From an uncultured Muribaculaceae bacterium (GTDB lineage Bacteria; Bacillota_I; Bacilli_A; RF39; UBA660): a stretch of 64,000 bases of DNA. The translations under genes were made by a program, and so were the position numbers. Numbering within the stretch: the first letter of the stretch is position 1; each line of letters starts with the position of its first letter. Location of the stretch: the NCBI GenBank assembly GCA_964369155.1, contig CAYJEI010000001.1:607-64606 (forward strand), in the 5' to 3' direction. The notes under the pieces were generated by a model. It was not told where the DNA came from, did no database searches, and saw nothing but the letters and a program-made list of their open reading frames with translations. This document shows positions 1 through 64,000 of the stretch, piece after piece.

Positions 1-2266
1 AGCAGCACTTAAGAATATGGCAGTTACAGATATTAAAGTTAGAAGAGATAATGAAATAAAAGTTATAAATGTTGAAGAAATAGTAGTAGGGGATATATTA
101 GTTTTAGAAGCTGGTGATTATGTTCCAGCTGATGCTAGAATATTTTACTCTGCATCTGTAAAAGTTGAAGAAGCATCGCTTACAGGTGAATCAGGTTCAG
201 TAGATAAAAATAGTGATATTATTACTTCTGAAACAATTTTAGCAGACAGACATAACATGATATACTCTGGAAGTAGTGTAGTTTATGGTAAGTGTGAGGC
301 TATTGTAACAAGAGTAGGAATGAATACAGAACTTGGTAAAATAGCTACAACTTTAAGTGCTGAAGTTACAGAGGAAACACCACTTCAAAAGAAAATAGAT
401 AATATTAGTAAAATTTTAACACTTCTTGTTGGTTTCATTGTAGTAGTAATTTTGATTATTGGTTTAATTAATGGCATGGATTTAATGCATGTATTTATTA
501 TTTCAGTATCACTTGCAGTTGCTGCAATACCAGAAGGTCTTCCAACAGTAATTACAGTAATACTTTCACTTGGTATGACTAAGCTTGCTAAAGATAATGC
601 AGTAGTAAGAAAAGTATCATCAGTTGAAACCCTTGGTAGTACTGAAATAATTTGTAGTGATAAAACAGGTACTATTACTAAAAATGAAATGACTGTAAGA
701 AAATTTTATTTTAATGATAATATCCTTAAAGATATCTCTGATCCTATATTTAACCAAGTTATGTTTTTATGTAACGATGTAAGTAAGAGTAAAAAAGAAT
801 ATATAGGAGATCCAACAGAAGTTGCTCTATATAAATATTCTGAAAAAATAAAAGATATTAATTATAACCTTAAAAGAGTTTTTGAGTTTCCTTTTGATTC
901 AGATCGTAAACTTATGAGTACAGTTCATGAAAATAAAAAAGAAAATTTAGTACTTGTTAAAGGAAGTACAGAGATGCTTCTTAGTAAATGTAGTAAATAT
1001 TATCTAAATGGAAAAGAAGTTAAAATTACTGATAATCACAAGAAAAAAATAAAAGAAAATGAAAGTTTACTTAGTGATGAAGCACTTAGAGTACTTGGTG
1101 TTGCTTATAAAAATATTAGCCAAAAAGATATGTATACAATTGAAGAAGCAGAAAGTGATTTGATTTTTGTTGGACTTGTAGGAATGATAGATTCACCTAG
1201 AGAAAGTGTAAAAAAATCAATTGAAAAATGTCTTTTAGCAGGTATAACACCAGTAATGATTACAGGTGATAGTTTAAATACTGCAATTGCAATAGCAAGT
1301 GAAGTTGGAATATACAAAGATGGTGACTTTGCTATAGAAGGCAGAGAACTTGATAATATATCTGATAGAGAGCTTCAAAAAACAGTACATAAATATAAAG
1401 TATATGCAAGAGTTACGCCAGAGCATAAACTTAGAATAGTAAAAGCTTGGAAGAAAAACAAAAAAATTGTATCTATGACAGGAGATGGAGTAAATGATGC
1501 TCCAGCACTTAAAGCAAGTGATGTTGGAGTAGGTATGGGTATTACTGGAACAGAAGTAACAAAAAATGTAGCTGATATAGTTCTTTTAGATGATAGTTTT
1601 TCAACTATCATCGTAGCTGTTGAAGAAGGAAGAAACATTTATGAAAATATAAGAAAAGCAATTTCTTATTTGATTACTGCGAATATAGCAGAAGTAATAA
1701 TAGTATTTTTTGCTATGATTACTGATGTAACTATTCTTCTTCCAATACATCTTTTATATATTAATTTAGTTACAGATTCACTTCCAGCTATAGCACTATC
1801 ATTTGAACCAAATGATAAAGATATAATGAACAGACCAGTTAGAAAAAATACGGAATCACTTTTTACACCATTTTTAACTGCAAATATAGCATTTTCATCA
1901 GTATTTAAATCAATAGTTGTACTTGCATTATTCTTCATGTCAAGTTCATATTTCGGACCTGAAAAAGGCATGACAATGGCATTTTTAGGACTAGTTTTAA
2001 TAGAACTTACATTTGCATATAATAGTAGAAATTTATTTAAAAGAGTTGTTAATAAAGAATTATTTAGTAATAAGGTAATGAATATATCATTTTTATCACT
2101 TATTGTACTTCAGTTAATATTATTTAATACACCACTTAGAAATTTATTTGAACTTGAAGCTATAGGATTTAAAGAACTTGGCTTTATACTTATATTTGTA
2201 TTAGGAAGATTTATTATAAATGAACTTGCTAAACCTATATTAAGAAAATTTTTCAAAGATGAATAA
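1..2266 (+). CDS. P-type cation (Ca2+-type) transporting ATPase, N-terminus outside window
   Basis: Open frame from window edge; DKTGTIT phosphorylation motif, GDGVNDAPAL hinge motif, multiple C-terminal TM segments. Confidence 0.85.
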   Translation, partial: AALKNMAVTDIKVRRDNEIKVINVEEIVVGDILVLEAGDYVPADARIFYSASVKVEEASLTGESGSVDKNSDIITSETILADRHNMIYSGSSVVYGKCEAIVTRVGMNTELGKIATTLSAEVTEETPLQKKIDNISKILTLLVGFIVVVILIIGLINGMDLMHVFIISVSLAVAAIPEGLPTVITVILSLGMTKLAKDNAVVRKVSSVETLGSTEIICSDKTGTITKNEMTVRKFYFNDNILKDISDPIFNQVMFLCNDVSKSKKEYIGDPTEVALYKYSEKIKDINYNLKRVFEFPFDSDRKLMSTVHENKKENLVLVKGSTEMLLSKCSKYYLNGKEVKITDNHKKKIKENESLLSDEALRVLGVAYKNISQKDMYTIEEAESDLIFVGLVGMIDSPRESVKKSIEKCLLAGITPVMITGDSLNTAIAIASEVGIYKDGDFAIEGRELDNISDRELQKTVHKYKVYARVTPEHKLRIVKAWKKNKKIVSMTGDGVNDAPALKASDVGVGMGITGTEVTKNVADIVLLDDSFSTIIVAVEEGRNIYENIRKAISYLITANIAEVIIVFFAMITDVTILLPIHLLYINLVTDSLPAIALSFEPNDKDIMNRPVRKNTESLFTPFLTANIAFSSVFKSIVVLALFFMSSSYFGPEKGMTMAFLGLVLIELTFAYNSRNLFKRVVNKELFSNKVMNISFLSLIVLQLILFNTPLRNLFELEAIGFKELGFILIFVLGRFIINELAKPILRKFFKDE

Positions 2267-2296
2267 GAGTATCTAATGATACTTTTTTATTTTGCA
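2267..2296 (+). terminator. Rho-independent terminator after ATPase gene
   Basis: Hairpin AGTATC-taat-GATACT followed by T-run. Confidence 0.6.
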
Positions 2297-2312
2297 CTAG
2301 TTAAACATTTAA

Positions 2313-2341
2313 TTGAAAAAAGAAAATAACTATGTTAAAAT
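2313..2341 (+). promoter_or_regulatory. Sigma-A-like promoter of secreted-protein paralog 1 (TTGAAA-N17-TAAAAT), RBS AGAGAGG
   Basis: Hexamers with 17-nt spacer; about 60-bp leader identical to 5017-5078. Confidence 0.45.
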
Positions 2342-2365
2342 AAAATTAAGATAGAGAGGTTAATT

Positions 2366-3970
2366 ATGAAAGAAATATTAATAAAAAATAAAACAATAAT
2401 AATACTTTCACTTATACTTTTACTTCTAGGCGTTATAGGAGTGTCATATGCTTTTATGTCAAGTGATATTGTTGTAACAACAGAAGGCAACGCAAACACT
2501 CAGATTATTGCAGGAGATGGTTATACACTTGAGCATGTAAGAAACTCGGAAAAACTTACAGATGTAAGTGGAACTGATTACAGACTACTTGATATGTCAT
2601 CGGATATAACTCTTACAGCATTAGAACAAGTGGATACAACTTATGATTTATATTATAATGTTAAAGTTAATAATTATTTAGAAGGAACAACAACTTCTTC
2701 AGCTAAAGTAATCGTTAAAGTATTTAATCCAAGTGGAGCTGAAGTTACAACCATTACTGGACTTTCAAGAGTAACTGTAGGGTCAATTACTGGTTTTAAT
2801 TTAACAGATTATACTGGTAGTATAGAACTTGCTAAAGACTATGCTATATCAACAAACACTAGTACTACACAAAACTGGCAAGTAAAAGTATATTTATATG
2901 ATACAGCAGGTCTATCAAATATAAGTAATACATTATTTGATAGTGAACTTAATGTTGAGAAAAATATCGTGTTTGCAAAAGATTATATACTAGGACATAA
3001 TGGAGGTCAAACAGCAATAGAGGCAAAAGCGGAACCAGACTTTACACAAACTGCAACAACAGATGAAGGAATGTTTGCAGCGACAGATGAATACGGAACA
3101 AGTTACTATTATAGAGGTGCAGTAGATAATAACTGGATGCTATATAATGGAATATACTGGAGAATAGTAAGAATAGCCGGAAACGGGTCAATAAAACTAC
3201 TTTATAGTGGTACTACAGCGCCAGCGAGGGCAACAGCAACAGTAATGACTGGAAGTGGAACACAAGCTGGTACAAGTGCGTTTAATTCATCTTATAGTAA
3301 TAATGCATATGTTGGATATATGTATACACTTAATCAAAGACAAGGCCTTGGTACTAAGAGTACAATAGCAACTGTACTTGATAATTGGTATACAACAAAT
3401 ATGAATGGAGTAGACTTACAAATAGCAGATAATACATTTTGTTATGATAGAAGTTTAGCAACAGGAGGTTATCAAAGTAGTGATTTTGGATGGAATGGAA
3501 GTACATATACTGGAACAGGTATAGGAACTAGTGGTACATTATATGGTACTCATACAAGGTTAACAGCATCTAGTAGTACTTTGGAACTGGGAGGAACTGG
3601 ACCTGAACTCGCGTGTCCAAGTAGGGAGGATGCATATACAGTAGATGATACAACAAATGGAAATGGAGCACTTTCTAAAAAAGTAGGATTACTCACTGCC
3701 GATGAGGCAGTAATGGCTGGTCTAGGAGCTGGCTCTGCCAGCAGTACCAGTAGTAACTATTTGTATACAAATAGTAGCTACTGGTTAGGCTCTCCTTTTG
3801 GGTTCCGTTCTTATGATAATGCGGGTGTGTGGTATGTGTATTCTTCTGGTTCTTTGTACAACTTTAATGTCAATGATACTCGTGGTGTTCGTCCTGCAGT
3901 TTATCTCATGTCTAATATCGTGTTAAGCGGAACAGGTGAGTGGAACGACGTTTACAAAATAAAGTCTTAG
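2366..3970 (+). CDS. Secreted mosaic protein, paralog 1 (SipW-type signal peptide, TasA/camelysin-like N-domain, conserved C-terminal WLGSPFG/VRPAVYL module)
   Basis: N-terminal K-rich/hydrophobic signal ending GVSYAF; about 80% aa identity to 5076-6692; C-terminal blocks shared with 28363-30534 and 43933-46101; 3' end abuts IS remnant. Confidence 0.8.
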   Translation: MKEILIKNKTIIILSLILLLLGVIGVSYAFMSSDIVVTTEGNANTQIIAGDGYTLEHVRNSEKLTDVSGTDYRLLDMSSDITLTALEQVDTTYDLYYNVKVNNYLEGTTTSSAKVIVKVFNPSGAEVTTITGLSRVTVGSITGFNLTDYTGSIELAKDYAISTNTSTTQNWQVKVYLYDTAGLSNISNTLFDSELNVEKNIVFAKDYILGHNGGQTAIEAKAEPDFTQTATTDEGMFAATDEYGTSYYYRGAVDNNWMLYNGIYWRIVRIAGNGSIKLLYSGTTAPARATATVMTGSGTQAGTSAFNSSYSNNAYVGYMYTLNQRQGLGTKSTIATVLDNWYTTNMNGVDLQIADNTFCYDRSLATGGYQSSDFGWNGSTYTGTGIGTSGTLYGTHTRLTASSSTLELGGTGPELACPSREDAYTVDDTTNGNGALSKKVGLLTADEAVMAGLGAGSASSTSSNYLYTNSSYWLGSPFGFRSYDNAGVWYVYSSGSLYNFNVNDTRGVRPAVYLMSNIVLSGTGEWNDVYKIKS

Positions 3971-4856
3971 ATACGGACATTTTCTGATTTTTTCCTAAAA
4001 CACTGGGGAAAATGTTCCAAAATATTCGGCCGATAGATTAAAAATGTATAAAAAAATCACTTAAAATGTGATTTAAAACATACAAAAAAGGTTAAAATTT
4101 GAATTAAATTTTAAAAATTTTAAGTATATAAAATAAAATTTGTTTTAATGGTGACATTATTATTGCTGAGGTAAGCATTAAAAAGTGTTAAACCGAGATT
4201 GAAATTTGAGAGAATACGAATGTATTCTCCATTTTTTTTCTTTTTGGCAAATCTAACATTGAACTTTGTTTTTCTACGATGATAATTTTTGATGTAATCA
4301 GAACCAATAATTACAAGCCATATAGAAGCAATGCATAAAAGTGTATATAAAGTATCATATGCTTTAATATTTTTAGTTCTAGTTTTTTCAAGATTAAAAC
4401 CATTTGTTTTAGTGTTTTTGAAGAAAGATTCAATAAAACCAAATCTTTTGTTGTAATCTCTAACCGCAATATTTGGATCATTATTTGTGACAAGATACCA
4501 TGCTTCTTCATGTGTAACTGTTCTTGATATTACTAAGTTAGTTTTAATGGGATGATGCTTACCACAAGTTATATTTTTATAATATTTACTAACAAACACT
4601 TTAGGTGTGAAGTATTTTACTTTATACCATACTTCGTGTTTCTCGTTATAAGGTTTATATTTAAAATTAAGAGAACTATCTGCTTTTATTCTAAAACAAT
4701 AATAATGGTTAAGGGAATTAATACATTTAAGAATATTTAAATCAGAAAACCATCTATCTGCTAAAAAAGTTATTTTAATATCAGTATTGTTAACATAAGA
4801 AAAAGCTTCTTTAATTGCATTAAAAATAGTATTAGTCTTAAAAAGAGGTGATTGTT
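3967..4856 (-). mobile_element. Truncated, decayed copy of IS4-like insertion sequence (left inverted repeat present, 5' half of transposase gene deleted)
   Basis: Left end TTAGATACGGAC matches left inverted repeat (IRL) of the intact copy at 6738; internal sequence about 85% identical to 6738-6930; reverse-strand translation 4120-4856 aligns to C-terminal half of the 394-aa transposase with frameshifts/deletions. Confidence 0.75.
4120..4856 (-). pseudogene. Transposase pseudogene (C-terminal half, degraded upstream part)
   Basis: 159-aa ORF 4120-4599 aligns to residues about 235-394 of the transposase 6891-8075; upstream 4600-4856 still encodes HFTPKV-like remnant out of frame. Confidence 0.7.
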
Positions 4857-5022
4857 TTTATATAAAAGTTATAATTAATAAAATCTAATTTGGAAATAAA
4901 TTTCTATAGATGATTTTAATGTTAAAGTACTTTTAGAAGAAAATATTTTTTGTTTTAAAATTACAAAAATATAAATAAGATACTAAGAACTATATAAAAT
5001 GAAAAATTAATAAGTTATTTAA

Positions 5023-5051
5023 TTGAAAAAAGAAAATAACTATGTTAAAAT
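5023..5051 (+). promoter_or_regulatory. Duplicated promoter/leader of paralog 2
   Basis: Identical to 2313-2341 region. Confidence 0.45.
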
Positions 5052-5075
5052 AAAATTAAGATAGAGAGGTTAATT

Positions 5076-6692
5076 ATGAAAGAAATATTAATAAAAAATA
5101 AAACAATAATAATACTTTCACTTATACTTTTACTTCTAGGCGTTATAGGAGTGTCTTACGCTTTTATGTCAAGTGATGTTGTTGTAACAACAGAAGGTAA
5201 CGCAAATGTTCAGGTTATTGCTGGAGACGGTTATACATTTGAACATATAAGAAATATTGAGAAACTTACAGAAGTAAGTGGAACTGACTATACACTACTT
5301 GATATGTCTTCAGACATAACTCTTACAGCATTAGAACAAATTGATACAACATATGATTTATATTACAATATAAAGGTAAATAATTATTTAGAAGGAACTA
5401 CAACTTCCTCTGCTAAAGTAATTGTTAAAATCTATAATCCAAGTGGAGCTGAAGTAACATCTCTTACTGGACTTTCAAGGGTAACAGTAGGATCAATTAC
5501 TGGATTTAATTTAACAGATTACACTGGTAGTATAGAGCTTGTTAAAGATTACGCTATATCAACAAACTCTAGTATTACACAAAACTGGCAAGTAAAAGTA
5601 TATTTATATGATACAGTAGGTTTACCTAATATAAGTAATACTGTTTTTGATAGTGAAATGAATGTTGAGGAACATGATCCTTGTTGGAATCCTGAAACTT
5701 CTACAGATATAATATTATGTCATAATGGAGGACAAGCATTAATAGAAGCTAAAGCAGAACCAGATTTCACACAAGTAGCTGATACAAATGAAGGAATGTT
5801 TGCAACAACAGACACATATGGAACAGCATACTACTATAGAGGAGCAGTGGATAATAACTGGTTATACTATAATGGAATATACTGGAGAATAGTGAGTATA
5901 GCTGGAAACGGAGCTATTAAGCTACTTTATAGTGGTACTACAGCGCCAACAAGTGCAACGGCAACAGTAATGACTGGAGAACATACTGAAATAGGAGAAT
6001 ATGCATTTAATTCTACATATAATAATAATGCATATGTAGGGTATATGTATACTTTGAATCAAAGACAAGGACTAGGAACAAGTAGTCTTATAAAAACAAC
6101 ACTTGATAATTGGTACACAACAAATATGAATGGAGTTGACTCACAAATAGTAGATAATATATTTTGTTATGATAGAAGTTTAGCAAAATCTGGATATCAG
6201 AGTTCAAATTTTGGCTCAGCAAACGGAAGTTATACAGGAACTGGAACTGGAACTGTAGGTACATTATATGGAACAGCAGCAAGAATAACCGCATCAAGTA
6301 GTAGGATGGTAGCCGGTGGAACGGGACCAGACATAATGTGTCCTAGTAAAACAGATGCGTATACAGCAGGTGATACAACAAATGGTAATGGAGCTCTTTC
6401 TAAAAAAGTAGGGTTACTCACTGCCGATGAGGCAGTAATGGCAGGCCTTGCGCATGGCACAAGAAACAGTACCACCTATTTGTATACAAATAGGTGGTAC
6501 TGGTTGGGCTCTCCTTTTGGGTTCGGTTCTAATTCTACTGATTATGCTCGTGTGTGGGGTGTGGATCCTACTGGTAATTTCTACGACTTTTTTGTCAGTG
6601 CTACTTTTGGTGTGCGTCCTGCAGTTTATCTCACGTCTAATATCGTGTTAAGCGGAACAGGTGAGTGGAACGACGTTTACAAAATAAATTAG
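5076..6692 (+). CDS. Secreted mosaic protein, paralog 2
   Basis: Same architecture as paralog 1; signal peptide identical; 3' flank shared with paralog 3. Confidence 0.8.
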   Translation: MKEILIKNKTIIILSLILLLLGVIGVSYAFMSSDVVVTTEGNANVQVIAGDGYTFEHIRNIEKLTEVSGTDYTLLDMSSDITLTALEQIDTTYDLYYNIKVNNYLEGTTTSSAKVIVKIYNPSGAEVTSLTGLSRVTVGSITGFNLTDYTGSIELVKDYAISTNSSITQNWQVKVYLYDTVGLPNISNTVFDSEMNVEEHDPCWNPETSTDIILCHNGGQALIEAKAEPDFTQVADTNEGMFATTDTYGTAYYYRGAVDNNWLYYNGIYWRIVSIAGNGAIKLLYSGTTAPTSATATVMTGEHTEIGEYAFNSTYNNNAYVGYMYTLNQRQGLGTSSLIKTTLDNWYTTNMNGVDSQIVDNIFCYDRSLAKSGYQSSNFGSANGSYTGTGTGTVGTLYGTAARITASSSRMVAGGTGPDIMCPSKTDAYTAGDTTNGNGALSKKVGLLTADEAVMAGLAHGTRNSTTYLYTNRWYWLGSPFGFGSNSTDYARVWGVDPTGNFYDFFVSATFGVRPAVYLTSNIVLSGTGEWNDVYKIN

Positions 6693-6737
6693 GATTTTAG
6701 CAACACGAAAACCTCATTTCTGATAGGTCAAACGCGC

Positions 6738-8224
6738 TTAGATACGGACAATTTTCTAATTTTGTCCTAAAACACTGGTGAAAATGAGATAAAAAATACG
6801 ACCAGTAAATTAAAAAACGTTAAAAAATCACACAAAATGTGATTCAAAGCATACAAAAAAGGTCGAAAAGTGAATTGAATTTTAAAAATTTTAGATATAT
6901 AAAATAAAATTTGTTTTAATGGTGACATTATTGTTGCTGAGGTAAGCATTAAAAAGTGTTAAACAGAGATTGAAATTTGAGAGAATACGAGTGTATTCTC
7001 CATTTTTCTCTTTTTTGGCAAATCTAACATTGAATTTTGCTTTTCTATGATTATAATTTTTAATATAATTAGCACCTATTACAACTAACCAAATAGTAGC
7101 AATGCATAGAAGTGTATATAAAGTATCATAAGTTTCTATATTTTTAGTTCTGGTTTTTTCAAGATTAAATCCATTTGTTTTGATATTTTTAAAGAAAGAT
7201 TCTATTGCACCAAATCTTTTATTATAATCTCTAACTGCATCTCTTGGAGTATCATTTGTAAATAAATAATAACCTTCATCTTGACCTAAAGTTCTTGATA
7301 CAACTAGATTAGTTTTAAAAGGATTGCTTTTACTTGCAATTATATTTTCATAGTATTTGCTTGCATGAACTTTAGGAGTAAAATGTTTGATTTTATACCA
7401 AGTTTCATTATTTTCGAAATTAAATTGATATTTAAGGTTTAAGTCACTATTGGATTTCATTTTGAAGTTATAGTAGTGACCAAGTGATTCAATGTGTCTT
7501 AAAATATCAAGGTCACCGAACCATCTATCAGCTTGAAACTTAAGTTTTACATCCATTCCAGCAAAATATGAAACGACCTGATCAATAGCTACTAAAATTG
7601 TTTGTGTTATAAATATTGGTCTTTTTTTATCAAAGTCTTCTTTGGTTTTGCAAAAGTCTTTAGTTTTAGAGTTAATGAAAAATATTGGAATTCCTTGTTC
7701 ATTTACCCTAAGAGTAAAGACAAGTGCAACAAAATTATTTTTTTCCCAGGAGTGGTCTATGGTAATAAATGCTTTTTTATGTTTAAAAACAACAGAAGAT
7801 ATAATTTTTCTTATAAAAGTTTTAAATAAAAAATCACTATCTAAAGATGTATTGTTAAAAAAGCGATAAATTCTTTTTTGAACAGAATCTAAGTTAATTG
7901 AATTTACTTTATTTTTAGCAATATCTACAGTAACGATTGATTCTGCTTTAATTAAAGAAGGTACAATAGAGGATATATTTTTAAGATTAGGAATAGAAAT
8001 AGGAATATCAAGATGAGAAAAGAAATTGTAAATATCTCTTATTAAATCATTAATATTGTTATATAATTTTTTCATAAACAGCCACCTTTATATTATTTTT
8101 TTGTCAATTTAATTATAAAACAAAATGGCTGTTTATTTTATGTCTAAAATACGTTTAAGAAACGTTTAACAAATATAGTGTAAAACACTAGAAAGATCTA
8201 GTTTAAAAAAATGTCCGGATATAA
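6738..8224 (-). mobile_element. Intact IS4-like insertion sequence (about 1.49 kb) with imperfect 20-bp terminal inverted repeats
   Basis: IRL TTAGATACGGACAATTTTCT (6738) vs reverse complement of right end TTATATCCGGACATTTTTTT (8224), 16/20 match; single transposase ORF inside. Confidence 0.7.
6891..8075 (-). CDS. DDE transposase (IS4-family-like; ITIDHS, QADRWFG, YNKRFGAIESFFKNIK motifs)
   Basis: 394-aa ORF with D, D, E and Y-x2-R-x3/4-E-x6-K signature. Confidence 0.7.
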   Translation of the reverse strand: MKKLYNNINDLIRDIYNFFSHLDIPISIPNLKNISSIVPSLIKAESIVTVDIAKNKVNSINLDSVQKRIYRFFNNTSLDSDFLFKTFIRKIISSVVFKHKKAFITIDHSWEKNNFVALVFTLRVNEQGIPIFFINSKTKDFCKTKEDFDKKRPIFITQTILVAIDQVVSYFAGMDVKLKFQADRWFGDLDILRHIESLGHYYNFKMKSNSDLNLKYQFNFENNETWYKIKHFTPKVHASKYYENIIASKSNPFKTNLVVSRTLGQDEGYYLFTNDTPRDAVRDYNKRFGAIESFFKNIKTNGFNLEKTRTKNIETYDTLYTLLCIATIWLVVIGANYIKNYNHRKAKFNVRFAKKEKNGEYTRILSNFNLCLTLFNAYLSNNNVTIKTNFILYI

Positions 8225-8480
8225 GGGTATGTTGTTGAAGTGATGAGGAAACAAACAAAATCCATGGCCTATGTGTCTAAAAATGGGATAAGAGAAGAAA
8301 TAGAGTGTTAGTAGTTACAGTGCGAAAAGTAAGTTGTTTTTTTTCTCCCCTCTAGGAGATATTATGCAAAAATTTAGGCTACTTGAAAAAACAAGAAAAC
8401 AATTTTTTACGTTAATAAATATGTTGTTCCGAATATACCTAAAATTTATTCTGTTTATAGAAATGAGTTAATAAAATCGA
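8225..8480. repeat. About 250-bp noncoding repeat, copy A (about 88% identical to 31010-31265)
   Basis: Direct alignment; substitutions and non-triplet indels evenly spread, no conserved reading frame. Confidence 0.8.
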
Positions 8481-8847
8481 TGTTTATACTGCATAGAAGT
8501 ATTATAAGTGCAAATATTAACGAGGGAAATAGTAAAACTAGATTTCAAAAAGAGGCTTTAACTGAAATCTGTAATATAGATTTTATTATTTAATATTAAA
8601 TGAAATCAAAGTTATTGAAAGCAAAAGATATAACGCTATGATGAATGCTTTTTTAGAAATTAAAAAGATGCTAGAAACTTGGAGTAGTAATGAAAAGAAA
8701 AAATTATCTATTTAGTCATAATTTAAGAAGAGAAAGTATTTTTAACTGTTATTTAGATGTGAAAAGAAATTGTAAAAGTGATTTTAAACTTGCCAGTTTA
8801 GCGAAAATTTAAACTTAAATATTTTAAAAATATGTTTAAATTTACAT

Positions 8848-8878
8848 TATGATACTTATCAAATGGATAAGTATCATA
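8848..8878. promoter_or_regulatory. Perfect 13-bp inverted repeat (TATGATACTTATC-aaatg-GATAAGTATCATA) followed by T-rich tract
   Basis: Read directly; terminator-like or operator-like. Confidence 0.4.
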
Positions 8879-9040
8879 TATTTTTAATCAGAGAAAATAA
8901 AGTTATTATTAATTTATAATTAGTTTTATAAATATATTAGATACAAAAACATAACTAAATTTATTTTATTTAGTTAGTATATCTTAAGGTTATATTGTAA
9001 TATTTTAGCTTGTTTTGTCGAAGTGCTTGAAAGGAAAATT

Positions 9041-9952
9041 ATGATAGAAGAAAAAGAAATAAATCTTACTATGGATATTGTATTTAAAATGTTTTTTAAA
9101 ACTGAAGTTAAATATTTAGCGCTTGTTCTTAGTAATGTTTTAGATGAAGATATTAAAGAAAGTAATATAACTTTTCTAGATAAAGAAGAGGAAGGTGATA
9201 GTGCGCTTGATAAAGTTTGTGTACTTGATTTAAAAGTTAAACTTGATAGTGGTGAAATAATATTTATTGATATGCAAAGTTATAAAGAAAAATATTTATA
9301 TGAAAGAATGGAGTTTTATTTATCAAAGCTTACAGTTAAACAGTTAAAAAAATCTGAAAGTTATAGTAAACTTAAGAAAGTTTGTGGTATATTTTTTCTT
9401 AATTATCAAGATGAAAATTTTGATGAATTATTTACAGAAATAAAAGAATATGATACTATTAATGAAAGAGAAGTTAAAAGACTTAGAGAGAAATATATTA
9501 TTAATTTAACACATTTAGATAGAAATGAAATATTTAATAAAGATATGATGAATTTACTTAAGTTTATGACTTTAAAAAAAGAAAAGGATAGGAAAGATAT
9601 GGCAATTACTGATGAAAAATTAAAAGAAGCTTATGAAGCAATGGCTAAAATTAATTCTGATCCACTAGTTGAAGAATATATTTGGGCAAAAGAAAATGAA
9701 GAAAGAAGAAGGTTGCAAAGTATAAGTGATGCTAAGGAATTTGCAATGGAAGAAGGTTATGCAAATGGACGTATAGCTGGCCATGCTGAGGGTCATGCTG
9801 AAGGCCATGCTGAAGGTCATGCTCGAGGAATTGCTCAAGAGAAGTCTAACGTTGTTAAAGAAATGTATAAAAATAGGCTTGATATAGATTTGATAAGTAA
9901 TGTAACAAAATTATCGGAAAATGAAATTAAAAAGATATTAGATATAGAATAA
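9041..9952 (+). CDS. Rpn-family (YhgA-like, PD-(D/E)XK) recombination-promoting nuclease / putative transposase
   Basis: Typical Rpn layout with C-terminal (GHAE)x4 repeat and LSENEIKKIL tail; RBS AAAGGAAAA before ATG 9041. Confidence 0.65.
   Translation: MIEEKEINLTMDIVFKMFFKTEVKYLALVLSNVLDEDIKESNITFLDKEEEGDSALDKVCVLDLKVKLDSGEIIFIDMQSYKEKYLYERMEFYLSKLTVKQLKKSESYSKLKKVCGIFFLNYQDENFDELFTEIKEYDTINEREVKRLREKYIINLTHLDRNEIFNKDMMNLLKFMTLKKEKDRKDMAITDEKLKEAYEAMAKINSDPLVEEYIWAKENEERRRLQSISDAKEFAMEEGYANGRIAGHAEGHAEGHAEGHARGIAQEKSNVVKEMYKNRLDIDLISNVTKLSENEIKKILDIE
9779..9826 (+). repeat. Four tandem 12-nt repeats (GGYCATGCTGAR) encoding GHAEGHAEGHAEGHA
   Basis: Read directly inside the Rpn-family gene. 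Confidence 0.9.
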
Positions 9953-10043
9953 AATATATTTAATATCTTTTTTATTAATAAAATATGAAAATACTTTTAA
10001 TATTTCTTATTATAAGATATAATTATTTAAGAAAGTTGGTTAT

Positions 10044-12164
10044 ATGAATTTAAATTTAATAAAAGAAGTAAGTTTAGAACTTAGTTTAAATGAAAAAGAT
10101 TGTGAAGCTGTTTTAAAACTTTTAGAAGAAGGTAATACAGTACCTTTTATAGCGAGATATAGAAAAGAAGCAACACATGGAATGGACGAAGAGCAAATTA
10201 GATTAATATCACTTAGATATGAATATATTGTTAATTTAGAAAAGAAAAAAGATGATGTAAAAAGATTGATTGATGAAAAGGGTCTTCTTACTGATGATTT
10301 AGTAAATAATATTAATAAAGCTACTAAGCTTGTTGAACTTGATGATATTTATCGTCCGTTTAAAGAAAAGAAAAAAACAAAAGCTACTGATGCGATTAAT
10401 AATGGTTTAGAACCTCTCGCAAAAGGTATTATGGCTTTTCCAACTAGTGGTTCTTTAGAAGAGATGGCTAGTAAATATGTAAATGAAAATGTTAAAAGTG
10501 TTGATGATGCGATTACTGGAGCTAAATATATTATTGCTGAGTGGATTAGTGATAATGCTTTTTATAGAAAGTATATTAGAGATAATATTTTTAAATTTGG
10601 AAGTGTAGTTACTAAGAAGAAAAAAGATGCAGTAGATGAGTCTAAAACATATGAAATGTATTATGAATTTAGTGAGAAAATTAGTTATGCTAAAGCACAC
10701 AGAGTACTTGCATTTAATAGAGCTGAAAATGAAAAAATAATATCAGTTTCACTTGATTATGATAAAACTAGAATACTTGATTTTTTAGAGAAAAAAATTA
10801 TTAAGAATAGTGATAGTTTTACTGCTTTAGAAGTTAAAGACGCTATAGCTGATTCTTTTAAAAGACTTATTTATCCTTCTGTTGAAAGAGAAATAAGAAG
10901 TGAGCTTACTAGTATGGCAGAGGTGCAAGCTATTGAAAATTTTAGTGAAAATCTTAAAAATTTACTAATGCAGCCACCAATGAAAGAAAAAGTTATTTTA
11001 GCACTTGATCCAGCTTATAGAACAGGTTGTAAACTTGCTGTTCTTGATAAAAATGGTAAAGTTTTAGATATATCAGTAATATATCCACATGAACCTAAAA
11101 ATGACAAAGCAGGAAGTGCTAAAAAGGTTTTAGAACTTATAAATAAGTATGATGTTGATATTGTTGCAATAGGTAATGGAACTGCATCACGTGAGTCAGA
11201 AGAATTTATTGCCAAGCTTATTAATGATGGTAATTTAAAATCTCAGTATATTATTGTTAATGAAGCAGGAGCATCTGTATATTCAGCTAGTAAACTAGCT
11301 ATAAGCGAGTTTCCAGATTACTCTGTAGAGCAAAGAAGTGCAGTATCAATTGGTAGAAGACTTCAAGACCCACTTTCAGAACTTGTTAAAATTGATCCAG
11401 AATCAATAGGTGTTGGCTTATATCAACATGATGTTGCGAATAAATCATTAAAAGAGTCACTAGATTTTGTTGTATTATCATCAGTTAATAGTGTAGGAGT
11501 AGACGTAAATACAGCAAGTATAGCTTTATTTAAATACGTTTCAGGTATCACTAGTAAGATGGCTGAAAAATTAATTGCTTATAGAGAAAAATCTAAAAAA
11601 ATTTCATCAAGAATAGAGCTTAAAAAAATACTAAGTGATAAGGTATACCAGCAGGCTATTGGTTTTATGAGGATAAATGACGGAGATAATTTACTTGATG
11701 AGACTGCAATACATCCAGAAAGTTATGATATTGCTACTTTAATTTTAAAAGATAACAATCTAAGTATAAGTGATATAGGAACTGAAAAAGTATTGAAAAT
11801 CAATTTTGTAAATAAATATGATATAGATAACTATACATTTGATGATATAGTAGATTCATTTAAAAAACCAAAAAGAGATCCAAGAGATGAGTTTGATAAA
11901 CCAATTTTAAAATCTAGTATCTTAAAATTAGAAGATTTAAAACTTGGAGATGAATTACAGGGTACTGTAAGAAATGTTATAGATTTTGGAGCTTTTGTAG
12001 ATATTGGACTTAAAAATGATGGACTTGTTCATATATCTAAAATAACTAAAGAGTATATAAAACATCCATCAGAAGTTTTATCTATTGGTCAAATTATTAC
12101 TTGCCATGTTGAAAAAATTGATTTAAAAAAGAAAAAAGTATCACTTACAATGTTAGGAGAATAA
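10044..12164 (+). CDS. tex: Transcription accessory protein Tex (YqgF/HhH/S1 domains)
   Basis: 706 aa; N-terminal FIARYRKE motif, C-terminal S1 domain. Confidence 0.9.
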   Translation: MNLNLIKEVSLELSLNEKDCEAVLKLLEEGNTVPFIARYRKEATHGMDEEQIRLISLRYEYIVNLEKKKDDVKRLIDEKGLLTDDLVNNINKATKLVELDDIYRPFKEKKKTKATDAINNGLEPLAKGIMAFPTSGSLEEMASKYVNENVKSVDDAITGAKYIIAEWISDNAFYRKYIRDNIFKFGSVVTKKKKDAVDESKTYEMYYEFSEKISYAKAHRVLAFNRAENEKIISVSLDYDKTRILDFLEKKIIKNSDSFTALEVKDAIADSFKRLIYPSVEREIRSELTSMAEVQAIENFSENLKNLLMQPPMKEKVILALDPAYRTGCKLAVLDKNGKVLDISVIYPHEPKNDKAGSAKKVLELINKYDVDIVAIGNGTASRESEEFIAKLINDGNLKSQYIIVNEAGASVYSASKLAISEFPDYSVEQRSAVSIGRRLQDPLSELVKIDPESIGVGLYQHDVANKSLKESLDFVVLSSVNSVGVDVNTASIALFKYVSGITSKMAEKLIAYREKSKKISSRIELKKILSDKVYQQAIGFMRINDGDNLLDETAIHPESYDIATLILKDNNLSISDIGTEKVLKINFVNKYDIDNYTFDDIVDSFKKPKRDPRDEFDKPILKSSILKLEDLKLGDELQGTVRNVIDFGAFVDIGLKNDGLVHISKITKEYIKHPSEVLSIGQIITCHVEKIDLKKKKVSLTMLGE

Positions 12165-12166
12165 AA

Positions 12167-12589
12167 ATGAAATTCAAAATTATTAGTTTATTTTTAATTA
12201 CTTTAGTTCTTACTACAGGATGTTTTAATAATAAAGAAGAACTTGTGTGTTCAACAACTGAAGTTATTGATAGCTACGAGTTTAATGTGGATTATACATA
12301 TGAATTTGATTCAGACGGAGAAACTTTAAAATATTCATCTATAAAAACATCACTTCCAGGTGAGACAGATGAAAGTATTTTAGAGGAACTTGAAAAGGTA
12401 TGTGATGTTTACATTGGCGTTCAAGGTATAGAATGTAAAATGAATATTAATCCTGGAGAATACGAAGCATTAATTACAGTTGATATAAGTAAAGTTTCTA
12501 CTGATACACTAAAAAGTATGAATTTAGAAAATATAACTTATGACAGTATTCGTGAAACCTTAGAAAAAAATGAATACATGTGTGAATAA
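12167..12589 (+). CDS. Small Cys-rich lipoprotein (paralog A)
   Basis: Lipobox LTTGC; 4 conserved Cys; ends YMCE. Confidence 0.6.
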   Translation: MKFKIISLFLITLVLTTGCFNNKEELVCSTTEVIDSYEFNVDYTYEFDSDGETLKYSSIKTSLPGETDESILEELEKVCDVYIGVQGIECKMNINPGEYEALITVDISKVSTDTLKSMNLENITYDSIRETLEKNEYMCE

Positions 12590-13029
12590 TGAAAGCTGGA
12601 AAAATTATTATCTTGCTGTTTTTATTAATATGTGTAACTGGTTGTAAAAGCAATTTACTTACCGAAAATATAAGTCTTTCATGTGAATATAAAAGTAATG
12701 ATCAAGAAATGGAAAATGTAACTAGCTATTTAGATGCAGTATATGATGAAGCTGGTGAGACTTTATTATCAAGAACTGTTGTTACGAATATTGATTTTAA
12801 AGCACCGATAAATGTTTCAGTAGAAGATTTAAACAAAGATTGTGATCCCTATAAAGATATAAAAGGAGTTAGTTGTAAAGTTACAGCTAATGAAAATATT
12901 TATTCGATAAGAATAGATTATGATTATAATCTCATTACTAATGATTTTTTAGAGGAAGATAACTTTTATCCGTTACCACTTAGTGACTATAAAGAAATAC
13001 TAAAAACAAGTGGGTACATATGTGATTAA
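12589..13029 (+). CDS. Small Cys-rich lipoprotein (paralog B)
   Basis: Lipobox VTGC; same Cys spacing as paralog A; ends YICD. Confidence 0.6.
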   Translation: MKAGKIIILLFLLICVTGCKSNLLTENISLSCEYKSNDQEMENVTSYLDAVYDEAGETLLSRTVVTNIDFKAPINVSVEDLNKDCDPYKDIKGVSCKVTANENIYSIRIDYDYNLITNDFLEEDNFYPLPLSDYKEILKTSGYICD

Positions 13030-13054
13030 GCATTTTAATAATGCTTTTTTTATG
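13027..13054 (+). terminator. Rho-independent terminator
   Basis: AAGCATT-ttaat-AATGCTT + T7. Confidence 0.6.
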
Positions 13055-13079
13055 TTAGAATAAAAACAAGGAGAAAAAA

Positions 13080-14264
13080 ATGCAAGTAGAAATAATAAGA
13101 TTAGATGATAATGCTAGAGGAATAGGATACGTTGATGGAAAAATAGTTTTTGTACCTAAGACAATTCCTGGTGATATAGTTGAGATAAATATTACATTAG
13201 ATAAGAAAAAATATAGTGAGGCTGTAGTAACTAAGTATGTTAAAAATGCTAAAAATAAAATAGAGCCAGTTTGTCCTTATTTTGATAAGTGTGGAGGATG
13301 TCAACTATTAAATGTAAGCTATGAAGATGGAATTAATAGTAAAATTGCAATTTTTGAAAATAATTTAAAAAGATCAGGTTTTAACCAAAAAGTAGTATTA
13401 ACTAAAAATGAAAATCATTATAATTATAGAAATAAAGTTACTCTAAAAATAGTAGATGGAAAAATAGGTTTTTATGAAAAAAGTACAAATAATTTAACTG
13501 AAATTAATTATTGTCATTTAGGTAGTAATATAATAAATAAATATATTAGTGAAATTTCAAAACTAAAATTAATAAATGCAACTGTATCTATAAGAAGCAA
13601 TTTTAGAAATGAAGTAATGATAATTGTAGATACTAAAAATAAAGTTGAAATTGATTTGCTTAACTTAGAAGATGTAGTAGGTGTTATTGTAAATAATGAA
13701 ATTAAATACGGCACAATGTACTTAAATGATAACTTAAATGGTTTAAATTATGAAATATCTTATGACTCTTTCTTTCAAGTTAATCCATATATTACATCTA
13801 AAGTTATTGATTTAATTAATAAAAATTTAACTAAAGATGATGTAGTATTAGACTTATATTGTGGAGTCGGGACACTTGGTTTAGCAGCAGCAAATTCTGT
13901 TAAAAAAGTATATGGTATAGAAAAATATAAAAATGCAGTCATAAATGCAAAAAATAACACTATTTTAAATAATATAGAAAATGCCAGTTTTAAAATAGGT
14001 GATTTATCAAAAAACATAAAGCTAAGCAGTGACATCAATACTTTTATAGTAGATCCACCAAGAGCAGGACTTGATAAACCAGTAATTGATACAATATCTG
14101 AATTTAAACCAAATAAAATTATTTATATGTCATGTAATCCTAATACATTAATAAGAGATTTAAAGTTATTAAGTGAAAATTACGAATTTGATTATATAGC
14201 AGCCTTTGATATGTTTAGTTTCACAGCTCATGTTGAGTGCGTAGTTACACTATGTCGTAAATAA
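13080..14264 (+). CDS. rlmCD: 23S rRNA (uracil-C5)-methyltransferase RlmCD/RumA family (TRAM + Fe-S cluster Cys + SAM MTase)
   Basis: CPYFDKCGGCQL cluster, C-terminal MTase motifs. Confidence 0.85.
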   Translation: MQVEIIRLDDNARGIGYVDGKIVFVPKTIPGDIVEINITLDKKKYSEAVVTKYVKNAKNKIEPVCPYFDKCGGCQLLNVSYEDGINSKIAIFENNLKRSGFNQKVVLTKNENHYNYRNKVTLKIVDGKIGFYEKSTNNLTEINYCHLGSNIINKYISEISKLKLINATVSIRSNFRNEVMIIVDTKNKVEIDLLNLEDVVGVIVNNEIKYGTMYLNDNLNGLNYEISYDSFFQVNPYITSKVIDLINKNLTKDDVVLDLYCGVGTLGLAAANSVKKVYGIEKYKNAVINAKNNTILNNIENASFKIGDLSKNIKLSSDINTFIVDPPRAGLDKPVIDTISEFKPNKIIYMSCNPNTLIRDLKLLSENYEFDYIAAFDMFSFTAHVECVVTLCRK

Positions 14265-14266
14265 AC

Positions 14267-14296
14267 GTTTAAAACCTTACAAAATAAGGTTTTTTT
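14267..14296 (+). terminator. Rho-independent terminator
   Basis: AAAACCTTA-caaaa-TAAGGTTTT + T-run. Confidence 0.7.
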
Positions 14297-14377
14297 GATG
14301 TTTCGGAAAAATGCAAAATAATCTAAAAAAGATGAAAAAAGGAAGATTTTTGAAAAATATCCATTTTTTAAAAAATA

Positions 14378-14403
14378 GTTGAAACATATAAACATGTTTC
14401 AAC
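14378..14403. promoter_or_regulatory. Perfect 10-bp palindrome GTTGAAACAT-ataaac-ATGTTTCAAC (candidate operator)
   Basis: Read directly. Confidence 0.35.
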
Positions 14404-14686
14404 ATACAACCTATAAATTAGAAAAATGTTGATTTCTCTAAGGGCTTGTATTTTAAGTAAATATATCAATATAAACTTATTAAGTTCGCTAGAAGTAGTG
14501 GTAGATTAATGTTATAATATTAAATATAAGAAAAAGCACTGAGTAGAAAGGAACTATAGCTATGAAAAATAAATTAAGTAATAATATATATACAGAAATT
14601 AAAGAAACACTAAATAATTCACAAAATAACATAGTAACTAATATTAATAATGGTAAATTATTAATTGATAAAAGATAAGAAATAAA

Positions 14687-15439
14687 ATGATTTTAAGTAA
14701 AGAAAAAGAAAATTTAATAAAAAAAGAAAGCATCTTAGGACATAATAATTCTATTTGTTTTTTTCATGAAAACATGGTTTATAAATTTTATATGACAAAT
14801 AAATGTTTTGAGGTAGAAAAAAATATAGAGAAACAGTTTTCTTTATCAATTCCAGGTTTTTCTTTTCCAAAAGAATTTTTACAAAATGAAGATGACATTA
14901 CAATAGGTCATACTTGTGATTATGTAAATGGTTGCACATTATACGAACTAAAGCATAAAAAAGACTACGATATAAATTTATTAATAAATATGTTAGAAGG
15001 TTTTGAAAAAAATTTAAAAATACTCAATGATAATAATTTATTAATAATAGACTCACACTCAGGAAATTTTATAGTAAATAACAATAATCTAATTAACATT
15101 GATACTAAATTTTTTGAATATCAAGAAAATTTAAAAATGGAAATGCAGTATAAATCTATATTAAACTCATTAGAATACTCATTTCTTTTTAATAAAAGTA
15201 TGTTTTATGATGATCAACACTATAAAATAATGGGAAAAGGAATTGAAAAATTTTATGTTAATGTTATGGAAAATGGAAGTATACCACCAAGTGAGTTTTT
15301 TTACCAAATAAAAAGATATTTAGAATATCAAGAATCAAGAGAAATTAGAACAATAGAAGAATATGAAATAGCAATTGCTAATTTAAGAAAAAATAATTTT
15401 CAAAAGTCATTAAGAAGAATAGGTATTAATTACATATAA
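14687..15439 (+). CDS. Hypothetical protein, possibly atypical kinase-like fold
   Basis: IIDSHSGNFIV...INIDTKFF resembles the HxDxxxxN/DFG region of APH-type kinases; weak. Confidence 0.4.
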   Translation: MILSKEKENLIKKESILGHNNSICFFHENMVYKFYMTNKCFEVEKNIEKQFSLSIPGFSFPKEFLQNEDDITIGHTCDYVNGCTLYELKHKKDYDINLLINMLEGFEKNLKILNDNNLLIIDSHSGNFIVNNNNLINIDTKFFEYQENLKMEMQYKSILNSLEYSFLFNKSMFYDDQHYKIMGKGIEKFYVNVMENGSIPPSEFFYQIKRYLEYQESREIRTIEEYEIAIANLRKNNFQKSLRRIGINYI

Positions 15440-15442
15440 TAT

Positions 15443-15862
15443 TTATAATTTTTTTATTCTAGCATACCCAATTTCTTTATCTATTAGAGTTACATCAGTA
15501 ATAATTTTATTACCTTTTTTTGTAAAAGAGTTTTCGTGCTCAGCTATAAAAAAATCTAGTAATTCATGGCAAAATAATAAGTCTTCTTTTAATAGCATTT
15601 TTTTTTCTTTCATATCGAAGATATGAGAAGTAATAATAAAAAACAGTTCCAAATCATATTTCTCAATCGCATGTATTAATGGGTGAGAAGTATCTTTGTG
15701 TAGTATAGCTCCATTATAAACAGTTTTCAAGCCATTATCCCTTAAAGGAATTAATAAGTGATGATAGGATAGAAATTTTAAATTTTCGAAAGGGAAACCT
15801 AAAAAATCTAATTCAAGGGATTTGAGTGCATATTTTTCAATTAATTTTTTTTTAACCGACAT
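15443..15862 (-). CDS. Hypothetical protein
   Basis: 139-aa ORF, convergent with upstream gene. Confidence 0.45.
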   Translation of the reverse strand: MSVKKKLIEKYALKSLELDFLGFPFENLKFLSYHHLLIPLRDNGLKTVYNGAILHKDTSHPLIHAIEKYDLELFFIITSHIFDMKEKKMLLKEDLLFCHELLDFFIAEHENSFTKKGNKIITDVTLIDKEIGYARIKKL

Positions 15863-15972
15863 AGCCCCTCCATAATCTTTAATTTTATTATACTACTCTT
15901 CAAAAAAAATACAATATGTATTATACATTTTTTTGATTATTTGATATAATTATTTTGGAATTAGAGGTAAAA

Positions 15973-16650
15973 ATGAAAAGAATAGGTATGCTTGTAGCAA
16001 TAGAAATAGAATCAGTTATGAAGTTATATAACGATAAATTAGAAAAGTTAGAAAGTAAAGCATATATGGTTTATAAATATAAGTTTTCTGAATATGAACT
16101 TTATATATTAAAATCAGGCGCTGGCCAAATTGCAGCAGCCGCGGGATGTCAGTACTTAATTGATAAATACAATGTTGAAATAATAGTTAATTTTGGTATA
16201 GTAGGAGGATTGACAAGTGATATGTCACTTCATAAAACATGTATTATTGAAAAAATAGTTCATTATGATTTTGATACATCAGCTATCGATAATTGTGAAG
16301 TAGGAAGATATGTTAATTATCCGGAACTTTACTTATATACTAGTAAAAATTTACTTAAAAAAACTCATAATTTATTGCCTAATTTAAAAATAGTAACATG
16401 TGCATCAGGTGATAAATTTGTTGCGAATTCTTCTTTAAAAAAATACTTAAATAGTGAATTTAAAGCAGATATCGTAGAAATGGAAGCAGCAGCAATACAG
16501 CTTATATGTGATAAAAATAATGTATCTACTCTAATGATTAAAACTGTATCAGATTCTATTGAAGGTGGAGCAAGTGAATATATTAGTGAAGCTGTTGAAT
16601 CTGCTAATAAGTGTATATTAGTATTAGATAAAATAATAAAAGAAATATAA
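15973..16650 (+). CDS. mtnN: 5'-methylthioadenosine/S-adenosylhomocysteine nucleosidase
   Basis: KRIGMLVAIEIE start, EMEAAAI motif; ATG 15973 preceded by GAGG RBS. Confidence 0.85.
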   Translation: MKRIGMLVAIEIESVMKLYNDKLEKLESKAYMVYKYKFSEYELYILKSGAGQIAAAAGCQYLIDKYNVEIIVNFGIVGGLTSDMSLHKTCIIEKIVHYDFDTSAIDNCEVGRYVNYPELYLYTSKNLLKKTHNLLPNLKIVTCASGDKFVANSSLKKYLNSEFKADIVEMEAAAIQLICDKNNVSTLMIKTVSDSIEGGASEYISEAVESANKCILVLDKIIKEI

Positions 16651-16725
16651 GTTGAAAATTTTGTGAAAAATAAGTAATATGTTTTACTTATTTTTTATTT
16701 AGTGGTAAAATATATGTGTTAGAGA

Positions 16726-17367
16726 GTGGAATATTTGAAAAAAATAATTAAATATTTTCTGGTTGTATTTTTAGTTTCAGTGATTTATGTTATATGCGTA
16801 AATTTTTTTGTTGTATTTAAAACTATTAATAATATTATTCCCATAGGAGATATAGAGGATAAGGATTACGATTTAATTGTTATTTTAGGAGCTTCTGTTA
16901 AAGGAGATGAACCAAGTTTAATGCTTGAAGATAGAATTAAAACAGGAATTGATTTATATGAGCTTGGTCATTCATCTAAAATATTAATGAGTGGTGATAA
17001 TAGCACAAAATATTACGATGAAGTTAATGTAATGAAGGACTATGCACTAAATGAAGGTGTTGATATTAATGCGATTTATTTAGATCATGCAGGACTTTCT
17101 ACTTACGAAAGTATCTACCGCATAAAAGAAAATCTAGAGACAGATAAAATATTAATAGTAAGTCAAGAATATCATTTATATAGAGCTCTTTACATTGCTG
17201 AATCACTAGGAATAGATGCTGATGGAATAGCTTCAGATGGAAGTAACTACAGTGGGCAACTATTCCGTGAAATCAGGGAAATAGGCGCTCGTAATAAAGA
17301 TTTTATTTTGAGTTTATTTAAACCAATACCAAATGACTTAGAAGAAAATATACCACAAAATAATTAG
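16726..17367 (+). CDS. DUF218/SanA(YdcF)-like membrane-anchored protein
   Basis: N-terminal TM, LIVILGASV...LMSGDNS...ILIVSQEYH. Confidence 0.7.
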   Translation: MEYLKKIIKYFLVVFLVSVIYVICVNFFVVFKTINNIIPIGDIEDKDYDLIVILGASVKGDEPSLMLEDRIKTGIDLYELGHSSKILMSGDNSTKYYDEVNVMKDYALNEGVDINAIYLDHAGLSTYESIYRIKENLETDKILIVSQEYHLYRALYIAESLGIDADGIASDGSNYSGQLFREIREIGARNKDFILSLFKPIPNDLEENIPQNN

Positions 17368-17379
17368 AAAAGAGGAAAA

Positions 17380-19131
17380 ATGTTTAAACTATTAAAAAAC
17401 ATTAAATTAAAAGAAGTTTTGTTAATTATACCTGTAATAGCATTCGTTGTATTACAAGTATGGCTAGATTTAAAACTTCCAGATTATATGTCAGAGATGA
17501 CTATGATTTTACAAAGTCCTGGACACGAAGTTTCAGATATACTAGATCCAGGATTAAAAATGGTACTTTGTGCATTAGGAAGCTTTTTAGCTGCTGTTTG
17601 TACAGGATATTTTGTTGCATATATAGCTGCTTCGTTTTCACAAAGAATCAGAAAAGATGTATTTAATAAAGTATCTGATTTTGGAATGGAGGAAATAAAG
17701 AAGTTTTCAGTTAGTAGTCTTATAGTAAGAACTACTAATGATGTATTAAATGTTCAAAGATTTGTAGCTATGGGACTTCAAGTAATAATAAAAGCTCCAA
17801 TTTTAGCAATATGGGCTGTTTCTAAAATAGCTTCAACAAGTACAGAATGGTCTACACTTACTGGATTAGCAGTATTAGCATTATTTATTTTTGTAATTAT
17901 AGTAGTAGTTTTAGCATATCCGAAAACTAAAAGAATTCAAAAGCTTACAGATAAACTTAACACTGATGTAAATGAAAATATTACAGGTGTAAGAGTTATT
18001 AAAGCATTTAATGCCAAAAATTATCAATTGAATAAATTTTCAGATACGAATGCTGATTTAACTAAAACAAATATATTTATAAATAATCTAATGGCTATAT
18101 TAATGCCGTTTATGACACTAATTATGTCATCGCTTTCTTTAGGGATATATTTTACAGGAGCATACTTAATTAATGAGGCAAATCTTATAGATAGATTAGA
18201 TTTATTTAGTAATATGGTAGTATTTTCATCTTATGCAGTTCAAGTAATAATGGCATTTATGATGCTAGTTATAATTATCATTATATTTCCAAGAGCTGCC
18301 GTCTCTGGAGCTAGAATTAATGAAATTTTACATACTAAAACTAAAATAAAAAGTGGAAACTTTAAAGAAGAAACAGAAATAAAAGGTAAAATTGAATTTA
18401 CCGATGTACACTTTAAATATAGCGATGCTGAAGATAGTGCACTTTCGAAAATAAGTTTTACAATAAATAAAGGACAGACTGTTGCTATTATAGGTGGTAC
18501 AGCTTCAGGTAAGACTTCACTTATTAATTTAATGCCAAGATTCTACGATGCAACAAGCGGTTTTATAAAAATTAATGATCGTGATATTAAAGAATATGAT
18601 TTAGAATATTTATATAGTAAATTTGGTTTTGTGCCCCAAAAATCAGTAATATTTGGCGGAACAGTTAAATCAAATGTAACTTATGGAACACCAGACATTA
18701 GCGAAAAAGATATTATGGATGCGATAGAAGTTGCGCAAGCGAAAAATTTTATAAGTGAGCTTGATAAAGGATTAGAAGCGAGTTTAGCTGCTAGAGGTAC
18801 TAATATATCTGGTGGCCAAAAACAAAGAGTTTCCATCGCAAGAGCAGTAGCAAGAAAACCTGAATTTTATGTGTTTGATGATTCATTTTCAGCACTAGAT
18901 TATAAAACTGATTCACTTCTTAGAAAAGCTTTGAAAAAATATACAAAAGATACAACAACAATAATTGTTGCACAAAGAGTTGGTACAATTATGAATGCTG
19001 ATAAAATACTAGTGATGGAAGAAGGTAAAATAGTAGGAGAGGGAACTCACAAAGAATTACTTAAAAACTGCCCATTATATAAAGAAATCGCAACAACGCA
19101 GTTATCAGAAAAGGAGCTAGAAAATGAGTAG
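17380..19131 (+). CDS. ABC exporter, fused permease/ATPase subunit 1
   Basis: 6 TM N-domain; Walker A GGTASGKTS, signature ISGGQKQR. Confidence 0.9.
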   Translation: MFKLLKNIKLKEVLLIIPVIAFVVLQVWLDLKLPDYMSEMTMILQSPGHEVSDILDPGLKMVLCALGSFLAAVCTGYFVAYIAASFSQRIRKDVFNKVSDFGMEEIKKFSVSSLIVRTTNDVLNVQRFVAMGLQVIIKAPILAIWAVSKIASTSTEWSTLTGLAVLALFIFVIIVVVLAYPKTKRIQKLTDKLNTDVNENITGVRVIKAFNAKNYQLNKFSDTNADLTKTNIFINNLMAILMPFMTLIMSSLSLGIYFTGAYLINEANLIDRLDLFSNMVVFSSYAVQVIMAFMMLVIIIIIFPRAAVSGARINEILHTKTKIKSGNFKEETEIKGKIEFTDVHFKYSDAEDSALSKISFTINKGQTVAIIGGTASGKTSLINLMPRFYDATSGFIKINDRDIKEYDLEYLYSKFGFVPQKSVIFGGTVKSNVTYGTPDISEKDIMDAIEVAQAKNFISELDKGLEASLAARGTNISGGQKQRVSIARAVARKPEFYVFDDSFSALDYKTDSLLRKALKKYTKDTTTIIVAQRVGTIMNADKILVMEEGKIVGEGTHKELLKNCPLYKEIATTQLSEKELENE

Positions 19132-20914
19132 AGGACCAGGAAGTGGTGCAGTAGTAACTGAAAAACCACAAAATTTTAAAATTGCAATATCAAAACTTGT
19201 TAAAAGTTTAGGAAAATATAAAGTTTCCTTAATTATTTCAATGGTTTTTGCACTAGGTGGTTCAATATTATCTATAATAGGTCCTAATCAAATTAGTAAA
19301 ATTACAGATACTATTGGAGAAGGTTTAATGACTAGTATAGATACTGATTATATAAAAGGTATAGCTATAATGTTGTTTTGTATATACGGAGGAAGTTTCT
19401 TACTTTCAACTATTCAAGGATTTATTGCATCGAGTGTAGCACAAAGATATTGTGAAGATTTAAGAAACAAAGTTGCTAATAAACTTAATAATATTCCACT
19501 AAAATTTTTTGATAAAAATAAAACAGGAGATATTTTATCAGTAGCGACAAATGATATTGACGTAATAAGTCAATCATTAAATCAAAGTTTAGGCTCACTG
19601 ATTTCATCTATTTTCCTGCTTATAGCAGTTATAATTATGATGTTTTCAACAAATGTTTTAATGACAATAACTGCAATTATTGCATCGTTCATAGGTTTTG
19701 GAGTAATGGGATTTATCTTATCAAAATCACAAAAATATTTTGATAGACAGCAAAAAGAATTAGGTGTTTTAAATGGACATATAGAAGAAATTTACTCTTC
19801 ACACTCCGTCGTTAAAGTATATAATGCTACAGATGAAGCCAAAGAAAATTTTGAAAAATATAATAATGATTTATTTGATTCGGCAATGAAAAGTCAATTT
19901 TTATCAGGACTTATGATGCCACTTATGAATTTTATAGGTAACTTTGGTTATGCTGCAGTTTGTGTTGTTGGAGCTTATTTAACATTCGAAGGGCATATTA
20001 CTATAGGTGTTATTATTGCATATATGATATATATAAGATTATTTACACAACCTTTATCTAATATTGCTCAAGCGGCATCTTCGCTACAATCTTTAACAGC
20101 AGCATTTGAAAGAGTGAATAAACTTCTAGCAGAAGAAGAACTATCAGATGAAAGTGACAAAAAAAATGTTTTAAATCCAGAAAAAATAAATGGAGATATA
20201 ACATTTAAAAATGTAATGTTTGGTTATAACAATGATAAAATAATAATTGATGATTTTTCATTAGATGTTAAACCAGGACAAAAAGTTGCTATTGTAGGTC
20301 CAACAGGAGCTGGTAAAACAACACTAGTTAATTTACTAATGAGATTTTATGAAATTAATAATGGTAGTATAGAAATCGATAATGTTGATATTCAAGATAT
20401 TACACGTGAAAATGTATATGATTTATTTTGTATGGTACTGCAAGATACTTGGCTTTTTGAAGGAACTATATTAGAAAATGTTAAATATAATCAAAATAAC
20501 GTAACAGATGAAGAAGCAAAAAAAGCTTGTAAAATGGTTGGTATTGATCATTTAATAAAATCACTACCAAATGGATATAATACTATTTTATCTGATGCTG
20601 ATAGTTTATCAGCAGGAGAAAAACAACTTTTAACAATTGCAAGAGGAATGTTAAAAAAATCACCATTTTTAATACTTGACGAAGCAACAAGTAATGTAGA
20701 TACAAGAACTGAAAAGTTGGTTCAAGAAGCAATGGATAAACTAACAGTAGGTAAAACTTCATTTATAATTGCTCATAGACTTTCTACAATAAAGAATGCT
20801 GATATTATATTAGTACTTAAAAATGGAAATATTTTAGAACAAGGAAATCATGAAAACTTACTTGCTAAAAATGGTTTTTATGCAGAACTTTACAATTCTC
20901 AGTTTGAAAATTAA
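19124..20914 (+). CDS. ABC exporter, fused permease/ATPase subunit 2
   Basis: Walker A GPTGAGKTT, signature LSAGEKQL; overlaps upstream gene. Confidence 0.9.
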   Translation: MSRGPGSGAVVTEKPQNFKIAISKLVKSLGKYKVSLIISMVFALGGSILSIIGPNQISKITDTIGEGLMTSIDTDYIKGIAIMLFCIYGGSFLLSTIQGFIASSVAQRYCEDLRNKVANKLNNIPLKFFDKNKTGDILSVATNDIDVISQSLNQSLGSLISSIFLLIAVIIMMFSTNVLMTITAIIASFIGFGVMGFILSKSQKYFDRQQKELGVLNGHIEEIYSSHSVVKVYNATDEAKENFEKYNNDLFDSAMKSQFLSGLMMPLMNFIGNFGYAAVCVVGAYLTFEGHITIGVIIAYMIYIRLFTQPLSNIAQAASSLQSLTAAFERVNKLLAEEELSDESDKKNVLNPEKINGDITFKNVMFGYNNDKIIIDDFSLDVKPGQKVAIVGPTGAGKTTLVNLLMRFYEINNGSIEIDNVDIQDITRENVYDLFCMVLQDTWLFEGTILENVKYNQNNVTDEEAKKACKMVGIDHLIKSLPNGYNTILSDADSLSAGEKQLLTIARGMLKKSPFLILDEATSNVDTRTEKLVQEAMDKLTVGKTSFIIAHRLSTIKNADIILVLKNGNILEQGNHENLLAKNGFYAELYNSQFEN

Positions 20915-20954
20915 ATAAATTATGATAAACTTAATATAAGGAGAGTGAATAAAT

Positions 20955-21686
20955 ATGTTTATAGGAGAAAATCCAATTCATATAAAATGTGAAAATAAAA
21001 GTGATATAGCTGAATTAGTAATTATGCCTGGAGATCCACTTAGAGCTAAATATGTAGCAGAAAACTTTTTAGAAAATGCCAAACAAGTAACAAGTGTTAG
21101 AAACATGTTAGGCTTTACAGGTATGTATAAAGGAAAAAAAGTAACAGTTATGGCACATGGTATGGGTATGGCTTCAGCAGGAATATATGTTTTTGAACTT
21201 ATACATTACTTTAATGTAAAAAAAATTATAAGATTTGGAACATGCGGTGTAGTTGATAGTTCAGTTGAAATACCAGAAATTATTTTAGCAGATAATTGTT
21301 ATACAGAGTCAAACTTTGCTTATCAATTTAATGGATATAAGGGATGCGAAGTAAAACCAAGTACTACATTAAACGAAAAAATAATAAAAAGTGCTAAAGA
21401 ACTTAATCAAAAAGTTCATGTAGGTACGATGATGACAATGGATGTCTTTGGTCCATATGTTGATTCGGACGCTGCTTTAGCAAGAATACCTGAGGGAATA
21501 AAACCACTTGGAGAAGAAATGGAAGCATTTGGTATAGTTCATATAGCAAACTCAATGGGAATTGAAGCAACAGCAATGGCAACAGCAGTAGATTCGAAGT
21601 TTAGTGAAATAGTACTATCAATTAATGAAAGAGAAAAATCACTAAATGATATGATAACTTTAGCGCTTGAATCAATTATAAAGTAG
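20955..21686 (+). CDS. deoD: Purine nucleoside phosphorylase DeoD-type
   Basis: PGDPLRAKYVAE motif. Confidence 0.85.
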   Translation: MFIGENPIHIKCENKSDIAELVIMPGDPLRAKYVAENFLENAKQVTSVRNMLGFTGMYKGKKVTVMAHGMGMASAGIYVFELIHYFNVKKIIRFGTCGVVDSSVEIPEIILADNCYTESNFAYQFNGYKGCEVKPSTTLNEKIIKSAKELNQKVHVGTMMTMDVFGPYVDSDAALARIPEGIKPLGEEMEAFGIVHIANSMGIEATAMATAVDSKFSEIVLSINEREKSLNDMITLALESIIK

Positions 21687-21693
21687 GTGTAAG

Positions 21694-22026
21694 ATGGCTA
21701 AGGAAGAAAAAAAAGAAGAAGCAAAAACAGAAGTGTTTGATGATATAATAAAATATAACAAACTAGGTTGGCTTAGAGTGTTAACAAATATAGTAGTATG
21801 GCTTGCATTAATATTTTTATCAATCACATCAATCATAGCATTTACAAATTTCACTTATATAAATGATCAAAAAGATCCATACTGGTACTTTGATAAAGAA
21901 GAATATACAAAAGATAATAAACAAATAACATCATACAACTACTTTGTTTTTAAAGTAGTTGAAGTTGAATCAACTGACGAGAGATCAGTTAATTTAACAT
22001 TTGTATTTATAAGTGATTCAAATTAA
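21694..22026 (+). CDS. Small membrane protein
   Basis: Acidic/K-rich N-term then one TM. Confidence 0.5.
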   Translation: MAKEEKKEEAKTEVFDDIIKYNKLGWLRVLTNIVVWLALIFLSITSIIAFTNFTYINDQKDPYWYFDKEEYTKDNKQITSYNYFVFKVVEVESTDERSVNLTFVFISDSN

Positions 22027-22054
22027 AAAAAAGATGAAAACAAAATCATCTTTT

Positions 22055-23410
22055 TTACTTGTTATAAGTTTTAATTATTTCTGAAAAATAACTATATAAT
22101 TTATCTTTATCAGACTCGGTATCTCCTTCAGCTCTAAATATCAAGTTAGGACCAGTATTACTTGCTCTTATAAGTACCCATCCTCTATCAAAAAATATTT
22201 TGACTCCATCAATATCTGAAAATTTAAAACCTTTTTTCCTAGCGTATTCTTTAATGTTTTCCACTACAATAAATTTATACTCGTCTCTGGCTTTTACCTT
22301 AATTTCATCAGTAATTGGGTATTTTTTAATATCACTTGTTATTTGGGATAAAGTACCTTCAGTTTTACTTAATAATTCGCATAGTCTAAGAGAAGCGTAT
22401 ATACCACTACCTATATCGGCTACTTTGTCTCTAAAGAAAATATGCCCTGAAAATTCTCCTCCAAAAAGTATATTTTCTTTGTGTGCTTCATTTTGAGTGT
22501 AACTGGCACCAGTTCTAAACATATAAGGGATAGCTCCGAGTTTTAAAATTTCTTCTTCTAAAATTTTTGAACATTTTACATCATATAAAAATTTCTTGTT
22601 ATCAGCAGTAGGTGATATTGATCTTATCATTAAAATCATAAATTCTTCAATGGACATAATTTCACCATTTTCTTTTACAAAACCAGTTCTATCACCATCA
22701 CCATCATATGCAATACCAAAATCAGCATTATTTTTTTTAACAGCTTCTTGTAGCTGTGCTAAATTAGCTTTAACAGCAGGATCAGGATGATGATTAGGGA
22801 AATTTCCATCATTATCTCCGTTTATAATAACATAATCTATTTTAAAGCTATCGAATATTTTTTTTGCAACAACAGTAGTTGCACCATTTCCGCAGTCAAT
22901 AACTACTTTTCTTCGCCTGGGCCCAATATCAATTCCTTTTTTCATATAATCAATATATTTATCAACCATATTAGATTCTTCAAGTTGACCACTTCCTGTC
23001 AAAAATTGCCCAGCAAAAGTGAAATTTCTGAAATCTTCAATTTCTTTTCCAGCGGCATTTGAGGGACCTCCAAATGAAAATTTTAAACCATTATCATCTT
23101 TAGGATTATGACTTGCTGTTATCATTGCCCCAAATAATTGATTTAAATACCTTGCATAAAAATTCATCGGTGTAGTTGTAAGACCATAGTCAATTACATT
23201 ACATCCAGTTTCAATAACACCTTTAATAAAGTTTGTAGCTAAACTTTCACTAGATAACCTATTATCTCTAGATACTATACATTTTTTTTGTCCAAATTTA
23301 CTTTGAATATAAGAACCATAACTTTTTCCAAGTGTATAAAAAGTCTCCTCATTAAGTTCACTAGGATAAACACCTCTTATATCATATTCTCTAAATATTT
23401 TATTTTCCAT
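22055..23410 (-). CDS. Phosphomannomutase/phosphoglucomutase (alpha-D-phosphohexomutase)
   Basis: FREYDIRG start, TASHNP active-site loop. Confidence 0.85.
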   Translation of the reverse strand: MENKIFREYDIRGVYPSELNEETFYTLGKSYGSYIQSKFGQKKCIVSRDNRLSSESLATNFIKGVIETGCNVIDYGLTTTPMNFYARYLNQLFGAMITASHNPKDDNGLKFSFGGPSNAAGKEIEDFRNFTFAGQFLTGSGQLEESNMVDKYIDYMKKGIDIGPRRRKVVIDCGNGATTVVAKKIFDSFKIDYVIINGDNDGNFPNHHPDPAVKANLAQLQEAVKKNNADFGIAYDGDGDRTGFVKENGEIMSIEEFMILMIRSISPTADNKKFLYDVKCSKILEEEILKLGAIPYMFRTGASYTQNEAHKENILFGGEFSGHIFFRDKVADIGSGIYASLRLCELLSKTEGTLSQITSDIKKYPITDEIKVKARDEYKFIVVENIKEYARKKGFKFSDIDGVKIFFDRGWVLIRASNTGPNLIFRAEGDTESDKDKLYSYFSEIIKTYNK

Positions 23411-23504
23411 TTTTATCACCATAAAATAATTTTATCATAAATTAAATAATTTTGTAACAATCTCATAATCATTTACAATTATAAATGTAAATGGTATACT
23501 TTAG

Positions 23505-24284
23505 TTGGTGGTAATAATGAAAATAAAACAAAAAAAAGAATTAAGGAATTTAACTATCTATGTTGTTCTTAGATTTTTAGTTATTTTAACAGCGATTTTT
23601 CAATTTCTAGATAGAAACTATGAAAATGTATTTAGTTGTATTCTTGTGCTTTTTCTTTTTACACTTCCTACTTTCATAGAAAAAAGAATGAAAGTTGACT
23701 TGCCAAATATGCTTGAATCTACAATATACATATTTATTTTTAGTGCAATGATTTTAGGAGAAATAAGAAATTTTTATGGACTAATACCAATTTGGGATAC
23801 ATTGCTTCACACGCTTAACGGATTTATATTTGCTGGAGTAGGGTTTGCATTAGTAGATATTTTAAATAAAAATGACAAAACTAAAATTTATTTATCTCCT
23901 ATATACATGGTGATTGTTGCAATAAGTTTTTCAATTACGATAGGTACGGTCTGGGAATTTTTTGAATACGGAATGGACGTGCACACTGCAACAGACATGC
24001 AAAAAGACGATTTACATACAAGTATAAGTAGTGTTTATATTAATGAAGATGGTATGAATGTTCCGGTTATAATAAATGATATTGAAAAAACAGTAATTCA
24101 CTATGAAAATGGTAAAGAAGTAACTATCAATAACGGTTACTTAGATATTGGTCTTCAAGATACAATGAAAGATATGATTGTAAATGCCATCGGAGCTATT
24201 GTGTTTTCGATTTTTGGCTACTTTTACGTAATTAATAATGAGAAATATGAATTTGCTAAAAATTTTATTCCAAAAAAACTTTGA
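23505..24284 (+). CDS. Multi-pass membrane protein, unknown function
   Basis: 259 aa, about 6 TM. Confidence 0.5.
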   Translation: MVVIMKIKQKKELRNLTIYVVLRFLVILTAIFQFLDRNYENVFSCILVLFLFTLPTFIEKRMKVDLPNMLESTIYIFIFSAMILGEIRNFYGLIPIWDTLLHTLNGFIFAGVGFALVDILNKNDKTKIYLSPIYMVIVAISFSITIGTVWEFFEYGMDVHTATDMQKDDLHTSISSVYINEDGMNVPVIINDIEKTVIHYENGKEVTINNGYLDIGLQDTMKDMIVNAIGAIVFSIFGYFYVINNEKYEFAKNFIPKKL

Positions 24285-24412
24285 AAAGTGTAATATGATA
24301 CACTTTTTTTCTTTTAAAAAAATATAGTTATATGTTATAATATATTATATAAATGATTTGATATGTTACTAGAAATTAGAATATTAAATCTAGAAAGCTA
24401 TGGAGTTTAATT

Positions 24413-24931
24413 ATGAATTTATTCGCACCAGATATGTATCAGCAATCAGTATATAAAATTAATTACAATAAACTTAAAATTCAAGGTATAAAATGTCTGT
24501 TATTTGACCTTGATAATACACTTGTTTCATATAAAGAGCATGAGCCATCAAAAAAATTAAAAGAATTTATGGCTCTTTTATCAGAAGATTTTAAGGTAAT
24601 TATTATCTCCAATAATACTAAAGAAAGAGTTAGACCATTTAAAGAGGGATTAAATGTAGATGCAGCTCATTCTTCTAAAAAACCGCTTAAAACAAAATAT
24701 AAAAAAATTCTATCTTTATATAAATACAAAGCAAATGAAATAGCATGCATAGGTGATCAAATAATGACTGATATACTAGGAGCTAATCGTAATCAAATGC
24801 TATCAATTTTAGTTAATTCAGTAGGTAGTGAGGAACCAATAAATACAAAATTTAACAGATTTTGGGAACGTTTAGTGTTAAAATCACTAAATAAAAAAGG
24901 AATTTTATTTAAAGGTGAATACTATGAGTAA
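24413..24931 (+). CDS. yqeG: YqeG-family HAD phosphatase
   Basis: FDLDNTL motif, size 172 aa. Confidence 0.75.
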   Translation: MNLFAPDMYQQSVYKINYNKLKIQGIKCLLFDLDNTLVSYKEHEPSKKLKEFMALLSEDFKVIIISNNTKERVRPFKEGLNVDAAHSSKKPLKTKYKKILSLYKYKANEIACIGDQIMTDILGANRNQMLSILVNSVGSEEPINTKFNRFWERLVLKSLNKKGILFKGEYYE

Positions 24932-26639
24932 AATTGAGGTAATGAGTGATCATTTAGCAAATAAAATAGCTGCTGGAGAAGTAATAGAAAGAACTTTATC
25001 TGTAGTTAAAGAGCTCGTTGAAAATTCTCTAGATGCAAAAGCTCATACAATAAAGGTAAATTTACTTGATAGTGGACTAAAAAAAATCGAAGTTATTGAT
25101 GACGGTATAGGAATGGATGAAAAAGATGCACTATTATGTTTTGAAAGGCACGCAACTAGCAAGATAAAAAAAGATGAAGATTTATTTTTTATAGGTACAC
25201 TAGGTTTTAGAGGAGAAGCTCTTCCATCAATAGCGTCGGTATCAGAAGTAATACTTATTACTAGTCAAGGTAATGTAGGAACTAAAATTCATCTAAAAGG
25301 TGGTAAATTAATTTGTAAAGAGCAAAGTGATGCCAGAGTTGGAACAGCTATAACAGTATCTAACTTATTTTATAATACACCAGCAAGGCTTAAATTTTTA
25401 AAATCAGAGAGTAGTGAGCTGAGTAACACAACAATGCTTATTGAAAAGTTAGCATTATCACATCCAAATGTTTCTTTTACTCTTACAAATAATGAAAAAG
25501 TAATTATTAAAACAAGTGGAAGTAATAATTTACATAAAACAATACATGAAATATATGGAATGAATATATCAAGTAACATGTTATCAATACATATTTCAAA
25601 TGATGATTACATTGTATCTGGTTTTATATCAAAACCCAGCATTCAAAAAACAAATAGAAATGATATGACAACATTTGTTAATGAAAGATTAGTAAAAAAC
25701 ATTGATATAAATAGAGCAATAAACGAGGCATATTATACATATAAACCACATGACAGGTATCCAGTCGTTATTCTAAATATTGAAACTGACCCAACTCTTA
25801 TGGATGTAAATATCCATCCAACAAAACAGGATATTAAATTATCAAAAATGACAGATTTAACTGACATGATTTACAAAGGAATAAAAGATTTATTATATTC
25901 TAACATATTAGTGCCAACGGCAGAACTTAAAGAAGTAGCGCCAGAAGAAATTGTTGAGGAAAAGTATGAATCAAATATAATAATTACCCAAACAGCTCTA
26001 GATTTTAGTGTAGAAAGCAGTAACGAAGAGCATGTTGTTATAAATAAAGAACTTCAAAAGTTAATTTTATATCCAGTAGGGCTTGTACATGGAACATATA
26101 TTATTGCAGAAAATGAAAATGGTATGTATATAGTTGACCAACATGCCGCAGCAGAGCGAGTTAGATATGAGACATATATGGCAAATTTAAAAGAAAAAAA
26201 ATTTAATATAAAAGAAATGATGTTTCCTGTAACAATAGAATTTACTGCTAGTGATTATATGAAATTTCAAACTAAAGAAAAACATTTTATAGATTTAGGT
26301 TTTACATATGAGGAATTTGGTATTAATACAATATTAGTTAAGAGTCACCCAGATTATTTATTAGAAGGTTATGAAGAAGAATCAATAAGAAAAATAATTG
26401 ATTTGATTATAAATATAAATAAAGACTTTGACAGAGTCAAGTTTCAAGAAAAGGTTGCTATTACCCTTGCTTGTAAAATGAGCATAAAAGCAAACCATAA
26501 AAGCTCACACGCGGAAATGGAATTTTTTCTAAACGAGTTAGTTAAATGTGACAATCCATATAATTGTCCGCACGGAAGACCTGCTATTGTTACATATTCA
26601 GGATATGATTTAGAAAAAATGTTTAAAAGAGTAGTTTAA
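24927..26639 (+). CDS. mutL: DNA mismatch repair protein MutL
   Basis: LANKIAAGEVIER...ELVENSLDA GHKL ATPase motifs. Confidence 0.9.
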   Translation, partial: SKIEVMSDHLANKIAAGEVIERTLSVVKELVENSLDAKAHTIKVNLLDSGLKKIEVIDDGIGMDEKDALLCFERHATSKIKKDEDLFFIGTLGFRGEALPSIASVSEVILITSQGNVGTKIHLKGGKLICKEQSDARVGTAITVSNLFYNTPARLKFLKSESSELSNTTMLIEKLALSHPNVSFTLTNNEKVIIKTSGSNNLHKTIHEIYGMNISSNMLSIHISNDDYIVSGFISKPSIQKTNRNDMTTFVNERLVKNIDINRAINEAYYTYKPHDRYPVVILNIETDPTLMDVNIHPTKQDIKLSKMTDLTDMIYKGIKDLLYSNILVPTAELKEVAPEEIVEEKYESNIIITQTALDFSVESSNEEHVVINKELQKLILYPVGLVHGTYIIAENENGMYIVDQHAAAERVRYETYMANLKEKKFNIKEMMFPVTIEFTASDYMKFQTKEKHFIDLGFTYEEFGINTILVKSHPDYLLEGYEEESIRKIIDLIININKDFDRVKFQEKVAITLACKMSIKANHKSSHAEMEFFLNELVKCDNPYNCPHGRPAIVTYSGYDLEKMFKRVV

Positions 26640-26648
26640 AGGAGGAAT

Positions 26649-26861
26649 ATGAATATTTTAAAAATTGTTTTAGTAATAATTGTTGTATACGCATTACTTA
26701 GTATTTTGTGGCCAGTATTATTATTTCTACTAATAATAGGAATAATTTATATTATATTTAAAAAGAATAATGTTGTTAATATTAACATTACTAAAAATGA
26801 AAAAACAAAAAATAAAAAAGATGATGTAATGGAAGCATCATTTACTGAAAAGGAAAATTAA
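26649..26861 (+). CDS. Small membrane protein
   Basis: 70 aa, one TM. Confidence 0.4.
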   Translation: MNILKIVLVIIVVYALLSILWPVLLFLLIIGIIYIIFKKNNVVNINITKNEKTKNKKDDVMEASFTEKEN

Positions 26862-26862
26862 T

Positions 26863-27132
26863 ATGTTTTGTAACAAATGTGGAAGTGCCTTATCACAAAA
26901 TTCAATGATTTGCCCAAAATGTGGAACTCTTATAACTAAAGAACAGTCTAACATGTTTAAAGAAATGAGAAAAGAAGCAGAAAAGAAAGGCAAAATAGAA
27001 TACAATAGTTCCAAATTCGGAGTAAATAGAGATATAAATTATAGATCTGATGATAAAGGTAAATATATTATGTTATATATAATAATAGGACTTATATTTA
27101 TAGCATTACTGGTTATACTACTTATAGGGTAG
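26863..27132 (+). CDS. Zinc-ribbon protein with C-terminal TM
   Basis: CNKCG...CPKCG. Confidence 0.5.
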   Translation: MFCNKCGSALSQNSMICPKCGTLITKEQSNMFKEMRKEAEKKGKIEYNSSKFGVNRDINYRSDDKGKYIMLYIIIGLIFIALLVILLIG

Positions 27133-27142
27133 GTAATCAGTA

Positions 27143-27652
27143 ATGTTTTTAATTTGTTTAAAAATTTTTCTAGCAAGAATTGTAGATGTTTCGATAGGTA
27201 CTGCAAGAACTATTTTAATGGTTCGTGGTAAAAGAAAAATAACTGCAGTATTAGCATTTTTTGAAGTAATAATATGGTTTTATATAGCAAGAGAAGCATT
27301 AGATAGTGCCAGTAAAAGTATATTTATACCTATTTCTTATGCTGGAGGTTTTGCAGCAGGAACTTATATAGGAACATTTTTAACAAACAAATTTATAAAT
27401 GGTTATATAGGGGTGCAAGTAACAACTAAAATAGATAATGACAAACTAATTAATAAACTCAGAAGTGAAGGATATGGAGTATCAGTAGTAAATTTAAAAA
27501 AAGAAAAAAATAAAGTTAGGAAAGATATGCTATTTATAGAAATTAAAAAGAAAAGTTTAGACAATTTAGTAAAAATAGTAAAAAATGATGATAAAAAAGC
27601 CTTCATAGTAGTAAATGACCGTAAATATGTTCAAAACGGGATTGTTAAATAA
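27143..27652 (+). CDS. DUF2179/UPF0316-like membrane protein
   Basis: 169 aa, 2-3 TM + soluble C-domain. Confidence 0.5.
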   Translation: MFLICLKIFLARIVDVSIGTARTILMVRGKRKITAVLAFFEVIIWFYIAREALDSASKSIFIPISYAGGFAAGTYIGTFLTNKFINGYIGVQVTTKIDNDKLINKLRSEGYGVSVVNLKKEKNKVRKDMLFIEIKKKSLDNLVKIVKNDDKKAFIVVNDRKYVQNGIVK

Positions 27653-27691
27653 TACTATCTAATGTATAATTAAATATACATTGGAGGCATT

Positions 27692-28267
27692 ATGAAAGAT
27701 AAAGTATTTGAAAAGGAATTAAGCTATATAAAAAACGAAAAAATAAAAAAAGCAGCCATCCTTCTTCTTAACCTTTTACCAGATTATTTCTTTGAAATAC
27801 CAGCATCATCAACAGGAAAGTATCATCCGAGCTACGCACTTGGTGAAGCTGGTCTAGTAAGACACACAAAGGTAGTAGTAAGAATCGGTTATGAGCTCCT
27901 ATCAAATAATAGTATTAATGGAGCATATACTAGTGATGAAAAAGATCTACTTATGTTAGCAATGCTTCTTCATGATGGATTTAAATCTGGAATTACAAAA
28001 GAAAAATATACAAGAGTAGACCATCCACTTTTAGTAGCAAACTTTATAAATGATAACAAGGAAAAATTAGATTTATCTGATGAGTATATAAATCTTTTAA
28101 AAGATTCAATAGCATCACATATGGGAGAATGGAATACTGATTTTAAAGGAAATGAAGTCTTGCCTAAGCCAACAAGTAAATATCAAAGGTTTGTACATAT
28201 GTGTGACTATTTAGCAAGTAAAAAATTTATTGAAGTAAGTTTTGAGAATAACGATATATTAAATTAA
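27692..28267 (+). CDS. HD-domain phosphohydrolase
   Basis: H...HD motif (LLHDGFK). Confidence 0.7.
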   Translation: MKDKVFEKELSYIKNEKIKKAAILLLNLLPDYFFEIPASSTGKYHPSYALGEAGLVRHTKVVVRIGYELLSNNSINGAYTSDEKDLLMLAMLLHDGFKSGITKEKYTRVDHPLLVANFINDNKEKLDLSDEYINLLKDSIASHMGEWNTDFKGNEVLPKPTSKYQRFVHMCDYLASKKFIEVSFENNDILN

Positions 28268-28298
28268 ATACAGAAATAAAAATCTGTATTTTTTTATT
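28264..28298 (+). terminator. Rho-independent terminator
   Basis: ATACAGA-aataaaa-TCTGTAT + T7. Confidence 0.65.
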
Positions 28299-28362
28299 GG
28301 AAAATATAGAAAAGTTTTAATCAATATGATATACTGAATTTATAAAAATAGGAGAGAGTAAG

Positions 28363-30534
28363 ATGGAGCAAATAAAAAAAGTTAAAAAAAGAGTAATAGT
28401 TATGATAGTAAGTGTACTTGTACTGACTATAAGCGTAGGATACGCATTTATAGCAGGAGGAGTAGGACCAGCTGCTAATACAGATGTGGATATAGCAAGT
28501 GGGTCTACAACTAAACTTACATTTACAGAAGGAACACCTATAGGTTTAGAGTTAAATCAAACAACGCTTGCTGAAGGTGGTAGTGATGTAAGAGGAACTA
28601 CTACATCAAGTGCAACACTTACACTTGGTACTAATGTGACAAGCGCAACAGAGTATTATCAAGTTTATTTAAATATAGAAGCAAATAATTTTATTTATAC
28701 AACATCAGCAAAAACACCAGAGATATTACTTTCAGTAACTGATCCTGAAGGAAATGCTAAAAGTATAGAAGGTCTTCCAGAAGTATCTGCTGGAGTATAT
28801 GACATAACAGATTATAAAGGTCTTATAAAAATAGTAGAAGATTACGAAATTACAGGAAGCACTACAACAGTGCATGACTGGGAAGCAACAATAACATTTG
28901 TAAATTTAGACTCAAATCAAGCAGCTAATAGTGAAAAATCATTAGATGCAACTCTTATATTACAACAACCGAAAATGATGATACCAGATATAGGAATAGT
29001 AACTCCGGAAGGATGCACAGACTGTGGTCCAGGTGAAACAGTAGTAACTCCATCTACAGGAGATGTAGGGGAAAATGGTTCTACATATGATATATATACA
29101 GTAGGCTATGTAACTAATACATCAGCAACTGGAGTAACATACTCTATAGATATAAAAATACCAGGAATGGATTACTCTAAGCAAACTTTAGAACTAGTAA
29201 ATACAGCAGAAGTAATGGAACTTTTATTTGATTATGAAGAGTATATAGATTTTAAAGGTTCAGGAGTAATATCTAGTGGAAATACTGATGCAAGTGCAGT
29301 AGCAACAGCAAACGATCTTCATACATCATCAATGAAAGAAAGTAACTTAACTATAAATAGTGTAAAAGTAACATGTGGATCAGATAAATGTACAGCAGTA
29401 ATAACTGAAACATTTAGTAACTTATCAGGGTTAACAGCACACTCTACAACAACAAATAGTGGAGCAGCAATTAATGCAATATATAATGGAATAATGTTTA
29501 ATGTAATGTTAAGTGAAAAAACTGACCCATGTATAAATCCAACATCATCAAAAGATTTAATACTATGTCACAATGGAGGGCAAGCAGTAATAGAGGCAAA
29601 AGCAGAGCCTGATTTTACACAAGTAGCTGATACAAATGAAGGAATGTTTGCAGCAGAAGATGAATATGGAACAAGTTACTATTATAGAGGTGCTGTAGAC
29701 AATAACTGGGTGTTATTTAATGGAATATACTGGAGAATAGTAAGTATAGCAGGAGATGGCTCATTAAAACTACTTTATAGTGGCACTACAGCGCCGACAA
29801 GTTCAACAGCAACTGTTATGACTGGAAGTGGAACAGAGATAGGTACTAGCGCGTTTAATACAAGTATTAATGATAATGCGTATGTAGGATACATGTATAC
29901 TTTAAATCAAAGACAAGGATTAGGAACATCAAGTACAATAAAAGGAACTTTAGAAACCTGGTATACAACTAATATGAATGGAGTTGACTCACAAATAGCA
30001 GATAATATATTTTGTTATGATAGGAGTTTAGCTACAGCTGGATTTCAAAATTATAATTATGGCTCAACAAATGGAATTTATACAGGAACTGGAATAGGAA
30101 CAAGTGGTACATTATACGGAGTGACTGCAAGAATAACAGCATCAAGTAGTTCTTTTGGCCCAGGGGGAACAGGACCAGACTTAATGTGTCCTAGCAAAGA
30201 AGATGCGTATACAGTAGATGATACAACAAACGGAAATGGAGCTCTTTCTAAAAAAGTAGGGTTACTCACTGCCGATGAGGCAGTAATGGCAGGCCTTGCG
30301 TCTGGCATAAACATCTTTAGTAACTATTTGTACACAAATAGTAGGTACTGGTTGGGATCTCCTTTTGGGTTCTATTCTAGTTCTCATGCTCGTGTGTGGT
30401 ATGTGTATTCTTCTGGTCGTTTGAGCAACGATTATGTCAATTATGTTTGTGGTGTCCGCCCTACAGTTTATCTTTCATCTAATATCGTGTTAAGCGGAAC
30501 AGGTGAGTGGAACGACGTTTACAAAATAAATTAG
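28363..30534 (+). CDS. Secreted mosaic protein, paralog 3 (long form, extra about 190-aa insert)
   Basis: Signal ending ISVGYAF; N-domain type B shared with paralog 4; C-terminal module and 3' flank shared with paralog 2. Confidence 0.8.
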   Translation: MEQIKKVKKRVIVMIVSVLVLTISVGYAFIAGGVGPAANTDVDIASGSTTKLTFTEGTPIGLELNQTTLAEGGSDVRGTTTSSATLTLGTNVTSATEYYQVYLNIEANNFIYTTSAKTPEILLSVTDPEGNAKSIEGLPEVSAGVYDITDYKGLIKIVEDYEITGSTTTVHDWEATITFVNLDSNQAANSEKSLDATLILQQPKMMIPDIGIVTPEGCTDCGPGETVVTPSTGDVGENGSTYDIYTVGYVTNTSATGVTYSIDIKIPGMDYSKQTLELVNTAEVMELLFDYEEYIDFKGSGVISSGNTDASAVATANDLHTSSMKESNLTINSVKVTCGSDKCTAVITETFSNLSGLTAHSTTTNSGAAINAIYNGIMFNVMLSEKTDPCINPTSSKDLILCHNGGQAVIEAKAEPDFTQVADTNEGMFAAEDEYGTSYYYRGAVDNNWVLFNGIYWRIVSIAGDGSLKLLYSGTTAPTSSTATVMTGSGTEIGTSAFNTSINDNAYVGYMYTLNQRQGLGTSSTIKGTLETWYTTNMNGVDSQIADNIFCYDRSLATAGFQNYNYGSTNGIYTGTGIGTSGTLYGVTARITASSSSFGPGGTGPDLMCPSKEDAYTVDDTTNGNGALSKKVGLLTADEAVMAGLASGINIFSNYLYTNSRYWLGSPFGFYSSSHARVWYVYSSGRLSNDYVNYVCGVRPTVYLSSNIVLSGTGEWNDVYKIN

Positions 30535-30558
30535 GATTTTACCAGCACGAAAAGCCCA

Positions 30559-30584
30559 TTTCTGATAGGTCAAACGAGGGAGTC
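30559..30584 (+). terminator. Terminator-like hairpin GGTCAAACGA-gggag-TCGTTTGACC downstream of paralog 3
   Basis: 10-bp stem; 5' arm also present after paralog 2 where the IS follows. Confidence 0.5.
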
Positions 30585-30766
30585 GTTTGACCGTAATTTA
30601 GTTGTGGGGAATATCAAAAAATAGAGAAAGTCTGATTTATATCCGCCGAAAGGCGGAAAATATTTGACACAAAATATACATATTGGATATTTTGTGTCTT
30701 TTTGTAATTACGCATTATTTGCTTATCGTAAATTTGGTATAATATAATTGTATACAAGTTATACTG

Positions 30767-30912
30767 GGTTTTGTTACTTAGGGATCTCCTTTGGGTTCAA
30801 TTTTAATAATATTAATATATGGAAAGTGAATTCTTTTGGTAATTTGAAGAACAATAATGTCACTAATACTAATGGAATGCGTCTTGCAGAGCTTCCTTTC
30901 ATAATTTTAAAA
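30767..30912 (+). pseudogene. Frameshifted AT-rich fragment homologous to the C-terminal about 45 codons of the secreted-protein family
   Basis: Translates (with one frameshift) to LYW / YLGISFGFNFNNINIWKVNSFGNLKNNNVTNTNGMRLAELPFIILK*, which aligns to YWLGSPFGF...VWYVYSSGRL..GVRPTVYLSSNIVL; preceded by TTGCTT...TGgTATAAT promoter-like sequence. Confidence 0.55.
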
Positions 30913-31009
30913 TAAATCCATAAAATGATGTAAACTTTATAATAAACGAAGAATAAATTGTGATCATAGTAGTTTAAGATGTATAAATATATCTATAGTT
31001 ATGATATAT

Positions 31010-31265
31010 AATAAAGTGATGAGAAAACAAACAAAATTCATGGTCTATGTGCCTAGAATTAGGATAAGAGAAGAAATAGTGTATTAGTAGTACAGTGTGA
31101 AAAGTAAGTTGTTTTTATTCTCCACTACAGGAGATATTATGCAAAAATTTAGGTTACTCGAAAAAACTAGGAAAACAATTTCTAGTTAATAAATATGTTG
31201 CTTTGAATATATCTAAAATTTATTCAGTATATAGAAACGAATTAATTAAATCGATGTTTATTTTG
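31010..31265. repeat. About 250-bp noncoding repeat, copy B
   Basis: About 88% identical to 8225-8480. Confidence 0.8.
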
Positions 31266-31358
31266 TCTTAAGAACTTTTTTAAAAAGGTTAGATATAAGA
31301 AAGTTGTATAATTATAATAATTAGTAGAAAAAAAAGTTTCGTCAGTTTTTCTATTTAT

Positions 31359-31386
31359 TTGACTTGTAAATATATTGTGCTATAAT
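31359..31386 (+). promoter_or_regulatory. Near-consensus promoter TTGACT-N16-TATAAT for glmS leader
   Basis: Read directly. Confidence 0.6.
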
Positions 31387-31399
31387 TAAATTAGTTACA

Positions 31400-31570
31400 A
31401 TTCTAGTGCGGAGGATATAGAAAGTAATTAGCGCAGGGATTAAGGTATCTTAATTGACGAGGTGTATAGTTATCGATTTATCAGCGGATGCTATACCGGC
31501 CAAAAGTGGTCGTTAAATATATGACAAAAAATAAAATTTAAGATTATAACAAAGCATATATTAAGAAAGG
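31400..31570 (+). ncRNA. glmS ribozyme: glmS ribozyme (GlcN6P-responsive self-cleaving riboswitch)
   Basis: A|GCGCAGGG cleavage-site core (A31430/G31431), P1 AUUAAG..CUUAAU, GACGAGG, P2 GUGUAUAG-UUAUCGAUUUAUCAGCGGAUGC-UAUAC matching the B. subtilis glmS leader; immediately 5' of glmS. Confidence 0.85.
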
Positions 31571-31583
31571 AAATAATTTTTAT

Positions 31584-33380
31584 ATGTGTGGAATCATAGG
31601 TTACATTGGTAATAAAAATGTTACTGATGTTTTAATTAAAGGGCTTAAAGCCTTAGAATATAGAGGATATGACTCTAGTGGAATAGCTGTTTTAAACAAA
31701 GATGTTGAAGTTTTTAAAGCAGTTGGCAAAGTTGTAAATTTAGAAGAAAAAATAAAAGAAAATAAAGATTCTTTTAAATTAGGTATTGCTCATACAAGAT
31801 GGGCTACTCATGGAGGAGTAACAGAAGATAATTGTCATCCTCATAAATCTGGTGATATAACACTTGTTCATAATGGTATAATTGAAAATTACTCAGAACT
31901 AAGAGAAGATTTAATTAAAAAAGGATATGATTTTAAATCAGAAACAGATACAGAAGTTGCAGCTGCTTTAATAGATTCTTTAGTAAAGGAACATAGTTTA
32001 CTAAAAGGTATTGAAGAAGCTAAAAAATTAATGAGAGGTAGTTTTGCTCTTTTAATTATTTATAAAAATGAAGAAAAACTGTATTGTGTTCGTAAAAATA
32101 GTCCTCTTATTGTAGGGGTATCAGCAGAAGAAAATTTTGTGGCATCAGATATTAGTGCAATACTTCCGTATACAAATAAATATATGGAAATAACTGAAAG
32201 TGATATATTTGAAATTACGAAAGATAAAATTGTAGTATATGAAAATTTAAAAGAAATAAAAAAAGAAGTATTACAAGAAAATATGACTGTTGAAAGTGCT
32301 CAAAAAAATGGATATGATTATTTTATGTTAAAAGAAATTAATGAGCAAAAAGAGTTAGGTAAAAAAATAGCGTTAAAATATTTTCCAAACGGAGAATTTT
32401 CTGATGAAATTATTGATTTAAGTAAATATGAATATATAGATATTGTGGCATGTGGTTCTGCTTATTACGCAGGAGCAGTTGGTAAATATTTTTTAGATAA
32501 ATATGGAAAAAATCTAATTATTAATATAGATGTAGCTAGTGAGTATAGATATAAAACACATCATTTCAGAAAAAATACATTAGTAGTTGTTATGAGTCAA
32601 TCAGGAGAAACTGCTGATACAATAGCAGCAATGAGAATGGCTCATGAAAATGGAGTAGATACACTTGCTATAGTAAATAATACTTTATCTACAATTAGCA
32701 AAGAGTGTAAATATGTTATACCAATGATAGCTGGTCCAGAAATTGCAGTAGCTACTTCAAAAGGGTATTTTACACAAGTAATAATTTTTAATTTACTTAT
32801 TTTAAAATATATGGAATCAACAGGAATTAAATCAAAAGATGAAGTAAAAGAAATTATAAATGAAATAGCTAATTTAGAAAATAGATTAAATAAATTAATA
32901 AATGATATAGATTATAAAAATATAGCAAAAGAACTTATTGAAAAAGATCATATATATTTCATAGGTAGAGGTATAGATTATATTGTATCATTAGAAGGAA
33001 GTTTAAAATTAAAAGAAATAAGTTATATTCATAGTGACGTATATCAAGCAGGAGAACTTAAACATGGATCAATAGCCCTTATTGATAAAGAAACTCCAAT
33101 AGTAGCTTTAATTACAGATGAAATGTTAGCAGAAAAAACTGTAAGTAACATCATAGAAGCTAAAGCAAGAGGTGCTTTAGTATATACATTTAAAACAGAT
33201 AATATAAATACTCCGATTAATATGAGTGATCATGAAATAATCTATAAAAATGCGCCAGAGTTAATTAATCCTTTAATATCAATCGTGCCAATGCAGCTAC
33301 TTTCTTATTGTGTAGCACTATTAAAAGGCTGTGATATTGATAAACCAAAAAATTTAGCAAAATCAGTAACAGTTGAGTAA
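31584..33380 (+). CDS. glmS: Glutamine--fructose-6-phosphate aminotransferase
   Basis: MCGIIGY N-terminal nucleophile, two SIS domains, 598 aa. Confidence 0.95.
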   Translation: MCGIIGYIGNKNVTDVLIKGLKALEYRGYDSSGIAVLNKDVEVFKAVGKVVNLEEKIKENKDSFKLGIAHTRWATHGGVTEDNCHPHKSGDITLVHNGIIENYSELREDLIKKGYDFKSETDTEVAAALIDSLVKEHSLLKGIEEAKKLMRGSFALLIIYKNEEKLYCVRKNSPLIVGVSAEENFVASDISAILPYTNKYMEITESDIFEITKDKIVVYENLKEIKKEVLQENMTVESAQKNGYDYFMLKEINEQKELGKKIALKYFPNGEFSDEIIDLSKYEYIDIVACGSAYYAGAVGKYFLDKYGKNLIINIDVASEYRYKTHHFRKNTLVVVMSQSGETADTIAAMRMAHENGVDTLAIVNNTLSTISKECKYVIPMIAGPEIAVATSKGYFTQVIIFNLLILKYMESTGIKSKDEVKEIINEIANLENRLNKLINDIDYKNIAKELIEKDHIYFIGRGIDYIVSLEGSLKLKEISYIHSDVYQAGELKHGSIALIDKETPIVALITDEMLAEKTVSNIIEAKARGALVYTFKTDNINTPINMSDHEIIYKNAPELINPLISIVPMQLLSYCVALLKGCDIDKPKNLAKSVTVE

Positions 33381-33481
33381 AAAATATGTCTTATATAAAG
33401 TAAACTATAGAAAAAGTACATTTTAGTGCTTTTTTTGTTTTAAAAAATATGATATTATGATTATGATAGTGAGGTATATTT

Positions 33482-35590
33482 ATGGATGAAGATATATTTA
33501 AAGAATTAGATGAAGATAAAAATGATATAAAAGAAGTTATAGAACTAGAAAGCGAAGAAATTGCTGTTGAAGATGATGTAGTAATGGAAAAAAATAGAAA
33601 AGGTAGAAAAGGTAAAAAAGAAAAAAAACCATCATGGTTTAGTAAATTGCCTAAAAAGAAAAAGATAATAATTATAAGTATAATTGTAGTTGTTTTGCTA
33701 ATTATTATTGGTTTACTATTATATTTCTTTGTTTTTAGTAAAAGTGAAACAAAAGATAAAATAGAAGAAGTAAATATAGTAGTTGAAAAAAATAACTATA
33801 GATATGAAAATGGTGTTTTAGTATTTTTAGATTCAAATGATAAAGAAATTGGGAAATATGAATGTACAAATAAAGATCAAAATTTATGTTTAATAGCGTC
33901 TTATAGTATTGAAGAAAATCTATACACTTCTAAATATATAAATGAAGAAGGTGAAGAAATTAATTTTGATACACCTGTATTTTCTAATAGATATGTAATT
34001 GTTTATGATAATGAAAATTTGGATAACGAAAACCTTACATTATATGATCTAGAATTAAACAAGTCTTTAGGTGTTTACCAAAGTGTTAAAAGATATGATG
34101 ATAAAAATATTTATTTAGTAGATGAAAATGGCAAATATGGATTAATTAATTTAGAAGGTGAAGAGCCGCTAACAAAAATAGCTTTTGAATATAATTATCT
34201 AGGAAATAATATCGGTAGTTCCAAAATAGCATATAAACTAGATGACAAAAGTGGTTTACTTAATATAGATGGTACAAAATTTAAAGAAAATTTAAGTGGA
34301 ACAATATATAGTTATGATGATAATGGACTTGTAGTTCTAGAAACAAATGGGTCATATAAAATTTCAGGATTAACTAATACAGATGTATTAAAAGACAGTT
34401 ATAGTTTTATGTATATTGAAGAAGGATATATTTATTATGTAGATAATAATATGTTATATGTGAGACTAGATAATGGATCTAAACTTTACGAAGAAGGAAT
34501 AGAAATTTTAGAAGGTACAGTATTTGACAATGTAATTACTTACGATGAAAGTTATAAATTAATTAAAAGTGAGTATTTTATTGAAGCTATTGTTGAAACT
34601 GGAAGTTTAGAATTTACAATGAATGATGAAGAATATAGTTATAATAAATATGAAGCTTTAATAAATAATAATTATAATTACGTAAATTATTTTGATAAGA
34701 AACTTTACATTTATAGTGATGCTGCTAAAGAAGAAGATTATAAAATATACACATGCGAAAATGAAAATACCGTTGATGAATCTGATGCAAGCTTTGATAA
34801 TTGCTTTATTGCAACAGAATCAAAACTTCTTAACAGAACAAATGCAAAAGATACATTAGGGTTTATACCAATATACGGAAACAAATATATATTCATTAAT
34901 GATATGAAACCTAAATCTACAAGCGCCAACATAAAATTATGGGATTTAGATAAACCTGATGCAGAATATCCAATTGCAACTTATAAAAGTGTAGATATTG
35001 GTTACTACAATGACAGTAATGATATAATATCTGCAGATGCATCTAATTTAATAATAATGGCTCAAAATTTAAATAAATATTATGGTTTAATTAAACTAAA
35101 TAATACGAGTGTTGAATCTTTATTCGGAACAGAATTTATTTACTCAACAATCCAGCTTGCTAATGATGTATATTATACTAAAGATAAAGATGGGAATTAT
35201 AGAATATTTAACAAAAGTGGTACAGAGATAACTAACTCAGAAATTGAAATTAAAAATGAAATAGTTGATTATAATGGAAATTATTTGAAGGTTAAATCGG
35301 GTACTGGAAAATATTTAGTTTATAAAAATGATGGAACAATTGTAAGTAATGAACTTGCTAATATTAAACTTGGAACAGATAAATATCTAGGAGTTACAAG
35401 CGATGATAAAATAGAAGTATATAATTACAGTAATGGAAAAACAAATATACTTAGCGTAACAGTGCCGCTTTTAAGTTCAGATATTACATTTGTAGACAAT
35501 ACAACAGCTGGTTTTGAAATAATTTTTAAAGACAGTGAGCAAAAAGTAATAGGAACATATTCATTTAAACATAATGGTGAAGAAGTATGA
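33482..35590 (+). CDS. Membrane-anchored WG/KYG-repeat protein with Cys pairs
   Basis: Acidic then K-rich N-term, one TM, repeated NGKYGLINLEG..IAFEYNYLG motifs. Confidence 0.6.
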   Translation: MDEDIFKELDEDKNDIKEVIELESEEIAVEDDVVMEKNRKGRKGKKEKKPSWFSKLPKKKKIIIISIIVVVLLIIIGLLLYFFVFSKSETKDKIEEVNIVVEKNNYRYENGVLVFLDSNDKEIGKYECTNKDQNLCLIASYSIEENLYTSKYINEEGEEINFDTPVFSNRYVIVYDNENLDNENLTLYDLELNKSLGVYQSVKRYDDKNIYLVDENGKYGLINLEGEEPLTKIAFEYNYLGNNIGSSKIAYKLDDKSGLLNIDGTKFKENLSGTIYSYDDNGLVVLETNGSYKISGLTNTDVLKDSYSFMYIEEGYIYYVDNNMLYVRLDNGSKLYEEGIEILEGTVFDNVITYDESYKLIKSEYFIEAIVETGSLEFTMNDEEYSYNKYEALINNNYNYVNYFDKKLYIYSDAAKEEDYKIYTCENENTVDESDASFDNCFIATESKLLNRTNAKDTLGFIPIYGNKYIFINDMKPKSTSANIKLWDLDKPDAEYPIATYKSVDIGYYNDSNDIISADASNLIIMAQNLNKYYGLIKLNNTSVESLFGTEFIYSTIQLANDVYYTKDKDGNYRIFNKSGTEITNSEIEIKNEIVDYNGNYLKVKSGTGKYLVYKNDGTIVSNELANIKLGTDKYLGVTSDDKIEVYNYSNGKTNILSVTVPLLSSDITFVDNTTAGFEIIFKDSEQKVIGTYSFKHNGEEV

Positions 35591-36480
35591 TAAAAAAAGA
35601 TGATAAAGTAGTTTTATATATAATTGTAATTTTACTTATTATCTTTTTGCCTTTAAGTGCATATGGAACATATTTAAAATTTTTTACTAGTGACATGATA
35701 GAAAATCCAAATGAAAATTTCAAACATGAAGGAAGTTTATACTTTTACGAAAATGATGACTTACTAGGAACATATAAATGTATTAATACTTCATGCGATT
35801 ATGCAAAAAGTGTAGAAGATGAAATTTTTATGACTTATGAATATGAAAACGTGATGGAAAATATAGATATTTTAAATAGCAAATATGCCCTTATAGAAGA
35901 TAGTACTTATGTATTACAAGACATGGTAAATGATATACCGTTAACTACATTTGAAAGTGTAAAATTTTATAACTCGAATATTGAAGGAAATAATATATTT
36001 GTTAAAAATAATGGTAAATATGGCATGCTATCACTAGAAAGCATAAAGTTAATAATTCCATATGAATATGATTATTTAGGTGTAAAAAATTATTATAATA
36101 ATGGATTACTGCAAATATCAAATATTTTAGCAAAAAAAGATAATGGTTTTTTCATATTGAATGACAAAAATGAAGTGATAAGTAGTATATTTAATGAAAA
36201 TGTAATAGATTATAATAGTAACTATATAGTAACAACAAATAATATTGTATATGACTATGAAGGTAATAAAAATTTTGAATTAGTATTAATAAAACAAGTT
36301 TTTTTACTTAATGATTACATAATTATAATGGATGATAATGATAATATATTTGTATACGATAATAATTTCAATGAATTAAAATCATTTAATAGTAGCGGAG
36401 GTAGTTTAAGTGCTATAGAGCATTTAGAAACTATTGAAATTTTCATTGATAATATATCAATAGATAATGTTGAAAAATAA
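35587..36480 (+). CDS. Membrane-anchored WG/KYG-repeat protein (paralog of upstream gene)
   Basis: YKCINTSCDY and NGKYGMLSLE..IIPYEYDYLG similar to upstream ORF; start overlaps stop. Confidence 0.6.
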   Translation: MIKKDDKVVLYIIVILLIIFLPLSAYGTYLKFFTSDMIENPNENFKHEGSLYFYENDDLLGTYKCINTSCDYAKSVEDEIFMTYEYENVMENIDILNSKYALIEDSTYVLQDMVNDIPLTTFESVKFYNSNIEGNNIFVKNNGKYGMLSLESIKLIIPYEYDYLGVKNYYNNGLLQISNILAKKDNGFFILNDKNEVISSIFNENVIDYNSNYIVTTNNIVYDYEGNKNFELVLIKQVFLLNDYIIIMDDNDNIFVYDNNFNELKSFNSSGGSLSAIEHLETIEIFIDNISIDNVEK

Positions 36481-36484
36481 TATC

Positions 36485-36513
36485 TTGATAAATACTCAGT
36501 TATTTGTTAAAAT
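36485..36513 (+). promoter_or_regulatory. Promoter TTGATA-N17-TAAAAT for valS leader
   Basis: Read directly. Confidence 0.5.
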
Positions 36514-36519
36514 ATAGTC

Positions 36520-36712
36520 AGCAAGCAAAGAAGTTTGAGGAGTAAAATATTATTTATTTTTAGAGAGTTAGTGTGAGGTGAAAACTAACAATAAATATAT
36601 TTGAAGGTTGCAAACGGAGTTTGAACGGTTAGAACCGATATATTCTAGATAAGTTAAAATTAAGGTGGTACCGCGTATAATACGCCCTTTGGTATTACCT
36701 TTTTATTTTGGG
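36520..36712 (+). promoter_or_regulatory. T-box riboswitch leader of valS
   Basis: AGAGA box, conserved T-box AATTAAGGTGGTACCGCG (36657-36675), overlapping terminator GGTGGTACC...GGTATTACC + T-run. Confidence 0.8.
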
Positions 36713-36720
36713 AGGATAAA

Positions 36721-39243
36721 ATGATAGAAACTAAATATAACCATAACATGGTTGAAAATGGAAAGTACGATAAATGGCTTTCAAGAAAATATTTTGAGGC
36801 AGATAAAAAAGATAAAGAACCATTTGCGATAGTGATTCCACCACCAAATGTAACAGGAAGATTACATTTAGGACATGCTTGGGATACAGCTATTCAAGAT
36901 ATTTTAATTCGTTATAAAAGAATGAAAGGTTTTGACGCAATGTGGCTTGCTGGTATGGATCATGCTGGTATTGCAACGCAAGCTAAAGTTGATGCAAAAT
37001 TAAAAGCGGAAGGAATAAATCCTCGTGATATGAATAGAGAAGATTGGCTAAATAAAGCTTGGCAGTGGAAAGAAGAATATTCAGGTAATATTCGCTCTCA
37101 GTGGGCTAAACTTGGATTATCTCTATGTTACTCTAAAGAAAAATTTACGCTTGATAAGGATTTAAATGAAGCTGTAAACGAAGTATTTGTAAAACTTTAT
37201 AATGAAGGTTTGATTTATAGAGGAGAGCGAATTATTAACTGGGATCCAGTTGCTATGACTGCTTTATCAAACGAAGAAGTAATATATAAAGATATTAAAG
37301 GCGCATTTTATCATTTAAAATATATGATTGATGGAACTAATGAATTTTTAGAAGTAGCTACGACAAGACCAGAAACTTTATTTGGTGATACTGCTGTTGC
37401 GGTTAATCCAAAAGATGATAGATATAAAAATTTAATAGGTAAATACGTTATACTTCCTGTAAGTGGGAAAAAAATACCTGTTATAGGTGATTCTTATGCT
37501 GACCCAGAATTTGGTACTGGTGTTGTTAAAATAACTCCAGCGCATGACCCAAATGACTTTGAGGTAGGTAATAGACATAACCTAAAGAGAGTTGTTTGTA
37601 TTAATGCAAATGGAACAATGAATGAAAATGCTTTAGAATTTGCAGGTCTTGATAGATTTACAGCTAGGAAAAAATTAATTGAAAAACTAAAAGAAGTTGA
37701 TTTATTAATTAAAGTAGAAGAAATGACACATAGTGTTGGTCACTCAGAGAGAACTGATGCAGTAGTAGAGCCTTACTTATCTAAACAATGGTTTGTTAAA
37801 ATGAGACCGCTAGCAGATAAAGTTTTAGAAAATCAAAAAAATAAAGATTCTAAAGTAAATTTTGTTCCAGAAAGATATGAAAAAATAATGAATCACTGGA
37901 TGGAAATTACTTATGACTGGTGTATCTCAAGACAGTTATGGTGGGGTCACAGAATTCCAGCATGGTATAATGGACAGGAAGTATATGTTGGAACAAGTAA
38001 ACCTGAAGGTGATGGCTGGATTCAAGATAATGATGTATTAGATACATGGTTTTCAAGTGCACTTTGGCCATTTTCAACACTAGGGTGGCTTGAAAATAAA
38101 GAAGACTATCAAAGATATTATCCAAATGATGTTTTAGTAACTGGTTATGATATTATTCCATTTTGGGTTAATAGAATGACATTTCAGGGACTTCATTTTA
38201 CTAATACTAGACCTTTTAAAGATTGTATTATTCACGGATTAATACGCGATAAAGAAGGTAGAAAAATGAGTAAAAGTTTAGGTAATGGTGTTGATCCAAT
38301 GGATGTTATAGAAGAGTATGGGGCAGATGCACTTAGGTTTTTCTTAACAACATCATCTGCTCCTGGACTAGATCTTAGATATGATGAAGAAAAAGTGGCA
38401 TCTGCGTGGAATTTTTTCAATAAATTATGGAATGCATCTAGATATGTAATGATGAATACAGAAGATGTAAAAGAAATTAAGTTAGACAATCTTGATACTA
38501 AAGATAAATGGATACTATCAAAATTGTCAAAAACAATTAATGAAGTTACAAAATCAATTGAAAAGTATGAATTTAATAATGCTGGAACATTGCTTTATAA
38601 TTTTACATGGACATATTTTTGTGATAATTATATAGAAATGAGTAAATTTAGTTTAGAAAAAGAAAGTACTAAAAGTACACTTCTATATGTCTTAACAAAT
38701 ATAGTTAAAATGCTTCATCCTTTTGCACCATTTATTACCGAAGAAATATACGAAAATTTACCTGTTAAATTTCATGAATCAATTATGATAAGTGATTTTC
38801 CAGAATATAGTAAGCAACTAGAATTTTCTAAAGAAGAAAATATAATTGATGAAGAAATAGAATTTATAAAAAGTTTTAGAAATATAAAACTAGAAAATAA
38901 GATGACAAAAGATATCAAAATTTTAATTAATAAAGAAAATGATTATACGTTAATTAATAAATTATTAAAACTTGAAGATAACTTAGTTAATGAAAAACTT
39001 TCCATTAAATCTTTTGAAGTTTTTACTAAAAACTATGGAATGACTATTTTCTTTGAAAAAGAGGAAACAGAAGAAGATAAAGAATTAAAACAAAAACAAA
39101 TTGAAAGTTTGAAAAATTCAATAAAAAGAAGAGAAGGATTACTTGCTAATCAAAATTATGTAAGTAAAGCACCTGAAAATTTAGTTTTAAAAGAAAAAGA
39201 ATCACTAGAGAAAGAAAAAGAAGAACTTAAAAACTTACTTTAA
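36721..39243 (+). CDS. valS: Valine--tRNA ligase
   Basis: HLGH and KMSKS motifs, 840 aa with C-terminal coiled coil. Confidence 0.95.
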
Positions 39244-39246
39244 GAT

Positions 39247-39280
39247 AAAGAACATGTAAAATATGTTCTTTTTTTTCATA
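39247..39280 (+). terminator. Rho-independent terminator
   Basis: AAAGAACAT-gtaaaat-ATGTTCTTT + T8. Confidence 0.75.
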
Positions 39281-39289
39281 TACTTTAAC

Positions 39290-39550
39290 ATGAAAATAGT
39301 AAATAATATAAAAAATTTTCTTTATGATAAAAATTATTTTATAACAATTTATGATAATTACATTCATCTATTTAATTATGAAAAGATAATTAAATTTAGT
39401 AAAGATGAATTAATATTTATTTTTTCTGAATTTAAATTAACATTGAAAGGAGAAAATCTTTTAATAAGACAAATGCTTAAAAATGAAGTTCTAATTATAG
39501 GCAAAATTAAAAGCTTTAATATTATTTATGGAAAAGAAAATATGGATTAA
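39290..39550 (+). CDS. yqfC: Sporulation protein YqfC-like
   Basis: About 87 aa; ENLLIRQ...IIGKI pattern like B. subtilis YqfC; precedes the yqfD-like gene. Confidence 0.55.
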   Translation: MKIVNNIKNFLYDKNYFITIYDNYIHLFNYEKIIKFSKDELIFIFSEFKLTLKGENLLIRQMLKNEVLIIGKIKSFNIIYGKENMD

Positions 39551-40637
39551 AGTTAATAGTGATAAGTATTACAAAATATTAAAAAAATTAAACGATTTAG
39601 AAATAGAAATTTTTGATATAAAAAAAATAGAAGAAGAAATATATTTTAAAATATATACAGAAAATTTTGAGAAAATAAAAAAATTTTTATATACATATGA
39701 ATTTAAGTATCATAGCTTAAGTGGTATTTACAGTATAAAAGAAAAAGTTATAAATAATAAACTAACTTTATTCTTTTCTCTTTTTAGTGCATTATTACTC
39801 CTTGTTTTCAATAATATAATAGTAGATGTGGAAATTATGCATGAAAGCAGTGAGTTGATTAATATTTTAGAATCAGAGCTTACAAGTTATGATATAAAAG
39901 TTTTATCGTTTAAAAAAGACTATGAAGAATTAACTAAGATAAAAAATAATATATTAAATGACTATAAGGACAAAATTGATTGGCTCGAAATTGAAATAGT
40001 AGGTATGAAATATATCATTAAAGTTGAAGAACGTATAATAAATATAGAAGAAACTAGTGAAGAATATTGTAATGTATATGCAACATCAAATGCTAAAATA
40101 ACAGAGATAAGTGTAGAAACCGGAATACTAATGGTAAGTTTAGGGGATTTTGTTAAAGAGGGAGATTTACTAATTTCAGGAGATATAATATATAATGATA
40201 AATTAATGGGACAAGTTTGCGCTCAAGGTATTATAAAAGGCGAAAAATGGTATGAAACTAGTATTACAGTGCCTCTAAATTATTTCGAAGATGAAAAAAC
40301 GGGTTTAAAAAGATATAATTTCATTTATGAACATGAACAAGATAAAATTAGAATATTAAATTCAAGAATTGAAAATTTTGAAAGCGAAGAAACAATTTTA
40401 TTCGATATATTAGGATTTAAACTGTATTTAGAAACTCAATATGAAGTAAAAAGAAATTACTTTAAATATAGTGAAACAGAAGCAATAAATAAGGCATTAA
40501 CACTTGCAGAAGATAGTATGCTTTTAAAACTTTCAGAAAATGAACAAATTTTACAAAAAAAAGTTTTGAAAAAAACACAAAATAATAGTACAATAGAAGT
40601 AGATATATTTATGGTAACAGAAGAGGTTGTCAATTAG
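39528..40637 (+). CDS. yqfD: Sporulation protein YqfD-like
   Basis: 369 aa, single TM about residue 90, position upstream of ybeY-dgkA-era-recO as in Bacillus. Confidence 0.55.
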   Translation: MEKKIWIKVNSDKYYKILKKLNDLEIEIFDIKKIEEEIYFKIYTENFEKIKKFLYTYEFKYHSLSGIYSIKEKVINNKLTLFFSLFSALLLLVFNNIIVDVEIMHESSELINILESELTSYDIKVLSFKKDYEELTKIKNNILNDYKDKIDWLEIEIVGMKYIIKVEERIINIEETSEEYCNVYATSNAKITEISVETGILMVSLGDFVKEGDLLISGDIIYNDKLMGQVCAQGIIKGEKWYETSITVPLNYFEDEKTGLKRYNFIYEHEQDKIRILNSRIENFESEETILFDILGFKLYLETQYEVKRNYFKYSETEAINKALTLAEDSMLLKLSENEQILQKKVLKKTQNNSTIEVDIFMVTEEVVN

Positions 40638-40652
40638 GAAAGAGGTTGTAGT

Positions 40653-41273
40653 GTGTTTGTGTCACTTATCGAGGAGACTGTTCGCAGTAGTTTTCCAATT
40701 CTTATAATGGTATTAGTAACAGCCATTTTATTTAGATGTTTATATTATAAAAATAATAGACATAAAGTTTATTTACATAAGGAGTTAATGCATCTTATAT
40801 TTATAACGTATATTTTACTTTTATTTATGTTACTTAGTAAATCAGATATGAATAGTTTGAATGGGTTTAATTTAGTGCCTTTTAAAGAAATAATGAGATA
40901 CGAATTTATGTCAAATTCATTTATATATAATGTTTTAGGAAATATTATCATATTTATGCCTTTTGGTTATTTTGTTGGGTATTATATTCATTCAAGAAAG
41001 GGTGCAACTAATTTTATTGCAGCACTAGGAATAAGTGTAACTGTAGAATTTATTCAATATTTTATTGGAAGAACATTTGATATAGATGATATAATTTTAA
41101 ATGTGGTGGGAGCTTTTATAGGCTTTACTATTTATAAAATTTTATATAGTGTTAAAAGAAGTTTACCTAACTTTATGCAAAAAGATGGACTTTATAATGT
41201 AATATGTATTATACTAGTGATAGTTATAGTGTTATATTTTATGCGCGTTATGGAGGTAATTAGTTTTTTATGA
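40653..41273 (+). CDS. VanZ-like membrane protein
   Basis: 4-5 TM, 206 aa. Confidence 0.5.
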   Translation: MFVSLIEETVRSSFPILIMVLVTAILFRCLYYKNNRHKVYLHKELMHLIFITYILLLFMLLSKSDMNSLNGFNLVPFKEIMRYEFMSNSFIYNVLGNIIIFMPFGYFVGYYIHSRKGATNFIAALGISVTVEFIQYFIGRTFDIDDIILNVVGAFIGFTIYKILYSVKRSLPNFMQKDGLYNVICIILVIVIVLYFMRVMEVISFL

Positions 41274-41713
41274 ACAACTATGATATAATTGATGAGTACG
41301 GATATGATTATCCTGAAGTACTAGAGAAAGTTATAAATAAAGCTTTAGAAGTAGAAAATGTAAGTAATGCAGTTTTTTCAGTAATATTTGTTAATGAAGA
41401 TAAAATACAAGAAATTAATAAAAAGTACAGAAAAAAAGATAATGTTACTGATGTTATATCTTTTGCATTTGAAGATGATGGATATGTAAATGATATAAGT
41501 ATTAGAATGCTTGGAGATATATTTATATGTATTCCAAAAATGAAATCTCAAGCAGTAGATTATGGACATAGTGAAATAAGAGAAATCTCTTTTTTAACAG
41601 TTCATGGAATTTTACATTTACTAGGATATGACCACATAAATGAAGAAGATGAAAAAATAATGGTAGCAAAACAGGAGTTGGTATTAAATGAGTTCGTTGA
41701 AACAAAAAGGTAA
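41270..41713 (+). CDS. ybeY: rRNA maturation endoribonuclease YbeY
   Basis: HGILHLLGYDH metal-binding motif. Confidence 0.9.
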   Translation: MNNYDIIDEYGYDYPEVLEKVINKALEVENVSNAVFSVIFVNEDKIQEINKKYRKKDNVTDVISFAFEDDGYVNDISIRMLGDIFICIPKMKSQAVDYGHSEIREISFLTVHGILHLLGYDHINEEDEKIMVAKQELVLNEFVETKR

Positions 41714-42092
41714 AGAAGAAAATAAAAAATTTACAATAAAAAGAATTTTTAATAGTATGAGGTATTCGATTCAAGGGTTAGTATATGCATACACTAATGA
41801 GCAAAGCTTAATTATGCATGGATTAGGAACATTATTAGCCATAATTGTAGGATTAATTCTAGATATCGGTTTTATTCAGTGGGTTATAATTTTATTATCA
41901 TCAGCCGTTCTTCTAAGTATTGAACTTCTAAATACTGCTATAGAAGCAACAGTTGATATGTTTACTAAAGAATATAATGAATATGCAAAAATAGCTAAAG
42001 ACTGCGGTTCAGCAGCAGCATTTGTAACAGGAGTAGCTTTCGCCTTTATTTGTGGTTTTATATTTTTAAATGAAATAATTGGTATCTTGTAG
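41688..42092 (+). CDS. dgkA: Diacylglycerol/undecaprenol kinase DgkA
   Basis: 134 aa, 3 TM, ELLNTAIE motif. Confidence 0.8.
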   Translation: MSSLKQKGKEENKKFTIKRIFNSMRYSIQGLVYAYTNEQSLIMHGLGTLLAIIVGLILDIGFIQWVIILLSSAVLLSIELLNTAIEATVDMFTKEYNEYAKIAKDCGSAAAFVTGVAFAFICGFIFLNEIIGIL

Positions 42093-42104
42093 AAAGGGGT
42101 ATAT

Positions 42105-42992
42105 ATGAAAAGTGGATTTGTAAGTTTAATAGGGAGGCCAAACACTGGTAAAAGTACTCTTCTTAATACAATAATTACTGAAAAAGTAGCGATAACATCT
42201 GATAAGGCTGGAACAACAAGAAATATAATTCAAGGTATATACAATGAAGAAGGTTATCAAATGGTTTTTGTTGATACTCCGGGTATAGGTAAACCAATTA
42301 GTAGACTAGGAAGAGCATTAAATAAAGAAGCAATTTCACTAACTAAAGATGTAGATGTAATACTTTTTGTAGTGGATATAGCAGCAGGTTTTGGAAAAGG
42401 TGATAAGTTCATTTTGGAAATGCTTAAAAATGAAGATATTCCAGTTATTTTAGTTTTAAATAAAATAGATAGAGTACAAAATAAAGAAGAACTACTTGAT
42501 AAAATTAATGAAGTAAAAGATTATTATTCATTTTCAGAAATAGTACCACTATCAGCTATGAAAAATGATAATGTTGATAGACTTATAGACGTTATAAAAA
42601 AATATTTAACAGACGATGTAAAATATTTTGACGACGATGAATTTACAAGTTCATCTTCTAATTTTATGTCAAGTGAAATAGTTAGAGAAAAAATACTTAA
42701 TTCTACTGAAGAAGAAGTACCACATGGAATAACTTGTTATACAACTAAATTTGAAAATAAAAAAGATATTATAAATATTTTTGTGGATATTATTGTAGAT
42801 CGTGATAGTATAAAAAAGATAATTATAGGAAAACAAGGAAACAAACTAAAAAATATTGGTATAGAAGCAAGAAAAGATTTAGAAAAGTTATTTGGTAAAA
42901 AAGTATATTTAGAAACTTATGTTAAAGTTGTTGAAAATTGGAAAGACAAAGAAAAGTATTTATCTGAGCTTGGTTTTATAAATTATGAATAA
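42105..42992 (+). CDS. era: GTPase Era
   Basis: GRPNTGKST G1, DTPG G3, C-terminal KH domain. Confidence 0.9.
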   Translation: MKSGFVSLIGRPNTGKSTLLNTIITEKVAITSDKAGTTRNIIQGIYNEEGYQMVFVDTPGIGKPISRLGRALNKEAISLTKDVDVILFVVDIAAGFGKGDKFILEMLKNEDIPVILVLNKIDRVQNKEELLDKINEVKDYYSFSEIVPLSAMKNDNVDRLIDVIKKYLTDDVKYFDDDEFTSSSSNFMSSEIVREKILNSTEEEVPHGITCYTTKFENKKDIINIFVDIIVDRDSIKKIIIGKQGNKLKNIGIEARKDLEKLFGKKVYLETYVKVVENWKDKEKYLSELGFINYE

Positions 42993-43127
42993 AATTTAAA
43001 ATTATTTATCACTATATATTTAGGACGGTGATAAATATGGATAGTAAGAAAGCTTGGGATAAATTTACAAGAACTGGAAAAGTATCCGACTATTTAGTAT
43101 ATAAAAAGCTAGCTAAGAAGAGGTAAT

Positions 43128-43859
43128 ATGATAGATGTAGTAGAGGGTTTTATAGTAAGTGAAACAAGTTATGGCGAAACATCTAAAGTTATAAATGTTT
43201 TTACAAAAAAATATGGACTTATAGGTATGATGGCAAAAGGTGCAAAGCAAATAAAAAGTACACTTAGAAGTGGAACACTTAAACTTACATATGCAAACTT
43301 TCATATTAAATATAGTGATAAAAAACTTTCAACTCTAACTTCAGTAGATATTATAAATCCTTTAAAAAACATAAAAAGTGATTTAGTTCTTATTAGTTAT
43401 CTATCATATATAACGGATCTTACTTATCAAGTTTTAAAAGAATCAAATAATTTAAAAATATATGATTATTTTATAGAAATTATCCATAAAATGGAAGAAG
43501 GATTAAGTTCTTCGATACTAACAAATATTTTAGAAATAAAATACTTAGATTTTCTAGGTGTTGGTATTAATTTAAATGAATGTGCAATGTGTGGCAATAA
43601 AGACAAAATAGTTACAGTAGACGCTTCTTATGGAGGTCTAATATGTAAAAATTGTTATTCAAATAGTAAAATAGTAGATATAAAAGTTATTAAGCTTTTA
43701 AGAATGTATTATTTAGTAGATATAAAAAGTATAACTAATATTAAAATAGATGAAAGTATAAAAGAAGAAATAAACATGTTTTTGAAAAATTATTATGACC
43801 AGTACACTGGTATGTATTTAAAAAGTAAAGAATTTTTAGAAAAAATATTAAAACAGTAA
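43128..43859 (+). CDS. recO: DNA repair protein RecO
   Basis: OB-fold N-term, CxxC...CxxC zinc motif. Confidence 0.85.
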   Translation: MIDVVEGFIVSETSYGETSKVINVFTKKYGLIGMMAKGAKQIKSTLRSGTLKLTYANFHIKYSDKKLSTLTSVDIINPLKNIKSDLVLISYLSYITDLTYQVLKESNNLKIYDYFIEIIHKMEEGLSSSILTNILEIKYLDFLGVGINLNECAMCGNKDKIVTVDASYGGLICKNCYSNSKIVDIKVIKLLRMYYLVDIKSITNIKIDESIKEEINMFLKNYYDQYTGMYLKSKEFLEKILKQ

Positions 43860-43885
43860 AAAAAAGTACTGTTTTTTTATTGAGA
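43850..43885 (+). terminator. Terminator-like hairpin after recO
   Basis: ACAGTA-a9-TACTGT + T7. Confidence 0.45.
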
Positions 43886-43932
43886 GTTATTAAATTTTAT
43901 GGTATTATTTTATTGTAGGAGATAAGAGTTTT

Positions 43933-46101
43933 ATGATAAAGAAAAATAAAGGGAAAATATTAATGGTTTTAGGAGTATTACTTGTTCTAACTTTTGGTAT
44001 AACATATGCATTTTTTGCAGGAGGAAGAGGTCCATCAGCAAGTAGTGATATAGAAACAGGAACAGGAATTACTACTAAATTATTATTTACAGAAGGTACA
44101 CCTATAAACTTAGAATTAAATGAAGATACTCTTTTAGTAGGTGGAAGTGATGTAAGTGGAACTACTACATCAAGCGCAACACTTACACTTGGAACAAATG
44201 TAACAAGTGCAACAGAGTATTATCAAGTTTATTTAAATGTAGAATCAAATAATTTTATTTATACAACAGCAACAAAAACACCAGAGATACTACTTTCAGT
44301 AACAGATCCTGAAGGAAATGCTAAAAGTATAGAAGGTCTTCCAGAAGTATCTGCTGGAGTATATGACATAACAGATTATAAAGGTCTTATAAAAATAGTA
44401 GAAGATTACGAAATCACAGGAAGCACTACAACCGTGCATGACTGGGAAGCAACAATAACATTTGTAAATTTAGATTCAAATCAATCTGCAAATGAAGGAA
44501 AAAATCTTGATGCAACTCTTATATTACAACAACCAAAAATGATGATACCAGATATAGGAATAGTAACTCCAGAAGGATGCACAGACTGTGGTCCAGGTGA
44601 AACAGTAGTAACTCCATCTACAGGAGATGTAGGGGAAAATGGTTCTACATATGATATATATACAGTAGGCTATGTAACTAATACATCAGCAACTGGAGTA
44701 ACATACTCTATAGATATAAAAATACCAGGAATGGATTACTCTAAGCAAACTTTAGAACTAGTAAATACAGCAGAAGTAATGGAACTTTTATTTGATTATG
44801 AAGAGTATATAGATTTTAAAGGTTCAGGAGTAATATCTAGTGGAAATACTGATGCAAGTGCAGTAGCAACAGCAAACGATCTTCATACATCATCAATGAA
44901 AGAAAGTAACTTAACTATAAATAGTGTAAAAGTAACATGTGGATCAGATAAATGTACAGCAGTAATAACTGAAACATTTAGTAACTTATCAGGGTTAACA
45001 GCACACTCTACAACAACAAATAGTGGAACCGCAATAAACGCCATATATAATGGAATAATGTTTAATGTAATGATAAGTGAAAAAACTGACCCATGTATAA
45101 ATCCAACAACATCAAAAGATTTAATTTTATGCCACAATGGGGGGCAAGAAGCAATAGAGGCAAAAGCCGAGCCTAATTTTACACGTGTTGCAGATACAAA
45201 CGAAGGAATGTTTGCAACAACAGATACATATGGAACAGCGTACTACTTCAGAGGAGCAGTAGATAATAATTGGTTATATTATAATGGAATATACTGGAGA
45301 ATAGTAAATATAGCAGGAGATGAATCGCTTAAACTACTTTATAGTGGTACTACGGCGCCGACAAGTTCAACAGCAACTGTTATGACTGGAAGTGGAACAC
45401 AGATAGGAGATAACACATTTAATACAACAACAACAGATAATGCATATGTAGGGTACATGTATACTTTAAATCAAAGGCAAGGACTAGGAACATCAAGTAC
45501 AATAAAAGGAACTTTAGAAAACTGGTATACAACATATATGAATGGAGTTGACTCACAAATAGTAGATAATATATTTTGTTATGATAGGAGTTTAGCTACA
45601 GCTGGATATCAAAGTTCTCATTTTGGTTCAGCAAATGGAAGTTATACAGGAACAGGACTAGGAACAAGTGCTACATTATATGGAACAGCAGCAAGAATAA
45701 CCGCATCAAGTAGTAGTAAGGCAGCAGGTGGAACAGGACCAGACTTAATGTGTCCTAGCAAAGAAGATGCATATACAGTAGATGATACAACAAATGGTAA
45801 TGGAGCTCTTTCTAAAAAAGTAGGGTTACTCACTGCCGATGAGGCAGTAATGGCAGGCCTTGCGTTTGAGGAAAACGCCAGTAGTAACTATTTGAACACA
45901 GATAGTTACTACTGGTTGGGCTCTCCTTTTGGGTACGCTTCTCCTTTTATTAGTGCTTATATGTGGTATGTGTATTCTTCTGGTATTCTGAACAACAATT
46001 ATGTCAATAATACTCTTGGTGTCCGCCCTGTAGTTTATCTTTCATCTAATAATAAAATAACTGGAACAGGAACTTGGGATGATTATTATGTAGTACAATA
46101 A
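43933..46101 (+). CDS. Secreted mosaic protein, paralog 4 (long form)
   Basis: Signal ending FGITYAF; 456-bp tract 44572-45027 identical to paralog 3; AT-rich variant C-terminal end (..GTGTWDDYYVVQ). Confidence 0.8.
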   Translation: MIKKNKGKILMVLGVLLVLTFGITYAFFAGGRGPSASSDIETGTGITTKLLFTEGTPINLELNEDTLLVGGSDVSGTTTSSATLTLGTNVTSATEYYQVYLNVESNNFIYTTATKTPEILLSVTDPEGNAKSIEGLPEVSAGVYDITDYKGLIKIVEDYEITGSTTTVHDWEATITFVNLDSNQSANEGKNLDATLILQQPKMMIPDIGIVTPEGCTDCGPGETVVTPSTGDVGENGSTYDIYTVGYVTNTSATGVTYSIDIKIPGMDYSKQTLELVNTAEVMELLFDYEEYIDFKGSGVISSGNTDASAVATANDLHTSSMKESNLTINSVKVTCGSDKCTAVITETFSNLSGLTAHSTTTNSGTAINAIYNGIMFNVMISEKTDPCINPTTSKDLILCHNGGQEAIEAKAEPNFTRVADTNEGMFATTDTYGTAYYFRGAVDNNWLYYNGIYWRIVNIAGDESLKLLYSGTTAPTSSTATVMTGSGTQIGDNTFNTTTTDNAYVGYMYTLNQRQGLGTSSTIKGTLENWYTTYMNGVDSQIVDNIFCYDRSLATAGYQSSHFGSANGSYTGTGLGTSATLYGTAARITASSSSKAAGGTGPDLMCPSKEDAYTVDDTTNGNGALSKKVGLLTADEAVMAGLAFEENASSNYLNTDSYYWLGSPFGYASPFISAYMWYVYSSGILNNNYVNNTLGVRPVVYLSSNNKITGTGTWDDYYVVQ

Positions 46102-46192
46102 AATAATTAAATAAAATTCATAGATTATTAATTTATGGATTTTTTAATTGAAAAAAATGTCATATTTTGTTATTATTATAATAGGTGATAAA

Positions 46193-46834
46193 GTGGCAAG
46201 TTTGATTTTTAAATATAGTGCAATGAATGCAGGTAAAACTATTAGTATTTTGCAAACAGCTCATAGTTATGATGAAAAAAATTTGAAATACATTATTATG
46301 AAATCTGTTAAAGATACTAAGGGAGATGATACAATTGTATCAAGAGTAGGTGGAGAAAATAAAAAGGTAGACATCTTACTAGGAGAAAATGAATCTTTAC
46401 TTACTGAAAAAAATTATAAAAAGTATTATACAGCAAGGGTTATACTTGTTGATGAAGTAGAGCTTTTAAATGAAAAACAAATTGAAGAACTATGGACAAT
46501 AGCTCATTTAATAAAAATACCAGTAATTACATATGGACTTAAAAGTAATTTTTCTGGAGAAATATTTTCAGCAGGAATCGCCAAACTTGTAGCATTTGCT
46601 GATGAACTTGAAGAAATTGGTTCGACTAGTTTGTGTATTTGTGGTGCTAAAGCTACATTTAATGCAAGAAAGCATAATGATAAATATACTGATAAGGGAG
46701 AAATAGTCGTAATAGATGGCTCTGATGAAGAAGTCGAGTACATTCCATTATGTGGAGATTGTTATTTAAAACATGTTAAATTAAAATCAGCATGTGTTAA
46801 AAAGTTATCAGATTTAGTTGAAAAAATAAGTTAG
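46193..46834 (+). CDS. tdk: Thymidine kinase
   Basis: P-loop MNAGKT, C-terminal CICGAKA...CGDCY zinc ribbon; GTG start after TATAAT/AGGTGA. Confidence 0.8.
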   Translation: MASLIFKYSAMNAGKTISILQTAHSYDEKNLKYIIMKSVKDTKGDDTIVSRVGGENKKVDILLGENESLLTEKNYKKYYTARVILVDEVELLNEKQIEELWTIAHLIKIPVITYGLKSNFSGEIFSAGIAKLVAFADELEEIGSTSLCICGAKATFNARKHNDKYTDKGEIVVIDGSDEEVEYIPLCGDCYLKHVKLKSACVKKLSDLVEKIS

Positions 46835-46852
46835 TTAAAAGGAGTAATTTAC

Positions 46853-48166
46853 ATGGCAAAAGAAAAAATTAAAATGGGTAAAAAAGAAAAGATATTTAAT
46901 GTTATAAGTTTTTTAATTATAGGAGTACTTGCTATTTACTATGGTGGACGTGCAGTATACTGGTTTATATATGAACTTAGTGAAGCTCAAAATAGAGATA
47001 ATACTGCTGCACATTATGTAATAAATGATAATGAAATAGTAGATGAAGGTGACGGATTATACAGAGCTAAAGATACTTATTATTTTGCTGGAAATCCTGA
47101 AAATAATTACGTGACATTAGGTGGTGCGACGTATCGCATACTTAGCATAAATGAAAACAACGAAATGAAATTAGTTCTTAATGATGTTGCAGCAAGTTTT
47201 ATGTGGGGAGAAGAAAATAGTTATTCATCTTCAAATGTAGATGTTTGGCTAGGAGATAGTGGTGTATACTATGATACATTAATAGAAGCAGAAAAATATT
47301 TATCAAAAACTAAATTTACTGAAGATGTTTTAAGTGATGGAAGTTTAGAAGTTGGAGACAAATTATTTGAAGAGTATGTTACAACACTTACGGTATCTGA
47401 TTATGAAACTGCAGGTGGAAGCGATAGCTTTTTAAATAATGAAAAATATTTCTGGTTAATTGGGAAATCAAATGAAAATAATTTATATGTAAACTCCAGT
47501 GGAGTAATAAGTGAATACACAACTAGCGAATCATATGGCGTTAAACCAGTTATAACTTTAAAAGGTGATGTTATAAGATTAAGAGGAGAAGGAACTTTAA
47601 GTAATCCTATATATATTGATACAAAAGATGATATGACATATATAAATTCTTATGTAACGTTAGGTACTGATACATACAAAGTTTTTGAAGAAAATGAAGA
47701 TATACTTAAACTTGTTAAAACAGATAGTATAGCTGGTGTTCTAAAACCATATGGAACACTTAATACTAATTTTGATTTAAGTGATGCAACTAGTTTAGCG
47801 TATTATTTAAATAATGATTACTTAAATAGTTTAAGTTATGCAACTAGTTTATCAGATTGTACGTTTAATACTGGTGTGATAAGTGAAGAAAAAGGATTTA
47901 ACTATTCAAATATTTTAGAAGAAACTATAGTGGCTAAAGTTGGAATTATGAATATTTTTGATTATAATAATAACGATATAGAAAATTATTTTTACTTAAC
48001 AAATACAGGTCTAGGAAGTGATACAGCTTATGTGAAAAGTGAAAATGGATTATTAAAAAAAGATTTAATAACTTCTGAAAAAGAAATAGTTCCAGTTATT
48101 TGTTTAAATAAAGATAAAATAATAGATGGTGTAGGAGCTAGTTATAGCCCATATACAGTAGAATAG
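46853..48166 (+). CDS. Membrane-anchored protein with two tandem copies of the family C-terminal module (YYFAGNPENNYV...YRIL; YFWLIGKS...GVKPVITL; YFYLTN...IVPVICL)
   Basis: N-terminal TM anchor; motif-level similarity to the paralog C-terminal domain. Confidence 0.65.
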   Translation: MAKEKIKMGKKEKIFNVISFLIIGVLAIYYGGRAVYWFIYELSEAQNRDNTAAHYVINDNEIVDEGDGLYRAKDTYYFAGNPENNYVTLGGATYRILSINENNEMKLVLNDVAASFMWGEENSYSSSNVDVWLGDSGVYYDTLIEAEKYLSKTKFTEDVLSDGSLEVGDKLFEEYVTTLTVSDYETAGGSDSFLNNEKYFWLIGKSNENNLYVNSSGVISEYTTSESYGVKPVITLKGDVIRLRGEGTLSNPIYIDTKDDMTYINSYVTLGTDTYKVFEENEDILKLVKTDSIAGVLKPYGTLNTNFDLSDATSLAYYLNNDYLNSLSYATSLSDCTFNTGVISEEKGFNYSNILEETIVAKVGIMNIFDYNNNDIENYFYLTNTGLGSDTAYVKSENGLLKKDLITSEKEIVPVICLNKDKIIDGVGASYSPYTVE

Positions 48167-48174
48167 GAGTATTT

Positions 48175-49203
48175 ATGAAAAGAAAATTAAGATGGCATAC
48201 TAAATTATTTATTGTTCTAGATATCATAGCTGTTACTGGTCTTATCACAATAAATGTTCCAGCATTTCAAGAGTTTTGGATACCAACAGCAATGACTACA
48301 AAAAGTCATAAATATTTTGCGAGAACTTTTTATAGTCAAGATAAAATAGAAGAAGTGTTAGGTCAAAATTATATTAAATCTTCTACAGAAGATATTAATT
48401 TAGATGATATCGTAATTGGTGACAGTACCGATAAAACTGAATTTGAATCTATTTATGAAGAAGAAATATATACTAAAGAAGAAAATAACGAAGTATACAA
48501 AATAATAAAACTAGAAGAAGATAATTTTGTTGGTTTTTTAACTGTTGTTTATGACCCAGCTGATGTAGAACTTGCTATACCACAAAACTTAGGTAAAAAA
48601 GGTGAAAGAGTTATCGATTTAGTTTCAAATAATGACGGTCTTGTTGGTATAAATGGTGGAGGCTTTGAGGATTTAGATGGATATGGTGATGGATCAACTC
48701 CATATGGAAGTATAATTTATGAAGGAGAACTTATATATTCTTATCCGGGTGGTTCTGGAGAACTTATAGGATTTACTGAAGACCATAAACTTTATTTAAC
48801 AGATGAATCTCCAGAAGAGGCTATTGCAAATGGAATGTATGAAGCAGTAGAGTTTGGACCAAATTTAATAGTAAACGGTAAGGTTACTGAAATAGAAGGT
48901 AATGGTGGATGGGGAGTTGCCCCAAGAACAGTTATTGCTCAAAGAAAAGATGGAATAGTACTATTTTTAATAATTGATGGTAGACAACCAGGATATAGTG
49001 ATGGAGCTACAATGAATGAAGTAATTGAAGTACTAACTAGATATGGAGCATATAATGCAGCTAATCTTGATGGTGGAGGTTCAACAACTATGGCAGTAGG
49101 AAATGAACTTTATAATAAACCATCAGCAGGCGTATCTCAAGGTGGAAGATATGTTTCAAATGGTTTTATAGTAACTAATGATTTTGGGAAAACTGTGGAA
49201 TAG
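48175..49203 (+). CDS. Phosphodiester glycosidase family protein (NAGPA-like), membrane-anchored
   Basis: INGGGF...ANLDGGGSTTM motifs. Confidence 0.7.
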   Translation: MKRKLRWHTKLFIVLDIIAVTGLITINVPAFQEFWIPTAMTTKSHKYFARTFYSQDKIEEVLGQNYIKSSTEDINLDDIVIGDSTDKTEFESIYEEEIYTKEENNEVYKIIKLEEDNFVGFLTVVYDPADVELAIPQNLGKKGERVIDLVSNNDGLVGINGGGFEDLDGYGDGSTPYGSIIYEGELIYSYPGGSGELIGFTEDHKLYLTDESPEEAIANGMYEAVEFGPNLIVNGKVTEIEGNGGWGVAPRTVIAQRKDGIVLFLIIDGRQPGYSDGATMNEVIEVLTRYGAYNAANLDGGGSTTMAVGNELYNKPSAGVSQGGRYVSNGFIVTNDFGKTVE

Positions 49204-49215
49204 ATAGGAGAAAAT

Positions 49216-50430
49216 ATGATAAGAAGAGCTTTAATAATAATTATAATTTTAGTAGTTATTACAGGTTCTTTTTTCTTTTTTTATAAAGATGAAAGTAAAA
49301 TAGAAATATTTAAAGAAGATATCAGTGAATATTATAGTAAGTATGTAACTACAAATAAAAAAAGTGAGATATATACTAAAGAAAATGGTGAATATATAGC
49401 CATAGGATTATTAGAATCAAGTTTTCAACTTAGTTTAAATGAAATAGAAATAACCGAAGAAACTGAGTATTTTGAATTTAATTTAGATGATAATGTATAT
49501 TATATTTCGTATAAAAATGTAGAAAAAATAGATAATATAAGTATAAAGGATGATAGATTTTTAAATTATATTGTTTTTAACGAAAATGTTAAAAGTAAAG
49601 AAAGTATAAATTTGTTTCAAGACGAAAAAAATATCATAACTTTAGATGTAGGAATAGATAAACCAATAGTAAGAAAAGATGATGGAAAATATTATATTGA
49701 ATACAATGATGAGTTATATTATGTTTTAGAAGAAGATGTAACAGTTTATGAAAATAATAATACTAATGTAAATACTGCTACTGACGTGCCAGCAACTCTT
49801 TATCATTTCATGTATAAAGAAGAAGAATACAAAGACTGTATGGAAATAATTTGTCATTCAGAAACACAAATTAGAAGTCATTTTGATTATTTAAAGGAAA
49901 ATAATTATTTTACAATGACTACCAAAGAGATGGAGTGGTGGATAGATGGAAAAATAAATGTTCCAGAAAATTCAATTTTAATTACAATAGATGATGCAGC
50001 TTGGCATCAAAATTGGAATGAAATTATAACAGAATATGAGCTAAATGTCACATATTTTCTAGTTACATCATGGATTGATCTTGAAAATATAACAACTCCT
50101 TATATTGAAATGGCTGCACATACTCATGCACAGCATAATACAGGCGTATGTCCAGGTGGCCAAGGTTCACCTATGAAATGTACTGATAAAGAAGTGCTGT
50201 TAGAAGATTTAGCATTAAACAGAAGTTTACTAAATAACACAGATTCATTTGCTTATCCATTTTTTGAATATAATGACTACACAATAGAAGTTCTTAAAGA
50301 AGCTGGATTTAAAACTGCTTATCGAGGTGGAATGGCTAGTGTAACTAAAGGTGTAGATAAATTTAAAATACCTAGGATAACAATGTTTAGTTACACTACT
50401 ATGAATCAGTTCATAGACTATGTTAGCTAA
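49216..50430 (+). CDS. Polysaccharide deacetylase (NodB/CE4) family, membrane-anchored
   Basis: ILITIDDA and HTHAQH metal-binding motifs. Confidence 0.65.
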   Translation: MIRRALIIIIILVVITGSFFFFYKDESKIEIFKEDISEYYSKYVTTNKKSEIYTKENGEYIAIGLLESSFQLSLNEIEITEETEYFEFNLDDNVYYISYKNVEKIDNISIKDDRFLNYIVFNENVKSKESINLFQDEKNIITLDVGIDKPIVRKDDGKYYIEYNDELYYVLEEDVTVYENNNTNVNTATDVPATLYHFMYKEEEYKDCMEIICHSETQIRSHFDYLKENNYFTMTTKEMEWWIDGKINVPENSILITIDDAAWHQNWNEIITEYELNVTYFLVTSWIDLENITTPYIEMAAHTHAQHNTGVCPGGQGSPMKCTDKEVLLEDLALNRSLLNNTDSFAYPFFEYNDYTIEVLKEAGFKTAYRGGMASVTKGVDKFKIPRITMFSYTTMNQFIDYVS

Positions 50431-50663
50431 ATTTAGATTTCTAATTACACCTTATGAAGTTTTTAAAAAGTTAATTTAAGCAATTATTACTATGGAAACT
50501 TTGGAAAAATACTATAGTAAGTTAAGTAATTAATATTAAACTACAGATTTTGGAAACGACAATTGGATTAAACTTAGTATATTATAAAATTTTAATGCAC
50601 CACTACATCTGGGACAAAAGGAGTAAATATTACGTTTTATCTTGAATAAAATAACTTTCTATA

Positions 50664-50689
50664 AAACTGTACATTTGTACAGTTTTTTT
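50664..50689 (+). terminator. Intrinsic terminator/attenuator in glyQS leader
   Basis: AAAACTGTACA-ttt-GTACAGTTTT + T-run; then TATAAT and RBS. Confidence 0.5.
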
Positions 50690-50717
50690 GTATAATAATT
50701 ATATGAGGAGTGAAAAA

Positions 50718-52094
50718 ATGAAATTAACTATGGAAAATTTGGTAAATTACTGTAAACAGTATGGTTTTATTTTTCAAGGAAGTGAGATATATAATGGTTT
50801 GTCAAATACTTGGGATTACGGACCTTTAGGTACATTACTTAAAGAAAATATAAGAAATGCTTGGAAGAAAAAATTTATTCAAGAAAACCCATTTAATTAC
50901 GGACTTGATGCTGCGATACTTATGAATCCAGCGGTGTGGGTTGCATCTGGACATGTTGCATCGTTTGCAGATCCACTTATAGATTGCAAAGCTTGTAAAT
51001 CAAGACATAGAGCAGATAAATTGATTGAAGAACATAGTCAGGGTATTGAAACTGGAGATGGTTGGGATAATGATAGATTAGAAAATTATATAAAAGATAA
51101 TAAAATAGTATGCCCGAAATGTGGAAAGCTTGATTATACGGATATTAGAAAATTTAATTTACTATTTGAAACTAGCATTGGAGTTACCGAAGAAACTAAA
51201 AATACTGTATATTTAAGAGGAGAAACAGCGCAAGGTATATTTGTTAATTTTAAAAATATAGAAAGATCAATGAGACTTAAAATACCTTTTGGAGTTTGCC
51301 AAACAGGAAAATCTTTTAGAAATGAAATAACACCAGGAAATTTTATTTTTAGAACTAGAGAATTTGAACAAATGGAACTTGAATTTTTTTGTAAACCAGG
51401 GACTGACTTAGAGTGGTTCGGGTATTGGAAAAATTATTGTATTGATTTTTTAAAAACATTAGGTATAAAACCAGAAAATTTTAGAATGAGAGATCATAAA
51501 AAAGAAGAATTATCTTTTTATAGTAAAGCCACAACTGATATAGAGTATTTATATCCAAATGGTTGGGGAGAACTATGGGGTATTGCAGATAGAACTGATT
51601 ATGATTTAGGTGTGCACATGGAGCACAGTAAAACAGATTTAAGAGTTTTAGATGAAGAGTCTGGTGAAAGATATTTACCATTTGTTATTGAACCATCTGT
51701 TGGACTTGATAGATTACTTCTTGCTATTTTAACTGATGCATATGTAAAAGAAGAGGTTAGTGAAGGTGATGAAAGAGAAGTATTAAAACTACACCCAGCA
51801 CTAGCGCCTTATAAAGTTACAATTTTGCCACTTATTAAAAAATATCATGCAGAAAAAGCAAATGATGTATATGCTATATTATGTAAAAAGATTATGTGTT
51901 CTTATGATGAAGCTGGATCAATAGGAAAAAGATATAGAAGAAGTGATGCAGTAGGAACTCCATTTGTAGTTACAGTTGATGATGAAACGCTTGAACATGA
52001 TACAGTTACAGTAAGGTATAGAGACACAATGGAGCAAATAAAAATAAATATTAATGAACTTGAAAGTTTTATTATAAAAGAAACAGAGATTTAA
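50718..52094 (+). CDS. glyQS: Glycine--tRNA ligase (alpha2 dimeric form)
   Basis: SNTWDYGPLG motif, class II aaRS; ATG 50718 after AGGAGTG. Confidence 0.9.
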   Translation: MKLTMENLVNYCKQYGFIFQGSEIYNGLSNTWDYGPLGTLLKENIRNAWKKKFIQENPFNYGLDAAILMNPAVWVASGHVASFADPLIDCKACKSRHRADKLIEEHSQGIETGDGWDNDRLENYIKDNKIVCPKCGKLDYTDIRKFNLLFETSIGVTEETKNTVYLRGETAQGIFVNFKNIERSMRLKIPFGVCQTGKSFRNEITPGNFIFRTREFEQMELEFFCKPGTDLEWFGYWKNYCIDFLKTLGIKPENFRMRDHKKEELSFYSKATTDIEYLYPNGWGELWGIADRTDYDLGVHMEHSKTDLRVLDEESGERYLPFVIEPSVGLDRLLLAILTDAYVKEEVSEGDEREVLKLHPALAPYKVTILPLIKKYHAEKANDVYAILCKKIMCSYDEAGSIGKRYRRSDAVGTPFVVTVDDETLEHDTVTVRYRDTMEQIKININELESFIIKETEI

Positions 52095-52106
52095 GAAGGA
52101 GAAAAA

Positions 52107-52880
52107 ATGGAATTTATAATTTTAATCATAATTATTGTTGTTATATCATCAATAAGACAAATTAACGAATATGAAAGAGGAGTTAAATTTACATTTGGTA
52201 AGTTTAGTGAAATAATGGAACCTGGCTGGAGATTAGTTTTGCCAGTTATTCAAAGTTATAATAAAGTAGATATTAGAGTAAAAGCAGTGGATGTTCCTGA
52301 ACAAGAAGCAATTACTAAAGATAACGTATCAGTTAAAATTAACGCTGTTATATATTTTAAAGTAGTTGATGCAAGCAAATCGATACTTGCAGTAGAAAAC
52401 TTTTTTCACGCAGTATCACAGTTAGCTCAAACAACTATGAGAAATGCAGTTGGTTCGGTATCATTAGACGAATTGTTAAGTGAAAGACAAAAAATATCTA
52501 CTGAAATTTGCGCTATTATTGATGCAGCAACTGACCCTTGGGGTATAAAAGTAGAAAATGTAGAATTAAAAGATGTTTCACTTCCTGAAGAAATGAAAAG
52601 AGTTATTGCAAAAGTTGCAGAAGCTGAAAGAGAAAAAGCTGCTATTATTACAAAAGCTGCTGGTGAAGTAGAAGCTTCAGAAAATCTAGCGCAAGCTGCT
52701 TCTATAATGGGATCAACTCCAGGTGCACTTCATTTAAGAACTCTTGCAACACTTAACGATTTATCAAGTGATCAGTCAAATACAGTTATATTTGCTGTGC
52801 CGATAGAAGTTTTAAGAGCATTTGAAAATAATGGTGCAGTAGCAACAAAAGTAGTTGAACAATTAACTAAAAATAAATAA
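52107..52880 (+). CDS. SPFH/band-7 (stomatin/prohibitin-like) membrane protein
   Basis: N-terminal TM, EYERGVKFTFGK motif. Confidence 0.8.
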   Translation: MEFIILIIIIVVISSIRQINEYERGVKFTFGKFSEIMEPGWRLVLPVIQSYNKVDIRVKAVDVPEQEAITKDNVSVKINAVIYFKVVDASKSILAVENFFHAVSQLAQTTMRNAVGSVSLDELLSERQKISTEICAIIDAATDPWGIKVENVELKDVSLPEEMKRVIAKVAEAEREKAAIITKAAGEVEASENLAQAASIMGSTPGALHLRTLATLNDLSSDQSNTVIFAVPIEVLRAFENNGAVATKVVEQLTKNK

Positions 52881-52958
52881 TGTAATATAAAAGTTACATT
52901 TTTTATTGAAATAAAATAACATATGTGATAAAATATCTACATAAAAAGGGGGTATATC

Positions 52959-53417
52959 ATGGAAATTGATAAACAAAAAATCGAAAAAATCATTTTAAAC
53001 TCATTTGTTCAAAAGTACGCACTTACTAGCTCATGTGACAATGATACTAAATTTTTATCTTCAAAAATTAACAACATAAGCGTAAAATTTAGTAAGTCTG
53101 AAAATATATTTATGGGGAATTTGTTTTATGAAAACACAATAGTTCAAAGTTTCTTTGTTTTATGTGGAGAAAAAATTATAAACATAACGCTTGTAGATAA
53201 TAGTGGAAATATATACTGTACAATTAAATTCGAACAATTAATAAATAATGATTGTTTTCTAGTAAGTATAGATTATTCTGCAAGTAACGAAATATATGGA
53301 ACTAATAACAATGTTTTCGTAGGTACCTATTCTATAAACGATGCTGTAGAGGAAACATTAAATTTAATTAATAGTAATATTCCAATTATGAAGCAAGAAG
53401 ATATTGTTAAAAAATAA
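52959..53417 (+). CDS. Hypothetical protein
   Basis: 152-aa ORF. Confidence 0.4.
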   Translation: MEIDKQKIEKIILNSFVQKYALTSSCDNDTKFLSSKINNISVKFSKSENIFMGNLFYENTIVQSFFVLCGEKIINITLVDNSGNIYCTIKFEQLINNDCFLVSIDYSASNEIYGTNNNVFVGTYSINDAVEETLNLINSNIPIMKQEDIVKK

Positions 53418-53427
53418 AAATTAATTT

Positions 53428-53457
53428 AAAAAGGAGTTGTAATATTCCTTTTTTTTT
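53428..53457 (+). terminator. Rho-independent terminator
   Basis: AAGGA-gttgtaatat-TCCTT + T8. Confidence 0.5.
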
Positions 53458-53491
53458 GATATGATAATATAGTAATGATAGGAGACAAAAT

Positions 53492-53911
53492 ATGGCACTT
53501 AAGAGTTTAAAAAAGATGTTTAGTGAAGAAGAAGACGATAATGGTGTTGGTTCAGAAGACGAATTTTATAATATGAGTGAAACTGAAGCCATTAAAGAAG
53601 CTAATAAAACTGGAAATAAAATGATTTTACTTGAGCCAAGAGCTTTTTCAGAAGCACAGCAAATAGCAGATCATTTAAAAAACAGAAATAGTGTTGTAGT
53701 TAATTTAAAACGTGTTACTTCTGATCAAGCAAAAAGAATCATAGATTTTCTTAGTGGATGTATATATTCAATTGGAGGATCAATGCAAAAAATTGGTGTA
53801 GGTATATATATTTGTGCTCCTAAAAACGTTAGTGTTCAAGGAAAAATCACTGAAGACGGTGGTCTTGAAAAAAACGGCAAAAAGAATATGGATGAAGATC
53901 TAAACTGGTAA
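53492..53911 (+). CDS. sepF: Cell division protein SepF
   Basis: ILLEPRAFSEAQQIADHLK...VVVNL...AKRIIDFLSG motif. Confidence 0.85.
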   Translation: MALKSLKKMFSEEEDDNGVGSEDEFYNMSETEAIKEANKTGNKMILLEPRAFSEAQQIADHLKNRNSVVVNLKRVTSDQAKRIIDFLSGCIYSIGGSMQKIGVGIYICAPKNVSVQGKITEDGGLEKNGKKNMDEDLNW

Positions 53912-53929
53912 GAAAGGGAGTAAAAGTGT

Positions 53930-54358
53930 ATGCAAAAGTTCACGACTAGCGTTCCTGGATACTCTAAAAGAGAAGTTAATAAATTTGTAAATGACGTGAT
54001 TAAAGAATATGAAGATTTATTAAATAAACTAAAAGAAAGTGATAAAAAATGTTTGAATTTAGAAAATGAGCTTACGAAATATAAAAATTTAGAAAATACT
54101 TTCAATAGAGCTATACTTTTAGCTGAAGAAAGTACAAATAATATTAGAAGAGCTACTTTCGATGAATCAAAATTAATAGTAGAAGAAGCAAAACAAAATG
54201 CTTCTAGAATACTAAATAACGCTTTAATTAGAGCTGAAAGAATAGAAGAAGATGCTGAAAATTTAAGAAGAAAAGTTTTTGTATTTAAGAAAAAATTCAG
54301 AAATTTAGTAGAAGAAAGTCTTGATGAAGTAGAAAGATTTGATGATACTTTAAAATAA
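53930..54358 (+). CDS. DivIVA-domain protein
   Basis: F..SVPGYSKREVNKFVNDVIKEYE DivIVA N-domain, coiled coil. Confidence 0.7.
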   Translation: MQKFTTSVPGYSKREVNKFVNDVIKEYEDLLNKLKESDKKCLNLENELTKYKNLENTFNRAILLAEESTNNIRRATFDESKLIVEEAKQNASRILNNALIRAERIEEDAENLRRKVFVFKKKFRNLVEESLDEVERFDDTLK

Positions 54359-54363
54359 TTTAA

Positions 54364-54388
54364 AAAGCATGTTTATGCTTTTTTTATC
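54364..54388 (+). terminator. Rho-independent terminator
   Basis: AAAGCAT-gttt-ATGCTTT + T-run. Confidence 0.7.
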
Positions 54389-54400
54389 TAGGAGGAAAAA

Positions 54401-55183
54401 ATGAAAAAAAGAGTTATTAGTGCTGCCATAATGTTGGCTATAGTTATACCGTTTATATATTTTGGAGGAATTTTATATACAGCTGCAGTAGCTATTATAT
54501 CAGTATTTGCATTTAATGAAATTGTAAGTATAAAAAGTTTAAAAGACATTCCTTTTATTGTAAAGGTAATAGGGCTAATTTCATATGTTGCTATTGTATT
54601 ATCTCAAGTATTAACTGGTTATAGAGAAAATATAATGTATATTTACGTGATTTTGCCAATCATTTTATTGATTTTACCAACTTTATTCATTGATGAAAAA
54701 AAATACAATACAACAAAAGCATTTAGTTTGTTGTCGTTGATTTTTCTAATAGCATTTGGATTTAGCGGTTTAATATTAGCAAGAAGTGATATTTTTATAC
54801 TTATTTATTTAATTTCTATAGCAGTTTTTGGTGATATATTTGCCATGCTAACTGGCATACTTATAGGAAAACATAAATTATTACCAGAGGTAAGTCCTAA
54901 AAAAACTATAGAAGGTAGTGTTGGCGGTTTAATTGTAGGGACAGCTGTACCACTGATTATATATAATCATCTTATAAATGATGTAACAATTCAAATTGTT
55001 ATAATAACTTTATTTTTAGCGATTTTAGAGCAATTTGGAGATTTAATTTTTAGTAAAATAAAAAGGGATAACGATATAAAAGATTTTTCAAATTTAATTC
55101 CAGGTCATGGAGGAATACTTGATAGATTAGACAGTATACTAGTAATATCACTTGCATTTATCATGTTAAGTAGTTGGTTATAA
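54401..55183 (+). CDS. cdsA: Phosphatidate cytidylyltransferase
   Basis: KKTIEGSVGG...GHGGILDRLDS motif. Confidence 0.9.
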   Translation: MKKRVISAAIMLAIVIPFIYFGGILYTAAVAIISVFAFNEIVSIKSLKDIPFIVKVIGLISYVAIVLSQVLTGYRENIMYIYVILPIILLILPTLFIDEKKYNTTKAFSLLSLIFLIAFGFSGLILARSDIFILIYLISIAVFGDIFAMLTGILIGKHKLLPEVSPKKTIEGSVGGLIVGTAVPLIIYNHLINDVTIQIVIITLFLAILEQFGDLIFSKIKRDNDIKDFSNLIPGHGGILDRLDSILVISLAFIMLSSWL

Positions 55184-55192
55184 GGAGGCAAC

Positions 55193-56242
55193 ATGATTTC
55201 ATTAATCATATTAATATTAATATTAGGAATAATTATATTTATTCACGAACTAGGTCACTTTTGGTGGGCGAAAAAATTTGGAGTTCACATATATGAATTT
55301 TCACTTGGTATGGGACCTATACTTTATACAAAAAAAGGAAAAGATGGTATAGATTATAATATAAGAGCAGTTCCAATTGGTGGTTTTGTATCAATGGCCG
55401 GTGAAGTTTATGAAGACGATACTGAAAACAAAATTCCAAAAGAAAATTTTATGTGTAATAAAAAATGGTATCAAAGAATTATCATATTAGCAGCTGGAGT
55501 TATTAATAATTTTATATTAGCATTTGTAGTTTTATTTTTTATATCACTTATTTGGGGTGGAACAATTTTAACTCCGGAAATTGATACAATCACAGAAGAT
55601 TCTGCCATGGAAACTGCTGGTGTTAAAGCTGGTGGTGTAATTAAAGAAATAAATGGTTACAAAATTAATACATGGGATACTGCTCAAATAGTACTTCATA
55701 TGGAAGACAAAGATGGAGTATATGAGTTTATAATTGAAGATGAAGACGGAAATAGTAAAACATATGATATTGAGCCAAAAGTTGAGAAAAACGACGATGG
55801 AGTTGAAACTAGAACATTTGGTGTAGGAATAAAAGTTATAGAAACTAATGGATTTGTCGAAAGTTTAGAATATGCTGTTAATAGATTTATATCAATTATA
55901 GAAGTTATGGGACTAACTTTATATGGACTATTTTCTGGTAAAATATCTTTAAATGCTTTATCAGGACCTATTGGAATGTATGAAGTAGTAGAAACATCTG
56001 CTGCATTAGGATTAGCATCTACAGTAAGTTTACTTGCATTCTTATCAATAAATGTAGGAGTATTAAACATCTTACCATTCCCTGCTTTCGATGGGGGAAG
56101 AATAGTATTTATACTTATAGAAAAAATTAAAGGTGGACCAATAAATTCTAAAATAGAAAATACTTTTCATTTAGTAGGTTTTATACTTTTAATGCTATTA
56201 ACTATTTATGTAGCAATTCAAGATATTATTAGACTATTTTAG
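55193..56242 (+). CDS. rseP: RIP zinc metalloprotease RseP/site-2 protease
   Basis: HELGHF motif, PDZ, C-terminal LDGG. Confidence 0.85.
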   Translation: MISLIILILILGIIIFIHELGHFWWAKKFGVHIYEFSLGMGPILYTKKGKDGIDYNIRAVPIGGFVSMAGEVYEDDTENKIPKENFMCNKKWYQRIIILAAGVINNFILAFVVLFFISLIWGGTILTPEIDTITEDSAMETAGVKAGGVIKEINGYKINTWDTAQIVLHMEDKDGVYEFIIEDEDGNSKTYDIEPKVEKNDDGVETRTFGVGIKVIETNGFVESLEYAVNRFISIIEVMGLTLYGLFSGKISLNALSGPIGMYEVVETSAALGLASTVSLLAFLSINVGVLNILPFPAFDGGRIVFILIEKIKGGPINSKIENTFHLVGFILLMLLTIYVAIQDIIRLF

Positions 56243-56265
56243 CACAGCAATGTGCTTTTTTAGTG
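56243..56265 (+). terminator. Rho-independent terminator
   Basis: AGCACA-gcaa-TGTGCT + T6. Confidence 0.65.
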
Positions 56266-56279
56266 TATAATGAAATTAT

Positions 56280-56356
56280 GTTCTTGTAACTCAGCTGGAT
56301 AGAGTAAATGCCTCCGACGCATTAAGTCTAGGGTTCGAGTCCCTACAAGAACGCCA
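56280..56356 (+). tRNA. tRNA-Arg (anticodon CCG)
   Basis: Manual fold: acceptor GTTCTTG/CAAGAAC, D-stem ACTC/GAGT, anticodon stem AATGC/GCATT with loop CTCCGAC, T-stem TAGGG/CCCTA with loop TTCGAGT, 3' CCA. Confidence 0.85.
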
Positions 56357-56404
56357 TCTATAAATCGACATTTTTTTGCATTAATATAATATATAATAAA
56401 CAGC

Positions 56405-57076
56405 ATGCAAAAAAATGTTTTTATTTTCATAGATGATTCTGGTATTACACATAAAAATGATAAGTACTCATTTTTTGGAGGTATAGTTTTTTTATCTGAA
56501 GAAGAATATAAAAAATTTTCAAAAGAATACAAACTTCATTTCAAAAGTATTAATAAAATAAATAAATTTAAAGAATTAAAATATACGTATATAAAAAATC
56601 TAAATAATGAAACTATATTTAACTTCGTTAACAAGTATATTACATTTGGTATTTGCATGAAAAATTATAACATAAGTAGTAACATTATGAGTGAAAAAAA
56701 ATCAAGATCTAGGTTTAGAGACTATTGTATTAGAAGAATAATCAAAGAAATTATTTTATACTTATTTAAATTAAATTATATATGTGATAACAATATAAAA
56801 TTAAATATTATATTAGACTCAGATAATCAAAAAACAAATACAAATAGATTACTATCAGAAGATATATACAAAGAACTTAAGATAGGTTTTAATAATAAAA
56901 AATATAATATAAAATTCATGCCTATAATTAAAAATAAATTATACATTGATATTAAGTATGTTAATTCTATAAAATGTCATGGTATTCAAGCAGCAGATTT
57001 GATAGTTGGAAACTTAAGAAATTCAATAATACAAAACAAAAAAGTTACTACTAATATAATAAAATATTTACCATAA
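56405..57076 (+). CDS. DUF3800-family protein (extremely AT-rich gene)
   Basis: N-terminal IFIDDSG motif typical of DUF3800; about 22% GC. Confidence 0.55.
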   Translation: MQKNVFIFIDDSGITHKNDKYSFFGGIVFLSEEEYKKFSKEYKLHFKSINKINKFKELKYTYIKNLNNETIFNFVNKYITFGICMKNYNISSNIMSEKKSRSRFRDYCIRRIIKEIILYLFKLNYICDNNIKLNIILDSDNQKTNTNRLLSEDIYKELKIGFNNKKYNIKFMPIIKNKLYIDIKYVNSIKCHGIQAADLIVGNLRNSIIQNKKVTTNIIKYLP

Positions 57077-57080
57077 AAAA

Positions 57081-57100
57081 AGAGCTATTGCTCTGTTGTT
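57081..57100. terminator. Bidirectional terminator between convergent genes
   Basis: AGAGC-tatt-GCTCT flanked by A/T runs. Confidence 0.5.
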
Positions 57101-58224
57101 TCATCATACAAAATTGGCTTTTCACTTTTTTCAAATTGATATACACTTTTTCCAGTCATAAATTCAAATAGTGCAGAAGCTTTAATTTCAGTTTTGTACT
57201 GCACATAAAGTTTATTTGAAAAATGTGCCATTCTAAAATATTTTTTATTATGTCTTATATATAATCTACCTTTTTTATTAAATCCTAGTATTCTCATATA
57301 CCTTGGTTGTTCTTTTTTTGCATCAGCTTTTGTAATGCCAAGAACAATATGTAAACACATACGATTAATTCTAGTATAAGTGATACGTTTGTTTTTAACC
57401 TTTTCAATAAAGGTTTCATAATTGGAACTAGCAAAGGAATGGGTATATAGTCTATTTTGAATTCCTTCAGTAACATCTAAATATGGTCCAGTATCTTTTT
57501 CAACAATAATTTTCATTTTTAATATAGCATATAATGTATCATTATTTGGTGTTATAATACATTCTTTAACACCTTCAGGAACATACTTGCTAATATCTAA
57601 ACCATTCTTTATTTTTTCTCGTATGTTTGATGCACTAACTATTTTATTTTCTAATTTTAAATCGTGAAAATCATTAGTTCTTTGTAAAGTTTCTATTTCA
57701 ATATCGAAATTATTAGCTATAATTGCTTTAGTATAAGCAACACCAAGTACATCATTAGGACTAAAAGAAAAATTATCCATTTCAAGAGCTTTAGCAATAG
57801 CTGCTGGATAACTAATTCCTTCTTTCATAGCTTCTTTAAGTTTTACAGGAAAATTATCATCATATAATTGGATTTGAGCAACTTTTTTTATTAAATTTAC
57901 ATCGTTACTTTCACTTCCAAATATTAACTTTTCTATTTTAAATTCATTTAAAATTCTAATAGCTGAATCTGCAAAAGTATCAGCGCTTTGAGTACCATAG
58001 TACGCTGGATGTTCTAGTACAATATCAATTCCATATTTCAGTGCGAGTTTAGTTTTATCTTCTTTAGAAATAATAGATATTTCTCCTCGTTGTAAAAAAT
58101 AACCATTTAAAACTAATATTATTACGTGATCAGGATATTTTTCTTTAATTGCATCTATAAAATAAATATGGCCATTATGTAGTGGGTTAAATTCACATAT
58201 AATACCAATTGCTTTTGCTCTCAT
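57085..58224 (-). CDS. tmcAL: tRNA(Met) cytidine acetate ligase TmcAL (YlbM/UPF0348 nucleotidyltransferase-like)
   Basis: FNPLHNGH HxGH motif, 379 aa. Confidence 0.75.
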   Translation of the reverse strand: MRAKAIGIICEFNPLHNGHIYFIDAIKEKYPDHVIILVLNGYFLQRGEISIISKEDKTKLALKYGIDIVLEHPAYYGTQSADTFADSAIRILNEFKIEKLIFGSESNDVNLIKKVAQIQLYDDNFPVKLKEAMKEGISYPAAIAKALEMDNFSFSPNDVLGVAYTKAIIANNFDIEIETLQRTNDFHDLKLENKIVSASNIREKIKNGLDISKYVPEGVKECIITPNNDTLYAILKMKIIVEKDTGPYLDVTEGIQNRLYTHSFASSNYETFIEKVKNKRITYTRINRMCLHIVLGITKADAKKEQPRYMRILGFNKKGRLYIRHNKKYFRMAHFSNKLYVQYKTEIKASALFEFMTGKSVYQFEKSEKPILYDETTEQ

Positions 58225-58308
58225 ATTATTTCACCAACTTTAATATAACATTGACATAACTATTTGTCAAATTTTTAATATTGTATTATAATAGCTTTAG
58301 GTGATTTT

Positions 58309-59163
58309 ATGATTTATGTAATAGTAGGACCAACTGGTGTTGGGAAAACAAAACTAAGCGAGGCTTTAGCATTAAAATACGATGGTGTAGTAATAAATGC
58401 AGATGCAGTACAAATTTATAAAAAATTAAATATTGGAAGTGCAAAAGTTACTAAAGAAGAAATGGCAGATGTACCACACTTTTTATTTGATATTAAAGAT
58501 ATTACAGAAGATTATAACGTAAAAAACTATCAGGAAGATTTAAGAAATATAATTGAGCAACAAAAAGATAAAGATATCTTTATTGTTGGAGGAACTGGTT
58601 TATATATATCTGCAGGATTATTTGACTATACTTTTGAGGAAGAAGAAACAAATAATGCCTATGATAATTTAACTACTAAAGAAATGTATGATTTAGTAAA
58701 ATTAAAAGATAAAGATACGATAATTCATCAAAACAACAGACAACGATTAATAAGAGAATTAAATAGAAAAGAAAATAGTAATAAGGGATCAAATATTTTG
58801 TATGATGCTTTATTCATTGGGCTTACTACTAATAGAGATAATTTATACAATATTATAAATAAAAGAGTAGATAAAATGTTTAGTATGGGTCTTTTAGAAG
58901 AAGTAAAAGAGTTATTACCACTAAAAAAAGATTCCCGAGTATTAAATAGTGCAATTGGATATAAAGAAGTAATTGAATTTCTAGAAGAAAAAATAAGTTA
59001 CGAAGAAATGTTAGAAAAACTTAAAAAAAATTCAAGAAATTATGCTAAAAGACAATATACTTGGTTTAATAACAAAATAGATGTAAATTGGTTTGACACT
59101 AATTATGAAAATTTTGATGAAACAATAGATAAAGTTATAAAATTTATTGAAGAAAAGAAATAA
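58309..59163 (+). CDS. miaA: tRNA dimethylallyltransferase
   Basis: IVGPTGVGKT P-loop start, 284 aa. Confidence 0.9.
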   Translation: MIYVIVGPTGVGKTKLSEALALKYDGVVINADAVQIYKKLNIGSAKVTKEEMADVPHFLFDIKDITEDYNVKNYQEDLRNIIEQQKDKDIFIVGGTGLYISAGLFDYTFEEEETNNAYDNLTTKEMYDLVKLKDKDTIIHQNNRQRLIRELNRKENSNKGSNILYDALFIGLTTNRDNLYNIINKRVDKMFSMGLLEEVKELLPLKKDSRVLNSAIGYKEVIEFLEEKISYEEMLEKLKKNSRNYAKRQYTWFNNKIDVNWFDTNYENFDETIDKVIKFIEEKK

Positions 59164-59190
59164 CTTTGTTACAATTTTAAGGGTGATAGT

Positions 59191-60399
59191 GTGAAAAAAG
59201 TAAATATTATGGGAAATTTAATTATTAGTAGAATAATGACTTTGTTAATTATTTCTTTTTTTGTTTTAATAATTATAAATCATAATAGTGATTATCTAAT
59301 AAATGATTTACTTAGAAATTTTTTGTTATTATTTATTATTATTTTAACAATATTTTTGAAAGTATTTAACAACAGAATAAAAAACAATGTTAAAATAACA
59401 AGAAAAAGTATTATATATAGAATATTACTATCAATATATATAATTGGTTGTATAACTTTTATTAGTTTATTATACTCACCATATAATGGTTTTAGAGATT
59501 GGTTTGTAACAACAGCAATGCAAACTAAATCACATCAATATTACGCTAAATGGTTTTATAGCGACAAACAAATTGAAGAAGTAATGTCTAACAACTATAT
59601 TATTGAACCAGAAGGCAACACTGATAAAAATTTAATTGACATTCATAAAGAAGTGACATATAAAAACGATTATGAAAAAGCTATTTTAGAAAAAGATTAT
59701 GATAATCAAGAATATAAAATAATCGAGTTTGAAGTAAATGGAGCATCAGCATATATCGCTGCTATATATGATCCATGTATGGTGCATGTAGGTGTGACAA
59801 AGTATTTAAATACAAGAGGGCAATACGTAACAGATATGGCCAAAGATAAAGATTCTATGCTAGCTATAAATGGCGGAGGATTTTATGATCCTAATCATAA
59901 TAGTGCAGGAGGAACACCAAGGGGAGTAACATTTTCAAATGGAAGTATAGTTACTGGTCAAAATGAATTAACAGATGATGTTATAGGATTTACTGATGAT
60001 AATGTACTCATGTTACTACACGATGTAACTGCCAGTGAAGCGCAAAGTTATGGAATAAGAGATGCTGTATCAATGGGACCTTTTTTAATAATTAATGGAA
60101 AATCAGCATTTATCAGTGGAAATGGTGGCTGGGGTAGAGCAGCAAGAACAGCAATAGGCCAAAGAGAAGATGGAATTGTATTATTTTTAGTAGTCGATTC
60201 CAATGAACTTAGAACTGGTGGAGCTGATATGTCAGATTTAACTCAAATTATGGAAAATTATGGAGCAGTAAATGCTGCTAATCTTGATGGTGGAACATCA
60301 AGTGTAATAGTTGAAAATTATGAAATTATAAATGATCCAATAGACAGTGATTTAAAACATCAAACTAGGCCTATAGCAACAATGTTTTATTTAAAATAA
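59191..60399 (+). CDS. Phosphodiester glycosidase family protein (second paralog), membrane-anchored
   Basis: INGGGFYD...ANLDGGTSS; similar to 48175-49203. Confidence 0.7.
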   Translation: MKKVNIMGNLIISRIMTLLIISFFVLIIINHNSDYLINDLLRNFLLLFIIILTIFLKVFNNRIKNNVKITRKSIIYRILLSIYIIGCITFISLLYSPYNGFRDWFVTTAMQTKSHQYYAKWFYSDKQIEEVMSNNYIIEPEGNTDKNLIDIHKEVTYKNDYEKAILEKDYDNQEYKIIEFEVNGASAYIAAIYDPCMVHVGVTKYLNTRGQYVTDMAKDKDSMLAINGGGFYDPNHNSAGGTPRGVTFSNGSIVTGQNELTDDVIGFTDDNVLMLLHDVTASEAQSYGIRDAVSMGPFLIINGKSAFISGNGGWGRAARTAIGQREDGIVLFLVVDSNELRTGGADMSDLTQIMENYGAVNAANLDGGTSSVIVENYEIINDPIDSDLKHQTRPIATMFYLK

Positions 60400-60401
60400 A
60401 A

Positions 60402-60437
60402 AACCCCATTTCTTATCTCCAAGAAATGGGGTTCATA
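60402..60437. terminator. Strong bidirectional terminator
   Basis: CCCCATTTCTT-atctcc-AAGAAATGGGG flanked by A-run and T-run. Confidence 0.8.
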
Positions 60438-60452
60438 TTATAAAATAGGTTT

Positions 60453-61421
60453 TTAGTTTCCAATAAATTCATAATAAATAGATGTATTAAAATTATGCTC
60501 CTCTAAATTATTCTCACCTTTATCATTTTCAATTAATTCTTCAGAAGATATTAAAAAATAATCATGTAATAAATAATCTTTATCGCTATTCTCATCAATA
60601 GGGTCATCCCAAGTTAAATCTAAATGTTTCCATGTATTATCGATATAAACTGCATTCCATATATGTCCAGTTGAAGAATAACTTATTTCTTCAGGGGTAG
60701 TAGCGATTTTAAAATTATTAATATTAAGCTTATCTAAAAATATTGCCATTAAATCGGTATACCCATTACAAGTTGCAAATTTATCAAACAAAGGCCCATA
60801 AGCAAGATGAGATAAATAAGGGCTCTCTTCATTTTTGTTAATTAAAATATCATACTTAGAATTATTAATTATATAATCATGAATGGTAAGTATCTTGTCA
60901 GTATCATTTAATGAATTTATATCAAGATCAAAAATTATTTTATCTACTTCAGCATCTATTTTATTAATCTGTTCTTCATTGTATAAAAATTCAATAAAAA
61001 AGGTAACTTCCCCAGCTTCAGAAACAGTAACTTTAATATTAGTAAAGCTATTATATGGATGCACAAAATTATTAATATGTGTTAATATTTGACTACTACT
61101 GCTTATATTTTCCATATCTAGTTTACAATCAATATATTCAGGAGGACAATAAAAAGTTGCCTGATCCCATCCATTATTAATAGTTGTATAAAGTATATTC
61201 ATTAAATCTTGATTAGAGTAAGGAATAAATGAATCAGTATTTTGCACATATTCATAATCATGATGTTTTTTATAAATACTAATCTCTGTAGGTAAAACGG
61301 GTTCATTAATCATAAAAAAACTTGTCAAGGAATTAACAATTGTATTTAAAAAAACTACCGTTAAAATTATTAATATAGCAGACGTTAATGGAATTATTAT
61401 TTTTTTCATGACTATCACCAA
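60453..61421 (-). CDS. Transglutaminase-like cysteine protease domain protein, N-terminal TM
   Basis: CNGYT...GHIWN...D catalytic triad pattern. Confidence 0.65.
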   Translation of the reverse strand: MVIVMKKIIIPLTSAILIILTVVFLNTIVNSLTSFFMINEPVLPTEISIYKKHHDYEYVQNTDSFIPYSNQDLMNILYTTINNGWDQATFYCPPEYIDCKLDMENISSSSQILTHINNFVHPYNSFTNIKVTVSEAGEVTFFIEFLYNEEQINKIDAEVDKIIFDLDINSLNDTDKILTIHDYIINNSKYDILINKNEESPYLSHLAYGPLFDKFATCNGYTDLMAIFLDKLNINNFKIATTPEEISYSSTGHIWNAVYIDNTWKHLDLTWDDPIDENSDKDYLLHDYFLISSEELIENDKGENNLEEHNFNTSIYYEFIGN

Positions 61422-61496
61422 ATATATAATATCAAAAATAAGAATATCTTACAATTATAACAATAGTATTTATAAATTTATTTACATAAAATCAAA

Positions 61497-61520
61497 ATAA
61501 AAAACCAATTATTTTTGGTT
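61497..61520 (-). terminator. Terminator of rpsT
   Basis: AACCAA-ttattt-TTGGTT with T-run on minus strand. Confidence 0.6.
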
Positions 61521-61787
61521 TTAGTTATTCATATTTTTTACTTTTTCATTTAATCTTGATTTTTGACGAGCTCCGGTATTTTTTGATATTAAACCTTTTG
61601 AAACCGCTTTATCAGTATATTTTTGTAAATCTTTCAATAAGCTAGCTGCTTTTTCGCTATCTTTAGCTACGATAGATTTTTCTAAGTTCTTAATTAAGTT
61701 ATGAACTCTAGCTTTAGCTTCGTGATTGTTTTTAGTTTTTTTCTCAATAACTTTTATAGCTTTTTTAGAACTTTTTATATTAGCCAT
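61521..61787 (-). CDS. rpsT: 30S ribosomal protein S20
   Basis: MANIKSSKKAIK start, 88 aa basic. Confidence 0.9.
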   Translation of the reverse strand: MANIKSSKKAIKVIEKKTKNNHEAKARVHNLIKNLEKSIVAKDSEKAASLLKDLQKYTDKAVSKGLISKNTGARQKSRLNEKVKNMNN

Positions 61788-61908
61788 ACTATATCTCCTT
61801 CCTTCGTGTCAATTAATTTTATCAAATAATTAAACAATTTTCAAGTAAAACAGTAAAAATGACATAAATTTTAAGTTAAATTAAGTATAATTTGATAAAT
61901 GAGGGTAT

Positions 61909-62820
61909 ATGAAAAGAAGATTTAATACTAAAAAAAGGCGAAAGTTTATTTCTAAATATATATTTATGTTATTTTTATTTATTATAACTTTTACTTCGGT
62001 AGTATCATTATTATTAAGTACATTTGAGTTAGATTTAAATAATGAAAAAATTGTTAACTATATACTTAATAAAGAGGATAAAGAACTAAATTTAGAAAAA
62101 TTAAATTCTAAGGAATTTTTTTTGAAATATGCTTTTGATTATGATGTAAGTTCAGTAGTTCCAGTTATAGAAGAAAATGATTCTTTAATAGAAGCAGAAA
62201 TAAATATTGATCCGTTAGTATATATTTATAATACTCATACAACAGAGCAATATAGTTATGAAAGTTTTGAGGCATTTAATATAAATCCAACAGTAGTTAC
62301 AGCATCTTATATTTTATCAGAGTACCTCAAAGACGAAGAAATATACTCAGTAGTTGAAACTCTGAACCCAGTTGATATATTAAGAGAAAATAGTTGGTCT
62401 TATTCAAAGAGTTATGATGCATCTCGTTATTTGATTACTGATGCAATTACCAAATATCCGACAATTAATTATTATATAGATATTCACAGAGATTCGGCAA
62501 ATTATGATATCACAACTACTTATATAAATGATAAAACTTGTGCAAGATTTATGTTTATAGTTGGTGAGGATAATCCTGCTTATGAATCTAATTTAATCTT
62601 ATCTAATTTAATTAATGATGAACTAAATTTAATACATCCAGGTTTTACAAGAGGTGTAGTTGGTAAAAGTGGAACAAACGTAAATGGGGTTTATAATCAA
62701 GATTTACATCAAAACGCAATTCTAATCGAAGTGGGAGGTCAGTATAACAGTATAGAAGAAGTCAATTGTTCATTAGTTTATTTAGCAGAAGTTTTAAGAA
62801 AGGTTATAAATGGAAACTAG
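61909..62820 (+). CDS. spoIIP: Stage II sporulation protein P-like
   Basis: IDIHRD...ILIEVGG motifs; rpsT-adjacent position as in Bacillus. Confidence 0.7.
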   Translation: MKRRFNTKKRRKFISKYIFMLFLFIITFTSVVSLLLSTFELDLNNEKIVNYILNKEDKELNLEKLNSKEFFLKYAFDYDVSSVVPVIEENDSLIEAEINIDPLVYIYNTHTTEQYSYESFEAFNINPTVVTASYILSEYLKDEEIYSVVETLNPVDILRENSWSYSKSYDASRYLITDAITKYPTINYYIDIHRDSANYDITTTYINDKTCARFMFIVGEDNPAYESNLILSNLINDELNLIHPGFTRGVVGKSGTNVNGVYNQDLHQNAILIEVGGQYNSIEEVNCSLVYLAEVLRKVINGN

Positions 62821-63139
62821 AAAGAAAAAAAATTATTTTTTAGTACTGGTAAATATATTATTTGTTATGTTTATATTTATATATGTTATTGGCGAAACTG
62901 GATATCATGAGGCTCGCATACAAAATGAAACCGTACTAACAGAAGAAGCTATAAAGCAGTTTGAACAAGATGTATTAGAAGGTAAGGAAGTTGATTTAGA
63001 AAAATATGTAAAAAAAGAGACAGTTGATTACTCAAATGCCTTTACGAATATTGGAGAAAAATTAAATAATACAGTTCTAATAATTATAAATGATGGAGCT
63101 GGAGAAATAGTAAATATTTTTAAGTATTTATTTTCTTAA
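62810..63139 (+). CDS. YqxA-like small membrane protein
   Basis: 109 aa, one TM, follows spoIIP as in B. subtilis. Confidence 0.45.
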   Translation: METRKKKNYFLVLVNILFVMFIFIYVIGETGYHEARIQNETVLTEEAIKQFEQDVLEGKEVDLEKYVKKETVDYSNAFTNIGEKLNNTVLIIINDGAGEIVNIFKYLFS

Positions 63140-63555
63140 CCTAACAATATAATACCGGTAAAAAGTCCGATTATACCAAAAATAGAGAAAAGAGTTAAAT
63201 TTAATTTAAAATTATAATCAAATGGTTTTCTAAAATATATAACTAAACTAGCAATTAGAAAAAAACCATACATATAAAACGTATAAAAAGAAAGTAAAAA
63301 CAAGTATAAAAATATAACTTCAGGCGCATTATTAGTTATAAATCTTGGAAGATTATCAAAGTTAAACAAAGCTATATGAAAAAGTAAGATTATTATTTCG
63401 AGTGCTATTAAAGTTATAAAGTTTTTTCTATTTCTATTTTTAAGAGTTTTTACTTGAAAAAAATAAAGTAATCCTATGCTTAAAATATAATAAATTAATA
63501 TAATTATTAATTCTACCGAACTAGGCATATCAAATAAATTTAACAATAGTATCAA
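63136..63555 (-). CDS. Multi-pass membrane protein
   Basis: 139 aa, 4 TM. Confidence 0.45.
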   Translation of the reverse strand: MILLLNLFDMPSSVELIIILIYYILSIGLLYFFQVKTLKNRNRKNFITLIALEIIILLFHIALFNFDNLPRFITNNAPEVIFLYLFLLSFYTFYMYGFFLIASLVIYFRKPFDYNFKLNLTLFSIFGIIGLFTGIILLG

Positions 63556-63629
63556 CTTCTTTCAAAATAATTATAACATAAAATAATATAATATGTTATA
63601 ATTAAATTCCACTGGAGGAAATTTAAATT

Positions 63630-64000
63630 ATGATAAAAACAATATTAAATAAAAAACTATTTTTATATGCACTTACACTAAATTTACTTGTAACATCAAC
63701 AGGATGTGGAAAAAGTAAATTAAATGAGGATTTAATTTATGAAGAAGAGGTAAAAACTACTGAAGAAATAACAGAAGTTATAGAAGATGAAAAAGAAAAT
63801 GAAAATCAGATAATCCAGGAAGATGATGAAACAAAAATCTTAGAAGAGTTAAACATAAGAAAAGATAATATTATAAATGCGCTTAAAGATGGCTCAGAAG
63901 AATTTTTAAAAGCTGCAGAAGAAGATTTAATCTTTGTAATTGATTTTGTATCTGGAGATACAGAAATAAACGGAATCTATTTTAATGATTTAACCGATAA
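63630..64000 (+). CDS. Acidic lipoprotein, C-terminus outside window
   Basis: Lipobox LVTSTGC, GGAGGA RBS. Confidence 0.6.
   Translation, partial: MIKTILNKKLFLYALTLNLLVTSTGCGKSKLNEDLIYEEEVKTTEEITEVIEDEKENENQIIQEDDETKILEELNIRKDNIINALKDGSEEFLKAAEEDLIFVIDFVSGDTEINGIYFNDLTD

Follow-up and report, generated by a model that had tools for sequence, protein, structure and literature searches.

The window analysed here, a stretch of 64,000 nt with low overall GC (~27%), carries four paralogous surface-protein genes on its plus strand: B (2366-3970), C (5076-6692), D (28363-30534; 723 aa, taken from the ORF list) and E (43933-46101). Common to all four is a C-terminal module of ~340 aa, with 70-79% identity among them and Pfam DUF6273 at its end (E=1.9e-5 in D). 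Behind D, which an earlier sequence-only reading of this DNA counted as paralog 3, lies a short fragment that resembles the end of these same genes. What kind of element this fragment is, and what it has to do with the genes whose ends it resembles, are the questions we address.

Homology to the C-terminal end of the family extends over window 30745-30912 and involves all four paralogs. An open frame at 30748-30915, which begins about 210-230 nt past the stop codon of D, translates to LYTSYTGFCYLGISFGFNFNNINIWKVNSFGNLKNNNVTNTNGMRLAELPFIILK and then a stop, and this translation matches the last ~60 residues of B, C, D and E, where the family segment reads YLYTN..YWLGSPFGF...VWYVYSSG.L.N..V....GVRP. 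By tblastn the fragment is 46.7% identical to B over 45 aa (E=3.6e-5); by blastn it is 72.6% identical to E over 117 nt (E=3e-11) and 70.5% identical to B. When the shuffle test named in the sequence-only reading was run, the best of six frames scored 86 by Smith-Waterman, compared with 33.5 +/- 4.0 and a maximum of 48 for 1000 dinucleotide shuffles (z ~13), which leaves the claimed homology standing; of 640 real 168-nt tiles taken elsewhere in the window, none scored above 51. The family HMM places the fragment at positions 274-312 of 335 (15.6 bits, i-E=0.01), and the similarity to the C-terminal segment of the DUF6273-ending family is collinear as well as significant. A Pfam search with the 55-aa ORF of the fragment gave no match. 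Homology starts near 30745 (TTGTATACAAGT against TTGTATACAAAT, at the LYTN codons), slightly upstream of where the fragment had first been taken to begin. The frameshift reported earlier is real in the DNA, and is accounted for by an insertion of ~10 nt relative to the genes after TACTGG (TACTGG-GTTTTGTTAC-TTAGGG) together with a +1 and a -1 indel that compensate each other within GGGATCTCC-TTTGGGTTC.

The differences between fragment and genes fall preferentially at adenines of the fragment. We tested this over the core of the alignment (30779-30887), setting the fragment against the four equivalent gene segments in a multiple alignment; these segments lie on the plus strand at 30353-30464 in D (residues 664-701, located by alignment and column mapping), 3786-3897 in B, 6505-6622 in C and 45917-46031 in E. 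Mismatches occurred in 91 of 144 comparisons at fragment adenines (63%) as against 58 of 292 at other bases (20%; Fisher p=8e-19). The genes also differ from one another in the same places: 27 of the 36 columns in which the fragment has A are variable among the four segments, compared with 13 of the 73 columns in which it has another base (p=9e-9). Because this among-paralog test is independent of decay in the fragment, it adds its own support to the same answer, and neither adenine bias is present in the 5' and 3' flanks of the core. Fragment and paralogs thus differ as the template repeat (TR) and variable regions (VRs) of a diversity-generating retroelement (DGR) do, chiefly at TR adenines. 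The placement of these adenines is likewise that of a DGR, in which they occupy codon positions 1 and 2 in AAY codons: positions 1, 2 and 3 hold 19, 13 and 4 of them (32 of 36 at the first two), and AAT is the commonest codon of the fragment (10 of 55). From these features and the evidence given below we read window 30745-30912 (plus strand), at a probability of roughly 85%, as the decayed TR of a DGR whose targets are the C-terminal DUF6273 VRs of this surface-protein family. Past adenine-directed hypermutation, now frozen, explains the strong divergence of the last ~40 residues in the four paralogs.

Related genomes contain the same arrangement, in part with its machinery intact. A scan of contigs with D alone found no relatives; an alignment-based profile scan, with one genome per species, then succeeded and gave 80 loci with family members, all of them in uncultured gut Bacilli or 'Mycoplasma sp. 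CAG:472'-like MAGs, some labelled Muribaculaceae. Scanning these loci in six frames with the family HMM, we found orphan pieces 200-800 nt 3' of full-length genes in three other genomes, at profile positions 267-313 (locus L001), 269-314 (L063) and 274-311 (L067), which answers the question whether the fragment recurs beside paralogs elsewhere. The orphan pieces are markedly Asn-rich (e.g. FNSDNSNANEFNVNSSGNIDNNNVNNNNGARP), and in L063 and L067 they lie by family genes beside reverse TRANSCRIPTASES. The order in L063 (CAKOIF010000013) is target, a 114-aa bAvd-like ORF (PF22296, E=6e-8, under the Pfam cutoff of 40 bits), TR and a 441-aa RVT_1 protein with a YMDD motif (E=4e-14), and in L067 (CALVPR010000032) it is target, TR, an Avd-like ORF without a Pfam match, named by its size, position and likeness to Avd sequences, and a 367-aa RVT_1 protein (E=8e-12). 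TR and VR of the same locus differ at 23 of 39 adenines in L063 and at 22 of 33 in L067, with one non-A site each and no gaps. Judged by their sequence, these two cassettes are textbook DGRs, the orphan pieces being their TRs and the gene ends their VRs. As a side observation, L067 carries between TR and avd (5033-5820) a 122-aa ORF with a match to MutS domain I (PF01624, E=1e-7) and a 104-aa ORF on the minus strand.

Remnants of avd and of the reverse transcriptase (RT) gene are present in the window as well. Behind the TR a frameshifted and truncated 5' piece of avd lies at 31140-31283 (plus strand; tblastn to the L067 Avd, LVNKYVALNISKIYSVYRNELIKSMFILS), of which only the first ~45 codons remain before the glmS promoter (31359-31386) and ribozyme (31419-31572). 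It is part of a direct repeat of ~270 nt (31014-31283 and 8238-8507, 23 kb apart and 85-87% identical by blastn) that consists of a non-coding element and the avd 5' end, with the short ORF MQKFRLLEKTRK... The second copy belongs to a dead DGR cassette behind paralog C (8238-8901, plus strand), made up of a post-TR element (8238-8363), an avd pseudogene (8364-8703) and an RT remnant (8690-8901). Two frameshifts interrupt the avd pseudogene, which has 40% identity to the L067 Avd (E=4e-16). Searched against 5.8 billion proteins, this contig's own included, reconstructed Avd retrieved only bAvd-type (PF22296) proteins: five matches at 39-44% identity (E=1.7e-15), none of the five from an NCBI assembly. 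The RT remnant, ~70 frameshifted codons for an N-terminus that reads MKRKNYLFSH... and then ...YQMDKYHIFLIRENK, is collinear with RT residues 1-71, though weak when taken alone (two collinear tblastn pieces of 32-40% identity). With the L063 and L067 RTs as tblastn queries, no RT was found at the D locus and only the C-locus remnant in the window, so that the RT gene that stands next to the TR in a DGR is missing here. Sequence homologous to Avd, the accessory variability determinant and a four-helix bundle (bAvd, PF22296), occurs in both cassettes and is disrupted in both. The cassettes behind C and D are paralogous and their decay is complementary: at the C locus an IS4-like element stands in place of TR and hairpins.

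This IS4-like element (6735-8237; DDE transposase 6891-8075, minus strand, DDE_Tnp_1 E=3.6e-6) is inserted right after C, within the equivalent of the first hairpin described below. A decayed copy, 74% identical, follows paralog B (3883-4869; ORF 4120-4599, minus strand), and since an IS copy follows both genes, the tandem duplication of B and C took in the IS; a search for inverted repeats fixed no IS termini. At the place expected for the body of the C-locus RT gene there is a PD-(D/E)XK nuclease-family transposase-like gene (9023-9952, plus strand; PF12784, E=1e-18), which may have displaced the RT.

These neighbours bear on the possibility that the fragment is an ordinary pseudogene, either a tandem paralog that lost its 5' part and kept only its tail, or a tail left behind by illegitimate recombination, with A+T decay thereafter. 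Tandem paralogs and IS rearrangements do occur in the window, as B and C with their IS copies show, and the fragment is AT-rich and has indels. AT-biased decay does not explain, however, why the paralogs vary at the columns of fragment adenines (27/36 as against 13/73), and a pseudogene accounts neither for the avd remnant after the fragment nor for the same profile segment, with A-only mismatches, beside intact RT and Avd in L063 and L067. We regard this explanation as very unlikely. The sequence-only reading had also offered that recombination left the fragment behind from the 3' end of an ancestral gene; this finds no support, and the adenine-specific mismatches, the Asn codons, the avd remnant downstream and the repeats beside intact RT and Avd speak against it. 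What ties the locus to the DGRs is the TR/VR signature, together with the codon positions of the TR adenines, the remnants of avd and RT, and homology to intact cassettes.

Three hairpins separate the stop codon of D from the TR, all in RNA of the plus strand. Hairpin 1 (30568-30592; 10-bp stem GGTCAAACGA/TCGTTTGACC), found by RNA folding 34 nt past the stop codon, is stronger than the other two (MFE of the fold -63.9 kcal/mol, z = -6.5). It is a candidate for the target-side hairpin or for part of the terminator region; a hairpin of other sequence stands at its place in the sister genome. TR/VR homology stops at GCGTC(T/C)TGCAG (TR position 30887), and hairpin 1 with its 10-bp stem lies ~100 nt beyond the VR, past the stop codon; these features are candidates, on sequence alone, for IMH/IMH* and the target-side hairpin. 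Hairpin 2 (30642-30657, TCCGCC-GAAA-GGCGGA) is kept in sequence at the sister-genome locus. Hairpin 3, a 12-bp stem at 30666-30698 that was found by RNA folding and is followed by a T-run (to 30705), is likely, together with that run, the intrinsic terminator of gene D, and its L001 equivalent differs in sequence. Hairpins 2 and 3 are the two strong hairpins noticed earlier between gene and fragment; both exist, but their true sites (30642-30657 and 30666-30698) lie about 9-10 nt upstream of the positions then given. A simple terminator scan listed no hairpin, because the stems are AT-rich with few G-C pairs or have no directly adjacent T-run. RNAalifold set hairpin 1 out of register when applied to the window and L001 as a pair, and we relied on folding the two regions separately.

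Directly upstream of the TR an extended -10 box, TGgTATAAT, can be read at 30735-30743 (plus strand), and L001 and L067 have TG-N-TA-rich boxes at the corresponding place ahead of their TRs. Of the promoter proposed earlier, TTGCTT-N13-TGgTATAAT, the extended -10 is credible but the -35 box is not, as a 13-nt spacer is too short, and the positions needed correction (TTGCTT is at 30719-30724); a promoter consensus scan did not list the site. The extended -10 is a candidate promoter for the former TR-avd-RT transcript, and the earlier description of the fragment as promoter-proximal fits a promoter with that role. On the other side of the TR a non-coding element (30913-31139, plus strand) extends to the avd remnant, its part at 31014-31139 being repeated at 8238-8363. 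L001 has kept this element, and the intact DGRs L063 and L067 have kept parts of it behind their TRs, the motifs GAGGAAAYAA..TCCWTGG..CCTAAA..TTAGTAGT being common to it and to these two cassettes; in the DGR RNA it would probably form the structured 3' part. A metagenome scan for the conserved post-TR motif AGTGYGAAAAGTAAGTTGTTTT gave no match. Rfam, applied to the whole window and permissively to 30500-31450, recognised no known RNA family over the TR or the post-TR element, its only matches being the glmS ribozyme, a T-box, a tRNA and a single chance match to a snoRNA.

While the cassette was intact, the promoter upstream of the TR would have driven a TR-avd-RT transcript, a complex of RT and Avd would have copied the TR RNA to cDNA with misincorporation opposite adenines, and this cDNA would have taken the place of the VR in the 3' end of the target, with its AAY (Asn) codons recoded. 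Adenine-directed rewriting of this kind would have left the signature visible in all four paralogs. The steps are established DGR biology, which we infer for this locus. The earlier suggestion of a donor segment for C-terminal variation is essentially right, in that a TR is the donor for a C-terminal VR, but the mechanism is other than a silent cassette implies: the transfer would be retrohoming, that is, reverse transcription with adenine errors, and not cassette recombination.

Recombination would be the mechanism if the C-terminus underwent antigenic variation by gene conversion, with the fragment as its silent donor cassette; the fragment might also simply be translated as a 55-aa ORF. The family is indeed a multigene family of surface proteins, and the fragment is promoter-proximal with an open frame. 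Silent cassettes of the pilS/vls/MgPar type, however, come as multiple promoterless, partial copies whose blocks of high identity recombine into an expression site, which is not what we find: the 64 kb contain a single fragment, its ~70% identity with indels leaves no long identical flanks for gene conversion, and recombination does not produce base-specific mismatches at A. As to translation, the TTG start lies 5 nt past TATAAT with no Shine-Dalgarno sequence, and the open frame differs in L001. Both versions strike us as extremely improbable. Of the label 'relic or silent cassette' in the sequence-only reading, the second half falls with silent-cassette recombination, and the first holds only in the sense that the fragment is the relic of a DGR.

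How far the TR of this DGR has decayed can be judged from its non-adenine positions. Aligned pairwise, it shows 7-10 non-A mismatches and 4-10 gap columns against each VR; in the multiple alignment the figures are 13-16 and 12. An active pair has almost only A-to-N differences and equal length, a pattern that the intact controls display (1 non-A, 0 gaps) and from which the TR/VR pair of the window is far removed. In a published survey the maximum was 11 non-A differences in any one target (PMC5758913). At nine non-A columns the four VRs agree with one another against the TR. The L001 TR goes with the VRs in six of the nine, the change being mostly C-to-T in the window TR; it is thus the window TR that has changed. 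No recent rewriting of any of the four VRs from this TR can have occurred. With avd cut after ~45 codons and frameshifted, no RT in the window and a drifted TR, the DGR looks locally dead, and it is correctly labelled a degenerate (fossil) DGR; systems of this kind are known, and no new mechanism is involved.

DGR components can work in trans and on remote targets (PMC5758913), and the TR could accordingly still be functional, serviced by RT and Avd encoded elsewhere and acting on a paralog outside the window. Its frame is open over 55 codons in DNA of ~27% GC, and extended -10, TR and post-TR element have been kept, in the sister genome too without an adjacent RT. Against this, each of the four VRs in the window departs from the TR at non-A sites (10-14% non-A mismatch plus indels), the window TR has undergone lineage-specific C-to-T changes while its 10-nt insertion is common to L001, both local avd copies are frameshifted, and the search of 5.8 billion proteins with Avd yielded only the five matches mentioned, at 39-44% identity and with none in an NCBI assembly. 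Service in trans, the chief doubt that is left, appears improbable to us. A related idea starts from L001, a locus of the same relative as L082 (below), where a paralog, three hairpins, TR and post-TR element stand upstream of cysS; this module aligns to window 30535-31127, has the same 10-nt TR insertion and lacks avd and RT. The module of target, hairpins, promoter, TR and post-TR element may then persist and relocate without RT (upstream of glmS here, of cysS in the sister genome), either as a semi-autonomous unit that an RT and Avd encoded elsewhere still service in trans, or with its expressed TR RNA co-opted to another end. If true, this would amount to a distributed DGR with several orphan TR modules; we hold it to be decidedly improbable.

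The closest relative, GCA_964370755.1, has a GlmS 84% identical to that of the window, and its locus L082 is collinear with the window on both sides of D and its cassette: L082 1-7788 matches window 20499-28313 and L082 7768-9801 matches 31354-33384. A block of ~3.06 kb comprising D, the hairpins, the TR and the truncated avd (28292-31374) is absent from the syntenic L082 site (7768-7788), where the terminator of the HD-domain gene abuts the glmS promoter. The 3-kb block may have been inserted here or deleted there; further GlmS relatives are not syntenic upstream of glmS. In the window ~21 nt of the glmS promoter region are duplicated at both borders of the block. The extended sister contig encodes a homolog of the D and E N-terminal part (468 aa) that is not of the DUF6273 family and has no DGR behind it.

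Phage DGRs are documented that target DUF6273, described as C-lectin-like, and place the VR where this domain ends C-terminally (PMC10743442, PMC11792537). An AlphaFold model of the C-terminal 340 aa of D (window 29512-30534; pLDDT 92) gives C-type lectins, whose variability-tolerant ligand-binding fold is of the type that holds the VR at its C-terminal end in DGRs, only at non-significant E-values. The sole significant PDB match of the model is the IgA peptidase of Thomasclavelia ramosa (9qa6; E=8.5e-6), with TM-scores of only 0.37 and 0.17 and an rmsd of 9.9; the N-terminal domain of 9qa6 is annotated as DUF6273. This match, low TM-scores included, hints that the D family might bind host proteins. 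Exact look-ups of protein D and of P0001 returned no record.

Several features of the family are worth recording beside this. As a pair, paralogs D and E form a mosaic. They agree at 93-100% over residues ~120-360 and at 52% in the N-terminal signal region, and far greater divergence marks the last ~120 residues, with 62% and 25% identity in the final two 60-residue blocks. The mosaic suggests recent gene conversion confined to the N-terminal body. C and D have the C-terminal module alone in common. Where the paralogs have their conserved C-terminal modules (3001-4000, 6001-7000, 29001-31000 and 44001-46000), G+C rises to 0.33-0.39, as against ~0.22-0.30 in most other parts of the window. A distant relative of the family, recognised by HMM pieces 31-87 and 264-333, is a 437-aa ORF (46853-48166, plus strand) after the thymidine kinase gene (46148-46834); it has no Pfam match and no TR nearby.

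Among known systems, the DGR of Bordetella phage BPP-1 is like the present one in having its VR at the 3' end of a ligand-binding target, a nearby non-coding and AAY-rich TR, adenine-specific TR/VR differences, a bAvd-type gene and a conserved non-coding stretch next to the TR. Its order is mtd VR, avd, TR and brt, whereas here we take the order to have been target, TR, avd and RT, as in L067. The target here, moreover, is a cellular DUF6273 surface protein of low-GC gut Bacilli rather than a phage tail fibre, and the cassette is degenerate, with avd a pseudogene, RT missing and a TR with 7-16 non-A differences plus indels. The DGRs of Faecalibacterium prophages and of the 'tentaclin' phages likewise have the VR at the C-terminal end of DUF6273 (PMC11792537, PMC10743442); they are phage-borne, intact and presumed active, whereas here the cassettes are dead, the paralog family has four members and the setting is chromosomal: the D locus is flanked by an HD-domain gene and glmS, and no phage genes were seen. 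L063 and L067 have a homologous target family, a TR at the same profile positions, an Avd about 31-40% identical over the aligned parts and post-TR motifs in common with the window; unlike the window they encode a full-length RT (441 and 367 aa) together with Avd, their TR and VR show one non-A difference and no gaps, and in L063 avd precedes the TR. The multi-target DGRs of Treponema denticola and Legionella (PMC5758913) also mark several scattered paralogous targets by one type of TR, but their remote VRs match the TR at all non-A positions and none does so here.

Our literature searches on RF39 DGRs and on degenerate or inactive TRs found no specific report. The DUF6273-ending family of uncultured low-GC gut Bacilli ('Mycoplasma sp. 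CAG:472' relatives) emerges as a family of cellular DGR targets; among its relatives some cassettes are intact and others decaying, and these form a natural series in which to follow how DGRs die and how diversified paralogs become fixed. They also call for caution in annotation, as orphan TRs without RT escape DGR finders that are anchored on the RT and resemble pseudogene scraps; the fragment behind D is now a recognisable element instead of an odd piece of a gene.

The closest relatives of the window are filed as 'uncultured Muribaculaceae bacterium', a label that looks wrong: their gene content, ~27% GC and kin labelled 'uncultured Bacilli', 'Mycoplasma sp. CAG:472' and 'Tenericutes' point to a low-GC Bacilli lineage. 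The glmS ribozyme and T-box leaders are known mainly from Firmicutes. In the window a near-consensus promoter (TTGACT-16-TGCTATAAT, 31359-31386) and a glmS ribozyme (68 bits) precede glmS, and a T-box leader (94 bits) at 36519-36692 precedes the valyl-tRNA synthetase gene.

Follow-up and report, generated by a model that had tools for sequence, protein, structure and literature searches.

Related systems

DUF6273 (PF19789) is a common domain of surface and phage proteins. To our knowledge no member of this domain family has a demonstrated ligand, so that glycopolymer binding by such modules is inferred in what follows. In diversity-generating retroelements (DGRs) with targets of the C-type lectin fold, such as Mtd of a Bordetella phage and TvpA of Treponema, a C-terminal stretch of the lectin-like domain is variable, and a nearby non-coding copy carries A at the variable positions. 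DUF6273 domains also occur in DGR targets (PMC10743442), in gut-phage 'tentaclins' and in the IgA peptidase of Thomasclavelia ramosa, the N-terminal domain of which is annotated as DUF6273 (PDB 9qa6; PMC12402451).

Bacterial NAGPA/DUF2233 enzymes are widespread. No physiological substrate of these bacterial enzymes was found in the literature searched, and a GlcNAc-1-phosphate polymer is therefore assumed as substrate by analogy with the eukaryotic enzyme. Human NAGPA is a single-pass membrane protein; in the vertebrate enzyme the transmembrane (TM) segment is C-terminal and comes with an EGF-like stalk. The DGGGS loop of NAGPA is reported to be invariant and to bind GlcNAc-1-P, and in vertebrate NAGPA, the uncovering enzyme, an occluding propeptide holds the enzyme inactive (PMC13474241).

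Proteins of both kinds are encoded side by side in the 64-kb window, the whole stretch of DNA analysed here (64,000 nucleotides). Whereas the known DUF6273 proteins are phage-tail or secreted multidomain proteins, the product of ORF A (46853-48166) has two tandem copies of the domain on an N-terminal membrane anchor, without another domain or variable region, and its gene is a core-genome gene coupled to a NAGPA gene. Vertebrate NAGPA and the DUF2233 proteins, in turn, differ from the bacterial enzyme found here, beside which a putatively lectin-like partner, encoded by its own gene, has been kept.

Architecture of ORF A

ORF A lies on the forward strand, as do the genes of the paralogs, of both NAGPA proteins and of CE4 described below, starts with ATG and encodes a predicted type-II membrane protein of 437 amino acids. 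A short, Lys-rich, predicted cytoplasmic tail is followed by one hydrophobic segment, the signal-anchor or TM segment (aa 12-35; 46886-46957), which was delimited by hydropathy, by a helix in the AlphaFold2 model and by column conservation. Kyte-Doolittle windows of 19 residues scoring at least 1.6 cover aa 12-35 (maximum 1.99), the same scan gave no further hydrophobic segments in the protein, and the full-length AlphaFold2 model (pLDDT 91.7, pTM 0.86) contains a long helix at aa 10-49. The N-terminal TM anchor that had been proposed from the sequence alone is borne out by these results. Among 56 sequences, E12, F15, N16, S19, F20, Y29, Y30, G31, R33, Y36, W37 and F38 are conserved in or just past the TM segment; the retention of TM and juxtamembrane residues despite an overall identity of ~39 % is suggestive of a specific intramembrane contact.

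The remainder of the protein consists of two DUF6273-like modules. Module 1 (aa ~58-256; 47024-47620) ends in YGVKPVITLK...GEGTLSNPIYI and module 2 (aa ~259-437; 47627-48163), a more divergent copy, in IVPVICLNK...GVGASYSPYTVE. The motifs quoted for this gene in the sequence-only reading were all found, YYFAGNPENNYV...YRIL at aa 76-96, YFWLIGKS...GVKPVITL at about aa 199-236 and YFYLTN...IVPVICL at about aa 379-418. Comparison of aa 50-258 with aa 259-437 by hhalign, based on a family alignment of 35 sequences, gave Prob 99.0 % and E 8.7e-18 over 160 columns; judged by this profile match, chance falls far short of explaining the internal duplication, and the two tandem copies claimed earlier are indeed present.

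These copies had been described as the C-terminal module of four secreted paralogs encoded in the window. Profile comparison of ORF A with the paralog C-module (56 sequences) was significant for both modules: module 1 matched with Prob 99.7 % and E 7.9e-26 over 88 columns, and module 2 with Prob 96.7 % and E 3.2e-10 over 173 columns, that is, the whole module. Similarity was therefore found where its absence would have spoken against a common module. Relative to module 2 of ORF A, the paralog C-module contains an insertion of about 100 residues. At the Pfam level ORF A is too divergent for the DUF6273 model: neither the window protein nor either of its halves matched it even at E≤10 (gathering score 23.5 bits), and only nine of 35 family members did so at E<0.01 (best 1.4e-6). 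The link of ORF A to DUF6273 runs through its profile-profile homology to paralogs scoring above the threshold (27.4 bits for paralog 1, 25.0 for paralog 3 and 25.2 for paralog 4). ORF A also shares the ending ...YWL...GVRP...L...G(T/D)GT..(N/D)PY of DUF6273 proteins.

Structural comparison led to the same domain family. The domain model of module 1 (pLDDT 95.8) gave 20 Foldseek matches in BFVD at E≤1e-3 with probability 1.0, many of them named DUF6273 (best TM 0.64/0.65), and the full ORF A model found its best PDB match in the T. ramosa IgA peptidase 9qa6 (E 1e-5, probability 1.0). With the C-terminal domain of Lcl (DUF1566; 8q4e) and other C-type-lectin-like bacterial domains module 1 may share an overall lectin-like fold. 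The Lcl domain was its best PDB match, a weak one (probability 0.84, TM 0.53 target-normalised, E 0.12, 17 % identity); module 1 exceeds it in size by about 80 residues, and a binding motif common to the two was not identified.

The phosphodiester glycosidases and the deacetylase

The NAGPA-like and CE4 neighbours and the second glycosidase reported earlier all matched their Pfam families. NAGPA1 (48175-49203), a putative membrane-anchored phosphodiester glycosidase, starts 8 nt 3' of ORF A. It matches PF09992 with E 4.9e-41 (141.2 bits; cut-off 25), has intact DGGGS at aa 299 and a single N-terminal hydrophobic anchor at aa 8-32, and its PDB relatives include vertebrate NAGPA and the Bacteroides DUF2233 protein 3ohg. 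NAGPA2 (59191-60399), a second putative phosphodiester glycosidase, likewise matches PF09992 strongly (E 2.7e-39, 135.5 bits). Unlike DGGGS-type NAGPA, it carries DGGTS (aa 366), a variant that is conserved among its orthologs; three hydrophobic segments lie within its first 97 residues, and its N-terminal 55 amino acids are without counterpart in orthologs. We liken the topology of both bacterial proteins to that of human NAGPA, but their anchor is N-terminal and a recognisable propeptide is absent.

The CE4 polysaccharide deacetylase (49216-50430) begins 12 nt after NAGPA1 and is likewise membrane-anchored, so that ORF A, NAGPA1 and CE4 have one N-terminal hydrophobic anchor each. It matches PF01522 (Polysacc_deac_1; E 4e-8, 33.7 bits, cut-off 23.1) and contains the D-D and H-x4-H metal-site motifs intact, as TIDD (aa 257) and HTHAQH (aa 302); the H-x4-H spacing we take to be PgaB/IcaB-like. 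The poly-β-1,6-GlcNAc N-deacetylases PgaB and IcaB are the top-scoring relatives of its CE4 domain, although both NCBIfam scores fall far short of the equivalog cut-offs (IcaB E 3.8e-12, 46.2 bits versus 248; PgaB E 5.8e-9, 34.8 versus 322), and the poly-β-1,6-GlcNAc N-deacetylase 4u10 was matched in the PDB with E 1.7e-6. The enzyme differs from PgaB/IcaB by an extra N-terminal region of ~200 amino acids and the membrane anchor, and no PNAG synthase (IcaA/PgaC) was seen near it.

Conservation of the ORF A-NAGPA1 pair

ORF A was said to be next to paralog 4 (43933-46101). The two are near each other, but one gene, the thymidine kinase gene 46148-46834, sits between them, and the proximity recurs only in the closest relatives (loci L006, L008 and L015). 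By its homologs and gene order, ORF A is more than an incidental neighbour of paralog 4 and is a member of a large unannotated family: at E≤1e-30 the family comprises 577 clusters (50 % identity), it occurs in gut-associated bacteria, and all 223 matches of the family search were unnamed or 'hypothetical'.

The neighbour that has been kept is NAGPA1. An ortholog lies immediately 3' of the ORF A ortholog in 51 of 54 species-level loci, mostly at a spacing of -4 to +9 nt, and the pair is retained with unrelated flanks in five of six distant members of about 30-36 % identity (L003, L005 and L061-L063). The downstream NAGPA gene is absent at three loci (L031, L036 and L042) and in one distant member (P0069, L004). 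CE4 follows NAGPA1 in only 14 of the 54 loci and is missing from the other 40. The proposed association of ORF A with glycopolymer-modifying enzymes thus stands for NAGPA1, whereas CE4 is an inconstant companion. A NAGPA2-like gene occurs upstream of ORF A in 44/54 loci, within 5 kb in most relatives; here NAGPA2 lies 11 kb downstream. In the window, the first terminator-like site after the start of the unit at ORF A is 50663-50686. No fusion of ORF A and NAGPA was present among the long family members tested. In relatives the pair adjoins envelope-glycan genes (TagO/WecA-type Glycos_transf_4, Rml genes, GT2, GT4, LicD and GtrA).

As a matter of synteny, ORF A and NAGPA1 are a conserved two-gene module. 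This shows co-inheritance and probably reflects co-expression; a complex does not follow from it. That some 50 related, uncultured gut Bacilli carry the pair is a pointer to a hitherto undescribed unit of two proteins, with a putative function in envelope glycan processing.

Proposed diversification of the secreted paralogs

Paralog 4 (722 aa, predicted secreted) carries the DUF6273 module with the insertion in its C-terminal ~320 amino acids (about 45130-46098). Paralog 3 (28363-30534; 723 aa) is 84 % identical to it, while in blastp paralog 1 (2366-3970; 534 aa) and paralog 2 (5076-6692; 538 aa) share 70 % and 72 % identity with it over their C-terminal 335 and 352 amino acids. A non-coding, adenine-rich and Asn-codon-rich segment of the forward strand, 30778-30889, resembles a DGR template repeat. 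By blastn it is homologous (70-73 % identity) to the variable stretch of each paralog, at 3785-3899, 6504-6624, 30352-30466 and 45916-46033. Set against the four paralogs, 33 of the 37 A positions of the segment are variable, compared with 22 of its 75 non-A positions (p 1.2e-9, Fisher test), and the A residues at variable positions are mostly in AAY codons. Taken as a mismatch pattern, this adenine specificity is the signature of a diversity-generating retroelement, and it marks the paralogs, not ORF A.

The four paralogs resemble the Mtd and TvpA systems in that their variable stretch is C-terminal, within a presumably lectin-like domain, and has a non-coding copy nearby. They differ from these in that the 64-kb window contains no DGR accessory gene and no recognisable reverse transcriptase: no ORF of at least 150 aa had an RVT Pfam match, and the Y[AVMIL]DD motif is absent from every open frame. 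They differ also in their many non-A mismatches, 13-16 of 34-41 per paralog copy (35-40 % of template-variable mismatches). This share makes it probable that the DGR-like system is a relic or depends on functions encoded elsewhere in the genome. The ligand-facing stretch is the most variable part of the paralog module and corresponds by homology to the variable, ligand-binding regions of other DGR targets. Such variability fits a diversified ligand-binding head rather than an anchor to one constant wall polymer.

Proposed role of the pair and alternative explanations

We give about an even chance to the reading that ORF A is a non-catalytic, membrane-anchored recognition partner of NAGPA1 acting on a GlcNAc-1-phosphate envelope glycopolymer. 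ORF A would be an ectoprotein with two rigidly packed lectin-like DUF6273 domains and NAGPA1 its conserved, membrane-anchored enzyme of the phosphodiester α-N-acetylglucosaminidase type. Co-translation of the two genes is most likely, and their products would reside at the outer surface of the cytoplasmic membrane, beneath the wall. In this position a glycopolymer bearing GlcNAc-1-phosphate (a teichoic-acid-like polymer or a wall-polysaccharide linkage or repeat unit) would be recognised or positioned by ORF A and cut by NAGPA1 at the glycosidic bond between GlcNAc and phosphate; the PgaB/IcaB-like CE4 may have been added to the transcription unit in this lineage and in a minority of its relatives. 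We infer in this proposal the physical or functional cooperation of the two proteins, glycan binding by ORF A and the identity of the substrate. A bolder version, which we hold to be improbable, makes the pair an ecto-enzyme of two subunits, by which wall-linked glycopolymers are detached or trimmed at the GlcNAc-1-phosphate linkage unit (polymer-GlcNAc-α-1-P-6-MurNAc), with ORF A as polymer-recognition subunit and the paralogs as DGR-diversified offshoots of the same binding domain. If true, it would be the hydrolytic counterpart of the LCP ligases and would give bacterial NAGPA-family enzymes their first physiological role and DUF6273 its first ligand. The pair is a concrete, testable two-protein system in which a membrane protein with tandem DUF6273 domains is linked to a NAGPA enzyme; it occurs in uncultured gut Bacilli with small genomes, the envelope biology of which is almost uncharted. 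The presence of one fold in a conserved 'housekeeping' protein, ORF A, and in four paralogs diversified in DGR fashion allows direct comparison.

Conserved pairing and the conserved TM and juxtamembrane residues would equally be expected if ORF A were a regulator, inhibitor or assembly chaperone that holds NAGPA1 inactive or localised, instead of a substrate-recognition subunit. The control of vertebrate NAGPA by its propeptide offers a precedent (PMC13474241), and NAGPA1 is much more conserved among orthologs than ORF A (median identity 59.6 % versus 39.1 %). Two complete binding-type domains are, however, a large investment for an inhibitor, and although the sequence offers no feature that distinguishes regulation from recognition, we consider regulation rather unlikely. 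Highly improbable, in our judgement, is a sporulation-specific set in which ORF A, NAGPA1 and CE4 remodel cortex or coat, with CE4 acting on spore peptidoglycan in the manner of PdaA. CE4 enzymes do act on the spore cortex in Bacillus, the window encodes YqfD (39528-40637) and SpoIIP (61909-62820), and Spo0A lies near the pair in L005; but this CE4 has its nearest relatives among PgaB/IcaB-type enzymes and not in PdaA, it is so often missing from the pair, and the flanking genes in the window are housekeeping genes (thymidine kinase, GlyRS).

ORF A might instead act at the cell surface as a receptor or adhesin, with a host glycan, an immunoglobulin, a phage or another cell as its external ligand, and its position beside NAGPA1 would then reflect envelope co-expression only. 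Its gut-associated hosts and its structural relatives, phage proteins named for tails or receptor binding and the N-terminal domain of the secreted IgA peptidase, agree with this. We nevertheless think it unlikely. The ectodomain of ORF A comprises only about 385 aa without a stalk on an N-terminal anchor, and wall and sporulation machinery is encoded (SpoIIP and YqfD in the window, a PBP gene adjoining the pair in L003), which together would place the protein beneath the wall; moreover, simple co-expression does not predict that tight spacing persists across very different contexts. Quite unlikely, too, is the proposal that the DUF6273 module is a wall-docking domain for a constant glycopolymer, by which the four secreted paralogs attach and of which ORF A is a tethered version beside polymer-modifying enzymes. 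Wall-binding modules of Gram-positive bacteria are typically C-terminal, as is the module of the paralogs. It is also the conserved part of these proteins (70-84 % identity versus about 26 % in the N-terminal regions) and the only part, the C-terminal ~44 %, common to paralog 4 homologs of 412-1089 aa, and the modules of ORF A are truly homologous to it. Docking of the paralogs is nonetheless unsupported in view of their ligand-facing stretch, which is the most divergent and varies at A relative to 30778-30889, the opposite of what a site for a constant polymer should show. DUF6273 is found, moreover, in phage proteins with names of tail or receptor-binding proteins and in DGR targets (Foldseek BFVD; PMC10743442), and paralog 4 alone is near the enzymes. 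The homolog P0132 heads a Tad pilus operon, a position that suggests outward display.

Gene organization around ORF A

ORF A (46853-48166, + strand, 437 aa) is followed by NAGPA1, a phosphodiester glycosidase gene (48175-49203, + strand, 342 aa; PF09992, E 4.9e-41), and by CE4, a polysaccharide deacetylase gene (49216-50430, + strand, 404 aa; Polysacc_deac_1, E 4e-8). These genes are closely packed in the region 46853-50430, with 8 nt and 12 nt between them, and each product carries a single N-terminal hydrophobic segment. The sequence-only reading had described an anchored protein with a duplicated module and flanking enzymes, and all of these features were confirmed, each at its position. 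A thymidine kinase gene (46148-46834) lies between ORF A and the gene of paralog 4 (43933-46101), one of four secreted proteins with a C-terminal DUF6273 module (C-module). Other genes around the trio are housekeeping genes (Era, RecO, GlyRS, CdsA, RseP, MiaA). A Pfam search also identified a second NAGPA gene, NAGPA2 (59191-60399).

The window has a G+C content of ~27 % and nearly every gene is located on the + strand. GlmM is encoded on the minus strand (22055-23422); GlmS (31584-33380) is preceded by a glmS ribozyme (31419-31572, 68 bits). The window also contains the sporulation genes YqfD and SpoIIP. Promoter and terminator scans of this AT-rich DNA yielded the same counts as shuffled sequence, and promoters are therefore not claimed. 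The first terminator-like site 3' of the trio is found at 50663-50686, in a scan with counts no different from shuffled sequence. Two overlapping ORFs, 33482-35590 (702 aa) and 35587-36480 (297 aa), each have one N-terminal hydrophobic segment and share Tyr/Asn-rich repeats of the 'YKC.N..C' type. They have no credible Pfam match (one match of 19.8 bits, below the cut-off of 29.4) and may represent further uncharacterised envelope proteins.

ORF A is a tandem DUF6273 membrane protein

ORF A is an unannotated yet widespread membrane protein with two tandem DUF6273 modules. Searches of Pfam, NCBIfam and PHROGs with ORF A gave zero matches, and a PDB sequence search with the family profile returned nothing significant. 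Its 223 matching relatives, all unnamed or 'hypothetical', are well conserved proteins of 430-460 aa. At E<=1e-30 an exhaustive profile search yielded 577 clusters (50 % identity), the majority being full-length proteins of 420-470 aa; the family is therefore large with a stable architecture. In an alignment of 35 sequences (A1) a basic tail is followed by a hydrophobic helix and two modules with the shared ending YG(V/I)RPVITLK...GDGT..NPY.I. The best-conserved positions include the transmembrane/juxtamembrane residues E12, F15, N16, S19, F20, Y29-G31, R33 and Y36-F38. A direct match to DUF6273 was obtained for 9 of the 35 family members.

Profile-profile comparison with hhalign aligned module 1 (aa 50-258) with module 2 (aa 259-437) over 160 columns (Prob 99.0 %, E 8.7e-18). 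Both modules also matched a profile of 56 paralog C-module sequences, module 1 with Prob 99.7 % (E 7.9e-26) and module 2 with Prob 96.7 % (E 3.2e-10, 173 columns). The proposed homology between the ORF A modules and the paralog C-module therefore holds, the similarity being significant for each of the two modules. The paralog C-module corresponds to an ORF A-type domain plus an insertion of ~100 residues.

The AlphaFold2 model based on A1 (pLDDT 91.7, pTM 0.86) comprises a long helix (aa 10-49) and, C-terminal to it, two domains rich in beta structure. Foldseek comparison of the full model with the PDB gave a sole match at E<=0.001, the T. ramosa IgA peptidase 9qa6 (E 1.1e-5, probability 1.0), of which the N-terminal domain is annotated as DUF6273 (PMC12402451). 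Module 1 modelled alone (pLDDT 95.8) matched 20 viral models in BFVD (E<=1e-3, probability 1.0, TM up to 0.64/0.65), many named 'DUF6273 domain-containing protein' and several with tail or receptor-binding names. Among solved structures module 1 came closest to 8q4e, the C-type-lectin-like C-terminal domain of Lcl, with a weak match (probability 0.84, TM 0.53, E 0.12).

The giant proteins P0241 (4905 aa) and P0364 (3528 aa) carry 13-15 tandem module copies. A Rosetta-stone fusion of ORF A and NAGPA was sought among long family members and none was found; apart from P0269 and P0285, the long members tested have low-complexity N-terminal extensions only. Apparent iPGM-ORF A fusions in the database (P0269, P0285) are probably read-through or gene-calling artefacts, since iPGM is a separate gene upstream of ORF A in a related locus (L005, 6465-9389).

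ORF A and NAGPA1 form a conserved gene pair

A locus scan with a 12-sequence ORF A alignment, using one genome per GTDB species, yielded 55 loci, and all of these belong to MAGs of uncultured gut Bacilli, 'Mollicutes' or 'Erysipelotrichaceae', the hosts being ruminants, rabbit, mouse and human. Synteny was counted in the 54 loci with enough sequence downstream of ORF A. A NAGPA1 ortholog is located directly 3' of the ORF A ortholog in 51 of these; the other three genuinely have no downstream NAGPA1. Spacing ranges from a 4-nt overlap to 9 nt in 39 of the 51 pairs and is 80-87 nt in two, while in nine the overlap appears longer when ORFs are taken from the first start codon. Of six distant family members (30-36 % identity), five have a NAGPA gene directly downstream, with wholly different flanks: wall-polysaccharide biosynthesis genes and a PBP; iPGM and a pseudopilin-like N_methyl protein; PriA and FTHFS; a cation ATPase; or pyruvate kinase. 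ORF A and a NAGPA-type enzyme gene constitute a conserved two-gene module.

Conservation is much stronger in NAGPA1 than in ORF A: the orthologs have a median identity to the window protein of 59.6 % and 39.1 %, respectively. A NAGPA2-like paralog is encoded within 5 kb upstream of ORF A in 44 of the 54 loci, and CE4 is found 3' of NAGPA1 in only 14. The usual cluster in relatives (L001, 5083-7934, and most of L009-L060) comprises a type IV pilin-like N_methyl protein, a 188-aa membrane-anchored protein, NAGPA2, one to five tandem acidic membrane proteins with two TM segments, ORF A and NAGPA1. Homologs of the N_methyl, 188-aa anchored and two-TM acidic families were not found in the window.

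Possible role of the gene pair

NAGPA1 retains the DGGGS loop (aa 299), which is reported to be invariant and to recognise GlcNAc-1-phosphate (PMC13474241). NAGPA2 has DGGTS instead, a variant kept across its orthologs. The NAGPA2 ORF has ~55 more N-terminal residues than its orthologs, including two extra hydrophobic segments; the ortholog starts correspond to TTG 59356, and a Shine-Dalgarno-like AAGGGTG precedes GTG 59191. CE4 carries the motifs TIDD and HTHAQH and scores highest against IcaB/PgaB-type PNAG deacetylases, yet far below the equivalog cut-offs. No characterised substrate was found in the literature searched on bacterial NAGPA function.

The genes of ORF A, NAGPA1 and, in this window, CE4 are probably transcribed as one unit; their products, ectoproteins with an N-terminal anchor, would act where membrane and wall meet. 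On the most parsimonious view, ORF A is a partner of NAGPA1 that is itself non-catalytic and recognises or positions the substrate. We infer that the two proteins cooperate, that ORF A binds a glycan and that the NAGPA1 substrate would be an envelope glycopolymer with GlcNAc-1-phosphate; such a substrate fits the wall-polysaccharide and teichoic-type genes that adjoin the pair in relatives. With lower probability, ORF A might instead be a regulator or chaperone of NAGPA1, a role that sequence does not separate from that of a recognition partner. An outward-facing adhesin is unlikely, since ORF A is short, has no stalk and is anchored in the membrane of a bacterium with a cell wall.

Apparent diversification of the secreted paralogs

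Paralogs 1-4 (2366-3970, 5076-6692, 28363-30534 and 43933-46101) were identified by blastp within the window. Identity among them is 70-84 % over the C-terminal ~335 aa and only ~26 % in the N-terminal parts, and three of them exceed the Pfam threshold for DUF6273. Homologs elsewhere (412-1089 aa) have only the C-terminal ~44 % in common.

A non-coding, AAY-rich segment of ~112 nt (30778-30889) lies between paralog 3, which ends 243 nt upstream, and the glmS ribozyme. Blastn detected similarity to paralogs 1 and 4 only, with 70-73 % identity in their 3' part; the segment is alignable with the matching stretch in all four genes (3785-3899, 6504-6624, 30352-30466, 45916-46033). Its in-frame translation is LGISFGFNFNNINIWKVNSFGNLKNNNVTNTNGMRLA, and the paralog stretches read LGSPFGF..x..VWYVYSSG.L.N..V....GVRP. 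In the five-way alignment variation affects 33 of the 37 A positions of the segment and 22 of its 75 non-A positions (Fisher p 1.2e-9), and A occurs in only 4 of 57 invariant columns. Judged from sequence, this is the signature of a putative template repeat and variable regions of a diversity-generating retroelement (DGR); DUF6273 domains are known among DGR targets (PMC10743442). Neither an RVT domain nor a YxDD motif of a DGR reverse transcriptase was detected within the window, and 35-40 % of all mismatches fall at non-A positions; the system is therefore most likely a relic or served in trans. Pattern scans elsewhere returned only 3 short metagenome contigs, zero viral contigs and no RT-linked copy, and the examined loci of relatives contain no template-like copy.

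The ligand-facing part of the module thus appears to have been diversified in the secreted paralogs; this speaks against a docking of these proteins to a single, constant wall polymer. Of the original interpretation, the module homology and the NAGPA link (51/54 loci) stood; the proposal that the paralogs dock to the wall through the C-module was not supported, in view of the A-specific variation in the ligand-facing stretch. In ORF A the same domain is present in a non-diversified form that is conserved among orthologs.

Transposase genes of the DDE type (6891-8075, - strand) and the PD-(D/E)XK family (9023-9952, + strand) lie just past the tandem pair of paralogs 1 and 2 and could be linked to paralog duplication or movement. 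The paralog signal peptides (2366-2470, 5076-5180, 28363-28460, 43933-44030) end in G(V/I)(S/T/G)YAF(M/F/I)(S/A)(S/G)(D/G) and look similar to SipW-dependent signals of the TasA/camelysin type; Pfam and NCBIfam profiles gave no camelysin or TIGR04088 match for the paralogs. One paralog homolog, P0132 (761 aa, two tandem C-modules), is encoded at the start of a Tad pilus operon (L064, 10001-16816), followed by TadE, TadZ-like, TadA ATPase, TadB and TadC genes, and some members of this family may be pilus-associated.
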